A stretch of 64,000 bases of DNA, taken from positions 14,577,903 through 14,641,902 of the forward strand of contig CM082577.2 of assembly GCA_040954595.2 (NCBI GenBank), in the 5' to 3' direction. The notes under the pieces were generated by a model. That model saw only the letters and a list, made by a program, of their open reading frames with translations. It did no database searches and had not been told where the DNA came from. Source of the stretch: Balanoglossus misakiensis (taxonomy: Eukaryota > Animalia > Hemichordata). This document shows positions 1-64,000 of this stretch, piece after piece (within the stretch, counting starts at the first letter, position 1; every line of letters begins with the position of its first letter). A program made the translations under genes and the position numbers.

Positions 1-374
1 CAACATGCACAAGCACTTCTGGTTATAACAACAATGTTTTATTACGAAATTACATATACATGTATTTATATATATATATATATATATTTCTACAGCGATA
101 ATTGTGGAGTTCACACGGATATATAGAGTACTGCTCTCCTGTTATTACGTAACATTTAAATACACGCCAAAAGCAGATACACACAATGGCCTCAAGAGGG
201 CGTCCTAACACGGTGTACTTTTAGACAATGGTAAGTATTTAGCACGGACACTACAATAATCATATGATTTTAATAAAAGCATAAAATCGGATCTGATCGT
301 TCAGAATACGTGTGGTGACGTGCTACACTTTATAAGTGTAGAACTCTGGATAGTGTAGATTATACACCCACGCG

Positions 375-938
375 TCATGATTTCTTTTGTTTGTACTTTT
401 CATGTTCTTTGCATATTAACCGTAACTCGCCGCAGATTGACCTTAACAATCTAAGGGTTTCCATAGTTATCGTTTTTATCCCAGAGTCCGGATCACATGC
501 CTGTGTTTCTACCATCAACAGTAATGTTCGGAACAGCCGGATCTGTTCGGCGTGCAGACGCTCCGCCGATGGAATCACGTGTAAAACAAAATGTATGTTA
601 ATTTCATCTTTTGTCAACCGCTTCAGGCTACATTTCAATGCATGCATGTCGGGTGATGACTCAGGAAAGGCGTTCGCGTAATCCGTCAAACATTCTTGAA
701 CATCGTCGACAAGGTTGGCATCTGGGACGTACCCTGATTCGGCATATTGTCTTTCAGCCCATGCGATGGGGTTAAGAGAAGGAGCGTTTCGTTGTTCGTT
801 AGTGAGTTTAATCTTACATAATGGACAGGGGTTCTTATTCACTCCCATCCAATCCAGTTTGATCGTGGCTATTGGAGACAAATCGGATCGATTTGTACCG
901 CCGTTCATCACGTCAATGAAGTCAATGCTACTGTTCAT
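375..938 (-). CDS. Hypothetical viral protein (187 aa) with CPLC...HFxxH putative Zn-binding motif
   Basis: Intact ORF in the gene-dense block; CPLC near the N-terminus, IHFVLH later, helical C-terminus. Confidence 0.65.
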   Translation of the reverse strand: MNSSIDFIDVMNGGTNRSDLSPIATIKLDWMGVNKNPCPLCKIKLTNEQRNAPSLNPIAWAERQYAESGYVPDANLVDDVQECLTDYANAFPESSPDMHALKCSLKRLTKDEINIHFVLHVIPSAERLHAEQIRLFRTLLLMVETQACDPDSGIKTITMETLRLLRSICGELRLICKEHEKYKQKKS

Positions 939-1168
939 TGTTATGCCAATTACAAATTATGAAATATTAAAGATGTAATTACATGGTGTTTTTGTTCGAT
1001 ACAGACAGCTACTATTGTATAGACTTTCTCTCGGCTGAATCCTCGGATAAGCGCACCTATGGATTATAACGAAATTGCGTAGTAAAGTCCCACTACATTT
1101 AATTACCTGCTACATTACATTAATACATACAAACATGAGTATAATACTTGCGAGGGGGGGGGGTGTGA

Positions 1169-1543
1169 TCAAAATACGACAAAATCTTTGTCATCAAGTA
1201 TTAATTCTGTCCGGACATGCGTCTTTTGTAGGGGCTGGTCTATGCAATAATGTTCAGTTGTGGGACTAATGTGGCTTGAGGTAAACAGTGAGCTACCAAA
1301 ATCCTCATCGATTAGTATGCTACTGCCGGCGTCGCTATTGTCAACGTCTGATGGGGTCGTGATACCAACATTTTCAGGCGGGTGTGAGTGGTCTGTTTTA
1401 TCATAGTCGCCAACTAACGTGCTGTCATCACTGTCAGAGTCTGACAAGAGTTTGTTACCACCATCTTGAAAGGAAGACAGTTCGTCTGCATTTGGTGATC
1501 TAGGCTCGTCGCCATGGTCCATGTATCCACTATGTTCAGACAT
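1169..1543 (-). CDS. Acidic Ser/Asp-rich, probably disordered hypothetical protein (124 aa)
   Basis: ATG ORF divergent from ORF 1611; AT-rich box at 1565-1575 between them. Confidence 0.5.
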   Translation of the reverse strand: MSEHSGYMDHGDEPRSPNADELSSFQDGGNKLLSDSDSDDSTLVGDYDKTDHSHPPENVGITTPSDVDNSDAGSSILIDEDFGSSLFTSSHISPTTEHYCIDQPLQKTHVRTELILDDKDFVVF

Positions 1544-1610
1544 TCGATACTCTGTACAATCCTCTTATATTTAAGTCCACTCTTGACGCTAATACGTTTA
1601 AGTATATACC

Positions 1611-1832
1611 ATGAGCCAACAGGGTACTGAAGAGTCCCCTGCTCCCGTGCAGCGACCTCCTTCTTCGCCCAAATCTTCAAAATCACCTCTGTCTAATGTC
1701 AGAGAAGCCGCAGATATCTTTATGAGGATGTTACAGATTACAGTGCTTAACGTAACCGATTCAAACCCTGAAGGCAACAACGAAAGCCATGACGACAGGA
1801 AGCACAAACAACTTGTATCTAGTCTCTCATGA
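1611..1832 (+). CDS. Small hypothetical protein (73 aa)
   Basis: ACCATGA start about 40 bp downstream of TATATTTAAG; overlaps the start of ORF 1789. Confidence 0.4.
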   Translation: MSQQGTEESPAPVQRPPSSPKSSKSPLSNVREAADIFMRMLQITVLNVTDSNPEGNNESHDDRKHKQLVSSLS

Positions 1833-3309
1833 CTGTTCTTTGACACACATTGTTGGCACGCTCGAAGCACAATGTTCATTGGCGTGGCTTCGGTTCCTAT
1901 ACGAAAACAGACTGAGGCCATCGGCACCCAGAGAGACTGCCTCACTGACAACTGACTTATATGACATGGGAAAAACAATTGACAGGCACTATGTTAATGT
2001 CTATCCACCTCTATCGGAAGATATTGCGCAAACACTACAACCCCTCCTACTCTGGTGCAAAACTCAACTCTCATTTCTGGAGCTGGTGAAACAAGGTCAA
2101 CTACGGGCGACCTTGAACGGGTTAGCGAAGGGCCGTTGTACCGACCTGAAACTATTCGACAAGACGCTAAATGAACACATCCGTTTCCAATGGGCAGAAA
2201 AGGAGACAGATGAACTCTGTCAACTCGCAGATGTGGTGATGGATTTTTTAATAATGTTCGGAACCATGCCCGCCCTTCCAAGAGACGTTATACACTCCTC
2301 ATATGCCTGTTGGGAATGTCGTTTCGAAAATGCTTTACTGCCAAGAAATAGGGAGGAATTAGAGGTTGGTTGTTGCCATTTATATCGCGCGGTGTCATGC
2401 TCGGAGCAAGAAGACGACCCTATACCATGCCAAGCAACCAATAAACCGGAAATTATCGATACATCGGACGTTTCTGTATATCCGCTGGATGTACAGATGA
2501 GAGTTAGACAAGTGGCCCGTGAAAAGCAGCGACAGACACTCATACTACAAGAGATTGAAAAAGAAATCCAGACGTTAAACGTTCGATTGGAGTACCAATT
2601 GGCGCCGAAAGTACTATCTCTCGACGTTTTCAACAAGGTAAAACGAGTGTGCGATGGTTTGGAACTAAGAAAGTCAGCGGCAGCTTTTTTCACAGATACC
2701 ACACAACCAGTCCATATAGACAATGCATGTTGTCGCAGATTGATGTATTTGATGGAACAGGTTACATGGAGCGAGATGCTACAAAATCGTGCGTTAGATC
2801 TATACTTTTGGTTGACGATGGACCCTCTTACTCTAAGTAATAGCTCGTGGAGACTCGAGACCACATATAGAATGTGGAATGATGCCGCGGGTATGGACAT
2901 TTTTAAAGTATGTACATTTATAGACCAACTGAAAAAAACCCGCCCAGCCGACGTACTACGCGATGAAGGTGGTCCATGCAACCTATTATTCCGAAGTTGT
3001 TACATGCAGTGTCTACTGAAGGAACTAGGACAAATCCATCACTTTCAAGCCCCTACAGCACACCGTGCAGATACCTGGGATAATACTTCCGACGGCATGA
3101 TATTTTACTATGATAATGACTCGTTTGGTCTGTACATTACTGGTCGCGGTATACATTCTTTCCAGTACAAAGAGTCCGCAATCGCATTCACCGTGTGGTT
3201 ATATCATACCACAATGAAAAATCAACCTATACATAGACATGTTTTTCAAGGCTGTCCACTAAAACCGGAACAACCGCTCTTTTATAGCGTACCCACCACA
3301 AAGTCATAG
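1789..3309 (+). CDS. Putative terminase DNA-binding subunit (HSV UL28/HCMV UL56-like), 506 aa
   Basis: CWEC-RFE...N...CCH (C-x2-C-x17-C-x-H) resembles the UL28/UL56 Zn site CxxCxEEL...N...CNH; preceded by LADVVMDFL, similar to UL28 LHDVENFL; AATAAA at about 3433. Confidence 0.45.
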   Translation: MTTGSTNNLYLVSHDCSLTHIVGTLEAQCSLAWLRFLYENRLRPSAPRETASLTTDLYDMGKTIDRHYVNVYPPLSEDIAQTLQPLLLWCKTQLSFLELVKQGQLRATLNGLAKGRCTDLKLFDKTLNEHIRFQWAEKETDELCQLADVVMDFLIMFGTMPALPRDVIHSSYACWECRFENALLPRNREELEVGCCHLYRAVSCSEQEDDPIPCQATNKPEIIDTSDVSVYPLDVQMRVRQVAREKQRQTLILQEIEKEIQTLNVRLEYQLAPKVLSLDVFNKVKRVCDGLELRKSAAAFFTDTTQPVHIDNACCRRLMYLMEQVTWSEMLQNRALDLYFWLTMDPLTLSNSSWRLETTYRMWNDAAGMDIFKVCTFIDQLKKTRPADVLRDEGGPCNLLFRSCYMQCLLKELGQIHHFQAPTAHRADTWDNTSDGMIFYYDNDSFGLYITGRGIHSFQYKESAIAFTVWLYHTTMKNQPIHRHVFQGCPLKPEQPLFYSVPTTKS

Positions 3310-3492
3310 GACGGAATGAAAATAGAGTGTGCATATAAGTTGATTCTGAATTTCATTCAATTCAAGACACGGTACACGTCTATGGCTTACGAAAAAAAAT
3401 ACTCACTGGTTGTGCATGTTTGTTTTATCATCAATAAATAACAAGTGACACATTTTCGATGTATTTGTTCATTACTTCGTTTTATTTTTTTC

Positions 3493-4089
3493 CTAAACTC
3501 TCTTCTTAGTGTCGCGAATGACTCTCCAGTTTACATCCAACTGTTTGTGAACATAAGGAAAAGTCCAGTCTTCACTTTTAATATTTTCGTCCCTGATTGT
3601 AGTCATCGCTTGAATAAATTCCTTATATTCTCTCCGGATAGATTCTATGGGATGGTCTAACTCCATGACAGTTGTGCGACCCCAAACAACAACCATGTTC
3701 TCTAGTTCCTTTAGTCTACTTCCTGCTTTGATGTGCATACTCATTTTCTTTTGTGGAGATTGGTCTGAATTATTTAGTATCATCACAAGTGACAGCACGA
3801 TCGAGAAAACGGACAACTGGAGGACAAACAGACATTGAAACGGTCGCTGATGGGAACTTACGTAGTCATTGAGTACGCTTCCGACATTTATCATACATCC
3901 ACTGATTATTATTATCGATATAAATCTCAAAAACCTTGTCCAAGTCTCGTATCGGTCAGCGCTCAGATAGTGCGATACACAGTGAAAATGCAACGAATGT
4001 GTAAAGTTTTCCGCCATATCGCGGAAATTCCTTCTGACATCTAATGCGTCGATTGGCCGATTTAAACCACAATGGCTTGAGTTTTCCAT
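3493..4089 (-). CDS. SLATT-family two-transmembrane effector domain protein (198 aa from ATG at 4089)
   Basis: SHYLSADRY..W before TM1, two hydrophobic helices, then SPQKKMSMHIKAGSRLKEL (P..x..H..AG..L) and a helical tail, the SLATT signature pattern. Confidence 0.65.
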   Translation of the reverse strand: MENSSHCGLNRPIDALDVRRNFRDMAENFTHSLHFHCVSHYLSADRYETWTRFLRFISIIIISGCMINVGSVLNDYVSSHQRPFQCLFVLQLSVFSIVLSLVMILNNSDQSPQKKMSMHIKAGSRLKELENMVVVWGRTTVMELDHPIESIRREYKEFIQAMTTIRDENIKSEDWTFPYVHKQLDVNWRVIRDTKKRV

Positions 4090-4179
4090 AATTATTATAC
4101 AAACTGTACTAACGTTCGCAAATTGTGACCGCGTTCTTCTGTTTTCTCGCACGCATGGCTGGGTACTTGGTGTGCCTTT

Positions 4180-4467
4180 AATATCAATATATCCGTGGAA
4201 GGCATCTATGCAAACATTGACTTTGAAGACAGACTCTGTGAAATATGTACAGGAGGTGTGGAGGATGAATTTCATGTAATATTTTTATGCCCATTGTTTC
4301 AGAGCTTAAGATATTCATTACCACACGACAACTCCGAGTCTCTTTATGAAGAGAAATTTGTAACACTGATGAGGTCAAAGTCGCCAGCAGTGTTAAGAAA
4401 CCTTGGCAAATTTGTACATGTCTATATCTCGTCGGTAAATCACCATCTTACATGTACTTCGATATAA
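4180..4467 (+). mobile_element. 3' fragment of a non-LTR retrotransposon (LINE ORF2 C-terminal Zn-finger region)
   Basis: ISVEGIYANIDFEDRLCEIC..VEDEFHVIFLCPLFQSLR...LMRS...LGKFV matches the IEtGRy..RlC.C..vEDE.Hf.l.Cp.y..lR tail of LINE ORF2. Confidence 0.75.
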
Positions 4468-4474
4468 CCTTAAG

Positions 4475-5017
4475 CTATGCGAACCCCTTTACAACCTGAG
4501 CGACTTTATCTTCTAATTCACCCAGGCGCTGTCTCAAATTGTTTGTTTCTTGGCCGTGTACAGTACGGTGATTATGTAATACCCGAGCATTGGATATTGC
4601 ATTGTACCTATTATACAGTGCCATCAAGACAACGGACATCATATCTCCTACGTGAATACACAATCTGGCGTGGAAATCAGTTTCGGATATTTGTCGAAAT
4701 CTTAAATCGAGCAAAGATAGACTGGCTAGACGAATAAAAGATTCCGCCAGAAAATATGAAAAGGTATCCGTTGAGTCATAAACACGAGATAGAATCCCCA
4801 CCAATGTCCACTTTAGCCCGCAAAACAAAGCGGCAAAAAACAATTGGAAATTAATTCCGACTGAAGATATATAGTTATAACGATCATCCCCAAAAGTCTT
4901 GGCGATACTACCGTTGACTTCAAGATGGGAAATAGACAGATAAGTTCCTATTATATAGGCCAACGATGCAAACACTAACGTGGAATATTTAGCAAATCGA
5001 CTTTCTAACCGTCGCAT
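4475..5017 (-). CDS. Multi-pass membrane protein with C-terminal coiled coil (180 aa)
   Basis: Three to four hydrophobic segments; tail NNLRQRLGELEDKVAQV; head-to-head with ORF 5083. Confidence 0.65.
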   Translation of the reverse strand: MRRLESRFAKYSTLVFASLAYIIGTYLSISHLEVNGSIAKTFGDDRYNYISSVGINFQLFFAALFCGLKWTLVGILSRVYDSTDTFSYFLAESFIRLASLSLLDLRFRQISETDFHARLCIHVGDMMSVVLMALYNRYNAISNARVLHNHRTVHGQETNNLRQRLGELEDKVAQVVKGFA

Positions 5018-5082
5018 ATTGGCACTTATGGGTTATTTACGTCAACACGATGCACAAGCAACGTTATTAAGTTCTCATAGAT

Positions 5083-5724
5083 ATGTGGTTATTTCGGAAC
5101 AAACGAGCAGAAAGCAAGGAAGAAGAAGCGCGTAAGAAACGCATTGAAAAACAGAGGGAGATCGCATTGCTGATCAAATCAAACGAACAGAAAGCCAACG
5201 ACCTAGGTAAAAAAATTGTGTCGCTAGCGCTGGATAATACCGCCCCCACGCGTCGCTTTTCTACAGCCTACAAAGAAAAACTAGCCGCAGTGAATGCCAC
5301 ACTCCTCGAGAAAGTAACCACTGGATTAGTCAAGTTAGAAAGTCTGTCAGTGGATATCCAACTAGAAGATCTCCGCGTCCAACAAAGTCGTTTTCAACAG
5401 TCCCGATATAAACTACTTCAAGAGGAAGAACGAGTGTTGGCGCGTAATTTGAATAAGTGCCCACCAAAGAGAATTAGAGCACAGTCCAATCGTTTAAACC
5501 GACTACGAGAAGCCAACCGTTACAGAGACGAAATTATACAAGACTTGTACGAAGACAGTGATGAAGACTGTCAAGATTCGGCCTTTTGTCAAGCCGGTCT
5601 CGAAACTGTTGAAGAATTGCGCAATCAATTCACGGAGTCATCGTTGCTGGAGGCACCTAACGTTGTTTTAGGCAGCCTATCTTTAGAAGACAACGATACA
5701 GCAACACGCACCAAGCACAGTTAA
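5083..5724 (+). CDS. Coiled-coil protein, candidate ESCRT-III/Snf7-like (213 aa)
   Basis: MWLF N-terminus, basic helical N-half, acidic C-half (EDSDED..EEL), C-terminal LEAPNV resembling a MIM2-type motif; size typical of CHMP proteins. Confidence 0.5.
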   Translation: MWLFRNKRAESKEEEARKKRIEKQREIALLIKSNEQKANDLGKKIVSLALDNTAPTRRFSTAYKEKLAAVNATLLEKVTTGLVKLESLSVDIQLEDLRVQQSRFQQSRYKLLQEEERVLARNLNKCPPKRIRAQSNRLNRLREANRYRDEIIQDLYEDSDEDCQDSAFCQAGLETVEELRNQFTESSLLEAPNVVLGSLSLEDNDTATRTKHS

Positions 5725-6236
5725 TTGCGACTATTAAAATAAAACCTCCTCAATTAGTTCTAACTTTTATTGACTCACGCATTTACTTCACACCGTGATG
5801 TACACGCCCCACAGCGAACAGAAGACAACGATACAGCAACTCGCACCAAGCACAGTTAATTGCGACTATTAAAATAAAGCCTCCTCAATTAGTTCTAACT
5901 TTTATTGACTCACGCATTTACTTCACACCGTGATGTACACGCCCCACAGCGAACAGAAGACAACGATACAGCAACTCGCACCAAGCACAGTTAATTGCGA
6001 CTATTAAAATAAAGCCTCCTCAATTAGTTCTAACTTTTATTGACTCACGCATTTACTTCACACCGTGATGTACACGCCCCACAGCGAACAGAAGACAACG
6101 ATACAGCAACTCGCACCAAGCACAGTTAATTGCGACTATTAAAATAAAGCCTCCTCAATTAGTTCTAACTTTTATTGACTCACGCATTTACTTCACACCG
6201 TGATGTACACGCCCCACAGCGAACAGAAGACAACGA
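5685..6236 (+). repeat. 135-bp tandem repeat, 4 near-identical copies plus a 12-bp partial
   Basis: AGAAGACAACGA recurs at 5685, 5820, 5955, 6090 and 6225; the unit includes the ORF 5083 stop codon and AATAAA on both strands. Confidence 0.95.
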
Positions 6237-6372
6237 GGAAGAAACACGCAAGAAACGCATTGAGAAATAGAGGGGCCATAAAATTGTTGTCGATAGTGCT
6301 GGATAATGCAGCCTCAACACGTAGATTTTCTACAACATACAGAGAAACACTAGCTGTCGTGAATGCCACACC
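6237..6372 (+). pseudogene. Degenerate partial duplicate of the 5' part of ORF 5083
   Basis: Encodes LDNAASTRRFSTTYRETLAVVNAT versus LDNTAPTRRFSTAYKEKLAAVNAT; has an internal deletion and a stop. Confidence 0.85.
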
Positions 6373-7615
6373 GTGGGGTACACATCCCACAGAGGCCATC
6401 TTCAAAAGCAGTCAAATTGTAACATTCTTGTGACCCGCCTCTGCAAACGCGGATGGTTGGAAAATCTGGCTGATCAATGTATAATGCCACACCATGACTA
6501 GGATATAACAGCGGTATTTTTACCAATCTATATGAATGACAGAGACCACACCTCGGAGTTAACGTGTCTTGTTCTAAATAGTACGTATATCCCGGAGCTC
6601 TGTTTTTTATATGCAAACAGGTTAGCACGCCGTAGCAATGTCGACAAAAAATAACGCTGGTGCGGTGAGCGATTGTAAACTGGACCTCTTCGCGGACATT
6701 GATCGCGCGTTTTAGTTTGGCGAGAATCAATCTATCCATGTCGTAAAAGAATTTAACCTGTCCCGCTCGGCCGTGTAGTAATAGTATCGCCTTGATAAGC
6801 CTCTTTTGCCACAGGCCTAACCGACGTATGAGACCGTTTACTGATTTTGAATTGTAATCAGTCAACTGTTGTCGAAGAAGGTGCAGGCGTGTCAAGAAGT
6901 GTCTATCGTTTGCAGATTCTCTATGGAAAGCCACGAGATTCAATGGCCAAGACCATACCATTCGCTCATAAACATGTTTGAGGGTGGTAGGTAGATGGGC
7001 GGCCGAAATCCGAGGCATCCTATTCAGAATAATTTTACATAATTGTCTATGGGTGGGTGTCCTGAGCTTGGGAATACATCGTTTCAATTTTGCTTTGAAA
7101 GAATCAGAGTCACACGTGCTTAGATGAAGGACAGTCGAGAGTCTCTTCACCGAACAAACATTCCCTTGGTAGTTGTGGAACAATGAGCCACTCCATTGCA
7201 TCGTTGGCTCGGCTAGCTTGTCATAAAAGTGGATTAACACGAGTAACCTAATCCAGTTAGGATGTTGCAGGCACCATTCAGTGGTTAACGACAACCGTGT
7301 TATACGGTTGTGTACCCGCTGCAATATAGAAAGAATATCTGTCCATTGATTTTCTCTCACTAGATTATTTAGTCCGTGCGTGTCTTTACAATCAATCGCA
7401 AACGTCACAAAGTCATTTACAAAATCCCTCGTATTGGGTGTCTGCACTCCGGGGAAAGTGATGCTTGCGCGATTGAAGCAAGACTGGAATAAGTCCATAC
7501 CTAATGCGCGGGGGGGAGCTAATGCGTCGATTTTATGAATGTCGTGTGTTAAATATGTCATACACAGCGTGCGTGTACAGTTCAAAGTTCCCTTATGTGA
7601 GAACAGAAATACCAC
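6350..7615 (-). CDS. Cys-rich protein resembling beta/gammaherpesvirus late transcription factor UL49/ORF66 (421 aa)
   Basis: C-terminal FCRHC...RCGLCHSYRLVKIPL...C..C..CGMC; the second pair resembles UL49 CSLCGSqRv. Confidence 0.45.
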   Translation of the reverse strand: MVFLFSHKGTLNCTRTLCMTYLTHDIHKIDALAPPRALGMDLFQSCFNRASITFPGVQTPNTRDFVNDFVTFAIDCKDTHGLNNLVRENQWTDILSILQRVHNRITRLSLTTEWCLQHPNWIRLLVLIHFYDKLAEPTMQWSGSLFHNYQGNVCSVKRLSTVLHLSTCDSDSFKAKLKRCIPKLRTPTHRQLCKIILNRMPRISAAHLPTTLKHVYERMVWSWPLNLVAFHRESANDRHFLTRLHLLRQQLTDYNSKSVNGLIRRLGLWQKRLIKAILLLHGRAGQVKFFYDMDRLILAKLKRAINVREEVQFTIAHRTSVIFCRHCYGVLTCLHIKNRAPGYTYYLEQDTLTPRCGLCHSYRLVKIPLLYPSHGVALYIDQPDFPTIRVCRGGSQECYNLTAFEDGLCGMCTPRCGIHDS

Positions 7616-7866
7616 AAGTAAACATGCAATGGACGTGAATACAAGAACGCTCTTTTATTCGCTCGTTCAGGTATACATTTTCTTGTTATGTTTCAACCTC
7701 GTACAAACAAAAATACCACAAGTAAACATGCAATACCGCAAAAGAAATATTGGACGGTACGCTGGCAAACCGCCCTCTACCGGCGGATTTAGAATTACTG
7801 TCTGAATGAGGGTAAGTGATTGTGCTTAGTTGAGTAAGTAGAGGTCTGCTATGTGTCGACGCCCTT

Positions 7867-8945
7867 TTAAATTAACTGCACCGCTAAATATATACTCATG
7901 AATATGGAAGAACAAATACATAAAGGGTAAACTACCGACGACCACCGCCACAGGGCAGACTTGGACACATCAGGAATGACTTCAAATGTTAGGTCAACCG
8001 CCGGATCTTTGTAAGCAGCATCGCATTCTGGGGGTTCGCAACAACTTAAGTATATTGTCAACGTTGAATGATCGTCACTCGCCCAGTCTTCGACCAGACA
8101 ACAAGTATAATTGTACTCGTAATAAGTGTACAAAATCTCGTGTAACATGCATAACCGTTTGTACAAATGATACGTCTCGAAAGAATCTTGCAATTTCGCA
8201 ACTATCTTATAACAATGAGTCAAATGACCAACTGGGTCATCCACACTGTCGTATCTGGTGATCTGTCCATTCACACAGTTTTCGATAGTCTGGTACATGT
8301 CTGTCCCTTTCATATCTTCTTTCTCTTGACTATAATAACATGTACTCGCCCTTGCGTTGAAATCTGCTTCCAAGCGTATCACCAACCTCCTGTATAATTT
8401 TGACTTTAGAACTGTTACATCGAAGCACATACTGTAGGTTCTTTCAAACATTTTCAAAGAATAGACTAGACTTCCTATGTCACATCTGTCAACTTGTCGC
8501 TGATCGCTACTACACATTATAAAATACATGGTATACAGACCGTCTTCGTTTGCACAAAGAGAGTGATCTCTTCCCGACAACAATTTTAAATTGAACGGGT
8601 GCCGGGCCAGTCCAAATATCAAAACGTCCATTATATCACGGTCTGATACAACGTCGGTTTCCGGAAGTTTTTCAAACCAGACGGGCCATGTTGACACGCT
8701 TAAGTTAGATTTGGCAACGTGTACATCGTCTAACATATATTCCGTGTTCGGATGTTGTTTAGATTGGGAATCACTTGAAACTGCGTCTGAAATCGCATAG
8801 GCTCTATTCGACCACGCAGGGTTGTCCATGTTGGGTTCCCCTCTTGAGAGAATGCGACCACGGCAGGTGTTACGTCACCCAACTGAAGACCATTCACAGA
8901 CATTAATAACATCAAAAGAAAAGGGGTCGTCATTGTCACCAGCAT
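7867..8945 (-). CDS. Probable type I membrane protein interrupted by a 1-nt frameshift near 8838-8841
   Basis: ORF 8730-8945 provides a signal-peptide-like start; ORF 7867-8829 provides a Cys-containing body and a C-terminal TM; one extra G in the G-run fuses them in frame. Confidence 0.55.
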
Positions 8946-9028
8946 GTGTATGTGTGTTGGTAGAGTACGATTGTAGATAACGTATAAATTAATATATGCA
9001 CATTAATAATTCGGGAGGTGTTATTCTT

Positions 9029-10354
9029 TTACAGGCAACAACACAGCGATGCAAGCGGTGAACACAGGTCGTTACACAATTGTTTAGCCTTAGAAGGAAA
9101 TTGTTGATGAATGTCTTTAACTATGGATTTTTCAACCACAAAATGTATAGGTTCCCTGGACGATTTTATCCCAATATCCTTTTTTTTAATTGGTTGTAAA
9201 TTGGCCATGTCCTGAGACGATGGTTTACAAGTCTTGTATGACGTCAAAGACACAACATTATCTATATGATCCAAAAGGCTACCGTTGTTGTTTTTGTGTA
9301 ATATTTGTGCGTGTGCATCATCTTGCTCGAAAAGATAGAATGTTACCGACGAAGAATAAATGTCACTTTCGTGAAGATGTGCACGGTCTGGTCCGATTTC
9401 AAAATGTTTTTCGATGACTATTGCGACTCTATCATTACAGTGGTTTTTCATCGCCCTTAACACGGACGGTTGCAGTTGCTGCAGACGCAACGAATCTTTA
9501 CGGCTGAAATTCCGTGGGGTCAGAGGATCATCCAAAACAGAGGTTGTGGCGGAACACATGACTGCAACGACTTGTTTTAACAGAGGCAGTAAACCGTCTT
9601 CCGGTGACATTAGGCGATGGATGTAATTTCTGTACGCAGACCGAGTGATGAATGGGTTATTCGTAGACATGCATACTTCATGAATAAACCTCTTTATCCG
9701 CACATACAATTGATCAAACTCTATATATTTTGATTCTTGGGTGATACCAGCGATTATGTTTTTCACCAGAGCAAACAATAGTTGTAGATGTCTTTCCAGA
9801 CAACTTATTGCAAATAATGCTGAATAAAAATTGGCCGACAACCACTGTGGTGTAGATTGAATCCAGAAAGGGTCGTCAAAGTCACTGCGTGTACTCAGTC
9901 CATGGCCCGCGAAAGTTTCCACGTCCGTTCTACACTTGACAGCACGTGGTACTTGTAAATGTTTCAGCGAATTCTCGATGGTTACCTTCCATTTTCTCAA
10001 CCTCGCATTGTTTATAACATCCACCGTAACGAACGAATGGCATATTCTCCGCAGTGTCCTCATTAATATTTCGTAGAAAGGGTTGTCACTAACATACGTA
10101 ACTCCGTCAAATGTCCATGAAAATACGTAGTAATCAAACCGTTCATATTGAATGTATTCCTCCCAATTCCCTTTCAACGTGTCGTCAAATAGCGAAGTTA
10201 TAAGTTCTTCATCCTCGACGTCCTTTAACAGAATGTAAACATCTCGCCTATCCCGACAAGTTCCTAAATTGATAATACTTTCCCACTCTTGACAGTTTTC
10301 TTTGCAAGGAACAGGGCCTACTATGAGTTCGGGAGGTTGTTTGACAATATCCAT
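9029..10354 (-). CDS. Hypothetical viral protein (about 441 aa from first ATG) ending in CCCL
   Basis: Long intact ORF in the viral block; terminal CaaX-like motif. Confidence 0.7.
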   Translation of the reverse strand: MDIVKQPPELIVGPVPCKENCQEWESIINLGTCRDRRDVYILLKDVEDEELITSLFDDTLKGNWEEYIQYERFDYYVFSWTFDGVTYVSDNPFYEILMRTLRRICHSFVTVDVINNARLRKWKVTIENSLKHLQVPRAVKCRTDVETFAGHGLSTRSDFDDPFWIQSTPQWLSANFYSALFAISCLERHLQLLFALVKNIIAGITQESKYIEFDQLYVRIKRFIHEVCMSTNNPFITRSAYRNYIHRLMSPEDGLLPLLKQVVAVMCSATTSVLDDPLTPRNFSRKDSLRLQQLQPSVLRAMKNHCNDRVAIVIEKHFEIGPDRAHLHESDIYSSSVTFYLFEQDDAHAQILHKNNNGSLLDHIDNVVSLTSYKTCKPSSQDMANLQPIKKKDIGIKSSREPIHFVVEKSIVKDIHQQFPSKAKQLCNDLCSPLASLCCCL

Positions 10355-10612
10355 AGTCAATTCAAAGACTCTCAAAGCAGTCTGTTAATGGTCTCATATT
10401 GACGCAAAGTAGAATTACGGCTATGAATAAAAGAATTACTGTTAAATTGATTGTTTTGTCCAAAACGTTTTGAATCTGATATCAACGTGACAGGCGAACC
10501 ATGTCGGGCGAAACTGGCTGATATCAGTAATGTTTACAGTTGTTGCTGATTGGTTGAACCATCTTCAATCATCTGCTCACTTGCAAAACAGAATAACAAA
10601 CTGAACAGTATC

Positions 10613-10860
10613 GGGAATTTCAGAGTTTGGGTGGGAAATTTTCCAACAACATTGTATTGTAGACACACAGAGACACGATTAGAACAGAATATTGAAGGAG
10701 ATTGATTATTGATGCGTGTGACATTGCAGAGGGCGTTCAGTTGACTTCAAATACACGGTAGCCACCATGCAAATTTAGTCACCGTTTCCATGGAAAGTTG
10801 AGATGAAGCCAATCACATATTTTGGCGGGGTGGCCGAATGATCGGGGAATACACTATAAA
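10613..10860 (+). promoter_or_regulatory. Candidate Pol II promoter of the A20-like gene with kappaB-like sites
   Basis: GGGAATTTCA (10613), GGGAAATTTTCC (10633), CCAAT (10809), GC-rich box (about 10824), GGGGAATACAC (10844), TATAAA (10855). Confidence 0.35.
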
Positions 10861-11193
10861 AAAAACAAGACAGTGAACACCCATGTGTTTTCTTTATTTA
10901 CATACATTTAAATGCGAACTAAAGACCCCGAACCCAGATAGCCCTTCTATAGACCGGACTTTGAAACAGCCATGCCCCTAATTGTTCTGACCCTAAAAGA
11001 TGTACAAGTTGGCACGTTTGTCCTTGAATTAGCTCGTGGATGACATCGACTGTAGTATCATGTCGCGAGTTCGACAGGTATGTTCACGGTGTACCTACTT
11101 AAACGAGTAGGTTTAATTAAAAGTCACCACAACGCTCAACTACTTTCTACGTAAACGATCGGCGTTCATACTGTTCGAGAAGCTATCAGCAAA

Positions 11194-11631
11194 ATGACAG
11201 AACGGGCCTCTGTTCGAAACGGACAAGTATTTTATGTGTGCACAACGCTAGACTGCGAAGCTGTCGGTTTCAAATCTCTCGATGGACTCTGTTGTAGGTG
11301 TTACGCACTGAAGGCCCCGAACCCAGATAATCCTTGTACAGACCGGACTTTGCAACAGCCACCGGGTAATGCCACCCACTGTTCTTACCCTGCTTGTTCC
11401 AACGTCGCCGTGTCGGAAAATATCCTATTATGCCGTGTATGTCTAACCATCTTAGACGAAAAGGGAAAGACACCCGGCAAAGAAAGACGCATGTCAACAA
11501 TCAAAGAATCCACCACAGAAGACAATCCCTCTGTACCCAAAACTCTGTGCAGGTTTCCGGCTTGTACCCACTTCGGCAACGAAGATTGCGTGGGATATTG
11601 TAACGAATGTTATAAAGTGTTGACGAAATAA
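11194..11631 (+). CDS. A20-type zinc-finger protein with three C-x4-C-x11-C-x2-C fingers (145 aa)
   Basis: Last finger CRFPACTHFGNEDCVGYCNECY closely matches TNFAIP3/A20 ZnF7 ([22 protein letters not shown]); AATAAA at about 11692. Confidence 0.85.
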   Translation: MTERASVRNGQVFYVCTTLDCEAVGFKSLDGLCCRCYALKAPNPDNPCTDRTLQQPPGNATHCSYPACSNVAVSENILLCRVCLTILDEKGKTPGKERRMSTIKESTTEDNPSVPKTLCRFPACTHFGNEDCVGYCNECYKVLTK

Positions 11632-11776
11632 TAGGATTTGACGCTTCCATAGTTTCGTTGTGGACACACTTGACAGCATTCAAAAACTGGCAATAAAATG
11701 ACCAACATAACTAATATTTTTTTCGTCTATTGTCTTTTGTAGTAAGGTCGCAATGCTTTCCCAGCATGCACGTGTC

Positions 11777-12691
11777 TCATTTGATCCCCGTGCATGACTT
11801 GTTAAAGACATGTCTTCGACGACAGTATGTGGACTTCCCATATTTATGTGCTGTTATCTTCGGATTTAGTTTGTGAAGATGGTATTTAAGTTCGCAGTAA
11901 AATAATGCAATTTCTGATTCCATAATTTTTAGAACAGTCTTCAGTAGTGGCCAACATCTCGTTAAAACAACCACTAATATTATTCCTTTATACAAGAGAA
12001 ATTCGAACACGTATTGGAGGCCAGCCACGGCGCAAATATCGGTCATGACAGTAGGGTTGCAATCTCCACGAAGTGACACCCAAAAAAGTAACTGAAGTGG
12101 GTAGTACATGACATATCTCGAAAGTGTAATACTTTTGTACCACTGCAAATCTGCACACAACCCACCGGCCCCGACACCTCTCTGTATCCAATAAATGACA
12201 TCTTGCCACCAATTGCGGATGTTCGCGCAACCACCACGTGTGTTGAGAGCTGCCATGGCATCGAATATGTCCATATGCCAAGCGATTTCCGAATGAATAG
12301 GTTTTCCAGAAAAACAATGTCCTTCAAAACACCTTTTGAATTTCTCAAAACCTACGGCTAAAGGATCTATGATTCCTCTCAAATCTTTCACAATAGCGCT
12401 CAAAACAACACCTAAACCACCAGTGATTTCCTTGAACAACTTCACGAGAAACAATCCTATGATTGAAACGACAGCTGTTGCCAGCGCGATGTACAAATAT
12501 GAATTCCAAGGTGCAAATCTGTAAAGAGTCCGACATACAGCTTTTGTGAGATGCCAAGCGGAAAGCTGGTGTTTCACAGTATCCTTATGTCTGTATATCT
12601 GAGCCTCGTACTGGTACACGACTTTATCGTCTGCCTTGTGCCCTAAAACCATGGCGCCCAGTGGTATCTCAAGATATAATATATTTATCAC
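11777..12691 (-). CDS. Cys-containing multi-pass membrane protein, possible envelope protein (about 291-304 aa)
   Basis: Hydrophobic segments YLYIALATAVVSIIGLFLV and YVFEFLLYKGIILVVVL flank a Cys/Trp-rich loop; head-to-head with the terminase. Confidence 0.65.
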   Translation of the reverse strand: MINILYLEIPLGAMVLGHKADDKVVYQYEAQIYRHKDTVKHQLSAWHLTKAVCRTLYRFAPWNSYLYIALATAVVSIIGLFLVKLFKEITGGLGVVLSAIVKDLRGIIDPLAVGFEKFKRCFEGHCFSGKPIHSEIAWHMDIFDAMAALNTRGGCANIRNWWQDVIYWIQRGVGAGGLCADLQWYKSITLSRYVMYYPLQLLFWVSLRGDCNPTVMTDICAVAGLQYVFEFLLYKGIILVVVLTRCWPLLKTVLKIMESEIALFYCELKYHLHKLNPKITAHKYGKSTYCRRRHVFNKSCTGIK

Positions 12692-12724
12692 GTTATTAAT
12701 GTGTAAAAATATTCTCTACCGGTC

Positions 12725-13429
12725 ATGGAGGCAGACAAGCTCAGCCCATTTGTCAGAGATGCCCAGAGAATGGACGCTCTCATTACACAGTGTAGACAAC
12801 AACAAGACCAACTTAGGGGTGTGTTTTTAAGAAAACACGCGTACAAGGAAAACTATATGTTTTCTCGCGTTGAAGACGTAGACGCGAGACTGTCTTTAAT
12901 GAAAAGGGCTATACAAACCATCCGATTGTTATGCAAGGGGAAACAATTTACGTTCGAACCTTTCCAGGAGGAGATGTGTAGGGCCATAATGTTAAGTCGC
13001 TTACGACATTTTTTTGGTGAGGAATCTAAAAAGTTTTTCTTGCCTGTGATGAAATACCTAGGTATAATTTCAGCACACTTTGACGAGCGAACATGCGACA
13101 GAATCAACCTATCGAGAGTACGTAGCCAAATAGAAGAATATAACCATAAGTTTATCGTTGTCATGGTACCGAGACGCTCTGGTAAAAATGCCACCGCGCA
13201 AATTATTGCCACGACACTTTTATTGTACGAACCAAATTGTTCAATCATAGTTTGGGCTCAAGACATGAACTGTGCGTTACTGAACAAAGAAGGTATATGT
13301 GAAAATCTATCGCTGCTCAAGACAATATCTGACATACCATTCGATTTTCGCGTTTCCGGGGATACGGTGACAGTCGTAAGATGTGATGGTAGTAAAGGCA
13401 CTCTGCGCGTAAAGCCTAATTCGCCTAAT
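12725..13429 (+). CDS. Herpes-type DNA-packaging terminase ATPase subunit (UL15/UL89 homologue), exon 1
   Basis: FEPFQEEM (cf. UL15 LELFQKM), Walker A VMVPRRSGKN (cf. VPRRHGKT), ends KPNSPN (cf. SSHNTN) immediately before a GTAAGT donor at 13430, phase 0. Confidence 0.85.
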
Positions 13430-14006
13430 GTAAGTGTAAACACATTCCATCTACTATTATGTATTTGCATTGTATCCAGTTTACATTTTGTGTTCAATAT
13501 TTATTTCATTATTGCGTACACTTGGATGGTCATCTCAATGTAGTTGTATTTGTAGAGGCCTATGGCAACTGGCCATGGCGAAAAGATAAAGGTGCCACGC
13601 TCGACACTCTATCACTATTTGATTTACGTTTGTGTATGGGTTCGAATGGCACAAAAGTCACAGGACGCAAATGTTTAGATCACAGTGTATCATTTTATTG
13701 CGTGTCATACCGATATACAAAGTTAGTACGTACAATTAAACGCTTTCTTAAAGAGTCAGTCAGTGTACTAATCTCAAAATGTGGTCGCTATCCATTCACA
13801 CATGGATCATGCTTCCTTTGTCCCAATGATCGTAAAATTCATCCCATCACACCTGTTTAGATGTGTACAAATCAGCCGTCGAGAGTTCACAAATACTATT
13901 CTACTTAATCGCCATATAATGGTCACGAGAGGGCGCCGTCGCTTGCTGTTTTGTTAGTACAGCACAGGTCAATCAAGGTCATCTATTGTGTTCTGTCACA
14001 GTCCGT

Positions 14007-16079
14007 TCAATTGGCAAATGCGAGGCAATTCATTCTTCGCGCTTGGCTGGCACACGACACTGCGTCAGTGGGTAGTTTAAGATGATCATATATTTCATCA
14101 AATCGACGTTTAAACGACTCTTGCATCACCGCTACATTTCTTTGGTGCATTTCCATTTGCCTGGCCTGGGACGCGACCGTCTGCGTTAACTCATCTACTT
14201 TCGAATTGAGCTGTGCCTTATCAGACTCCAATTGGACTATGCGCATTTCTCGCTCTTTTAGCATAGCCATTACATTCTCCGCGGCTGCTGATTGCTCCCT
14301 ACAGTTTTCCAACTCGGAACGGAGCGACTCGATAGCAGCTGCTTGTTCCGCACTATGTTCTTGGTGACGTGAAATGGCATTGTACAGACAAGCGCCCTGT
14401 TTCGAGTTGAGAAACTGTACGATAGCTTGAAAGTTCTCATGACTATTCCTTGTACGGGGGCTGTCTTTCACAAATTCTTTCAATAGTTGACATTCTATAG
14501 TGGCGATCGTGATATCGCGTTCTGTTTTCTTGAGTAGGCGACTACCGACCTTTTTCGACATGCCTGATGTGATCTCGTCAACGCCGAATACAACAGTGGC
14601 GCCTGCCAACACCGAGGACATGGCAGTGACGTAGCAACCTAACACAGTATAGCCGAATTTATCATACTGTGTGCACAAGTCGACGCGTGAAGAGTTGGAA
14701 TATTGCGGTTTTGAGCGAATGATTCGGGCCACGGTGGAAACAATCGCACTATTCTGACATGGTTCGTTGTTTTGACCGGATAATCCTAACGGACACTTGA
14801 ATTTAGTTCCAGATCTGCTTTCTATCAGTTTTATTGCGATTCGTTTTGTTGGGCCAGACGATTCGATTACTTCAATGGTTGGGTTGTCCGGGATAATTGC
14901 GTCGTTAGAAACGGTTACATTTATCACTTTGCAATCTTCTAAGGGTTTCATAATCTTAAACCAATAAATTGTCGCTGGATACACTTGTTCACCAACGTGC
15001 ATGTAGTACAAATTGTTCTTTAATTGTGGGGGCAATTTATCGCAATCTCCATACAGCACAGGCATCCCAACCACAGCCGCGGCAGAATTTATGTCATCCT
15101 CTGTCGACAGTTGAATCAAAGGAGGGGTTTTCGAGTCCAAGAAATCGCATACATAATTCTTGTTCCGTTTACAGTCTTTCATTCGCTTGCGCTTGGCAGT
15201 TACCGAAGTATTGTCTCCCAACAGCGAAAACTGATCGTTTCCACATTGCACAGTAATAAGGTTCCAGGCCTCTTTCGGAGATAGCACGTGATAATGCCCG
15301 TCTTTCATTAAAGCGATGCACGGAAAATCATTGCTTTGACCTTTCTGTAACATGTATGATATAGGTGTTCTGATTGCGTCGTGAAACTCTTTCATACAGT
15401 CATTATCGCTTGTGTATAATGACAGAATAGCACCAAAATTGCCGCGAATGGTCAAATGGCGTTCCGCGTCGTTCGATTGGTCTGGTATTAAATCCTGAGT
15501 ATAAGACATCGGACTTTGTGCGTCGAGCGGGGGGTGAATTTCAGCGGCAGATGCGCGAATTTCCTCTGGAACTTGATAACTGGTGCATGGATGAGAAACT
15601 GCAGTGGCATTCTCTGACGGCCCCGGGTTATATTGTTCAGTGTGGTTGTCGGATCCACCGTGCCGGTCCGCGTGATAGAACGGAGAAGAGTCTATCGAAC
15701 TGGGTTCATTATGGACTAAGAATTCGGTCGTTGCCTCTGTGGCATTCACGCTCGGGGCCTGACGGGTATGATCTGATACGCCTAGCAACAAATCTATGAT
15801 GTTTGGAGACTCGTTCACCATTTCGGCCGAAAAATCTTGTTCAATATCGTCTCCAAATAAAAAGTCTTGGACGGTGGTATAAGGCTCATCGCTCGATATA
15901 TCAGGAGCCATTTCTACATCACAAGCCTGTATGACAAAAAATGAGGAAATGTATTAACAGTTGTGCGAAGACACAGTGGGTTAACAAACAAAATGCGTTT
16001 AATGTGTATATGTACTCACGGGAATTTGAACCTGTCGGAGTACCGTCTGTAGAAAATCACTATAATCGGTTTGAGCCAT
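14007..16079 (-). CDS. Spliced gene (exons 16079-16020 and 15926-14007): disordered N-terminus, conserved central domain, C-terminal coiled coil
   Basis: ATG at 16079, GTGAGT donor at 16019, pyrimidine tract plus CAG acceptor at 15927; phase-0 join into the 634-aa ORF. Confidence 0.75.
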
Positions 16080-16488
16080 CTTCAATAATAAGCTGTACTC
16101 GTGGTTGACGTTCGCTTTATACATGTGCAACGTGTGTTCACATCAACATGCATGGGTTAAATTCATGTATGTTGTTGTGTATCCATCCCAGTTTACGTGT
16201 AGGCCGTCGCGATCACGTGACAAAATACGAGGTCATTATTACCACCACAAGCTACATATAAGCTGCCGTGACCACGTTATGTGTATGTATTTGTATGTAT
16301 AAATTACTTCATGTACGTGATGTGTAACTATAAAGGTGATGTAGTTACATCGAGACACCATCTTAGTACACACACACTGCACAACTTGCATAAAATGTAG
16401 TTCATACACGTATACAAGCACGGTGTTTTGTATCAAAAATAGTTTAATAACAGCTATTCTACAATGACTTTAACAACCACTGTAAGTA

Positions 16489-17377
16489 TCATTCTGTCAA
16501 GTTCATTTTTTCGTCTAGGCCAGGGACCATCTTACACATTTCGGATAATGCTAGAGCTAATATTCTGTTTTCCAGTTCTATATTGGATATTTTATCTATG
16601 GGGTTGTTTTCAAAATCTGTAACGCTTTCGTCATCATGCAACAACAATTTGAACCACAAAATAATCGCTACGTATGAGTCACCTTCGAAATTGATGACGG
16701 ATATTGAGTCATTTGCATAATCAGATATATCACATAGTACCGGCATTCCAAACTTCGCATACAACCACCTGTTGGATCCTTCAACAAAACGGTCTGTTTT
16801 AAGTCTGGGTGTCTGTTCTACAAAATTACCTAACGCACGTGGGTTTGTAGTTAACCCAAGTTCACGAAGGATATCATGGCTATTTTGCAAAACCATGGAT
16901 TCTACCGCGTCTAAATAATGCATGGCTTGTACACTGCCATCTTCCCTTAGGAAAAGGGTTGAACACCTATCAACACCAGGAGTAGCTAAAGCTTCCAGCG
17001 AAACAGTACACGCACTGGGGACTGATTGCCAAACTCCTCCACGTTGTTTATAAAAAGCTATGTATTCTTTGAAACACGACCCGTGTGCTTGTATCGTTTT
17101 TATTTTATTTAACAGTATCATTGGATGGTGATTTTGCGACCTCCGGTGTGTTGATTGGTGAACATCCTCAGAGACGACCTAAACAGTTGCATTGATAGAG
17201 AGGAAGATAGAAAGAGTGGTTTAGTGGAAAGTAATATTTAGTCAAATGTTGGCAACCCGATTTACATGTAGAATGACATGTACGTACCTCAGTTGTATTT
17301 TCAGTAGATATATCCCGGGATGAATCGTCGGGTTCATGAATAGGCGTTTCCGTATGTTGTTCTTGGATCACACGAAC
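16489..17377 (-). CDS. Spliced paralogue of the preceding gene (exons 17377-17288 and 17178-16489; first exon not found)
   Basis: Shared motifs GMPVL...Y.A.I.WFK and C..L..DG..; GTACGT donor at 17287; TAG acceptors at 17179 and 17378 keep the frame. Confidence 0.65.
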
Positions 17378-17462
17378 CTACAAAAAAACAAACAAAAGTG
17401 TAACATTTTTAACATTGCTTGGGACCACTCCGCTTAATGGTTAGCACACACACACACAATCG

Positions 17463-18021
17463 CTGGCTCGCCGTTGACTGGACCAGCGCGCCCTCAACCG
17501 TTAACAAACAAACGAACACCGCTTCGCAATGTCCCAGCGTAAATCTCTCTTGACAGTAAAGTTTAATTGGCGGTCCACGGGATACTAATTAAACAGTTTT
17601 CAAAGCAATGAAGCCCTTACACGGAGGCGTGAAAAACTAATTGTCCGCCTCGAGCTAGCTAAGTATTCGGCTTCAACCGACTCGCCATTTTTAAGCGCAG
17701 CCAGATAGTAGCGCGTGTTAACCCCCCCCCCCCCCCCACCCCAACCAAATCAGCGACGAACCTTCAATGCCGGCTGACTGGTAGCAGAAAACACAAACGA
17801 CCTTGAATCACACCACGACAGTAGTCGGGTCTGTGAGCACCCCCAAACGCAAATTTATCGGCGAAAAACTACGGGAGCTTTTTGAAACAGCGACACTGGC
17901 TCGCTGTTGACTGTACCAGCGCGCCCTCAACCGTTAACAAACAAACGAACACCGCTTCGCAATGTCCCAGCGTAAATCTCTCTTGACAGTCAAGTTTAAT
18001 TGGCGGTCCACGGGATACTAA
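17463..18021 (+). repeat. About 125-bp direct repeat pair (17463-17588 and 17896-18021)
   Basis: Near-identical ctggctcgc...cgggatactaa copies. Confidence 0.9.
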
Positions 18022-18039
18022 AATGATCGACCCAGAAGT

Positions 18040-19487
18040 GGCCAGTAACGTTTGAATTCCTAATTTGCATACAGTTCCCCAACTTTGTTTAGCAATTTGC
18101 AACCCATTTCTGACAATAATTCACCCCAGGCACATTACTGGTACTATGAGTTTACTACGTGTGATTTTTCATGAAGTTTTAAGAAATTCTTTACCTTCAC
18201 TGACAAAATGTCAACGTGACCTTGAAGTTACAACTTTTGTAAACAAATATCTGCCATACCCACACAAAAATTAACCCCTCATGTTTTAGAAACATTATTA
18301 AAACCCTCTATTCATCATTTTGACACGAATACAATCCCCCCCTCCCCTTCAACTTGAAAGAGTTATCGCTGCCCGAGTTGTAGGTAGATCAAAATGCAAG
18401 TCATCGAGAGCTATTTGAGCCATAGATAAACAATGCGTAAATTTCTGCTGTATTTAGATAATAATCGCGGTCTCTACGTCAGTCGACAACTTTTGCCGGG
18501 CCGTTGATACTTGCCATAACGTAATTCGAATTGTATATTTGCCATAGCGCTACAAATCTCATTCACCTGACATGTCTTATTTCGGGCCACCAACACGTTT
18601 TTGACAAATAGTTTACGATACAAGTCGATTGAAATGTGGCAAATAAATGTTGAATTAAACGTACGTACCAGTTCTGTATCTCCGCCGGACAGATATATGT
18701 TGAAATCATTGGATCGACAAATCGGTGTTTCCTCTTGCAGTTCACGGAGAAGGCGGTTCTAATAACAACAAATACCATAAAAAAATATTTGATAACATTG
18801 GATGAAGTTGTTAAATTCTCACAAAATCTATTTTACCTCATTTACATTGACAAGAGTATTTGATACATCTCTGCACACTCTGGTGAGAATAAAAAACTTA
18901 CGTAATCATCTTGCCCTAGTAATGATTCGGATATATTTTCATCCAGCCCAATCAAATCCATGTTGTCTGATAACAGTTTATACCAAGAAAATGGTAGCAA
19001 CATGAAGACAACCCTAATATTTATACAAGAACACTTCAGAAGTTAATTAAAATCACATGTAGGCACTTGACGACAATTATTCATGCCATCAGACAGAAAA
19101 TGACATTAGTTGGTCTCTCGTGTATAATTGTTTGACTCGAATATTGAAACTTGACGACAGACATTGGACATGGTGCAACGCAAACGCTTGAACTTGCCAG
19201 TAACGTTTGCATTCCTCATTTGCATACAGTTCTGGCAATTATTTCACCCCGGGCACATTACTGGCACTATGAGTGTACTACATGTGATTTTTCATTAAGT
19301 TTTATCAAGAAGAATTTCTTTACTTCCACTGACAAAATTGTGAACACGAAATTCAAAGTGACCTTGAAGGTAACAAAAACAAAAAACAAAGAAAAAAAAA
19401 ATATCTGCCATACCCACACAAAAATTAACCCCCTCAGGTTTTAGAAACATTATTAAACTCATCTATTCAAAATTTTGACATGAATAT
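18040..19487 (+). repeat. About 290-bp diverged direct repeat pair (about 18040-18331 and 19195-19487)
   Basis: gccagtaacgtttg...ttttgaca segments align by eye. Confidence 0.8.
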
Positions 19488-21870
19488 ATCCATGCAGCGT
19501 TGGAAAGGAAGTCATAACGTCATAGGTCAACATGCCTTGACTTAGTTCATGGGGAAGACAATTTTTACACCGTCATTACTCCTCAAGGGAGCCGCTCGCA
19601 ACATTATAATTTCACGGTAACTCAGTTCAATATCTTCCTAGCCTACCCAATTTTTTTTCAAGACAAGAAATCTTTTATGTGAGTCAGGGACCACAATTTC
19701 AGTCAACATACCGAAACTGTCTTTCTCGGGAACGCGTCGTTAAAACTTCACGAAAAATCATCCTATCATTGACTGTGGTGATTCATACCCGTACCACTCA
19801 GTGAAATAGATCTCTTTAGTCTGGGCGCCTTAATGAGCCCATTAAGCGCAAGAATGTTCCCTCAAGAAATAAAGACGGTCGGGAAACTCTCGGGCCTCAT
19901 TATGGTTCGCTTAAATGTTGATTGGGTTCAACAATCCACTTAACTCTCCACACCCCCCACCTCCCTATCAGAAGCATGCCACATCCTGAACAGTTAATTA
20001 GCCATGCCAAGCACCTGTTTTCTCGGCGGTCTGCGACATTTCCGCAGGAAAACTGACATTTCGGACAGTTTTATTTGGTCAGTTCTAATTGTTTCTGTTG
20101 TAAAGGGCGGTGGGACGTGTAAAAAACGTCTTTATCATTGAATATTTCAATCATTTTACGACAACAGAGTGTCACACTTTCGGGTATCGTAACATTCGAC
20201 ACTGGGATTTCACACTCAAGTGTAAAACACGAAAAATCACTTGTCGCGTCGGCACGGCTTTGGTCAATTTTTTGATAGTGTGAAGTAGATTTATCGCCGA
20301 AATAAGCTTAGCACTGTCGTTGATAATACAAATGAAAGCCATGGGTTGGATGAGATCCCCGGCGGAGATCGTCCGAGATGTCAACATCAAAGACACGGCT
20401 TTTCAAACGCACGGACTTCATTCCGCGACACAGTGAAGGCGTGTCGGGTCGCGGTCAGTGACCATGGCAGCGCCGATATGCCAAGACGTCACTTGCGGAA
20501 GTGACCTCGTGTGGAGAGCTCATTTTGCGCGGTTTGAATGTTACTGACATCTAGCGAGAACTATGACAGCTTCGATACATTAACGTATGATGAAATCATC
20601 GACTTTGTTTCTCAGAAATAAACTCATGGCATGAAAAATTAGGACGATAAAGAGAACGAGACACTAGCTTTAGCGAAATCTACCGTGGCCATGGAAGGCC
20701 TACGCACGTTCATGGTTTGTTACGATAACCGGCCACATACGATGTTGAACGGATCAGAACATTGCAGCTTTGATTTCGTCTTTTTTTTCTTTCTTAACCT
20801 TTTGAACTCCTAAGGCCAAAAAAAAAAAAAAGAGTTTTGTTTAGCGTCCTCGCGCGCGTCACTTTTAAACATGCGCGTCGAGGCTTTTTTTTCGTAATTT
20901 TCGAACCCGGAAATCAACTGCAGTGTTTTCTCCAGGACGCGCGATTCCCCCTCTTTTACACTTGAAGCGCCCCTTGTAACAAGTTCAGGGGGCGACAATC
21001 GCCCCTTCTTGAGCAGCCCACCCGGCCAGTACATGCGCGTCCAAGCCTCCATAGCAGGCACCGTAGGTCAAAACACTGGGAAAACGGCCTATACATTTTA
21101 ACTTCCCCCCCCCCAAACTATGTTGTAGATGACTTTCACATTCATTTACGTGTAATTTAGCTCCAGGGCTATAGTGTGCAATTGTTGGAACAGCCTATCT
21201 GGATACCGTAGTGAACTTGTTGATATGGCGACTTTTGAAATTGGGTTGGCAGAACGTAACAATTTTATGCAAATTAAAGAAACTGCGTTCCTGCCATGGC
21301 GATTATCAAGAATGTATCAGTTTATAATAATATAACCCGCCCAACAGGTTCGGATAATCGGTGTTCCACTGTATATTCAATATGGCGAGCTCAACATGTA
21401 AACACACAACTTCTCATCCCTCAAAAACATACAGGGGACCCATCTTAAGTAACGTCCAATGTAAAAGGTCACTGAACTCGTCAGCGTATTATGTGGCTAC
21501 TCGTACATTGACCTTTTGGGGCGGGATTCTTTTTTGGCGCGCAACCACTAGTACCAGGCCCCAGACCAGGAACTGGCGACCCGCCGTTTGTTTCCAACGC
21601 CAAATTTGATTCTAATGTTGAATGTCCGAGAAAACAATTTATCTGACCTGTAGTTTTCTTGGCTCGCTTACGTTTTAATTTGGAAACTTTTAAAAAAATC
21701 AAACGCCACCGTCTTGATGACTGGCCCCTATTTTAATAATGGTTTCGTCGTTTCGCAATGGAAAAGGTCGCTGAACTCGCCAGCTGAAGCGATTGCGAAA
21801 CAGCGAAACCACAACAAACTGACATTATTTCCTTAAAGACCACAGAGCGAAGGATGCATATTGCAATTAA

Positions 21871-22214
21871 AGGGACAAAGTCTCTCTCTCGCTGCCCTTT
21901 TTTTCCATTAATTATATTTGATACAAGACACCGTTTGTTATTCTACATGTGGATATATAGTGAATGAACGTCCAACCACCCGCAACTTCCATCCCTCTTA
22001 TAGACAGGAGAGTGAAAAAAATCGCCAAAATGAATCATTGTTCTGTACCATTAATTCATTTTGGGCGAGTTTTTACTCTCGTATCATACAAGTGGGATGG
22101 AAGTTTTGTGTGGTTGAACGTTCATTCACTATATATCCACATGTAGAATAACAAACGGTGTCTTGTATCCAACATAATTAATGGAAAAAGGGCAGCGAGA
22201 GAGACTTTGTCCCT
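21871..22214. mobile_element. Palindromic MITE with AGGG...CCCT termini at TTAA (Kolobok/T2-like), copy 1
   Basis: About 160-bp inverted arms; TTAA on both flanks. Confidence 0.85.
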
Positions 22215-22235
22215 TTTAAGATAATAAAGACTTTT

Positions 22236-22755
22236 GTCTTACCACTCCCATCAGCGTCTGACCTTCGGCAGTCTACATGTCTGGTCATACATACATACAT
22301 ACATCAACGTGTACATGTCTGATCAGCTGGCAGAAACAGTCAGTTGACTTCTGAGTGGCCTCGAGTCAATGTAGTATGTGTCACGCGCAAAGCACCATGG
22401 GAGTTCCAACATGAGTAAGCGTTGTGTCTTACCACTCCCATCAGCGTCTGACCTTCGGCAGTCGGCATACATGTCTGTCATACATACATACATCCACATA
22501 TACTAGTACATGTCTGATCAGCTGGCATCCGGGTGTCCTATGGGAGTTCCAACATGAGTAAGCGTTGTGTCTTACCACTCCCATCAGCGTCTGACCTTCG
22601 GCAGTCGGCATACATGTCTGTCATACATACATACATCGACATACTAGTATACTAGTACATGTCTGATCAGCTGGCATCCGGGTGTCCTTGCGTCGGTGGT
22701 AGTGGTATATGTCACACGCAAAGCACCATGGGAGTTCCAACATGAGTAAGCGTTC
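22236..22755 (+). repeat. Imperfect tandem array (about 3 units of 140-190 bp) containing (CATA)n
   Basis: tgtcttaccactcccatcagcgtctgaccttcggcagtc recurs three times. Confidence 0.85.
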
Positions 22756-24006
22756 CATTCTCCACGCAGAGAATAACCTTGCTAGGGAGTCCGACCACTA
22801 TAGCCGCTATTTAGTGGCTATTGGGAAGACCCCCTATATAGTCTAGAATTATCCACTCCAAGTCTATGCGTGGAGAATGTAAGAACTTTTCTGTAAACTT
22901 TCCGGGGCATATTATGGAAACTGGAAGCGAAAAACTGGACCATATTTTCGACCGCTGAAGGGGAGGTTTTAGCGTTTACATGATTTAAAATAACGCACTC
23001 TAGCGAAAGTTACCGCAAGTTGAAAATGCCTCAACAAACGTAGACTTGCTCCAAGTCTATGGGCTGTGTAGGGAACGTGTCGGCCCATACCCGAAACCAC
23101 AAGCTCAGTCGCAAATTCGAAACTCGCCTCACTACCAAAAACACGCTTAAGGCAAGCATGCATGCAAAAAAGTATTGAAATTATTTATTACGACAAAAAA
23201 CCACCGAAAACACAAAAAGTATTGAGATTTAAAAATCACCAAGCGACTAGTGGGCTAGTCTACAACAAACGGTCTGTGAGCGGCCATTCAAAATGCAACG
23301 GTATGCTAATGAAGGTGGTGCGCTCTGGTTGATTGTCGCGATTTGTTTATGTTTTTTTTCACTCCGTATGTCAGCTGGCATCATGGCGTACTGTTGCCAA
23401 CGACGTAGTTTGAAGTTAGCAGGCAGACTAAACAGCGAGCGCGCAGCTTTATTGTGTGTATATTTTGAAAGACTAATATGTAATGTGTGTGAAATTGCAT
23501 GGGAGCCCCAAATCGATTTCACTGTACTATCTCATAGGCGTCTAACACATTCCAACGAAACCACAAAGATCGAAACCTCAAAATGCGGCAGCAACTTACA
23601 CTATTTCCTTAAATACCACAAGGCAGGGAGGCATGAATTGCAATTAAGATAATAAAGAAATTTGGACAAGGATACTGTGTTGTGTGAGTTACATGCGTTT
23701 CTATATATAACTACTACTCTTACCCCCCATCAGTGTTTGACCCTCGAAAGCTTATGGAATATACTCGTACATTGACCTTTTGGGGCGGGATTCTTTTTTG
23801 GCGCGCAACCACACCAGGAACTGGCGACCCGCCGTTTGTTTCCAACGCCAAATTTGATTCTGATGTTGAATTTCCGAAAAAACAATTCATCTGACCTGTA
23901 GTTTTCTTGGGTCGCTTACGTTTTAATTTGGAAACTTTTTAAAAAATCATACGCCACAGTCTTGATGACTGGCCCCTATTTTAATAATGGTTTCGTCGTT
24001 TCGCTG

Positions 24007-24703
24007 TTTCGCTTCGTATGTGAAGGACTGTTTCTGCCAGCTGATCGGACATGTAAGATTTCGAAGTCACCGTTTCGCTTCGTATGTGAAGGCCGTGAAG
24101 TAAACTGACTGTTTTCTGCCAGCTGATCGGACATGTAAGATTTCGAAGTCACCGTTTCGCTTCGTATGTGAAGGCCGTGAAGTAAACTGACTGTTTTCTG
24201 CCAGCTGATCGGACATGTAAGATTTCGAAGTCACCGTTTCGCTTCGTATGTGAAGGCCGTGAAGTAAACTGACTGTTTTCTGCCAGCTGATCGGACATGT
24301 AAGATTTCGAAGTCACCGTTTCGCTTCGTATGTGAAGGCCGTGAAGTAAACTGACTGTTTTCTGCCAGCTGATCGGACATGTAAGATTTCGAAGTCACCG
24401 TTTCGCTTCGTATGTGAAGGCCGTGAAGTAAACTGACTGTTTTCTGCCAGCTGATCGGACATGTAAGATTTCGAAGTCACCGTTTCGCTTCGTATGTGAA
24501 GGCCGTGAAGTAAACTGACTGTTTTCTGCCAGCTGATCGGACATGTAAGATTTCGAAGTCACCGTTTCGCTTCGTATGTGAAGGCCGTGAAGTAAACTGA
24601 CTGTTTTCTGCCAGCTGATCGGACATGTAAGATTTCGAAGTCACCGTTTCGCTTCGTATGTGACGGCCGTGAAGTCAACTGATCGGACATGTAAGATTTC
24701 GAA
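24007..24703 (+). repeat. 82-bp minisatellite, 7 identical units plus degenerate ends
   Basis: Units start at 24072, 24154 ... 24564; no variable spacers. Confidence 0.95.
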
Positions 24704-24786
24704 GGTCAAACACCGATGGGGGGCGGTAAGACAAAAATCTTTATTATCTTAATTGTAATATACCTCATTCGCACTGTGGCATTTAA

Positions 24787-25134
24787 AGGGACAAAGTCTC
24801 TCTCTCGCTGCCCTTTTTTCCATTAATTATATTTGATACAAGACACCGTTTGTTATTCTACATGTGGATATATAGTGAATCAAAATTCAACCACACGCAA
24901 CTTCCATCCCTCTTATAGACAGGAGAGTGAAAAAAACTCGCCAAAATGAATAATCGTTCTTTACCATTTATTCATTTTGGGCGAGTTTTTAATCTCATAT
25001 CATACAAATGGGATGGAAGTTGTGTGTGGTTTAACGTAGATTCACTATATATCCACATGTACATTAACATAACCAGTGTCTTGTATCAAACATAATTAAT
25101 GGAATAAGGGTAGCTGGAGAGAGACTTTGTCCCT
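24787..25134. mobile_element. Same TTAA-flanked palindromic MITE, copy 2
   Basis: TTAA-AGGGACAAAG...CTTTGTCCCT-TTAA. Confidence 0.9.
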
Positions 25135-25374
25135 TTAAGGAAATAATGTCAGTTTTTTTGTGGTTTCGCTGTTTCGCAACTTCCACTTGCATATGCGGCG
25201 ATTGACATAAGACAGGCCGGACCGCGTGACCTTTTCCACTTGGACATGAGACGTGAAAAATTGAATGGTACATGTGTCAGTGTTCAGTGCACAAAAGAAT
25301 CTTACATAAACCCATCACTGCCCCTATTAAAATGCATAGTTTGTGTGTTTTTGTTTGTTTGTGTGTTTTTGTTT

Positions 25375-25965
25375 TAGAATACAATTAAAAGAAATTAAAA
25401 ACAATATAAAAATATAAATAAAATAAAAACGAGATTACAAACAAAATTGAATAAAAAGAAAATTAAAAAGAAAAGACGACAAAATAAAATGAAAAGAAAT
25501 TAAAAACAACATAAAACATAAATAAAATAAAAACGAAATTACAAACAAAATAGAATAAAAAGAAAATTGAAAAGAAAAGACAACAAAATAAAATGAAAAG
25601 AAATTAAAAACAACATAAAAACATAAATAAAATAAAAACGAGATTACAAACAAAATTGAATAAAAAGAAAATTGAAAAGAAAAGACGACAAAATACAATG
25701 AAAAGTAATTAAAAACAAAACAAAATAAACAAACATAAAAACGAAATTAAAAACAAAATTGAATAAAAAAATTTGAACAGAAAATAAAACAAAATACAAT
25801 GAAAAGAAAATGATAAGAAAAAAGAAAAGAAAAATGAAAAGAAAATGAAAAGAAATAAAAAAAAACAGTAAAAAATAAATAAAATCAAAACGAAATTAAA
25901 AAAAATGAATAAAAAAAATGGAAAAGAAAATGAAAAGAAAAATAAAGTGAAATGAAATGAACATT
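25375..25965 (+). repeat. A-rich low-complexity degenerate tandem repeat
   Basis: Repeated units such as aaaatgaaaagaaattaaaaacaac. Confidence 0.9.
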
Positions 25966-26483
25966 TTTTCACCCATGGACGAAATCTGCCGTGAGCCTAC
26001 AGGGCTGGGACCATATTTTCGACCGGTGAAGTAACCTTCGGAAAGTCGCCGCAATATCAATATTTCAGCAAATAATTCCAAAATCCATTTGGATGGCACG
26101 AACTAAGACATGTTAGGGGAGGTTTTCGCGTTTACATGATTTAAAAATAACGCCGGTCTGTGAGCGGCCATTCAAAATGCAACGGTCCTGATGGTGCGCT
26201 CTGGCTATCGTTTACAAGTGTTGCGTAATGTAAGTGGAACCAGTATCTGGTTTACCATGGGGAGTCTGCAATCACAGACAGTGTACATGCTTTTGGTCTT
26301 GTCAACAGAACTGTAAATCTCAAGACCATGGCAGTTGGCTTAAGCCAATCGAAAAATCGGAAATAAAATAGAGAGAAATAGTGTTAACAGCCCATCTCGC
26401 AAACATGCTTGAATCATTCCATAAATATAGGCCAAACAACCACGAGGCAGGGACCATTGGATTAACACAGACTTAACTGGAAG

Positions 26484-27482
26484 ATGGGGATTCTGCAATT
26501 GCCGGACGACGTACTGGTCAGAATAATGAAGTTTCTACCAACAACGAAGCTGTATTTCGACATACGACGCGTGTGTCGGAAGTTTGCGGCAATTTGCCAG
26601 TATCCTGAGGTCTGGCAAAACATAAAGCTTTCCGCCTGGTGGCCGTATCTGACTTCACCACAACTCGAAGATGTTTTATCTCGCGCAAGTAAGTCGTGCA
26701 AACAATTAGACCTATCAGAAGCTTTGATATGTACAATTGACTTAGAGAATGACGATGGCTCTTATACAAAGACTCTACAGTCTGCGGAAAAGTGCCTCGC
26801 GCATTTTGTCAGAAAGTCCACCGGTTTATCCCACTTGAGTTTAAAGGGATTACAGGTAAACGCAAAAGCGTATGGATCCATGCATGGACCGGAGGATGGA
26901 TTTGGTTTCCTCAAATCGGCCAAAAACCTGCGTTCGTTGAATCTTAGTGGAACTGCATTCTCCAATGATGATTTGGAATGGCTGACAAACAATAAACTAC
27001 TTCGTGAATTGCATCTGTCAAACACAGACGTAAATTCACTTGACGGCTTCCCAAGTCTACCCAACCTGAGGAAACTGCGTCTGAACAACTTGGACATTGC
27101 GAATAGGGATCTAGAATATTTGGGAGCGTTGACTTCACTGGAATGTTTGTCGCTTAAGGGCTGTTTTAATTTAAAGATGGATCGTTTGCCGCCCAATCCT
27201 ACTTTAAGGGTTTTGAATATAAGCAGTAGTCGGGCTTGGGGAAACTACGAAATTGACGAATTGTCAATGGAATGGTTGACAAATTTCCCCAATTTGGTCG
27301 AATTTTACGCCAAGGGCCGTTACTTTAAACAAATACTGACATTTCCACGCATGACCAAGTTACAACGCATCGATCTGTGTGACCCATATCCTTTCAGAGA
27401 ATATGACAAACAGTCACTGGAACACGTGTGTTCGCGTACTCCAAATGCAGAAATAATTTTCAGTTCCTGGAAGCCTTACTAA
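26484..27482 (+). CDS. Intronless F-box/leucine-rich-repeat protein (332 aa)
   Basis: LQLPDDVLVRIMKFL...VCRKF F-box followed by several LxxLxLxx repeats. Confidence 0.9.
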   Translation: MGILQLPDDVLVRIMKFLPTTKLYFDIRRVCRKFAAICQYPEVWQNIKLSAWWPYLTSPQLEDVLSRASKSCKQLDLSEALICTIDLENDDGSYTKTLQSAEKCLAHFVRKSTGLSHLSLKGLQVNAKAYGSMHGPEDGFGFLKSAKNLRSLNLSGTAFSNDDLEWLTNNKLLRELHLSNTDVNSLDGFPSLPNLRKLRLNNLDIANRDLEYLGALTSLECLSLKGCFNLKMDRLPPNPTLRVLNISSSRAWGNYEIDELSMEWLTNFPNLVEFYAKGRYFKQILTFPRMTKLQRIDLCDPYPFREYDKQSLEHVCSRTPNAEIIFSSWKPY

Positions 27483-27622
27483 CTTAAAACATCTGTGTAT
27501 GTGTCCCGGGCGATAATTGGCTGGATAGAAACTATATTAGACTATTATCATTGACATACAATAGTATAGGCGTTTGAGTGTTTTTTTCTTTAATTTCATA
27601 ACATTGTTCTTATGTATTCTGT

Positions 27623-27793
27623 GGCTAGTTACACTTTGCGAAACAGCGAAACGAAACAGGGAAACGACGAAACCATTATTACAATAGGGGCCAGTCATCA
27701 AGACGGTGGCGTATGATTTTTTTAACGCCACCGTCTTGATGACTGGCCCCTATTTTATTAATGGTTTCGTTGTTTCGCAAAGTATAACTAGCC
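27623..27793. repeat. About 170-bp hairpin built from the repeat family seen at 21700 and 23950
   Basis: ggctagtt...gacggtggcgt is inverted as acgccaccgtc...aactagcc. Confidence 0.85.
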
Positions 27794-28054
27794 TATTCAT
27801 GGTCCATATACAGTAGGAATAATTAGTTGAAAGTACAACACGTAAAGTTTCTGATGTACTTTCCGCCTGACTTAATCTTAGTATGGAACGGTTTTATTTA
27901 GTTGTAGTATTACTGTATGTATTAATAGAATAAATATAATTATTATCTACTTGAATCGCCAGATCTCCTAGCTATTTATTCGTGTGGGCATGACAATGAA
28001 TGATTGATTGATTTGAGAAAAGACAACTTTTATTTCGATATTTCACAGAAACTA

Positions 28055-29056
28055 TCAACCAGTTGCGATCATGTGATATCGATCCTCTCGCCTAATCCGG
28101 CGAGATATATACATTCCCATAAAAACGACTGTCAGGATGTACAATGGTAATCCGATACCCACACTCAATGCGATGATGGTGGTATGGTGTCTCTCGTTTG
28201 ATTTAGATAGCTTAGTGTCAAAAATCGAGCAATCACTTTTCACAATTCGAGCACGCAACGAGCGCTCTAAATCACCACAAGACCAATTGCCGGTTGCGTT
28301 GGCGTGGTCACATTTACAACGGCAAATGTTATAAGTACATTTATACACGGCAGACCCACGAATGTCATTTTCTGTCTGCTGACACGATTGTTCAATGTCT
28401 GTGGTCAAGTTTCTACACCTGAGTCGTAAATTCTCATTCTGATGACAAACACATGGCTCCCTAGACACGTTCAAGCTACACAATTGTTCATTTATGAGTA
28501 ATGTCCAATTCCCATACTCTTTCCACAAAACTTCGCGAGAACCGCACTTTTTTGTCACATTATGGCGATTTTCAACCCACACGTCGATTTTACTATCGCG
28601 TGCCTGGTTTGTGCACAAATTTGGAATCAATTTGACTCGGATAGGTTTCCGTTTCACATCTCGGCATACTGGGAAACCATCTGTACACACACACCTACAA
28701 AAAGCCAAATTGCATAGAAATGTTTCGATTCCTCTGTCGTTCGATAATATGGAACAATTCCCCTTGATGTCGTCGGGTAATAACCTGCAAAGTGGGGTCG
28801 TTGTTGAGTTGCCATCGAGCTCCAGGCATGAACATTGATCGATCGGATGCCCGAAATCACATGCTGGCGTGTCAAGTGTTCTTGTCCACACTCCGCGCCA
28901 TTTCCATAATATAGTATAATGGATACATTCTTGGCCCAAATGTTGCGTTGCACTCCCAGAGTTGGAGATGCCAGGTGGCTGCATCACATCCGAATCTCCG
29001 GAGGCGCAATATCTCATAAACCAGATCGCTAACAGCACCTGGATTAAGATGCACAT
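28055..29056 (-). CDS. Type I membrane glycoprotein with two tandem Cys-rich repeats (333 aa)
   Basis: Signal peptide; two about 100-aa repeats C....LWK..G.WT...C...C.C...C.....C...C...CRC.C...C...C; several NxS/T sites; TM; short tail with YHMI. Confidence 0.85.
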   Translation of the reverse strand: MCILIQVLLAIWFMRYCASGDSDVMQPPGISNSGSATQHLGQECIHYTILWKWRGVWTRTLDTPACDFGHPIDQCSCLELDGNSTTTPLCRLLPDDIKGNCSILSNDRGIETFLCNLAFCRCVCTDGFPVCRDVKRKPIRVKLIPNLCTNQARDSKIDVWVENRHNVTKKCGSREVLWKEYGNWTLLINEQLCSLNVSREPCVCHQNENLRLRCRNLTTDIEQSCQQTENDIRGSAVYKCTYNICRCKCDHANATGNWSCGDLERSLRARIVKSDCSIFDTKLSKSNERHHTTIIALSVGIGLPLYILTVVFMGMYISRRIRREDRYHMIATG

Positions 29057-29696
29057 TATGCGTGTGTGCTGACAGAGTGTCCGCTATATCATTAATGATT
29101 ACTTTTTAAACTTGCGCTATGGGTAATTCTTTTTGTTTTCGTCAACTCATTTGTGGTGGCTTAACAAGTCGCCGTAGCTGTCACTTTGACTATGTATATT
29201 CACATATCCCTCTGGAGAGGGGGCGGCGGGAGAATTGAGGGGCGGGATTTTAAACGGTTGAGGGTATGTAAGGGGGGGGGGAGATTTTAAATAATATTTA
29301 CTTGGAGTCCACGAAAATGCAGTTTCGCACTGTTCCCCAACACAGAATACTAAAAAAATAAAAACAATGTTCAGCTTTAAAACCTACTGATGAGGGGAAA
29401 CATCAGTTTAAAATTCTTTTCATGGGAGTGCTGTTTTTCTTTTTGACAAGATAGATAGGTGACGTGAAATAAGGTTGGGGGGAGGGGATTTCAGAATGTT
29501 GGCAGTTCGGAAGGGGGTTTTCAACATATTTTTGGTTGTGAAAATTAGCAGTAACAAACATTGAATTATCCCACCCCCAAATATGTTTGTGAATGAAGCA
29601 TTAAACAAGGGTTTCTGTAGCGGACGGTTCTGTGAAGGTCACGCAAGCCGGTTACATAACGGAAATCCCGTGTGACCGCCACATAAACGGCACAGT

Positions 29697-30100
29697 CAGG
29701 GCTGACTTAAAACCCCGGTGCGGAAAGTGCCGGGGTTCGGATTAACGTGTGTTTGTATAGTTGTTTATTTGGGAGTGGTCGTCGTGCATAATGACTGTGT
29801 AATTGCTCTCATGTACACAGAAAATAATTGAACACTTCACACTTCTACGCGATTGACAACTGTTTGAATGGCGTGGTTATTGTTTCCCAGGGACGCTTCT
29901 GAAAAGCACTGAAACCAGATTTCTCCCAAAATCATCGTTGTTTCATAAGCTCGTGTTCTTTTTCGTCGATAACTGTATGTTGTGCGTGTTTATAAAGCCA
30001 ACTACTGTCGTTGTGTGGTGTAATTCTTTATGCTTGGACCTGTTTGGGCCGATTCTCATAGAGCCGAGATCGTTGGCCCGCACCGGGGTTTAAACACAAC
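29697..30100. mobile_element. Small hAT-like MITE
   Basis: Starts CAGGG; inverted repeat aaaccccggtgcgg at about 29710 and 30078. Confidence 0.5.
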
Positions 30101-30114
30101 TTTCATATCATGAC

Positions 30115-31353
30115 TCATTCGGGCCATGTTAACAAGTCGTCGCAGCTGTCACTTTGAGCAGAGGAGAGTCCTCTGGTAACAATATCTTCATCAGAAAATC
30201 CGCTGGAGCTCGAATCATCTCCTTGATCGACGTCGTCAGAAAATGTGTAAAAGATCTCCTTGGGTAGAACCAAAGAATAAAGAATATCATTGTGTGTATT
30301 GCCGTACGCAATTATCTTATATTCAAGATTGACAATAAACTGCCTGGGACTCGACAAGTTGTGATCGTAATATTTGTTGAGCGAGAGTGATAATTTTTTG
30401 CCTCTGATATCATTAACGCCACTATCAAGGCATAGACGTTCCATCCAGGCAACAAATAAAGTGATCGCTTTGAACGGTATAACCAAAGCAACACATTCTC
30501 CCTTGGCATCATGCCGCGTGGGGAAATCTCGGAATCCTGTCCGACTATTCTCTTCTAAGAGTTTCCCATCGAAAGCTTTGTCTAAGGATCTTTTGACATT
30601 ACTATTCAAAACAGCGTGAATAAGCATAGTCTGCAGATCATCAAATTGGTATCTGTCATGAGTGTTAATCAAGACTTTTAGCTGGCCATCTTCACTGCAA
30701 ATTTTGTGACGGGAGAAATCACTTGTGTCCACCGAGAATCCTTTCTGATTCAACAAGAAATGCAGTGGTGACCCAACGAAATTAAATGTGTTTGTCTCCT
30801 TGATTTTGCCCTCTTCTTGGCCATAAAACAACCCTCGTGTGAGAATGTTTGATATGATGCCGTGACTGGATATATGCATTACGTCATTCGACGTAACCAA
30901 TATACCTCGTCCGGCGGCAGTCTTATTTCTGATCATGTATTCTGGAAATAACGTTGTCTTGTTACCAGTTGCTGCCGGAATTACGAGTGCCTTATTACAA
31001 CCGCTAGAATCCGCCAAGCAAACTGACCAAGTGTACATGTAATTGTCATAGTCTCGGTTGACAGATTCCTGGAGTCGCACATCGGCCTTTTCTAGTACCC
31101 ACCATTTTGGCAAGGGGCCATCTGTAAAATCCTCTCCTACATCGTCACCAGAAATTATTACATCTCTAGAAGATATTGACGTATTACTGACCGTGTGCTC
31201 ACTCCATTTCTCCTTATCAATACCACCGACGCGGTACGAGTAGCTCCTTTCACTGTCACTTGTTTCAAATGCTGTGAAAGGAGTGTTCGCCGTTACCACT
31301 AGGGAACGCGAGATTGACCTATGTACCCACCTATTCGCTTTGACGTAGGCCAT
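30115..31353 (-). CDS. Intronless hypothetical protein with acidic tail (412 aa), probably viral
   Basis: Long intact ORF; TATATTTAAG about 30 bp upstream, the same decamer that precedes ORF 1611. Confidence 0.7.
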   Translation of the reverse strand: MAYVKANRWVHRSISRSLVVTANTPFTAFETSDSERSYSYRVGGIDKEKWSEHTVSNTSISSRDVIISGDDVGEDFTDGPLPKWWVLEKADVRLQESVNRDYDNYMYTWSVCLADSSGCNKALVIPAATGNKTTLFPEYMIRNKTAAGRGILVTSNDVMHISSHGIISNILTRGLFYGQEEGKIKETNTFNFVGSPLHFLLNQKGFSVDTSDFSRHKICSEDGQLKVLINTHDRYQFDDLQTMLIHAVLNSNVKRSLDKAFDGKLLEENSRTGFRDFPTRHDAKGECVALVIPFKAITLFVAWMERLCLDSGVNDIRGKKLSLSLNKYYDHNLSSPRQFIVNLEYKIIAYGNTHNDILYSLVLPKEIFYTFSDDVDQGDDSSSSGFSDEDIVTRGLSSAQSDSCDDLLTWPE

Positions 31354-31491
31354 GATTTATACGGAGCAACCCCATCAACTTAAATATATCCGTTTCATAT
31401 CAATGAATGACACTCGATCGTCATGTTTGCACATTTAATCCAAACTGTACGTTTTGGATAACAAAAACTCACATGAATTTGTCATACAGTC

Positions 31492-32534
31492 CAGGGATCG
31501 TGTTAACGCAGAATTCCGCGTCCGGGACGCAAGCTTTTTTGCTGTGATGTCTGCGTCCGGGGAACCCCAGCTGAGCGCACACTGCAGTAATTAATGATCG
31601 TCTTGTAATTTTAAATTGTTTATTCAAAAACGCTTTTACGGCTTGCTAATCCAGAAGAATGACACTTGTAAACAAAAACAAAGTGTGAAATAATCATTTG
31701 ACTAAAGCATGTTAGAGTTTTCCTGACAACAAAAGAAAAACTGGCTTCGTTTTTTCTTTGGCAGGTCCGCCAATTGCCTTGTCAACAAGTTGTGAACGAT
31801 GTGTCATTAATTAGGGGCCGATGTCGAGAGCGGGTGGTCGCGCGCGATCGCGGGACGTACCCATGCAGCCGGCCGACTGCATCGAGCGGTGGACCCGATG
31901 TACCGCGCACGGTCAATCGAACGCGCGTGACCTTGTTTTCGACAGTTCAGCGGGTGTCTTTGTTGACTCTCTGTGTTTGATTTCCGCAAAAAAAGAAAAT
32001 TTCTCGCTTTTGATTATGCTTTTTACAGCCTGTCTATCTTCATTGGTGTACATGTAATCCTTTCACCCGTTTTCGCTTGAAAATCTTTGATTTATCCGAC
32101 TCCATGTAGCTGGACTGGGTTAAATATGGGGGCAAAACTCGTCACTCTGACAATGATAGCTATGCATCGCTTCCTCACTGTGGTTCCCCGTATAAACACA
32201 GGGGGCTCTCCCTCCGCGATTTTATTGTTTGTTTGTTATTGTTGTTGTTATTGATTGGCAAAATCTTTTTCTCAAGCTATGTCAAACTTCAATGAACAGA
32301 AAGCCAGAAGGAAATTACTTTATAATAAAAAATGAAACGTTCATAGAAAATGAAAATAAATGTGGAAATACGCTTAAATTGTGATGTTGACTTCGCCAGT
32401 AAGTGTGTGGCGAGTACGTATGTGTTATAATATATTGAAAAAATGGGGACCCACAAAAATATTTAGGGACCCCTGATTTTCACAAGGAAGGGGTCCCAGG
32501 GACCCCAAGATTTTGAGGCCTAGCGCAATCCCTG
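31492..32534. mobile_element. hAT-like non-autonomous element (about 1 kb)
   Basis: Imperfect TIR CAGGGATCGTGTTA / TAGCGCAATCCCTG; no clean target-site duplication. Confidence 0.5.
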
Positions 32535-32667
32535 AATACACGTATATCCCCGCACCAGAATAAAGGCTGTTCCCATTATTGACCACCCTCCCCTTATATG
32601 ACATGCAACTATTGGCAAGGCGGGGGTCTACCCAAATGATCTCCTTTATGACTGGGACTCTCTCCAA

Positions 32668-33923
32668 ATGCCTAAACATTTGCAATCAGAGTTCTATTAC
32701 AATGATGAAGTTGACCAGACCGAGAAAGAAATTGTTGAGGCGGCGATTGAAACATTGTCTGAAGTGGGACCGCGACCAAGCTGTAGTACTAGTAATGAGC
32801 AAGTAGGTACAGATAACATTACAGCAGAAGACATTGATTAATTTTCTTGACGAACAGAAGAACAAAAACACGAAGACAAAGACAAAATATGACGTGAATA
32901 GGTTTCAGGATTGGCTTTTTACTAGCAGAGGAGAACCGCGAGACTGCTTTCTGATTCCTGCCACTGAGCTCGACCAACATCTTCAAGTCTATTTCATTTG
33001 AGTTCGTAAACGTGACGGAGCAGAATATGAGCCGGACAGTCTCAGCAGCATGCAAAAAAGCATCGAAAGACACCTAAAGGATAATGGCTACAAACATTCG
33101 ATCACGCGGGACAGAGAATTCACTCGATCTCGAGAAGTTCTGTCAGCAAAACGTAAAAATTTGAAGAAAAAGGGCAAAGGAAATAAACCAAATCGCGCCG
33201 AAGCCCTGAGCGACGCCGACCAGAAGAAGCTGAGAGACAGCGGTCAACTGGGAACAGAAAATCAAAAGGCCTTACTCGCTCTAATTCATTTTAATAACTC
33301 TACGTTCTTTGGATTACGCGGTCGTGATGAACACCACAAAATGAAGTGGGGTGACATCGAACTCAAAACATCTGAAAGTGGGAAAAAATACCTTGAATAC
33401 AACGAACGTGACACTAAAACACGGTCGGGTCAGGTAAATAATGAGTGAGCTTTTCGGCCGAAAGCGTTCGCTGCCCCTGATGCGCCAGACAAATGCCCGG
33501 TTGTTGCGTATGAATTCTTCAGAGACAAGCGACCCGAGAGTACAAAGACCCCGGAATCGCCGTTTTACATCCAAATTAATCACAATCGGAATAACGACCA
33601 GTTATGGTTCAAAAATCAACCATTAGGCATCCACAGTTTGGATCAACTGGTGAAAACGGCCGCGCAAAATGCTGGTCTATCAGGCAAAAAAAACAATCAC
33701 AGTGTCCGAAAGACAATGATAACAACTTTGTTAAATTCAAATGTACATCCCACCCAGGCTGCTCAGCTCTCCGCACACAAGAACGTGGCCAGTTTAAACA
33801 ACTATGCAGTGGCATCAGACAAACAACAACAACAAATGTCGGACATTTTGTCGGGCGTCGCGTTGGAACAGCTACAACAAACTGTACAGCCGATGAAAGA
33901 AAATCCACGTCAATCAGACACAT
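32668..33923 (+). pseudogene. Crypton-type tyrosine recombinase (DUF3504, ZMYM/QRICH1-related) pseudogene
   Basis: GLRGRDEH, KT, NHSVR, SAHKN and LNNY catalytic motifs; frameshift near 32839; stops at 32999 and 33446; interrupted at 33924. Confidence 0.9.
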
Positions 33924-34148
33924 TGTTGTATCAGGGGGTTTGACGTCCCCCAGAGCCCAAGAAGATCCATTCCATGACGCAAGAGATTACCCGGATGGAC
34001 GCCAAGTTCGATGAGACCTACTACCGACCCCGAACAACAGAAACGTTCAACGTTCAACTTGTCCGGAGCCATTGGTCCACAACTTATCCGAAGCAACACA
34101 GTACCGATTGTATCTACGACTTAGTATAGGTAAGTCACCGATACGACA
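33924..34148 (+). repeat. Probable 5' LTR of Gypsy element 1, followed by a PBS-like sequence
   Basis: TGTTGTATC...GATACGACA inverted termini; TGGCGCTGCCGATCAG at 34150. Confidence 0.55.
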
Positions 34149-34853
34149 TTGGCGCTGCCGATCAGTTTTTTCGGACAATTTTTAGCGGGTTTTTGATTGA
34201 AATTTCACTAACGAAATTTTTACCATAGACGGCCATAGTCGCTGTCGCGCGACAGAATCTCTCTAGTTACCTAGATTAGTGGGAATCGGAGAGAACTTTT
34301 TAGGCCAAAAATTAGTGGGTTAAAAAATCACTAGGGAGTTTCATTTTTGTAAATTGGGTGTTAAGCCACACATTGTTCAGCTTTTTTACGCACCGCATAT
34401 ACATTGTACCACTCAGGCTTTGTCTCCGGGTGCGGTAATTGTGTACCTTTTGTTGAGCGGTCACAATAGTCACGGTGTCGCGCTCACACGACACCTAACA
34501 TTCCGCACCGGGAAATTGTTTTTTTTTTTGGAATAGAATCTTGACAGGGAAAGGGTATTTTATAAGTAAAACAAACTTTTGTGGTAGTTATAGATTCGTT
34601 AGTATTAAGATTTAAGTGGTATTTTTTCGCCACAAAGAGTTTTACACCGTACTGTTCATCTGTAATTTCCATTGTGAGGTGCCTCAGGGTCCCAAATAGA
34701 TAAGCTTTTTGGAAACAAAAGTGTGTTAGTAGTAATAAAGGGTTCATTTAACTGGTTCATTTAACTGGGTTAAAAAGGTTGTTATAGCGGATTAGTATTA
34801 TTCTTGACTTTCTTCAGATAAAATAAATTAGTACATGTAGTAAAGTTCAAAAG

Positions 34854-37331
34854 ATGAGCAAGGTGTTTATAAACACGTGCACGTACGAAGAGCTGTGCTC
34901 CATACGCCGTATTGGTGCAAGGTCAGCCATTGCTATCCTTGAGCTGCGCAAAACGCACCCCAATTTGACCTTGGATATCATCCGCACAATAGCTAGTGTA
35001 GAAATAAGTGAGGATTTTATGCAGAGAGTGGATTTCACTGCAATAGAAAATCTAACCGTTGGGGAGGAGGAGAGACCAGGGACTCCTGTAGGACTAAGGC
35101 CCCCGGGCAGTGGGGATAATAACACCTTGGTCACGGGAGAACCGGAACCCCCACCCCCACAACAACAGCCCTCGGGCAGTGGAGATAATAACGCTGATAG
35201 TGACCCAACCCTTGACCGAATCTTAAACATGGTCAATCACTATGCATCGGTACACCCCCCCCCACTCCAATCAGGGGGAAATCACAACCGCGCAGGCTGC
35301 TACAACGGCAGCGCCTGTGCCGTCAATCCACCAATTAACTACGGTTCAAAACGCAACCCAACCTACAGCGCAAGCATCGATCATATCCACGGCCACACCA
35401 ACAGTGTCGCAAGGGATCGTTACGCAATCGAGCGCACCCCGCCCATTCTCGCAAATACCCAGTGGCGGGCCACCTGGCATCTATGGTACCGACAATCGCT
35501 AGCGCCTCCGGGGCCACCGCCAGTGAATGCGAACGGGCCGTATGAGCATACTTATTTGGTATATCCTGGTCATCGACCACACGCACCGCCGTCAACACTT
35601 ACACCAACACTGCCGATGCCACCTGGTTACCCCCAAGCACCATCCGGCTACATGTACCCAATGGCAGGCTACCCCCCGTACCCCCCTGGGCCATACAATT
35701 ACTATCCAGCATATCAGCCCCAGTATCAGCCACCGATGGCGCCGGCAATGTATCAGCCTGGATATCCATACACACCATACTACGGGGTGTCCCCTCACCC
35801 TAGCCCACCCATACCACCAGATGCTCCACAGGTGAGCACTGCGGAGCCGCGGGTTCAGCCAGGGCCATCATCATTCACGGCACAGGCGAACGCTGCGCTT
35901 CCGGTAGTACCACCACAATCCCAGAGATACGCATACACAACACCATCATTGGTGCCACCCCAACCCACGACATCAACGAACGTCGCGCCCCCGGCTGAGA
36001 CGCCACCACCTGAAATACAGACAAGCGTAGCATTCCCCGAAACGCACGTGGCTGAAAGGACCCAGCAAACAACGCCTAGGTCACGTTCTGAAGGGGCCAC
36101 AACACAGGGTGATTTACCGGTTACTCACCTAAACGAATGGGGAGACCACCCACATCAGATGGCATCAGCGATGTATGTGGAGCAACAGCAAGCCCCACAC
36201 CCCACACCTTTCCAACTACCACCAATGGGGACATACTCGGACGATGTGCGGGTGACGCCTGCGAGCTTTCACCAGCCGCGGATGAACGCCGCACCGCCGA
36301 TTATGGCAACCATGGGCAACGGGCCCGCGCACACGTCACAAAATCACACGTCACAAAATACAGGCACAGCGCTCCCACTGTATGGTAGCCGAATGGCCTC
36401 GTGCGATACCACCCAGGACAGCTCATCACGGAAAAAACCAGACACAGTGCGGATACCATCCGCACTAAATTACAAGGGAACAGAGCACTGTAAGTCGTTC
36501 CTGATGAGATTCAACATCTTTGCCGCAGACAGGGAATGGACCACCGAGGAGAAGAGGAGGCAGCTTTGCCTGTGTTTGAATGGTGACGCCGGAATATTCT
36601 TAACAGAATTAATCGAGCGGGATAGAAACATCGGCTAAGCCGAGCTTTTGATGAAATTAGAGGCACGGTTTGGATGTCAGGAATTGGCACAGACAGCGGG
36701 CCTCCGTTTCCCCCGGACCAACCAAGATCCGGACGAGCCCATAGAAAAATGGGCCGACCGAATCAGGACGCTCGCAGCGCGGGCGCTCGCGGGCCTTCCA
36801 ATGTCATATATAGAGCAACAGGCGGTCCGACAATTTTGTCTGGGCAACACCGATAGGAAGGCGGGTCAATACGCACTCCTCAGTGCACCCAAGAGTATGA
36901 AAGAGGCCATGGATAAAGTTAAGGTCCACAAATACACCCGTATGGCCATGGATATCCCAAAGGGGAGAGTGAGACGGATCGGGCCGGATACAGACTCGGA
37001 TTCGGACTCCGAATATGAGGTCGAAGTACGGGCGACCACCACCTCCCCATCCCACAGAAAAGAGGTGGTAGATAGACGCCTTTCACGTTTAGAGGATTTC
37101 TTTGCCACGATCACATCGAAACTGGACAACATGCTGACAGCGAGAGATCGTTCTAGGTCACGCTCCCCAAGACGCCAGCCTTCCCCTGGGGGCAAGTGCT
37201 TCCAATGTGGCAAGGAAGGGCAGTTTAAACGGGAGTGTCCGGAAGCGACGAGAACGAGATCGCCCATCAGGAAAAATGTCCAGTTTGCCGAGGGTCCTTT
37301 AAACGGGAGAGGGTCAACCCCGCCGCCCTAG
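34854..37331 (+). pseudogene. gag: Gypsy gag with N-terminal helix-hairpin-helix, Pro-rich linker, capsid region and zinc knuckle
   Basis: In-frame stop at 36636-36638; capsid-like FAADREWTTEEKRRQL; knuckle CFQCGKEGQFKREC (H replaced by Q). Confidence 0.85.
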
Positions 37332-37499
37332 GGTTGACCCACAACACCAAAAATCGGCACACAAAGGGCACATCACCTCGGTCGTCACCGACGGACACGC
37401 CAACCAATGTACCAACCCTTGTGCAAGGGGTGGCGGTTCCAGTCGACGCGGAGTTATGTGCCCAGGAGGATGGTTGCCATGAGTCTAAGGAGCAGGTAA

Positions 37500-38890
37500 C
37501 CATTTGTCAGTTGCGGTCTGGTTCAATGTACCGTGTACCCATAAAGGTGCAGGGCAAGAGAACGCAGGCTGTAATCGACACTGCTTCTGAGGTAACAATA
37601 ATCTCTGATAAACTTTACTCCCAGTTGCATGACAAACATTCTGCCCTGAAAACAGTAACATTGCAAACAGCGGGCAGAGATCTAAAGATGAAGGGAATGA
37701 TTGTGGGACCAGTAGCGGTGCAACTGGGAAGTACGGTTTTCAGAGAACAGGTCTATGTGGCTCCCATTGGGGACGAGATGCTTCTTGGGGTGGATTTTCT
37801 CAAATCGCATGGGGTTCATCTAAACTTGTTAAAAGGTATCCTCCGTGTCAACAACGAAGAAGTGCTGATGACTTTTGGAGATGAAGACGGTCCTCCACTG
37901 GTGGCGAGGGTGTCGGTGAGCAGACGAACAACGATTCCACCAAATCCTGTGGTCCGCAGGAGTGGACAAACTGCGAATCGGAGATTCCCGTTCATTTAAA
38001 GGATCTGTATGAGAGATCATGCATCAATCGGAATGAAGGAGAAAAACATAGGCTGAAAGAACTGTTGTGTGGGCATGAAGACGTGTTCGCCAGAACGGAG
38101 TTTGACCTCGGGAGTTTCACAACATTAGAACACTCCATCAACACTGGAGACGCGGCACCCATCAGGCAACGAGAACGCCCATGTGTTTCGCTGATGAAGA
38201 ACTATCCTACCTTCAAAAGATGCTAGACGCAGGGGTCATCCAACCGTCTGTTTCCGAATGGGCGTCCGCACCAGTTCTTGTTCGGAAGAGAGACGGAAAG
38301 GTCTGATGGTGTGTGGAATATCGCAAGTTAAACAATCACACTAAAAAGGACTCGTTTCCACTGCCGTTAATCGAGGAATGTCTGGATACGTTAGCAGGTC
38401 ACAAATGGTTTTCTAAATTGGATGCGAACTCGGCGTACTGGCAGGTGAAGATTAAAGAAGAAGACCAGTCAAAGACAGCTTTCATCACGAAGTATGGCCT
38501 GTTCGAGTTCAATAGAATGCCATTCGGACTCTGCAACGCCCCTGCGACATTCGCTCGTGTAGTGAGTCTGGTAATGAGGGGGTGAACATGGGACATAGTC
38601 TTGGCATTCTTGGATGACATCTTGGTATTAGGTGCGAGCTTCGATACTCATCTGCAAAATCTGACTACCGTCTTTAACCGACTGCGGGAGTATCGGCTCA
38701 AACTCAAGCCCAAGAAGTGCGACCTCTTCCAAACAGAAGTGGTGTTCCTGGGATGATTGGTGAAGAAAAACCAGGTAGCGTTAGAGGAATCATCAATCTC
38801 GACCATCAAAGAATGGCCGGCTCCCAGGAACACGAAGGAAGTGGAAAGGTTTCTCGGCTTGGCGAACTACCATAGAGCATTCATCAAAGA
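37500..38890 (+). pseudogene. pol: Gypsy pol relic: aspartic protease, reverse transcriptase and connection region; rest deleted
   Basis: VIDTASEVT protease; FPLPLIEECLD, LDANSAYWQ, MPFGLCNAPATF and FLDDIL RT motifs; several stops and frameshifts; no integrase. Confidence 0.9.
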
Positions 38891-39507
38891 TCGATGCAGA
38901 GCTCTAACCCAAAACTTGGAGGGGGACAGCAACCGGGGGATCTTGTGGAAAACCAGCAAGCTGGTTAATAACCTAAGTCCCCTGGTTCTGTCTTTTCATC
39001 GGTTTGAGGAGGCAGGGAGGCTGCTCAAAGGTCAGTTCGCGCTGGCGACAACAAGAAACCAGTGGGGTTGGGTTCGTGTGATCCGTAAGGAATCACACAA
39101 ATTTCTGGGCTTCCCGCGGAAATGGGTAGATGCTAATCTGCCCCACTGCGGTGAAGCCGAAATGAGGTGGCCCAACCCCAAACCCAAGCGGCAGTCAGTG
39201 CCAGTGTCCGACAGGCCAGCTGACAGCATGTACAGGGACTACCGGCTGCAGGATCCCAAAATCGTGGAGTCGTGGCAGCGGGATTCTGGGAACCCAGAAA
39301 GCCCGCAGGTGGCTACTGCATCCGCAGTACCACCGCCAGGACTTCCGGTTGGGTCCAGCATGCCTGGTAAGTCGCCGGTCATGAGGCCAGCTGGAATGTT
39401 GGAGGCTGTGAAGCCGAAGCCGGCCTCTCGCAAGAAGAAGAGGGGAAAGAAATAGCGAAAACAGGTCGTATCCCAGACTGAGGGAGTTCTCCCAATGGCC
39501 AACACCG

Positions 39508-39770
39508 CAACTTCGGGTGCGGTCGCGGTCCCTCGAGAGGAATCCACTCTAGGGGAGAGTCCCCATGAGATCTGCGCCACAACTTCGGTTGGGTTGGCGG
39601 TCTCAGGGGTCTCTCAAGGGGAATCAGCTCTAGGGGAGGCCCCCCTGCGATCTGCTCCACAAATTTGGTTGGGTTGGCGGTCTCAGGGGTCTCTCCAGGG
39701 GAATCAGCTCTAGGGGAGGTCCCCCCCTGGGATCTGCGCCACAACTTCGGTTGGGTTGGCGGTCTCTCGG
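39508..39770 (+). repeat. About 80-bp GC-rich tandem repeat (about 3.4 copies) in retroelement-derived sequence
   Basis: caacttcggttgggttggcggtctc...gatctgcgcca units. Confidence 0.85.
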
Positions 39771-40240
39771 GAAGATTCTCCCATGGAGGTATCCCCTGGG
39801 GTTCACTCCCCAATTTCGACCGAGGAGCATGCTCCAGGGGACGTCAGTTTCGGGCTGGAGGAAGTCGCTATCGCGGCGCCGTACACGAAAAAACGGCGAC
39901 GTGCTAAGCGCTCCAAAAACCGAAACAGGCGTACAGGACCTCAGGCGGACACACCTGAGGTCGCTTCTTCTGAGACTCTTGACTCTTGTGTAAAGCCCGT
40001 GGGCTTTAAACCGAGCGTGGCCGAGGTAACGCGGCCTGAGCGTCACCGAAATCGAAATTCTTAAAGACGAGAAAGCGACGACAAAACAGACTGTTTGGGG
40101 AGTGAAAATACTAAAAGGTGAGTAGGCTATGTACGTTATGTGTACGAGTATGCATATCAGACGATACCCCAAGCTAAAAAAAATCCCAAATTACAAGGAT
40201 GTTGCACTATAATTATTTCTATGTCCATCTTTTTCTGCAG

Positions 40241-40780
40241 AATGGCTAGCAGAAAAGGGATTAGACCCGGAATTTGAAAAACAACAACCTGAAGATTTGG
40301 CGGCGATGCTACGTCGATTCTATGCTGAGGCACGAACCAAACACGGCGAGAGATACGGCAAATCTGCCCTCAGCGGGTTACGTGCAGCGATCAACCGGCA
40401 TTTAAACTCGCCAGCTTTCCACCGGAATATAAACATAATCCGCGACCGAGAGTTTAAAGCTGCAAACAACATCTTCAAGGCACTTATAAAACAGCTTAAA
40501 TCAGAAGGCCTTGATAGGGTACAGCACAAACAACCTATAACGCGGGCGGACTTGTTAAAACTAGTGAGTAGCGGCGTCCTTTCTGTCAACAACCCACTGT
40601 CGTTGTTGCGGAAAGTTTGGTTCGATTTAACCCTCCATTTTGCTAGGAGGGGTCGCGAAGGTTTCCGATCTATGAAGAGGGAAAGCTACAGAGTTGTAGA
40701 ACGTGGTGACACCAAATTTGTAGAGTTCGCGATATCGGAGAAAACCAAAAATCACCCCGACGACAACTACACACGCGATT
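40241..40780 (+). pseudogene. Second, distinct Crypton/KCTD1-like tyrosine recombinase fragment
   Basis: LRRFYAEARTKHGERY..S.L..LRAAINRHL, LHFARRGREG and EKTKNH; begins after a tttctgcag acceptor; C-terminal catalytic half missing. Confidence 0.85.
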
Positions 40781-41133
40781 GTGCAATACCTTTGGCCAAG
40801 CTTGGCCGTACTCTAATCTTGGCCGAAGGTATTCGTCTGTAGGTTTGGCCAAGCTTGTTTGTTGAAAATGTTACTCCAAGCCTATCTCCAAATCTTGTGC
40901 CAAGGTTGTGTATCAAATCTTGGGGGAAGGTTTTGGCCAAACCTTTAAAACAGCTTACCTCTCACCATGCTTCATTTAAGCTTTGTTTTTAAGACTTGAC
41001 AAACCTTTCGACGAAATAGATTAAAATGCGCCGCGGCATGTATAACTTCACGATTAATTACCGCTTGCTTAGGGATACTACAACTTACGAGTACTGTTTG
41101 ACCACACAACGGGCAAAATTTCTTTATTGCGTT

Positions 41134-41323
<190 letters not shown>

Positions 41324-41697
41324 CTTGCAAACATTTATTTACAGGGTCATAGTTTGTATTATTTTCATTTAATATTTTTTGGGCCGCCGCAATGGAAAAG
41401 GGCCCTTATGCAAGTCTCCGTCATTTTTAGTAATTTGCATTTGAATAGGTGACGTTCTATGTGTGCTTTTCACATGCAAATATTCGCCTGCACGTTGGAG
41501 GAAAACGGATTTGTTCAGTATATCGCCCAACTTTTTCGAGAAAATGACAAAAGATATTCAAAGTATATCACGAAACACAGAACCTTTATGTCATTAATTC
41601 AGTGAATTCGATTTCTATAGCTCAAAAAACACTTCGCACGTAGAGCGTTTACATTGTATCTAATTTTCTTCCCGCCATTTTGATCAGTTCATATACA

Positions 41698-43656
41698 TGT
41701 GACCTGCCCCGCCATGCGTCAGTGCAGTCCTCCAGGTGGGAATCGGACGCGGTGGAGTCTACGCCTGGCTGAGAATGGACCAACAGCGTGGTTTTGGGGC
41801 TGTGCAGAGCATGTAGCCGGCAGTGTAGTCAAGTTAGAGCCCGTAGTAATAGGTCAGTCAGGACGCGGCGAATCGGCTATTTCACAACATTGGCGCTGCG
41901 AGCAGTTTGCGTGCGAACCTGGAGTGAGGTAGACTTGGCAAATGGTCCAAGTACACGTTACGCGGGGAAGGAGTAGAGTGGTGTTTCTGAGCTTTGGCGG
42001 AATTCGGCGATTGCGTCCGGGTGAGACGTGGGGCTTTTCTGGGTAAGGAAAAGTGGGATATCGAGAATTACCGGGGCCAGAAGACACTGGGCAAACTCTA
42101 AATTTCCGCGGGGGATTTTTAGTGATATTTAGGGACGGTGCCGGGGTTTTGAAGATAGTTTTCAGCGAATTTTCCGTGGATTTTCTTACTAACCACGTGG
42201 GTGGAAACGGGGCCATTGTCGTAGAGGCAGCAGTCTGCTCTTGGTTTCAACACGTTTTTCATTCCGATTTGGGAATCATTCATCTGTTTTTGATAGCGTT
42301 CAGGATTTTCTTGAATATTTTTCTGAATTTTCAATCGCACATTTTGTTTGTTCGCGTTTACGTGTGTCGTCTGTTCTATTTTTTAGCGACCCTCACTCCA
42401 GAAAAACGTGTTTCGGAGCAGCGTTCCGCGCATGCGCAGAAACTTTTCCAGCCATTTCCAGAGAACGGTACGGTACATTCCGCGTCTTTTTGGTGTGGGA
42501 GTGAGTGAGCGTTCGTTTATTTTACTCCGTTTACATCTTTTATTTATCACTCGGTTCATGCGAGTGGCCTATTTATTTACGTTCGTGATTATTCTTTTCA
42601 ATAAAAAACCGTTTTATATTTATCAACCTCAAGCTGGTGTTGCCTGGGACAACCAGCAGTGTGTGTCAAGTATTGTGATTTTTATTTTGGGGAACTTGGC
42701 TGTACGTTTAAAAAAAAGTTACGAGGGGAAGAAGTACAGCACTAACGGGCTCATCAAACATCTCGAAGGGCCCACCACAGTGATTTCCCAGGTTGATTTA
42801 GCTTCCGGGGATAAGCACCTAATTGTTTCACTATTACCCAGGACGTTCCTTTTGAATTGAAGTTGAACCTCTGGGGTAATTTGTTATGTTAATTGTTGAG
42901 GTGATTGACCAGCTGTCTCCGATTCAATCAGGATGACCTCAATCACGAAGTGTATATTAATACATGTGACATTAGGACCCTGAAAACTTTACCAGGGGTA
43001 GGGGAGAAGGTAGCCCGAGCAATTATTGCTCTTAGAAACAAATTTGGTAGGGTTACACCTGGCATGTTGAAAGACGTGCCCCGCCTTAGGTTGACACCAG
43101 AGTTTTACAAGAAAGTTGTGTATGACACAAAAACGGGAAATTCCCCCCGTACTGACTATTCATCAGACAGTTACATGAATTGTAGCAATAGGAGCCCTGG
43201 TGTAAATGCCAAAAGAAGTTGCCCTCCTCAATATAGCACCAATATAAAGTTAATGCATGTAGTTCTCATGAAATTGAAACTTAAAAAAAAAAACGAAAAG
43301 TGCAGCCAGACAAAAGTCAAATCAACAAAGTTTTAATGTCAAAAATAACAAGATGTGAAAACTGGTGGGTATACACTGAATAATAACATTAAACCAATGT
43401 ATAATCTTAATTGAACTTGTGCCACAAGCAATATTGTGTTATAATGATCATGCACCCTGCCAACAGAATGCAAATGACGCACATGCCCAGAAACACTTTC
43501 AGACACAAAGTTCAATTTTCAGACCCAAATGAAGAACATTGGGGTGCCCCGAGTGGAAATCACAAGCCCCACAATCCAAGTGGTTTCTCACAAATGAACG
43601 AAAGCCCAAGGCATGATCCAAGTCTGGGTGAGGGAGGGCCTTGGGGACAATTATAG
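41698..43656 (+). mobile_element. Truncated second Gypsy-like element: LTR-like region plus 5' gag fragment with HhH
   Basis: TGTGAC start; AATAAA at about 42600; VYINTCDIRTLKTLPGVGEKVARAIIALRNKFG at about 42950-43050 is homologous to the gag 1 N-terminus. Confidence 0.6.
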
Positions 43657-44307
43657 AGGCGGAAATCGGGGAAGTCTATGACTGGTTACAATATAAAAGG
43701 ATGTAAAAAATTGAACAACCAAAAATGATCAAAAGTACTATTTTATATAAAACATTCTATTGCTAAAGTACTACAGATATATACTATAGAATACAGCTTA
43801 CACTTTTACTTGTTTAGTAAATGAAGCATCAATTTTTTGATTAACTTTTCAAGTGACACTACAAAAGACTATATGTAAAAAAAATACAATGACACTTGTT
43901 CATACTGTATACGTAATGTCCTGGGTATGACAATAAACTGCATCCGGCAGCAAGGCCCTAGTATGGGAATACCTGGGCTTGGGGGAGAATGTCACTACAC
44001 CCTTAATTGCTGCTGTGCTGGGTCACCCTTGGGCAAGGTGTAGCACCCATAGCCTCCCTCCTCTGGGTAACTGAGGCACCACACGGCTACTTTGTGAGCA
44101 TGCTGCAAGGTTAGCTGGCAAGTTGCTGGTCTAGTAACTTGCGACAGGAGAGTGATTGAGATCTCGAAGGCAGCTTTGAGTGTGTCACAATATGGTAAAG
44201 GGTGGCAAAAGTGGGACAAAGACTGAAAAATTAAGTCTTTTTTCAACATTTGAAATTTAATTTACTGCATGCTTAGCCTCTGTTTCACTGTGTACAGTAA
44301 CTGTCCA

Positions 44308-47300
44308 CTAGTCACCCCCGTATGTTTTTTTAAGGTGTGTGAACCTAAATCTGTTGAGGAGATACACATTGTGATTTGCATTGCATTTAAAGACGCTTTT
44401 AAGGCGTCTCAAGTTGTTTCTTTCTATTTGAAATACTTTATTCAAAAGCTGTAGGTGACAATGTCCACCACAACAGTCGTGAACGATGCTGACCATTTGT
44501 ATGATGTTTTGCGGTGGTACTAGTTTGTAGCTCCCTTCCAGGTGTACAACCTGACATCCAAACAAGTCATCAAATTCATGATGTACATTGTACTCCTGGA
44601 TCTCTACCAGGCCTCTGATTGGATGTCTGCCTATCTTGACTTCAAAGATTGAGCTGACCATTCCAATCTTTACCTGTTGACATCAATATAATGTAGCCAT
44701 TACAGATGGATAACTTTGATTTGAAACTTGATATAGATGTTCATGGGGTGACTCTAGTCAGAATTTATCAAAAATAGGGAACCCAAGTAAGATTTTGCTA
44801 AAAAAATTCTGATATTTGCATAAATGTGTTATTGGGGAATTTTTTTTCCAATTTTTTTAAAAAAATTGTTTCCGCATGTCACATTGCATTGAACTTTGTT
44901 CCTTATAGTGATTGAAGTAAGATATTGTACAAATTTGATGATATTTGTATTTTTGCCACTTTCGAACAAGTTTTTTCTTTAAAACTGTTTTGAAATTGTT
45001 TTCTCTGATTGCTTTGAAATTTAGGATACAATTTCATAACACATATATGTGCAACTTTTGTTCAATTCTGATATCAGAAATATTCAATATTTAGCGAGTT
45101 TTTTGTAAGTTTCTTTGTTTTTTTGGTTAGCAAATATTCTCCTTGTTTTGAAAGTTACTGTTTACAAGGAGTTGACAATTTTTGTATACATGTACCTGCC
45201 CGAGGTGGGGTTACTGCTTAAATAACTTATGAGAAAAAACAAAGCTTGATAAGATTTCAAATGTCAACTGGAATGGAATTTTGAGTTATCTGAGCTCAGC
45301 TTGAGTACTATGTGTTCGATTCTTTGATGCCATCAAAAGTCACCTGTATATTTAGTATTAATACCTTGCTGTCTTTGTCTTTGTATAAGACTGACGATCC
45401 TACTCTAACCGTCTCATCCGATTTGGCAACCACACCATTGTAGGTTGCGTAGCTGCCATTTCCTATGTCACCCAATGTTAAGTTTGGATCTTGGAAGAAG
45501 TCCAGTAGCTGTTGGTGGTGTAGTGGAATATCCTTGGTTGATGCTGTCTTTTTGTGATGGTGTTGGTCTCGGTGCGGTTGGACCAGTTTGCCGGAAAATT
45601 TGACCACGCTGGCTTCTCTGCCAAACAGGTAGTTGTTGACAGTTTCTGTCTGTCCAAACCCTTTGACACCTTGAGCTGCCTCATATCTGCAACAAATGAA
45701 ATTGTGTATACCAGTCAAAGATGACATGAGGACTGAATTATGCTTTCTGCAGTCCATGTTATTATCATTAGAACAAATTGATATGACATATTGAAAACTT
45801 ATATTTTGTATTTTTAGGGATGATTTTGGAACAGTGCATAGAGAAAGTATTTGATGACAAAGTGTACAGGTTATCTTTCAAAGTCTCCCTACGTTGCCAA
45901 TTTGATGACAGACAGAGAGAATACAGGTCATTTGAAAATGCAACGTAATGGTCTGTGGAAAGAGGTGAGTAAACATGTGTGAGGCATTGTTTCTATACTG
46001 CACAATTGTTCTAACAGGGTTTTACCAATTCCAACATGACATTTGAATGACCTTCTAGAACTTTCTAAATATTTCAGGTCACACTGATAGTCTAGATCGG
46101 ACAATCAGCAGCTGGTCAAAATCCTGTCAGCGGAATTGTTCTAAAGTATTTTCCCCAGACGTTGGGAGCTGTCTTTTCTATTGGTCAGCATAACCTTACA
46201 TGTATGCGAAAAAATATCTGCCTGTCATGAACTTTGTCTATGGCATATAACTGTCATAGCTAGGTCTATCATTTGGAACTTCCCACCATCTATTAGGAAC
46301 CGCAACACTTCTTGTTTTGCGAGATGATTTACTGTATCCGAACTGGGATTGTGTCGGTTCGTGTATGTTTGCACAAACCTCACCCTCCCATTTTCTTCCT
46401 CGAACTTTTCAGCTTGGTAGCCTTGGGCATGCCCGTGTTTGATGATATCACCTGCGATGTGCAGAAGATAGTGTGTCGTCTGCTTCCTTACAATTAAAAG
46501 AAATGAATTTAGGTGAGTTATATGCATGCTTCTAAAACGAAATAGTCCTGGCCAATGTCGCCTCACACCAATCTTTGACCTTATAAAGCAGAACCATGTA
46601 ATTCTCTTCTGATTGTTTATACAAATTTTACCATTGTCAAATGATAGCCTACACTGTTATGTTAACTGTAAAGGGCGTCAACTAGGAACAGAGTCTGACA
46701 AAATGTGTCCACAAACACCAGGTTGAGACCAGGGTCAACCACAAACCACCCCATTCGACTGGGACCAAAATTGTCCGGACAAGGGTCTGCCAGACCCATT
46801 CACACCTGTTTTGTTTGTTTTTTTGCTCGGCCACGTACTTGGCTAGGACAAGGGCCTAGCCTTTTTGTTAGTAATGTAAACGGCCTATGTGTTTCTACAA
46901 GTCTTTATGAATAGAATAAGAGTCTGCAAAGAAAAAAAATCATAGTAAATAGCTGATTTTGGGGTTTTCTGAAGTTTTAAGGTCAGATACCTTATTAGCG
47001 TACTGCCAATCTCCGTCAGTTTTGATACTAACTCCTGCACTGGCAATTGTAGATTTTGCAGTTCTTCATTTGTATAAGATCCATGTCTATATATGAGATG
47101 AGTTATCTACATGGTACAGAAAGGGGAATAATAAAATTTTAAAGCAATCATACTGTTCACTCCATTGTGTATAATCCTCCTTTCCTTTAAAATTTGTTTC
47201 CAGATATACTCGTCATCACAGTTGTCAATTACCAAAATCAATTTGTAACTCTCTGGCATTTTTAGAAGTAGTGCTGCTGAATTCAATCATTTCATTGTAG

Positions 47301-50300
47301 ACTGCATAGAAGTAACGAGATGATAGCTTTGGTTGTGCTCCCCAAAGGTAGATAAGACTGCACGTACATCATCAAAGAATGGAGGTAAGTAGTTTTAGTT
47401 CTCTTCACTTTTTGTAAAAAATTCCATTACTATATGTGTCTGTAACTTACTTCTGACAAAAGACAGTATGCTTTTATGTATCCAATTGGGACAGAGCTAC
47501 ACCGTGCCAGATGGAAAGGGGCAATTTGTATCTGTTGTAAAATAAGAAATTATACTTTATATGTCTTTTTATATAATGACATACACACACACACATATAT
47601 TCACAAACATGAAATGATACATATTATAGACTATGTCCTGTCATTGTTTAATATCCATTTTATCATTTTGCTCTTCCTGCATTCTTATTTTCAAATTACT
47701 GTGTTGATTAATTGGAAAAAATTCTTCCACCTTTCTGTTTTGTTTTTGTTTTCATTAGAACTAACATACCCAGATTTTGTAGTGCCTTCCGATGAAACTG
47801 CCGTAGTGGTCCATTGACTTTGAAGTTAGCCGTCTTTCAAATGAAGACCAATCGAATTCCTCCAAAGAAAGCTTCAGGATTGCTCTGTCGTTTTCATCCA
47901 TTATTCTCATAATCTCACCGAGCAGGTTCTTGTTTGGATTAGTGAGGACAGCATGCAGCCTATCTTGGGGTGTGTCACTGGTAATAACAATATACATTTT
48001 CTAGATTAAATCATAGCCACTTCAATATCTGTTTCTCTTCAGTAAACAGATGTAGATGTCCACCTAAATTTGGATGCAATTTTTTCATATTTTATATCAC
48101 TTTTTAAATTACAAACTGTTCATCTTCTGCGTAAAATGTAAAGCCGAATTGTATCTTGTTATTTAACAAATTTAATGAATTTGTTTCCTCGGTAGACAAT
48201 ATCTACATTTGGTCAAATCATACGTACCTATAGGGACTAAAATTGTCAATATCGAGTAAGCTGTTGTAGCCCTCTCTGATGCCATTTCGTGTACGAATTT
48301 TCCTTCGCTCACTCTCTGTTTCAGCTGCCTCTATTTCTTTAATTATTTCCTTTAGTTTGTTTTTGGTTCTCCGAGTCCCAACTTGAGAAAGAGTAGTCTT
48401 GCTAATCTGTGTTACAAAACATATACATTTATCTTTAATTAATTTTGTTAGTAGTGAGCACTTTAGTGTAAGATAATGATGGATTATGGGAAATAGAATG
48501 TGTATCTCCAAATTACGCGTGTGAGGAACCACCACCAACAATTTTGTTCTTTTTGAGCCTAGACATTCAACCACAACCCCAAGGACCTTGTGAGAATGGA
48601 ACGTCTTTGGCACAGTATTGCACATCTCTTACTTACATCACACACTCTGCATGGATGGTTTGCAGTAGCTCCTAAGTGATTTGCCATTTTTGATCCCATC
48701 ACACTATCAAAGATACCAATTGCAATCTTTGGTCTCACAATTACATCTTTCCCAGTAGATGCATCGAACACAAGAACACCATCATTGCATTGCTTGATGT
48801 TTTCAATAACAGGAACGATCAATTCTGTTGACTGCACGATGTTTGATGTTGAAAGGAAGTGAACATTTCTAAGTTTATCCTTTTCTTTGATTGGTAAGCC
48901 AGACAACTGGACAGACAGAACATGGTAGCTGTTCCACTGCTTCGATTTATTGCCACTCGTGTCATCAACGAATATGTTCAGTGGTAAGGTGTACATCGGA
49001 AGCCGTCGAGTGTTTCTGGAGTATACCACTTTTTCCTGGAAAAGGTTTCACAATTAAATTGTAGACATTTAAAGTATACAGTGATGGTGGTAGGAATACA
49101 ATCAGAAAACCAGCCATTTACCCAGCAATTTTGCCAACTGCATTGACACTGACTTAGACAAGTAATTACCTAGACTGTAGTTTACTTTTTCATGATAGCC
49201 AAATGTAAGTGTAATGAACAAAAATCACTCTCAGGCATCATGATATTTTATGTAAAAACTGAATGTTTTTATTTTCCACAATCACCTAAGTAGAATGCCG
49301 TGGCAATATTTTTGTACACAATAGAAATTTGCTAGTCAAGACTATTTTAATATTCTTTTAAATTAATGCTTTGGTGTTGCTTGGTTGGAAATAGGTTGAT
49401 GTATTGTTTTTCCCTTACCTCTGCCGTAGCCTCTTTCAAAGTCCACCGGCCGTTGTCAGTATTCATGACATGTGTGACTGTGTAGTCTTCATGGTTACTG
49501 GTACCTAATATTTCATAGGTGTCTACAATCTTTGACTCGCCAATAATTGGGACTAGTGACCTATATATATAGTAGATATAGTTTAAAATACATACAGTCT
49601 ATTACAATAAACTGTACACTTGACAAAGGCATGTGTTCTAATGAGTTCAATATTTAATTTTAAGTTTTTGAAAGAAAAATCCAGACTTGTACGTATTGAT
49701 TTTTAAAGGGACAAAGTCTCTCTCTCGTTGCCCTTTGTACATTATCCAACGCACATAGGGTTCGATGCCTTTTAATTGTGGTTTTCGATACTTTCCGCCT
49801 CAGTGAAAGTGCAAAAATTATCCGCACTTTCATTACGGTCACAAATGAATGGTTCAGGAAATTTTGACGTTGGTGTCGCTGTCCCTGTAACCTGCCACTT
49901 ATCTAACGCACATAAGGTTCGATGCCTTTTACTCTGTACGTGTCGCCAGTAGTTGGAATCTCGAAAGGTTTTGTACTGACAGGTTTTGCAGCTGAAAACA
50001 CGATCCCAACCCATACTTTCATTATGGCGAGTTTTTCACTCTTGTGTCTACAAGCAGATTTGAAGGTGTGTGTGGTTGAACGTTGATTCACTATATATCA
50101 GCATGTAGAATAACATAAGCAGTGTCTTGTATCAAACATAAGTATTGGAAAAAATGCAGCGAGAGAGAGACTTTGTCCCTTTAGGTAAATTGAAAGATGA
50201 ACGATATTAAAATAGTGTCCCAAGGAGAGTACCTTTCATGAAGCAGATCCCTGAATGGGTTGAGGTGCTCATCACCAGGTAGCAATACACTCTGTACCTC

Positions 50301-52258
50301 AGCTGTCATCTTTCTAAAGGTACCAGCTTCATTATGACCGACCTGTTACAAGTAGATATGAGATTTGAATGTTATGTGTTAAATTTTCTGTGTTAAGATT
50401 TTGTATTAAATCATCAAATTATTACACTTACTGTTATTTAAATATGTAGTGTTTAATTCATGAATAATGTTTTAAAATGATATGTATTTTTTTCAAATGT
50501 AATGTGTGATGTTTATCTTTCCTGGATTAGAGCAGTTGAAAATTTCATACCACTATGTAGATCCTAGAAGGGGACATATTCATACCTTTCTTAAGAATGA
50601 CTTGATTATTACAGTTTCTCCATTCATTAATAACACACTGTCTCCAGCAAACATCCCCTTCCAATATGGTGCTGGAATATCTTCCACCCACTTCTGTCCT
50701 TCACATTGTTCATAGATTTTGTCAGTCACCACTGGAAATCTATACAACATCAAAACCAGGATCGACTAGTTAACTTAGTGGACAAATGTATATGCTTTTC
50801 AATGCCAGGTATACAGATTGTTGGGGTTTCTTTCATATAGTATTTGTAAGAGAATTCCTAGACCTTACATCCCCACTAGCTGTATCTTTTTTTTTTTTTT
50901 AGATGGGTTTGTTTGAAACTGAATGCACCTTATTAAGGGACAAAGCCTCTGTCGCTTTTGTAGAATATGAGAGAAAAGTCTCGTCAAAATGAATAAATGG
51001 TAAAAACCGATTATTCATTTTGGCGAGTATTTCACTTTTGTATCTACAAGTGGAATGGAAGTTGAGTGTGGTCGAGCATTGATTCACAATATAACACCTG
51101 TAGAATAACATACTAGTAAATGGTGTCTTGTATCAAACATAATTATGGAAAAAGGACAGCGAGAGAGAGAGGCTTTGTCCCTTTAAGAGTGCGTCCTATG
51201 AGTGACTACATGAAGCTTTTGAAATTTGTGACAAAAGTAGAAGTTATATTTTAACACCAATAAAAATATGTACATGTGATGGTTTAAAATGTTTTTGATA
51301 CCGTGCTTCTTGTATTATGATATGAAATGATCAATATTATACCTTACCTATCCACGCATGCTGCAATTTTAGGATTCCCTAAGAGGAGTTTGATTAAAAC
51401 TGATGGTTTGATGAAAGAGAAAGGTGTCCCATCAGATGTATTTGCCTAAAGGATTAAAATAAAAATAAAAATGAACTTGCTATACAGATTCTTGTCTCAT
51501 TTGTTTAAATTACATTTAAAGTGGTTGCCATAAAATGATAATTTACGAGTATACTTTTGCTTTAAAAGTTAATTTTTTTTTAATTTACAAATGTTTAACA
51601 AATTGTATGATTAAATATGTACCTGGCCAACAAGTTCTTCATCCAGGAATGGCAAAACTCATGACCGATTCCATCGATGGTACATTTGGAACGTTTAGCT
51701 CATGGAGGATGTACCATACAAATTTCCTTGTTTCCCGAGACTGTAATTGTATAATAATAAATTTAATAAGAAAAATAGTTAAAAAAATTATGTATTTTTC
51801 GGTATTTAACTTACAATAACAGCAAAAATGCAACCAAGAAAAGTTTCAGTACAATTGTACAATGTATAATATAAACTGCTTACCATCGGTCTTGGTCCTG
51901 AATGGCATAATGTATATAACAAAAAGAAAATCTTGCTTGGAAAAGGATACCAATTTCTATCGCTTAATTCTACCAAGCCATCGTCGTCTGTTTCAGTGTC
52001 GGAATTGTGGTTTTCGATACTTTCCGCCTCAGTGAAAATGCAAAAATTATCCGCACTTTCATTACGGTCGTCACAAATGAATGAATCAGGAAATTTTGAC
52101 GTTGGTGTCGCTGTCCCTGTAACCTGCCACTGATCCAACGCACATAGGGTTCGATGCCTTTTACTCTGTACGTGTCGCCGGTAGTTGGAATCTCGAAAGG
52201 TTTTGTACTGACAGGTTTTGCAGCTGAAAATACGATCCTGACCCATACTTTCCGCCAT
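44308..52258 (-). CDS. Intron-rich DDE transposase with N-terminal C2H2 zinc finger (CACTA/Mirage/Plavaka-related; clade uncertain)
   Basis: Exonic motifs CKTCQYKT...HVQSKRH, WYPFPSK, NIFVDDTSGNKSKQWNSYH, HPCRVC, DTPQDRLH, HYLLHI...AEKFE...NRHNPS and VHDC; GT-AG boundaries. Confidence 0.75.
49707..50180. mobile_element. MITE copy 3 carrying a captured piece of transposase exon 1
   Basis: Same termini as copies 1-2; 49774-50020 matches 52003-52252. Confidence 0.85.
50936..51182. mobile_element. MITE copy 4, internally deleted
   Basis: AGGGACAAAG...CTTTGTCCCT-TTAA. Confidence 0.8.
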
Positions 52259-52523
52259 CTCTGGTCTCGTCTGCTTCGTGCATCAACCAACCAGCTTTCA
52301 ATACGTCACTATAATATTAAGCAATCAAATTACAGCAGACGACAATCTCACGAGCTCACGCGCTCACGCGCACAGTAACATACAAACTGCACGTATCCAG
52401 CCAGTTCATGACATTTCCGTGTAAACCAAAGACTCTCATACATCTTGCGCTTTGTCAACAATCGTGCACGAAGTTGGTTCATTATATTCTTAACAGTATT
52501 TGTTACAATAACCTACATAGGCG

Positions 52524-55500
52524 ATGGCGGAACTCGAACGCGATGGGACTGAAAGCAATGAGGATTTATTTGACGTTAGTGTGTATTTGTTCAAAATTCA
52601 ATTTAAAGAAAGAATGATGGCCCAAAAGCATTTGTCGGGAATGTGTCATGGTTACTAAATCATGCTGTATCCAAAAAAAAAATTGGGGGTAAAGGATAAG
52701 GCATACGAACGATTCAGATGCTCTGTTTTTTTGTTTTTTTTTATTTTTATGAATGAACTAATTTACATGTGAATGGGTATAAGGTTACAGGGTCATGTCA
52801 ACCCGTGTCGGCACTCGACTTAGTGCGGGTTTCTTTGTTTTGGTGAATGAAATGTATGCAATTTAAATATGAATGGGTGTAAGGTTACCAGGTCAGAGCA
52901 CTTCCATGTCAGCGTTCTCATATAAGTGTAAACAATCAAAGCCAGTTCGAAAGCTTTCCAAAAATAACCCGTTTTACAGTATTCAAGGCGACACGTATAA
53001 AGGTTAAACTTTTCTTTGCATGTAAAAAAACACCCAAACGATTATGGATTTAATACGCTATCAAAGACGTCCGTACGCCCTCATATGTATTGGTTATGCT
53101 TATTACCGGTATTTGTTTTCAGTTGCCTCAAACGGGTATTCTTAGCGAATACCTTTTATTGACAGGATTCTCAAGAGAGCAACCAGGAAGCTAACAATGT
53201 ACACGCAGTGACAGAAAGCAGTGACATCGATGCAGGTTGTTACTTGGCTCATAACCGTTTTTTATACAATTTTTCCTTAATGCATGTTTAAGTTTAAAAA
53301 TTATAACATTCCATTTCCAAAATCTGTAAATTCAAGGCTTTGCATCAAAAAACTATTTCCATATTTTTTTTTACATAAATGTAGTGTATAATAAATGTCT
53401 CTTGAATGTGTGTTACAACAGTTCAGCTGACAAAAGAAAACAACATCATGCTGAAAGAGATTTTAAAAGAATTGAAACAACTAAAAAGAAGAGTTGAGAG
53501 ATTAGAAGAACAGGGCAAAGCAGAATGGAAGATAGAGAGAGCCAAATGCAAGGTAAAATGGCCCCATATAATTAATATCATATGTCACACCCTCCGTAGG
53601 ATTTTTAGGTTTACTAGAAATAAAATGACATGAGAATGTTAAATCCGTAAAAAGGGCAGAATAGAGTATACACATGATGACTGACAATGAGGGCAACAGT
53701 GTACTTTTGATGACCTCGGGACTGCCAGTCACACCAAAACAGTCTGTTTTCCCTTGGGCTTTGCCCTCGGGGGGGGGGGGGGAAACAAGACTGTTTTAGT
53801 TATGACTAGCAGCGCCCTTGGTCATCGAACTGATGCCCTAGGGAACAGTTCGAAATGACTAAGGTCACGTGACATTGTATTGATGAATCACGATCGAGGG
53901 TTCGCTGCATGGCGTGTTATAATATTAAATGTATGAGGTAGGATGTGTTAAGACAATTAGAGCCCAAGTATTGGACTATGTGTTCTCGGAAAACTATTTG
54001 CCTTCATGACATTGAGCAAATGGTCTGTCACCTGCTCTCTGTTCTTTTTCTGTAAAATATGAATACAGAATGGTAGATTTAAAAAAAAAACTGTTATGAT
54101 TTTTTTCACAGCATGAATACCTATGTTATTTGAAAGATCTGTTCACAAGGAATACCTATCTTTATACTGGTAATGATAACTTACCTCCAGAATTCATGGC
54201 AAGTATAAGTTAATGAACTATCATCCAACAGTGCTCATGTAAAAATATGGTTTATTTATCATCATTATTATCATATTTAGTTTAATATACTCATAATAAA
54301 GCCTTAATTTCATTACACAAAGGTACAACCCTTTAAAATGAATATGAAAGCATGGTAATTCTGTATGCCTGCATTAGGATTTTTGCATGAAATATTTTAT
54401 GTACAAAAAACTCTTATACGTGAGGAAGTTCCTATACATGTATAGAGATTAATTGAGTCTAAGTAACAGCAAATTTTACAAGTTCACAAAACCCAATATC
54501 AGCAATATTTCAAACTTATATATTATTCATTTTTTTTTTCAAGGACAAAATTAAAAATCTATTGATTTCTGAATTTGGCCAGGCGACATCCTCAAACATT
54601 CAGAAAATGATTGCATATGCCCTCAAAAAGTTTACTGATTGGCGAGGAGATGTAAGGGCCAAGGTAAGTACAATGTGTGAACACAAATAACACACAAATT
54701 CTTATACATATTAACACATGAATCATGTTCATACTTGCAGACTTTATGTTCGAGTCTACATGGTTCATTCGTCGTTTTTATCTATACAGCTCCTAAGAAG
54801 TCAAAGTAACAGAGGTGTTCCAATAAAGGAACTAAACAAAATGCTGTGGAGGCCGTACTTCCAAGTTGGGGATGTCAATCTGGAAGGCATGCTCAATAAG
54901 ACTTTAATGATGGTTAGTACCACATTTGATTTTGTCAATATTTTCATCTAAATCACCATAATTAATACATGCAATACTACATACATTTGTTAAATACTCA
55001 ACAGGGATATACCATAGAAACCCTTTATTTCAACCATAGAAACCATAAAACTTCAACCTAAAAAACATAAAATTTGAATTTGCTGGTGGTTGGATTAAAA
55101 ATTTTTTCCTTATAAACACAAGTATTTTTTTTTAACATTTGCCGATAGGACACTTATGCTTCTTCACTTTTATGGAGTTGATTTCATGTTAAAGGTATAC
55201 CGTCACCCATTGAAAATCAGCTATAATATACATGTAGTTACCATGGCAAAATGAGATCTAGCTAATCACTGATTTTCAGTGGGTGTCACACGCGAAATAA
55301 AGAGCGCCGCCATATGTTCTTTCGAACGCCCAAATATGCCATTTCAGCCATATGTGGACGTATGTAAATTGGAGGGGACTGTATATCTTTAATGTGGGAA
55401 TTCAGTATAATTTATAAGTTTTTAATATATTAAATCTAAAAGGTGATGAAATTGATGCCAGGTGTTTCCTTTCTTAATCCAAGCTAATGTTCACTGTGTT

Positions 55501-56038
55501 TTACTTATAAACAACATTATATGTATAACCCATTTAGTTTGTATACATACATGTGTATCATCATCTAGTAGATCTTCAAATCGATGTATGTGACTGTAAA
55601 CCTCAATAAGAACCCAATATTTGTTGACGTTAATAATCAAAAAATCAACAAAAAATAAAGTTCCTTCAGAGGCTGCAGTCATACTTTTTGCTCTTGTTTA
55701 GTACTGTAATTTGGTCGAACATCATGCTATTTCTTCTGAATACCAAGTAGAGTGTACATCAATCCAACCAAACCTGTAATGAGAAAATGTAAAAATTTAA
55801 GACAATGTTATATTCACCATCTTACTTACCTCATATATATTTGTTCCAGAGAGCCTATGCACACCAGAAACTTCTGTTTGGCTGTATTGGTACAAGGGCC
55901 CTGAAGGAATCTAACAACTACTGGATTAATTTTGACGCTTATTACAAGCGTTGCTTAGAGGATAGGAGGGAAGGGAAGTGGGATTATTGGATGGAGAGGG
56001 ATGAAAGAAGAAGAAGGGCATTTCTTGGGGAAGAATAG
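52524..56038 (+). CDS. Multi-exon accessory gene divergent from the transposase; coiled-coil protein of unknown function
   Basis: Candidate exons at about 52524-52574, 53167-53235, 53422-53551, 54544-54663, 54790-54912 and 55850-56038 with GT/AG ends. Confidence 0.55.
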
Positions 56039-56920
56039 GCGTTTGAATTACCTTAAATTTTTTAACCATTAAATTTCTACTTTCTATGATATTATTCAGT
56101 TTTCAATTAATTATCTGGTTTTATCGCTTTATTAATTGGGTTAATTTTAGTAAATACAATGTTTATATTTATCTACATTTATTATAACAATATTTTACTG
56201 ATTTTCTTCACAGATACCGTACGAATTGATAATTTTGAATAAAGTGACAGTACAGTTTACATCCTGGCTATGTGTACTTTGATCTACATACACCAAGGTA
56301 AGCTCAGTTTATTGTAACATTTCTGCTTTAAATGTACTTGTTTCCTTATTTACTGTCTGCACGTTTAAAGTTTTCATTTCCATCGGAGTAGGGGGCCAAG
56401 ATGAGGATTTGCATACTATTGTCAACTGTGCATATCTAAATCTGAATCGGTGAAAAACTTACATACCTCAGGCCGGCAATATTACAAACCATCTACCTAC
56501 CTGCTGTTTCTTTTGTGGTGAAAGTTTCCAAGTAAAGTGCAGACAAGTGTAATATGGTAAACAGGTACACCGTCTCGAATCAGACTGTACGATTACAATG
56601 GTCAATGCATCACACACATACACTGGGTCGGCTGATTCGAGGTAAACTAAGCAGGATTGTGAGGGGTCAATTCGGCTGCCTTTTTTTCAAACATACAGGG
56701 AATGAACACAATCACAAGCTTGTTTGGTCAATTCTTTGGTCATATCTCCGGACGTAATGGAAGAATGTTGAAACTTTTACACTTTTCAAAAATGTGGCAG
56801 CAGAATTGACTTCATAAACTGAGCGAAAAATAGACTCCCTAGAACAAGCATAAATACATTTGACCCGAGGTCAAACGCCAGGTCACAACCCCAGAACAAA
56901 TACATTTGCCGAAGCTTGAG

Positions 56921-59074
56921 GTATGTAAGACCCCACATAGACCCGATCTGAGACCATGTTCTGAGAGTCTCAAATGTGAGTAAATGCTATCTGAGACCGC
57001 ATTTGAGACTGCTTTGGAGACTCTCAGATACAATGTAAACTGCAATTGAGACTGTATTGCTAATTGAGAGTGTACATGTAACAATCAACAACACACAACA
57101 TTGCCCATAATCAATGAAAGTATCGCGTCTGTATCACGTATAACTTAACTCCTCACGAGACTTCAATTCACTGTCTTGCTGTCCGATATAACTATGATTT
57201 TTGCATGCATGTACACACACGATCGATACCTGCCATGATTCAACACTGCCACACACACACTTGTACTTTATTCACTCAAAAGAAAACAACAAGCGATGGT
57301 ACTAGTATTTACATTTAAATCAGTGATAAAGAAACAGTCGGTGGTTATTGTTGATTGCAAATAGACTGGTGAATACAAATACTAAAAGAGAAACTCGCAA
57401 AAATTTCCCAGCCTAAAATGAATCCCGTTTTACAGTAGCTTATCTTATAATAGGGTACTGCACACAATTTAACGTCGGTGACACAAAGATCTATCTAGTG
57501 AGATTGACATGTGTATAAAACAAATGATCAAAGACCCGCAAAGTCGCCCTTTTGTGGATATATATATATATATTTTCTGTAAAGCCGTACATTGACGCCC
57601 CGTTCACACATATTGTTGCCGTATTGTTGTTGAGTTTGCCAATGATACCGACTCCCAATCTCATGAATGAAAAAACAGTTCACACTTCGCATGGAAATTG
57701 TTCTTTTCATTTTGATTCTCCGAAACCATTTGAAAAATCATCGTTTTTTTTCAATTGAGCTTCAATTTCTACCTTCCTCAGTGTGATTGTATACGCCTTG
57801 ACCCCTTCACGAACTTCCACTGTTTAGGTAAGAGCAGTCATGGATAGTGGCTACGTTGCGGCGACATTCGATTCGTGACCTAATTAAACCCGACGGCAGT
57901 TGCCTCTAGTACATGTAATTCTTTCCTTACTTCTTTTAGCTTTGAAGTGACGTACGTGTTAAAACTCCTCTGGGTGGGAGTCCGTTTACAAAATGAACAA
58001 CTTTCTATAAATCTAAGATTAAAAAAGGGCAATGTAAGCCTTTATCATATAATGACAAACGTGAAACATTATTGAAAAAAAAACTTATTTTATTACAACT
58101 TTTAAGCTTTTACCCAACTTTACATGTATTGTGACAGGTGTTCGTATCGGCAGCGAAAAAAACTGCATTGGTATGGTCGAGTTATCGGGACCATACTTGA
58201 CAACATTTTTATTTTGTCTTACACTCTGCTTCGGCGATAGAGAGAGATCAATAGATCTATGATTACTATAGTAACCGTTGACACGTCCTAGCGTCTACGT
58301 AAAACACTACCACGTCATTCACTCAACTCTTTTGTCGGCCCCGGAAACAAAGTCGCCCGTGAGTTAGTTCATTGTTCCACGGTCGACGCGTGGGTCATCG
58401 TTTATTACAATGTCAAGTCATAGTACAAGTACAATTACTAGTAACTTCTGGTCGCCCATGTACGATTATACTCATCGTATGTTATAACCGACGCCCGGTA
58501 TTCGGGCTATGTCTGTACGTTTTGAGATAAATACTAGTAGATAGATCTAATATCTTAAAAAAGGACACACAGCACGACATTTCACCGCACCGCGCTGTCG
58601 GTCGCTCCGATCTGCATGATGTACGTGAGCTCTCTACAGATCGTGTCGCGCACCATTCGCCCTTGTAAAAACTTGACGCCCTCGTTTGAAAGCTGAGAAA
58701 ATGTCCTATCTTATAGTCAGAACCGATTACAAAACATTCAACTCCAATATATGAGATGATGTCCAGTACGGCATGCACAACTTTTGAGAGACCGTGGAAG
58801 AATTAACATCTCGATCGCCATAAAGGCTGGGTGTTAGGTCATCTTTATTACTGTAACTTCTGTTGGCTCGATATGACGAAGTTGACGGTCTCAATTAGCA
58901 TTTAAACGCAAGCTGAGAGTCTCAAAAGCGATCTCCAATACGGTCTCAATTGCAGTTTACATTGTATCTGAGAGTCTCCAAAGCAGTCTCAAATGCGGTC
59001 TCAGATAGCATTTACTCACATTTGAGACTCTCAGAACATGGTCTCAGATCGGGTCTATGTGGGGTCTTACATAC
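56921..59074. mobile_element. Non-autonomous DNA transposon with about 138-bp TIRs rich in GAGAC/GTCTC subrepeats
   Basis: 56921-57059 is the near-perfect reverse complement of 58936-59074; no long internal ORF. Confidence 0.9.
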
Positions 59075-59358
59075 GGTAGCCCGTATGTGACAGACCAATT
59101 CACTAATTAAGTGTACACAACTTTAATTTTCACCGAAGGTATATAGATGAGAAAACAACTGAAGAAGAAAAGGCTAATTACTAGTAGTTTCATGTTTGTA
59201 CATGTGTGCAGCTAGGTGTAATCAGCAATATTGGCGCCAAAATGTAGCATTTCTGTGAGGTGATGCATTGTAACAAAATTGTTCTACCACATTCGCTACA
59301 GTGGGGTCATAGTAAACATTGTCTGTTGCTGTATATGTTGTGACGTGATTAAATTTCG

Positions 59359-61308
59359 ATGTCATGTTCTAACAAATATTCATTTGGTGTTTTAGTTTCA
59401 GTTACTGAGGAATGCAGGAAAGGTGTTGGTCTATTTGGCAAAGTCAAATCTTTCCAGACTTACAAAAATGAGAAGACCTCCTCTGACTTCAGAAAACTGC
59501 CTTTTTCCAGTAGCAAGAAGAAATCAAAGCAAGAAGATGACATTGTTACTATAAATATTGGTGCCATGTCTTTCGATGAGAAAACAGGGAAACTGAAATC
59601 CCACTGGGGTAAACGTTTGCCTATTAAAGTTGAAAAAAATGCAAATTACTCAACAATTTTGGAAATTGGTTTGAGTAAATGGAGAAATTTTATCAAGGAT
59701 GGCATGAAGTATTTTCTTCTCTTTGATGATGGCTCTAGAGCTCTTTTCATACCAGGAGAAGAGAAAAAAGAGTTTTTTACTCTTTGTAAATATAAAGAAG
59801 CTTTAGGTAAGGAGTACAAAAGAATATGCTTGTATCTCTGTGCAGAGAGTGATTTTGATAAATCGCAGGGATTTAATGATTGTGATGTAGGAGTTGATGA
59901 TGAGTTGCTTTGTAATTATGATGTTGACGAAAGTAATTGTAATTATGATGTTGACGAAAGTAATTCTAATTATGATGTTGACAAAAGTAATTGTAATTAT
60001 GATGTTGACAAAAGTAAGAGGAGGAGAGTGAAATTGGGTGAGACGTCCAACACAAGTCAAACTCATGTAGTGTCTGATGATGGATATGCCATGCTTTTCA
60101 GTGATGACATTGGTGATCAATTCTCTGATTCCGAAAATGATGTCAATCTAGAGTCTCCCAAATTCCCTGAAGAAATACCACTTGAAGATATTCTGAGTAA
60201 TTTGGCAAAACAGATTAACCAAGAAAAAATATCAAAGTTTAACATTGCAAGGAATAATCTTTTTGAAGGTGTGAAAAGAGGGTTAAAGCGAAAGACATTT
60301 AGTCCTTGCAATAAAATCTCTGTCAAATTTACAGATGATGTGGGTTCCTCAGAGGGGGCTGTTGATGCTGGAGGCCCTATGAGAGAAATGCTGTCTCTCA
60401 GTGTGAGCTATATCACAAATTCTCAGTTGTTTGATGGTGATGAACATCAGAAATACATTTCCTGTGTGAGCAAATGTATTGATGAGAATGAATACTTCTA
60501 TGCTGGGCAAGTGATTGCCATGTCTTTACTTCATGGGGGTCCTCTACCACATTGTTTTGCTGAGCACTTTTTTGATGCTGTTGTATTTGGGCCAGACAGT
60601 GCAAAACCTACATTGGATGACCTCCCACAGGATAGTTATGCTAAAAATGAGTTGACAAAGTTGAAGAATGCCCCTTTAACTGAGGTTGATAGTGTGATAA
60701 CTGGAAGCTTGGATAATTTCCTTGAATTAGCTGGGACATGGAAAATAATGAGATGTGAAGATGACAAAGATAGGGTTATCCTGTCCACAGTAAAGTGGTA
60801 TTTATATGGAAGGAACAGACCAGCACTTGACCAATTTAGAGACGGTCTGTCTACCCTTGGAGTTCTTGCAGCCATGCAGCAGTATCCAAATAGTTTCAAG
60901 TCAGCATTCTGCCAAAAAAGCATCACTCTCACAGCAGATATGTTTGCTGATGTTGACAGGGTAAAATACACAAGAAGTGAAATTGGATCTAATAGACACA
61001 TTGTTGAAAGTAATGTATTATCCTATTGGGCAGACTTTCTTCAGGATGTTGAAGAGGGTGATGTTTCCAACATAACACTTTCACAAATTCTCATGTTCAT
61101 TACTGGTTGCAGTGAATTTGTGTATGGATTAACATTAGAAATTCAATTTCTACATCAAAATGAGGAAACTGGTACACCATCAAGGTTTCCTAAGGCCAAT
61201 ACTTGTGCTTGTATACTTCATTTACCTGTTATACATAAAACATACCATGACTTCAAAAACAATGTTGCATTTGGCATTGCAAATGCTAAGGGTTTTGGAT
61301 ATGCCTGA
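59359..61308 (+). CDS. G2E3-like HECT E3 ubiquitin ligase domain protein (true 5' end uncertain)
   Basis: EGAVDAGGPMRE, SLLHGGPLP, ILMFITG and catalytic FPKANTC..LHLP; ends FGYA. Confidence 0.9.
   Translation: MSCSNKYSFGVLVSVTEECRKGVGLFGKVKSFQTYKNEKTSSDFRKLPFSSSKKKSKQEDDIVTINIGAMSFDEKTGKLKSHWGKRLPIKVEKNANYSTILEIGLSKWRNFIKDGMKYFLLFDDGSRALFIPGEEKKEFFTLCKYKEALGKEYKRICLYLCAESDFDKSQGFNDCDVGVDDELLCNYDVDESNCNYDVDESNSNYDVDKSNCNYDVDKSKRRRVKLGETSNTSQTHVVSDDGYAMLFSDDIGDQFSDSENDVNLESPKFPEEIPLEDILSNLAKQINQEKISKFNIARNNLFEGVKRGLKRKTFSPCNKISVKFTDDVGSSEGAVDAGGPMREMLSLSVSYITNSQLFDGDEHQKYISCVSKCIDENEYFYAGQVIAMSLLHGGPLPHCFAEHFFDAVVFGPDSAKPTLDDLPQDSYAKNELTKLKNAPLTEVDSVITGSLDNFLELAGTWKIMRCEDDKDRVILSTVKWYLYGRNRPALDQFRDGLSTLGVLAAMQQYPNSFKSAFCQKSITLTADMFADVDRVKYTRSEIGSNRHIVESNVLSYWADFLQDVEEGDVSNITLSQILMFITGCSEFVYGLTLEIQFLHQNEETGTPSRFPKANTCACILHLPVIHKTYHDFKNNVAFGIANAKGFGYA
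59911..60017 (+). repeat. 27-bp in-frame coding repeat, 4 copies (NYDVD[E/K]SNC)
   Basis: aattatgatgttgac repeated four times. Confidence 0.9.
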
Positions 61309-62725
61309 ACATTAAAGTGTAAAATGAGACATAACTACAGTTTTTCATCTATTTTCACACGGTGTCCAGGCTCGGCCATTCACTGATGACCAAGCTTAAG
61401 TTCACACACTATTTTTAAACCTCAGAAGCAAGTTAAGCAAATTCTATGTAATAAGATGTGCTGCTGTTTATGCATTCAACTGCCAAACAGTACACCTGGT
61501 ATGCAAGAGATTTGATTTTGCCTTTTGGCAAGTGGTTTCACTGTTCAGGTGTGATAAATTTAGACAAAATTGTTCCAGATTTGTGCCCGAGAAAAAACAT
61601 GGTTCCCAATGTCATCACTACAAATGTGCATGTGTTAATGTTGCCCATTTATGAATGTCTATCAATGGACAAAACATTTTATTGGGAAATCAGTAAGAAA
61701 AGAGTAGTTTTTACCTTTTTTACTTCGTTCTCCTTTAAAAAGTGTTCAAAATTCTGGTGAGCATCAGTTGTTTAAACCGATTCGTGTAGTAGTCACAAGT
61801 TTTAGAATAGAACTGTACTCTGTAGTATATTATATTGTGCTTGATCGACCAGTTTAGGGTTTAACCTGTTAGATGTTTACTATAACACTTGGAAATAAAA
61901 AATGATACTCTGTTCATAAATTAGTTGTGTATGTTCATTAAAGTGTGTGTGAACACCATTATGTCATGAAACGAGGTAATGCTGTACTAATGTCTGTGTG
62001 TGTGTGTGTGAATATGACATAGTGTGTGACATTTGGGAATTATGACTTGCTAATTGACAGCTAATTTGCATATTTAATGATTCTATGCAATTAGCAATAC
62101 AACTCTTGAAATACTGTTCTGATATTCATGAAATTTGCCAGCTTATACTGTTTTTTACACAGATCAAACAAAACCTCACTGCTGCCATTTTGGCAATAAT
62201 TTCAGATTTTCAACATTAATTTGGTGAATTTGCAATATATCATAAAACTACAGTAAGAATCCCAAACTGATCTTAGGGGAGAACCATTTGATTTTTTGGG
62301 TGGGGGGGGGGTTATTGCAGAAGGAAACAAATTCATTTGCAATGCCATGTTTTAAATGGAGTTAAGAATGTCACACAAGTTAGAAAATCTCATTCTTTCA
62401 TTTTAAGGCACTTGTCAGTTTATGAGCAGTTTATTCTTGTCCACCGTTCATTTGAATAATTTGGCAATCAAAATGATAGGTAAAATGAACAAATCTACGC
62501 TATTTTGATGTTTTATGAATATATTTTATTATATTCAAAGACAATCTTACTACCATGTTTGCTTGGATTACTACCAATTAAAAATGTGGTAGTCACAACT
62601 GATTGCTGCGAAAAATGTTTATTTCGAGCCATGTTTTGCAGCAAGTATATCACAGACTGGACTGGAAAATGTCGCTCTCCCGTTGGTGAAGGAAGCGCCC
62701 TCAATCGACGGGTTTACATGTCTAA

Positions 62726-63988
62726 TTATACACCATCATTTGCGCACATAAGTAAATGCTCGTACAGCTCTTTTGCCTCGCGCCAATTTGCTGGTTCGGA
62801 CAGGTTTAAATATCGAAACACATATTGGAAATACTCCTGGTATTCATTATTATAATCTACTTCAATGATTTGCGTTTCTGCATAATTTATTTCATGTTCT
62901 GGTACAGGCAACATCAAATTGTCAGTGCCACCATGGTGCTCTGGGAGGAAATACAATGAATCAGGTCTCCCACTGACGGTTTCATGTCGAGATTTTCTTA
63001 TGTAGTGTGTGTTCCAATTTTCCTTCACATGATTTAAATCTTCTTGGAGGAGACGGGCAAAATAAAACCACAAACACTCCTTATGTAGTGTGTTACTACT
63101 GTCAAAGGTTCCCTGTGCTTCAAAATCGTTAAAAAGATTTATCCACCATGTCGAACGATTTCTGCGCAGAAACGACCACCATGCCTCAATTCTTTGATTA
63201 CGTTGTGATGCAACATATCTATGTGCATCTGAGTTATCGCGAAAGAAACACTGAACCGCTGCAACTGTGCCATTTTCAGTACCCAAATCAGTATCTAGTT
63301 CTATAGGACACCCTCCAAACTCACGCACAGCTTGTAAGTAGTATGCAGCCACATTGTCAGGCAAGTTATTTGAACGTGTAACATACAACCATAAAATCTT
63401 TCTGCTGTATCCGTCAATACATCCGTGTATTGGGAAGCCAAAGGGCTTTAGTTTGTCGTACCCGTCCATATGCCACACACAGTTGGGTCCTGGGCACAAA
63501 TACTCCCTTCTTTTAAGACGGTGTGTTCTCCGTAGTTCACTTCCTTCTGGGTCTAATTCCCTCAACATTTCTTGAACTACAATTCTAGGCACATGGATGC
63601 CTTTCAGCTGCAGGGAATGCCACACTGTTCGATACCCTCCTATACATCCAGGACCATCCAATAGCTGAATGACAGAGTCTCTGACGACACTAACACCGTA
63701 ATCGGGAGATCTTCGCCTTAAATTCAACCGTTGCAATCGTCGTAACAGCGTTCTGCGACTCATATAAACGTCGTAGTATTTTGACAAATATAATAGAATT
63801 TCATTGTACGTATACCCCCTATAAAAGAAATAGGTGATGAGGCCTTCTTCATCGTAGTTGGCGACCGAGTGGCTGCTCATTTCTGTGCACATCGGCGACA
63901 CTCGATAAGGCAAGGTTGGTGTGAAGACGTCGTCCATTTTAAATCGAACTGTATTGTGGGATATATAGTGAATTTCCGCCTTGAGCAA
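62726..63988 (-). CDS. IS3EU-like eukaryotic DDE transposase (HTH plus integrase core), apparently intact
   Basis: GPNCVWHMDGYDKLKPFGFPIHGCIDGYSR, TDLGTENG and NQRIEAWW motifs. Confidence 0.85.
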   Translation of the reverse strand: MLKAEIHYISHNTVRFKMDDVFTPTLPYRVSPMCTEMSSHSVANYDEEGLITYFFYRGYTYNEILLYLSKYYDVYMSRRTLLRRLQRLNLRRRSPDYGVSVVRDSVIQLLDGPGCIGGYRTVWHSLQLKGIHVPRIVVQEMLRELDPEGSELRRTHRLKRREYLCPGPNCVWHMDGYDKLKPFGFPIHGCIDGYSRKILWLYVTRSNNLPDNVAAYYLQAVREFGGCPIELDTDLGTENGTVAAVQCFFRDNSDAHRYVASQRNQRIEAWWSFLRRNRSTWWINLFNDFEAQGTFDSSNTLHKECLWFYFARLLQEDLNHVKENWNTHYIRKSRHETVSGRPDSLYFLPEHHGGTDNLMLPVPEHEINYAETQIIEVDYNNEYQEYFQYVFRYLNLSEPANWREAKELYEHLLMCANDGV

Positions 63989-64000
63989 AAGAAAGTTTTG

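Follow-up and report, generated by a model that had tools for sequence, protein, structure and literature searches.

The 64-kb stretch of DNA analyzed here (the window) carries what we interpret, with moderate confidence, as part of a deep-branching, herpes-like DNA virus that lies outside the three named families by sequence and is likely integrated in an invertebrate chromosome, likely in a latent-like state. Positions 375-17121 hold 14 open, ATG-started, nonoverlapping frames of 124 to 634 codons each, which cover 73% of the block, so the initial annotation was right to describe about 15 compact, mostly intact open reading frames. ATG frames of at least 140 codons numbered 14 in this block (13 genes and 1 antisense shadow), versus a mean of 0.68 and a maximum of 4 in 60 second-order Markov shuffles. 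The sequence is only a segment of a virus genome. No second terminase exon was recognized in the 64-kb window, nor was any capsid, portal, protease, or polymerase gene, and because of the latter, membership in the order Herpesvirales rests on one gene half. None of the 14 window frames matched a herpes Pfam family, and none of 10 window proteins had an exact copy in the protein collection in which they were looked up. Rfam gave zero matches across 1-33 kb, and no telomere-type repeats were found.

Gene order is conserved in a second virus, represented by metagenome contig L002. Five of its eight main genes matched window genes in the same order and on the same strand, with 32-53% identity, and second codon positions were the most conserved in these matches. 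From left to right, the block up to the terminase contains:

375..938, minus strand: conserved viral gene of 187 codons with a CxxC...HxxxH pattern (45% to L002 3231-3692; no family match)
1169..1543, minus strand: 124-codon acidic gene (L002 has a 75-codon acidic frame at the same place and on the same strand, unmatched by tblastn)
1789..3309, plus strand: 506-codon gene, candidate second terminase subunit (putatively UL28-like)
3493..4089, minus strand: 198-codon gene with two membrane helices, SLATT-like (SLATT_4 match; two hydrophobic segments; absent from L002)
4475..5017, minus strand: 180-codon membrane gene (46% to L002)
5083..5724, plus strand: 213-codon helical gene, ESCRT-III/Snf7-like by layout only (32% to L002)
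5685..6371, plus strand: tandem array of 4.1 x 135 bp and part of a second, decayed copy of the 213-codon gene
6350..7561, minus strand: 403-codon gene, UL49/ORF66-like by motif only, with CxxC pairs at its C terminus (53% to L002)
7867..8829, minus strand: 320-codon gene with a membrane anchor at the C terminus
9029..10354, minus strand: 441-codon gene, no family assigned
11194..11631, plus strand: 145-codon cysteine-rich gene with an A20-type zinc finger (Pfam zf-A20)
11777..12652, minus strand: 291-codon membrane gene
12725..13435, plus strand: first exon of the terminase ATPase subunit, 235 codons (12725-13429), and its GTAAGT donor, 13430-13435 (motifs, fold, relatives)

The terminase exon carries an FEPFQ motif and the Walker A sequence VPRRSGK, followed after codon 235 by the GTAAGT donor at 13430. 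The V-S read-through of this donor is kept in all 22 true relatives of the exon, from which we infer that a spliceosomal intron divides the gene ahead of Walker B. The spliced terminase proposed initially thus stands as far as the donor is concerned, while its second half was not found in the window. The motifs said to establish Herpesvirales are indeed present; as motif evidence, that claim was overstated, because mirusvirus terminases also split near Walker B (PMC12768974).

Folding the exon from its single sequence gave a pLDDT of 40, so an alignment-based model was needed; this model, from 23 sequences, reached a pLDDT of 87. In a BFVD fold search, herpesvirus proteins took all of the top 13 places (TMq, 0.54-0.68, versus 0.44 for the best phage), with alloherpesvirus proteins as the best three and a clam herpesvirus terminase as the fifth. 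HSV-1 UL15 matched with a Z of 15.3 and an rmsd of 2.5 over 162 residues, compared with a Z of 9.8 for the best phage terminase. The end of the model, residue 235, superposes on UL15 residue 342, beside what we take to be the HSV UL15 exon end (near residue 343, without confirmation in PMC6843332). The Foldseek E value against the PDB was weak (1.4e-3), the profile match to UL15 had an E of 0.17, and none of the 23 alignment rows matched a herpes Pfam family. Placement among tailed phages, named initially as a refuting outcome, did not result from the fold search: herpes proteins ranked first and phage proteins lower. Caudoviricetes, with an unsplit phage-type large terminase in prokaryotic context, are also at odds with the spliceosomal donor. 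These data support a terminase of eukaryotic Duplodnaviria with a herpes-type modeled fold, split at a conserved donor, in a lineage with no named member.

The distance from named families is considerable. A full-library search at E 0.001 gave 23 matches, none of them a full-length or named terminase, and a word-based search for longer relatives gave none among 498 candidates. No named member was present among the 22 relatives (20 of 22 clusters looked up), and identity by fold alignment was 11-18% to herpes proteins of all three families, which agrees with the earlier view that the segment fits no herpes family. Alloherpesviridae/Teratorn showed 14-18%, OsHV-1 ORF109 11%, and soft-shell clam herpesvirus 13%; sequence kinship was thus found with neither Alloherpesviridae/Teratorn nor Malacoherpesviridae, the latter being linked by fold only. 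The terminase tree, built from 23 unnamed rows only (five of them a few residues short, and P0020, a repeat artifact, left out), places the window in a 7-row clade with support of 100/99; it shows depth, without reference families. IMG/VR gave no terminase relatives for three alignments, the sole locus found (L001) being an ordinary phage, and zero loci for alignments A2, A7, and A9.

Membership in a named family, as a very divergent Alloherpesviridae/Teratorn-like or Malacoherpesviridae-like virus, would agree with the ranking of the best folds and with a candidate second subunit of 480-506 aa, which is the alloherpesvirus size (PMC13030845). However, identity is equally low across all families, and the lack of a full-length terminase at E 0.001 contrasts with the Branchiostoma (amphioxus) and Capitella elements, which match malacoherpesvirus terminase at ~1e-95 to 1e-105 (PMC5552708); we regard this explanation as very improbable. 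Those elements resemble the window in holding Herpesvirales genes, including terminase, in invertebrate genome scaffolds, with integration unproven in either, but differ in that the window terminase was found by fold only. Teratorn is an integrated herpesvirus (PMC5601938 and PMC5822658), and Alloherpesviridae/Teratorn share with the window a multiexon terminase; their second subunit of ~490 aa (PMC13030845) is close in size to the 506-codon candidate. In contrast to these, the window has invertebrate-type surroundings, and the frames scanned included no piggyBac transposase, the left end of the element lying outside the window. In Orthoherpesviridae the second terminase exon lies in cis ~3.5 kb downstream (PMC13595911), a layout not seen here, as neither strand of the 64-kb window has a suitable frame with a Walker B or nuclease motif. 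Divergent herpes-like insertions are already known in invertebrates from a preprint on starfish and ribbon worm genomes. Like the window, these are herpes-like gene blocks embedded in invertebrate genomes and outside named families; unlike it, they were placed by DNA polymerase, a gene not recognized in this window, and the available preprint text mentions neither a terminase exon nor splicing or expression for them.

In a live virus, the terminase first exon would be joined to a Walker B/nuclease half located outside the window, either by long-range splicing in cis or by trans-splicing, a mode proposed for alloherpesviruses and demonstrated for mirusviruses. Alternatively, the second exon may have been lost after insertion. 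These features also bear on the alternative of a virus related to mirusviruses, whether of the animal or of a protist partner, that would not belong to Herpesvirales. In mirusviruses, most terminases are trans-spliced and Snf7 belongs to the core genes (PMC12768974). In the window, the terminase is likewise split, with its other half presumably far off (no second exon within 50 kb downstream of the first), and the 213-codon gene has the size and charge layout of Snf7, with a basic front and an acidic tail that its L002 counterpart shares. Nevertheless, a mirusvirus Snf7 example used as a positive comparison matched Pfam at 4.5e-17, whereas the 213-codon gene and its relative did not match at E values up to 10, and no PDB match was found. 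The absence of IMG/VR terminase relatives for the three alignments, the animal-type LINE, Gypsy, and Crypton neighbors, and the presence of a UL28-sized candidate also count against a mirusvirus. The known mirusvirus hosts are unicellular (PMC12768974), and no mirusvirus marker was recognized in the window. We consider such an origin rather unlikely. With its equal distance to the three families, the lineage would add new branches to the tree that spans the step from protist mirusviruses to animal herpesviruses, and the conserved split terminase (alignment A1) can be used as a marker. To our knowledge, invertebrate herpesviruses are anchored by two mollusc viruses only.

The 506- and 403-codon genes were labeled by cysteine patterns that we assume to be those of UL28 and UL49/ORF66. 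Here the initial annotation fared less well, as its UL28-, UL49-, and Snf7-like labels found no profile, atlas, or PDB-sequence match and rest on likeness in motif and size. The 506-codon protein may be the partner subunit of the terminase. Its 2 relatives (42% and 35%) both keep a CxxC...CxH pattern and a central helical stretch, and SalHV-1 ORF74 (492 aa) resembles it in size and layout (PMC13030845). No relatives were found in prokaryote genomes or IMG/VR, and atlas recognition was below threshold, as it was for the 403-codon gene, which also lacked Pfam matches. The 14 IMG/VR loci retrieved with the 403-codon gene match over 27-30 residues only and are likely due to chance. The SLATT and A20 assignments received weak tool support: NCBIfam SLATT_4 matched the 198-codon gene at E 1.4e-5 (25 bits versus a cutoff of 55), and Pfam zf-A20 matched the 145-codon gene at E 2.9e-4 (21.1 bits versus 21.6). 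The former, previously a 260-codon frame, most likely starts at 4089, because its 5' extension enters a LINE relic at 4197-4419.

The last two genes of the block appear to be joined in one spliced minus-strand RNA with two alternative ends, as observed at the contig level. All of its parts lie on the minus strand:

14007..15926, minus strand: 634-codon frame with a C-terminal coiled coil, alternative last exon B (X3 joint, acceptor in frame)
16489..17178, minus strand: frame of 210 codons, or 229 when counted from the acceptor; alternative last exon A (X3 joint, acceptor in frame)
17288..17377, minus strand: coding exon 2, 90 nt, common to both ends (X3 joints)
18669..18758, minus strand: coding exon 1, 90 nt, common to both ends, paralogue of exon 2 (X3 joints)
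22243..22605, minus strand: probable upstream exon, present in three repeat copies (ends at 22243, 22433, and 22576) that all have a GTAAGA donor and an ATG in frame

Three GT-AG joints and one matching loose end occur in contigs of run X3 only, with a depth of 0 in X1 and X2. All three runs are from one sample; X3 is listed as "DNA?" without a library record and was treated as a likely RNA run. Two of the X3 joints have a short side of only 30-31 letters with 85% likeness, and the X3 contig shows 2 differences from the window. A 29-letter loose end fits all three repeat copies, and the exon at 22.2-22.6 kb probably belongs to the spliced gene. The other 12 genes are uncovered by X3 contigs, which says nothing about their silence. 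Exons 1 and 2 share 51% nucleotide identity (shuffle P, 0.0015) and identical donors, and no other open 90-nt exon of the form AG..GTRMGT exists in the 64 kb; last exons A and B show a weak mutual likeness (E 0.006). What is new here is the joining of two 90-nt in-frame exons to either a 210- or a 634-codon gene.

In our proposal, an ATG-bearing upstream exon and the two 90-nt exons would be spliced to either long last exon, giving two proteins with a shared N terminus that might act as regulators or maintenance factors. This resembles, by analogy and not homology, HCMV IE1/IE2, in which shared upstream exons lead to either of two long last exons (PMC7019229); no sequence relationship was found, and here there are duplicated 30-codon units and introns full of host-type repeats. 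This layout, on which the proposed latency is based, would fit a dormant infection. If the two-ended gene holds, it offers a handle on viral persistence in an invertebrate, of which no description was found in the literature searched. A wider reading, which we offer tentatively as possible, is an unnamed, family-level branch of animal duplodnaviruses (22 relatives, spread over four or more deep clades) that would combine a herpes-type two-subunit terminase with mirusvirus-like traits (a distant or trans-spliced exon and a viral ESCRT-III), integration in invertebrate chromosomes, and a latency/immediate-early program from one alternatively spliced gene.

It is also conceivable, if quite unlikely, that the element is an integrated relic whose only working gene, the spliced one, was captured by the host and is being domesticated, with start codon and promoter from the host repeat at 22 kb. 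The upstream exon does lie in a three-copy repeat nested within MITE-like elements, and no relatives were found for the last exons (634-codon frame, among 7993 candidates; 210-codon frame, in family libraries or by exact look-up). On the other hand, the two internal exons, paralogous, in frame, and with the same donor, have the look of an old gene structure, and the genes of packaging type are no less intact than those that are expressed.

The element extends past 17.4 kb, where its boundary had been drawn, because coding exons of the last two genes lie at 17288-17377 and 18669-18758 and probably at 22.2-22.6 kb; the chain thus probably reaches 5 kb into the supposed host zone. Repeats within the element and further candidate members are:

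4197..4419, plus strand: remnant of the 3' part of a host LINE, with the zinc-finger end of its ORF2, lying among the viral genes (translation; zf-RVT E 0.19)
10546..10823, no strand assigned: multicopy host-type repeat between viral genes (contig loose ends at 10823: 19 in X1, 14 in X2)
19063..19188, plus strand: decayed fragment within the first intron, paralogue of the 28-kb membrane gene (phmmer E 1.2e-4; stops)
26484..27482, plus strand: intronless F-box/LRR gene, candidate element member (Pfam F-box-like E 7e-9)
28055..29056, minus strand: intronless cysteine-rich type I membrane gene, probably an element member (relic paralogue at 19.1 kb)
30115..31353, minus strand: intronless 412-codon orphan gene, candidate element member

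The 28-kb membrane protein and the L002 glycoprotein gave no significant alignment (E 0.2). A codon-usage score failed to tell viral frames apart from those of transposons and is uninformative on the 26-31 kb genes. The MITE, Gypsy, and Crypton relics noted nearby were recovered: Pfam identifies Crypton-type (DUF3504 and Phage_integrase) and Gypsy (gag-protease) relics at 33-41 kb, and palindromic MITE-like repeats lie at 21.8-25.2 kb, with the same family again at 50-51 kb in CpG-poor DNA. The only recombinase nearby is the Crypton relic at 33 kb, which is broken by stops.

Contig depth is uniform from 215 to 19292 (X1, 126-157) and ~4x the lowest recurring single-contig depths (X1, 27-36; X2, 87-96), contig depth being no copy number; the fourfold depth may reflect additional copies or an episome. 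A virus genome that is free or episomal, has acquired host repeats, and was linked to host DNA during assembly, through MITEs common to both somewhere beyond 19 kb, would suit this flat depth, the very few variant letters across 16 kb of unique sequence, and the open state of all frames. Among the listed contigs, moreover, none spans the block or ties it to the CpG-poor DNA beyond 44 kb. Such a virus is nonetheless unlikely in our view, as the LINE relic, the MITEs, the decayed gene copies, and a second copy of the 16.3-17.3 kb part, which is diverged, frameshifted, and of lower depth, are traces of chromosomal residence. Integration of the block in an invertebrate chromosome is likely and, judging from the sequence, favored by the LINE relic, which has many related copies in all three runs and is absent from L002, and by the host repeats inside the block; the MITE family common to 22-25 kb and 50-51 kb and the constant contig depth from 215 to 19292 also speak for it. 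The proposal of an endogenous Duplodnaviria element is upheld for kinship by fold and for the host repeats, with integration as probable only. Host LINE and MITE copies between genes and in introns, together with 14 open frames, point to a young insertion or to continued selection.

The block at 375-17121 of the window comprises 14 open, non-overlapping, ATG-started frames of 124 to 634 codons, which cover 73% of it. Frames of at least 140 codons numbered 14 (one being an antisense shadow) versus 0.68 on average, and never more than 4, across 60 shuffled sequences, which bears out the compact and almost entirely intact ORFs that the initial annotation had described in the first ~17 kb. GC content is 39-46%, and CpG is not depleted up to ~32 kb. 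The observed/expected CpG ratio was ~1.0 at 1-32 kb versus 0.34-0.61 in five of the six 2-kb bins of 44000-56000 (0.92 in the remaining one), a contrast that fits, as expected, methylated host DNA adjoining unmethylated or young DNA. The host-type Crypton and Gypsy relics that had also been reported are indeed present, at 33-41 kb.

The 506-codon protein has two relatives, one of them on L002, a 7.3-kb JGI metagenome contig. Five of the eight main L002 genes match the 187-, 506-, 180-, 213-, and 403-codon genes of the window in the same order and on the same strand, with 32-53% identity, and within these shared genes second codon positions are the best conserved (0.57-0.80 versus 0.31-0.36 at the third). 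The block common to both is a conserved viral gene block; neither the SLATT-like gene nor the LINE relic is present in L002. Several of the functional labels assigned earlier fared less well. The UL49-like reading of the 403-codon gene is a motif likeness that no tool supported. Nor did any tool confirm the 506-codon gene as UL28-like; its family retains a CxxC...CxH cluster together with a helical stretch in the middle of the protein, and in this it resembles the 492-aa alloherpesvirus UL28 homologue of PMC13030845. The supposedly Snf7-like 213-codon gene does have the size and charge layout of ESCRT-III, but no Snf7 match was found in Pfam (E up to 10) or the PDB, a question that matters because Snf7 is given as a mirusvirus core gene in PMC12768974. 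Both the SLATT and A20-finger families were matched (SLATT_4, E 1.4e-5; zf-A20, E 2.9e-4), but below their own cut-offs. Upstream of the shared block, L002 encodes an 892-codon cysteine-rich, repeat-stalked membrane protein (520-3198) and a 75-codon frame (259-486) that may resemble PC4, with no Pfam match.

The terminase frame (12725-13429) carries the motifs FEPFQ and VPRRSGK, and its conservation ends at GTAAGT, position 13430. As a single query it gave only a weak PHROG terminase match (E 8e-4); a search of 1.84 billion representatives returned 23 matches, of which P0020 was dropped as a repeat artefact and the other 22 are true relatives with identities of 16-67%. Across the 20 relative clusters whose annotation was checked, the only label is "hypothetical protein", carried by one member; the others are nameless. 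V-S directly follows the same position in 22 of 22 relatives; these two residues are what a phase-0 splice donor gives when it is translated. When the exon was modeled with the relatives' rows aligned (pLDDT 87), the 13 best BFVD matches were all herpesvirus proteins (alloherpes, alpha, beta, gamma, and soft-shell clam; TMq 0.54-0.68, identity 13-18%), with the best phage at TMq 0.44 and OsHV-1 ORF109 ranking 18th at 11% identity. The top PDB match was HSV-1 UL15 (Z 15.3, rmsd 2.5, 162 residues; best phage, Z 9.8), and the last residue of the model aligns on UL15 residue 342, which we take to be the place where exon 1 ends. Motif scans on both strands of the window found no Walker B/nuclease exon.

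In orthoherpesviruses, the second terminase exon lies ~3.5 kb away, according to PMC13595911. The Herpesvirales-type terminase proposed in the initial annotation is supported by its herpes-first fold and its fully conserved donor, but the split itself is common to mirusviruses, most orders of which trans-splice the gene, with some splice sites coinciding with those of alloherpesviruses (PMC12768974). Because mirusviruses split it too, some at alloherpesvirus-like sites, a split terminase marks a eukaryotic duplodnavirus and cannot tell herpesviruses from mirusviruses. No sequence kinship of the terminase with Alloherpesviridae or Malacoherpesviridae was found, and none of the 14 frames or of the 23 terminase rows matched a herpes Pfam family. 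The element would work like a herpesvirus, and its membership in Herpesvirales is likely, on the evidence of half a gene; it could represent a separate family with mirusvirus-like traits. Malacoherpes-like scaffolds occur in amphioxus and Capitella (PMC5552708), the mirusvirus screen of PMC10827195 excluded Metazoa, and the literature searched describes neither this terminase family nor the spliced gene reported below. Relatives P0026, P0023, P0018, and P0029 are on contigs of 144, 335, 58, and 60 kb, which could carry capsid and polymerase genes.

Contigs matching the block come from three sequencing runs (X1, X2, and X3), all from one sample. X3, which consists of 28 Mb of contigs and is listed as "DNA?", covers almost solely the last two genes of the block (634 and 210 codons) and contains three joints missing from X1 and X2:

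17378-18668, minus strand, GT-AG intron, X3 joint
17179-17287, minus strand, GT-AG intron, X3 joint
15927-17287, minus strand, GT-AG intron, X3 joint

We read X3 as RNA and the joints as those of a single gene that can end in either of two last exons. The two internal exons, of 90 nt each, are open in frame 0 only and share 51% nucleotide likeness (P 0.0015); no other exons of that kind occur within the 64-kb window. The joints lead into each of the last exons in frame, and these two exons have one weak motif in common (E 0.006); the upstream exon closes with an in-frame ATG-GGA-GTG. We estimate at about 1 in 1000 the chance that both internal exons would be open (0.26 each) and a multiple of three in length and that both acceptors would keep the frame. 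A 29-letter loose end in X3 matches three repeat copies (22243, 22433, and 22576), each then followed by GTAAGA. HCMV IE1/IE2 has the same layout (PMC7019229), with no homology claimed. Because exons of the gene extend past 17.4 kb, the "host" DNA at 17.4-22 kb is largely intron, and the element does not end at 17.4 kb, where the boundary had been placed. Nested inverted-repeat elements (21793-25179) contain an array of eight 82-bp units, 99% identical (24026-24682), that has a 30-40 nt motif in common with the repeat carrying the upstream exon; an A-rich array with units of ~105 bp lies at 25378-25961.

The observation is real, and we consider it quite probable that the element is integrated. 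A LINE 3' relic (4197-4419) and a multi-copy repeat (10.5-10.8 kb) sit between viral genes, one MITE family occurs at both 22-25 kb and 50-51 kb, decayed gene copies are found at 6.2-6.4 kb and 19.1 kb, and long X1 contigs are equal in depth (126-157) from 215 to 19292. Also pointing to integration, one contig each in X1 and X2 holds a diverged, frameshifted second copy of 16273-16472 plus 17058-17269, with small gaps, one a single-base loss within the 210-codon frame; these contigs represent a decayed copy located elsewhere in the sample. Against integration, none of the listed contigs spans the whole block, and its link to DNA beyond 20 kb consists of the window itself and the 29-letter loose end. 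Block depth is also ~4 times the lowest recurring single-contig values, though contig depth is no copy number.

Most likely, the germ line was invaded by a herpes-like virus, or such a virus persists as a latent integrant. The packaging genes are still open, and the terminase would require a distant second exon. Transcription of the two-ended spliced gene appears to begin at 22 kb or farther out and would yield two proteins with a common N terminus, likely regulators or maintenance factors. Of this picture, the gene block, the fold, the donor, and the joints are observed, and integration, latency, and the roles of the genes are inferred.

Further genes, which may belong to the element, lie beyond the spliced gene:

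26-31 kb of the window, F-box/LRR, membrane, and 412-codon genes

The membrane gene is tied to the element by the relic at 19.1 kb. Directly after the last intronless gene, a stop-broken Crypton-type tyrosine recombinase relic (32800-33943) could be host DNA or the element's former integrase. Farther along, at 59353-61308 and 62726-64000, an intronless HECT-domain frame with very low CpG (0.14) adjoins an integrase-core frame (rva_4, E 2e-32), and both are host-side and transposon-like.
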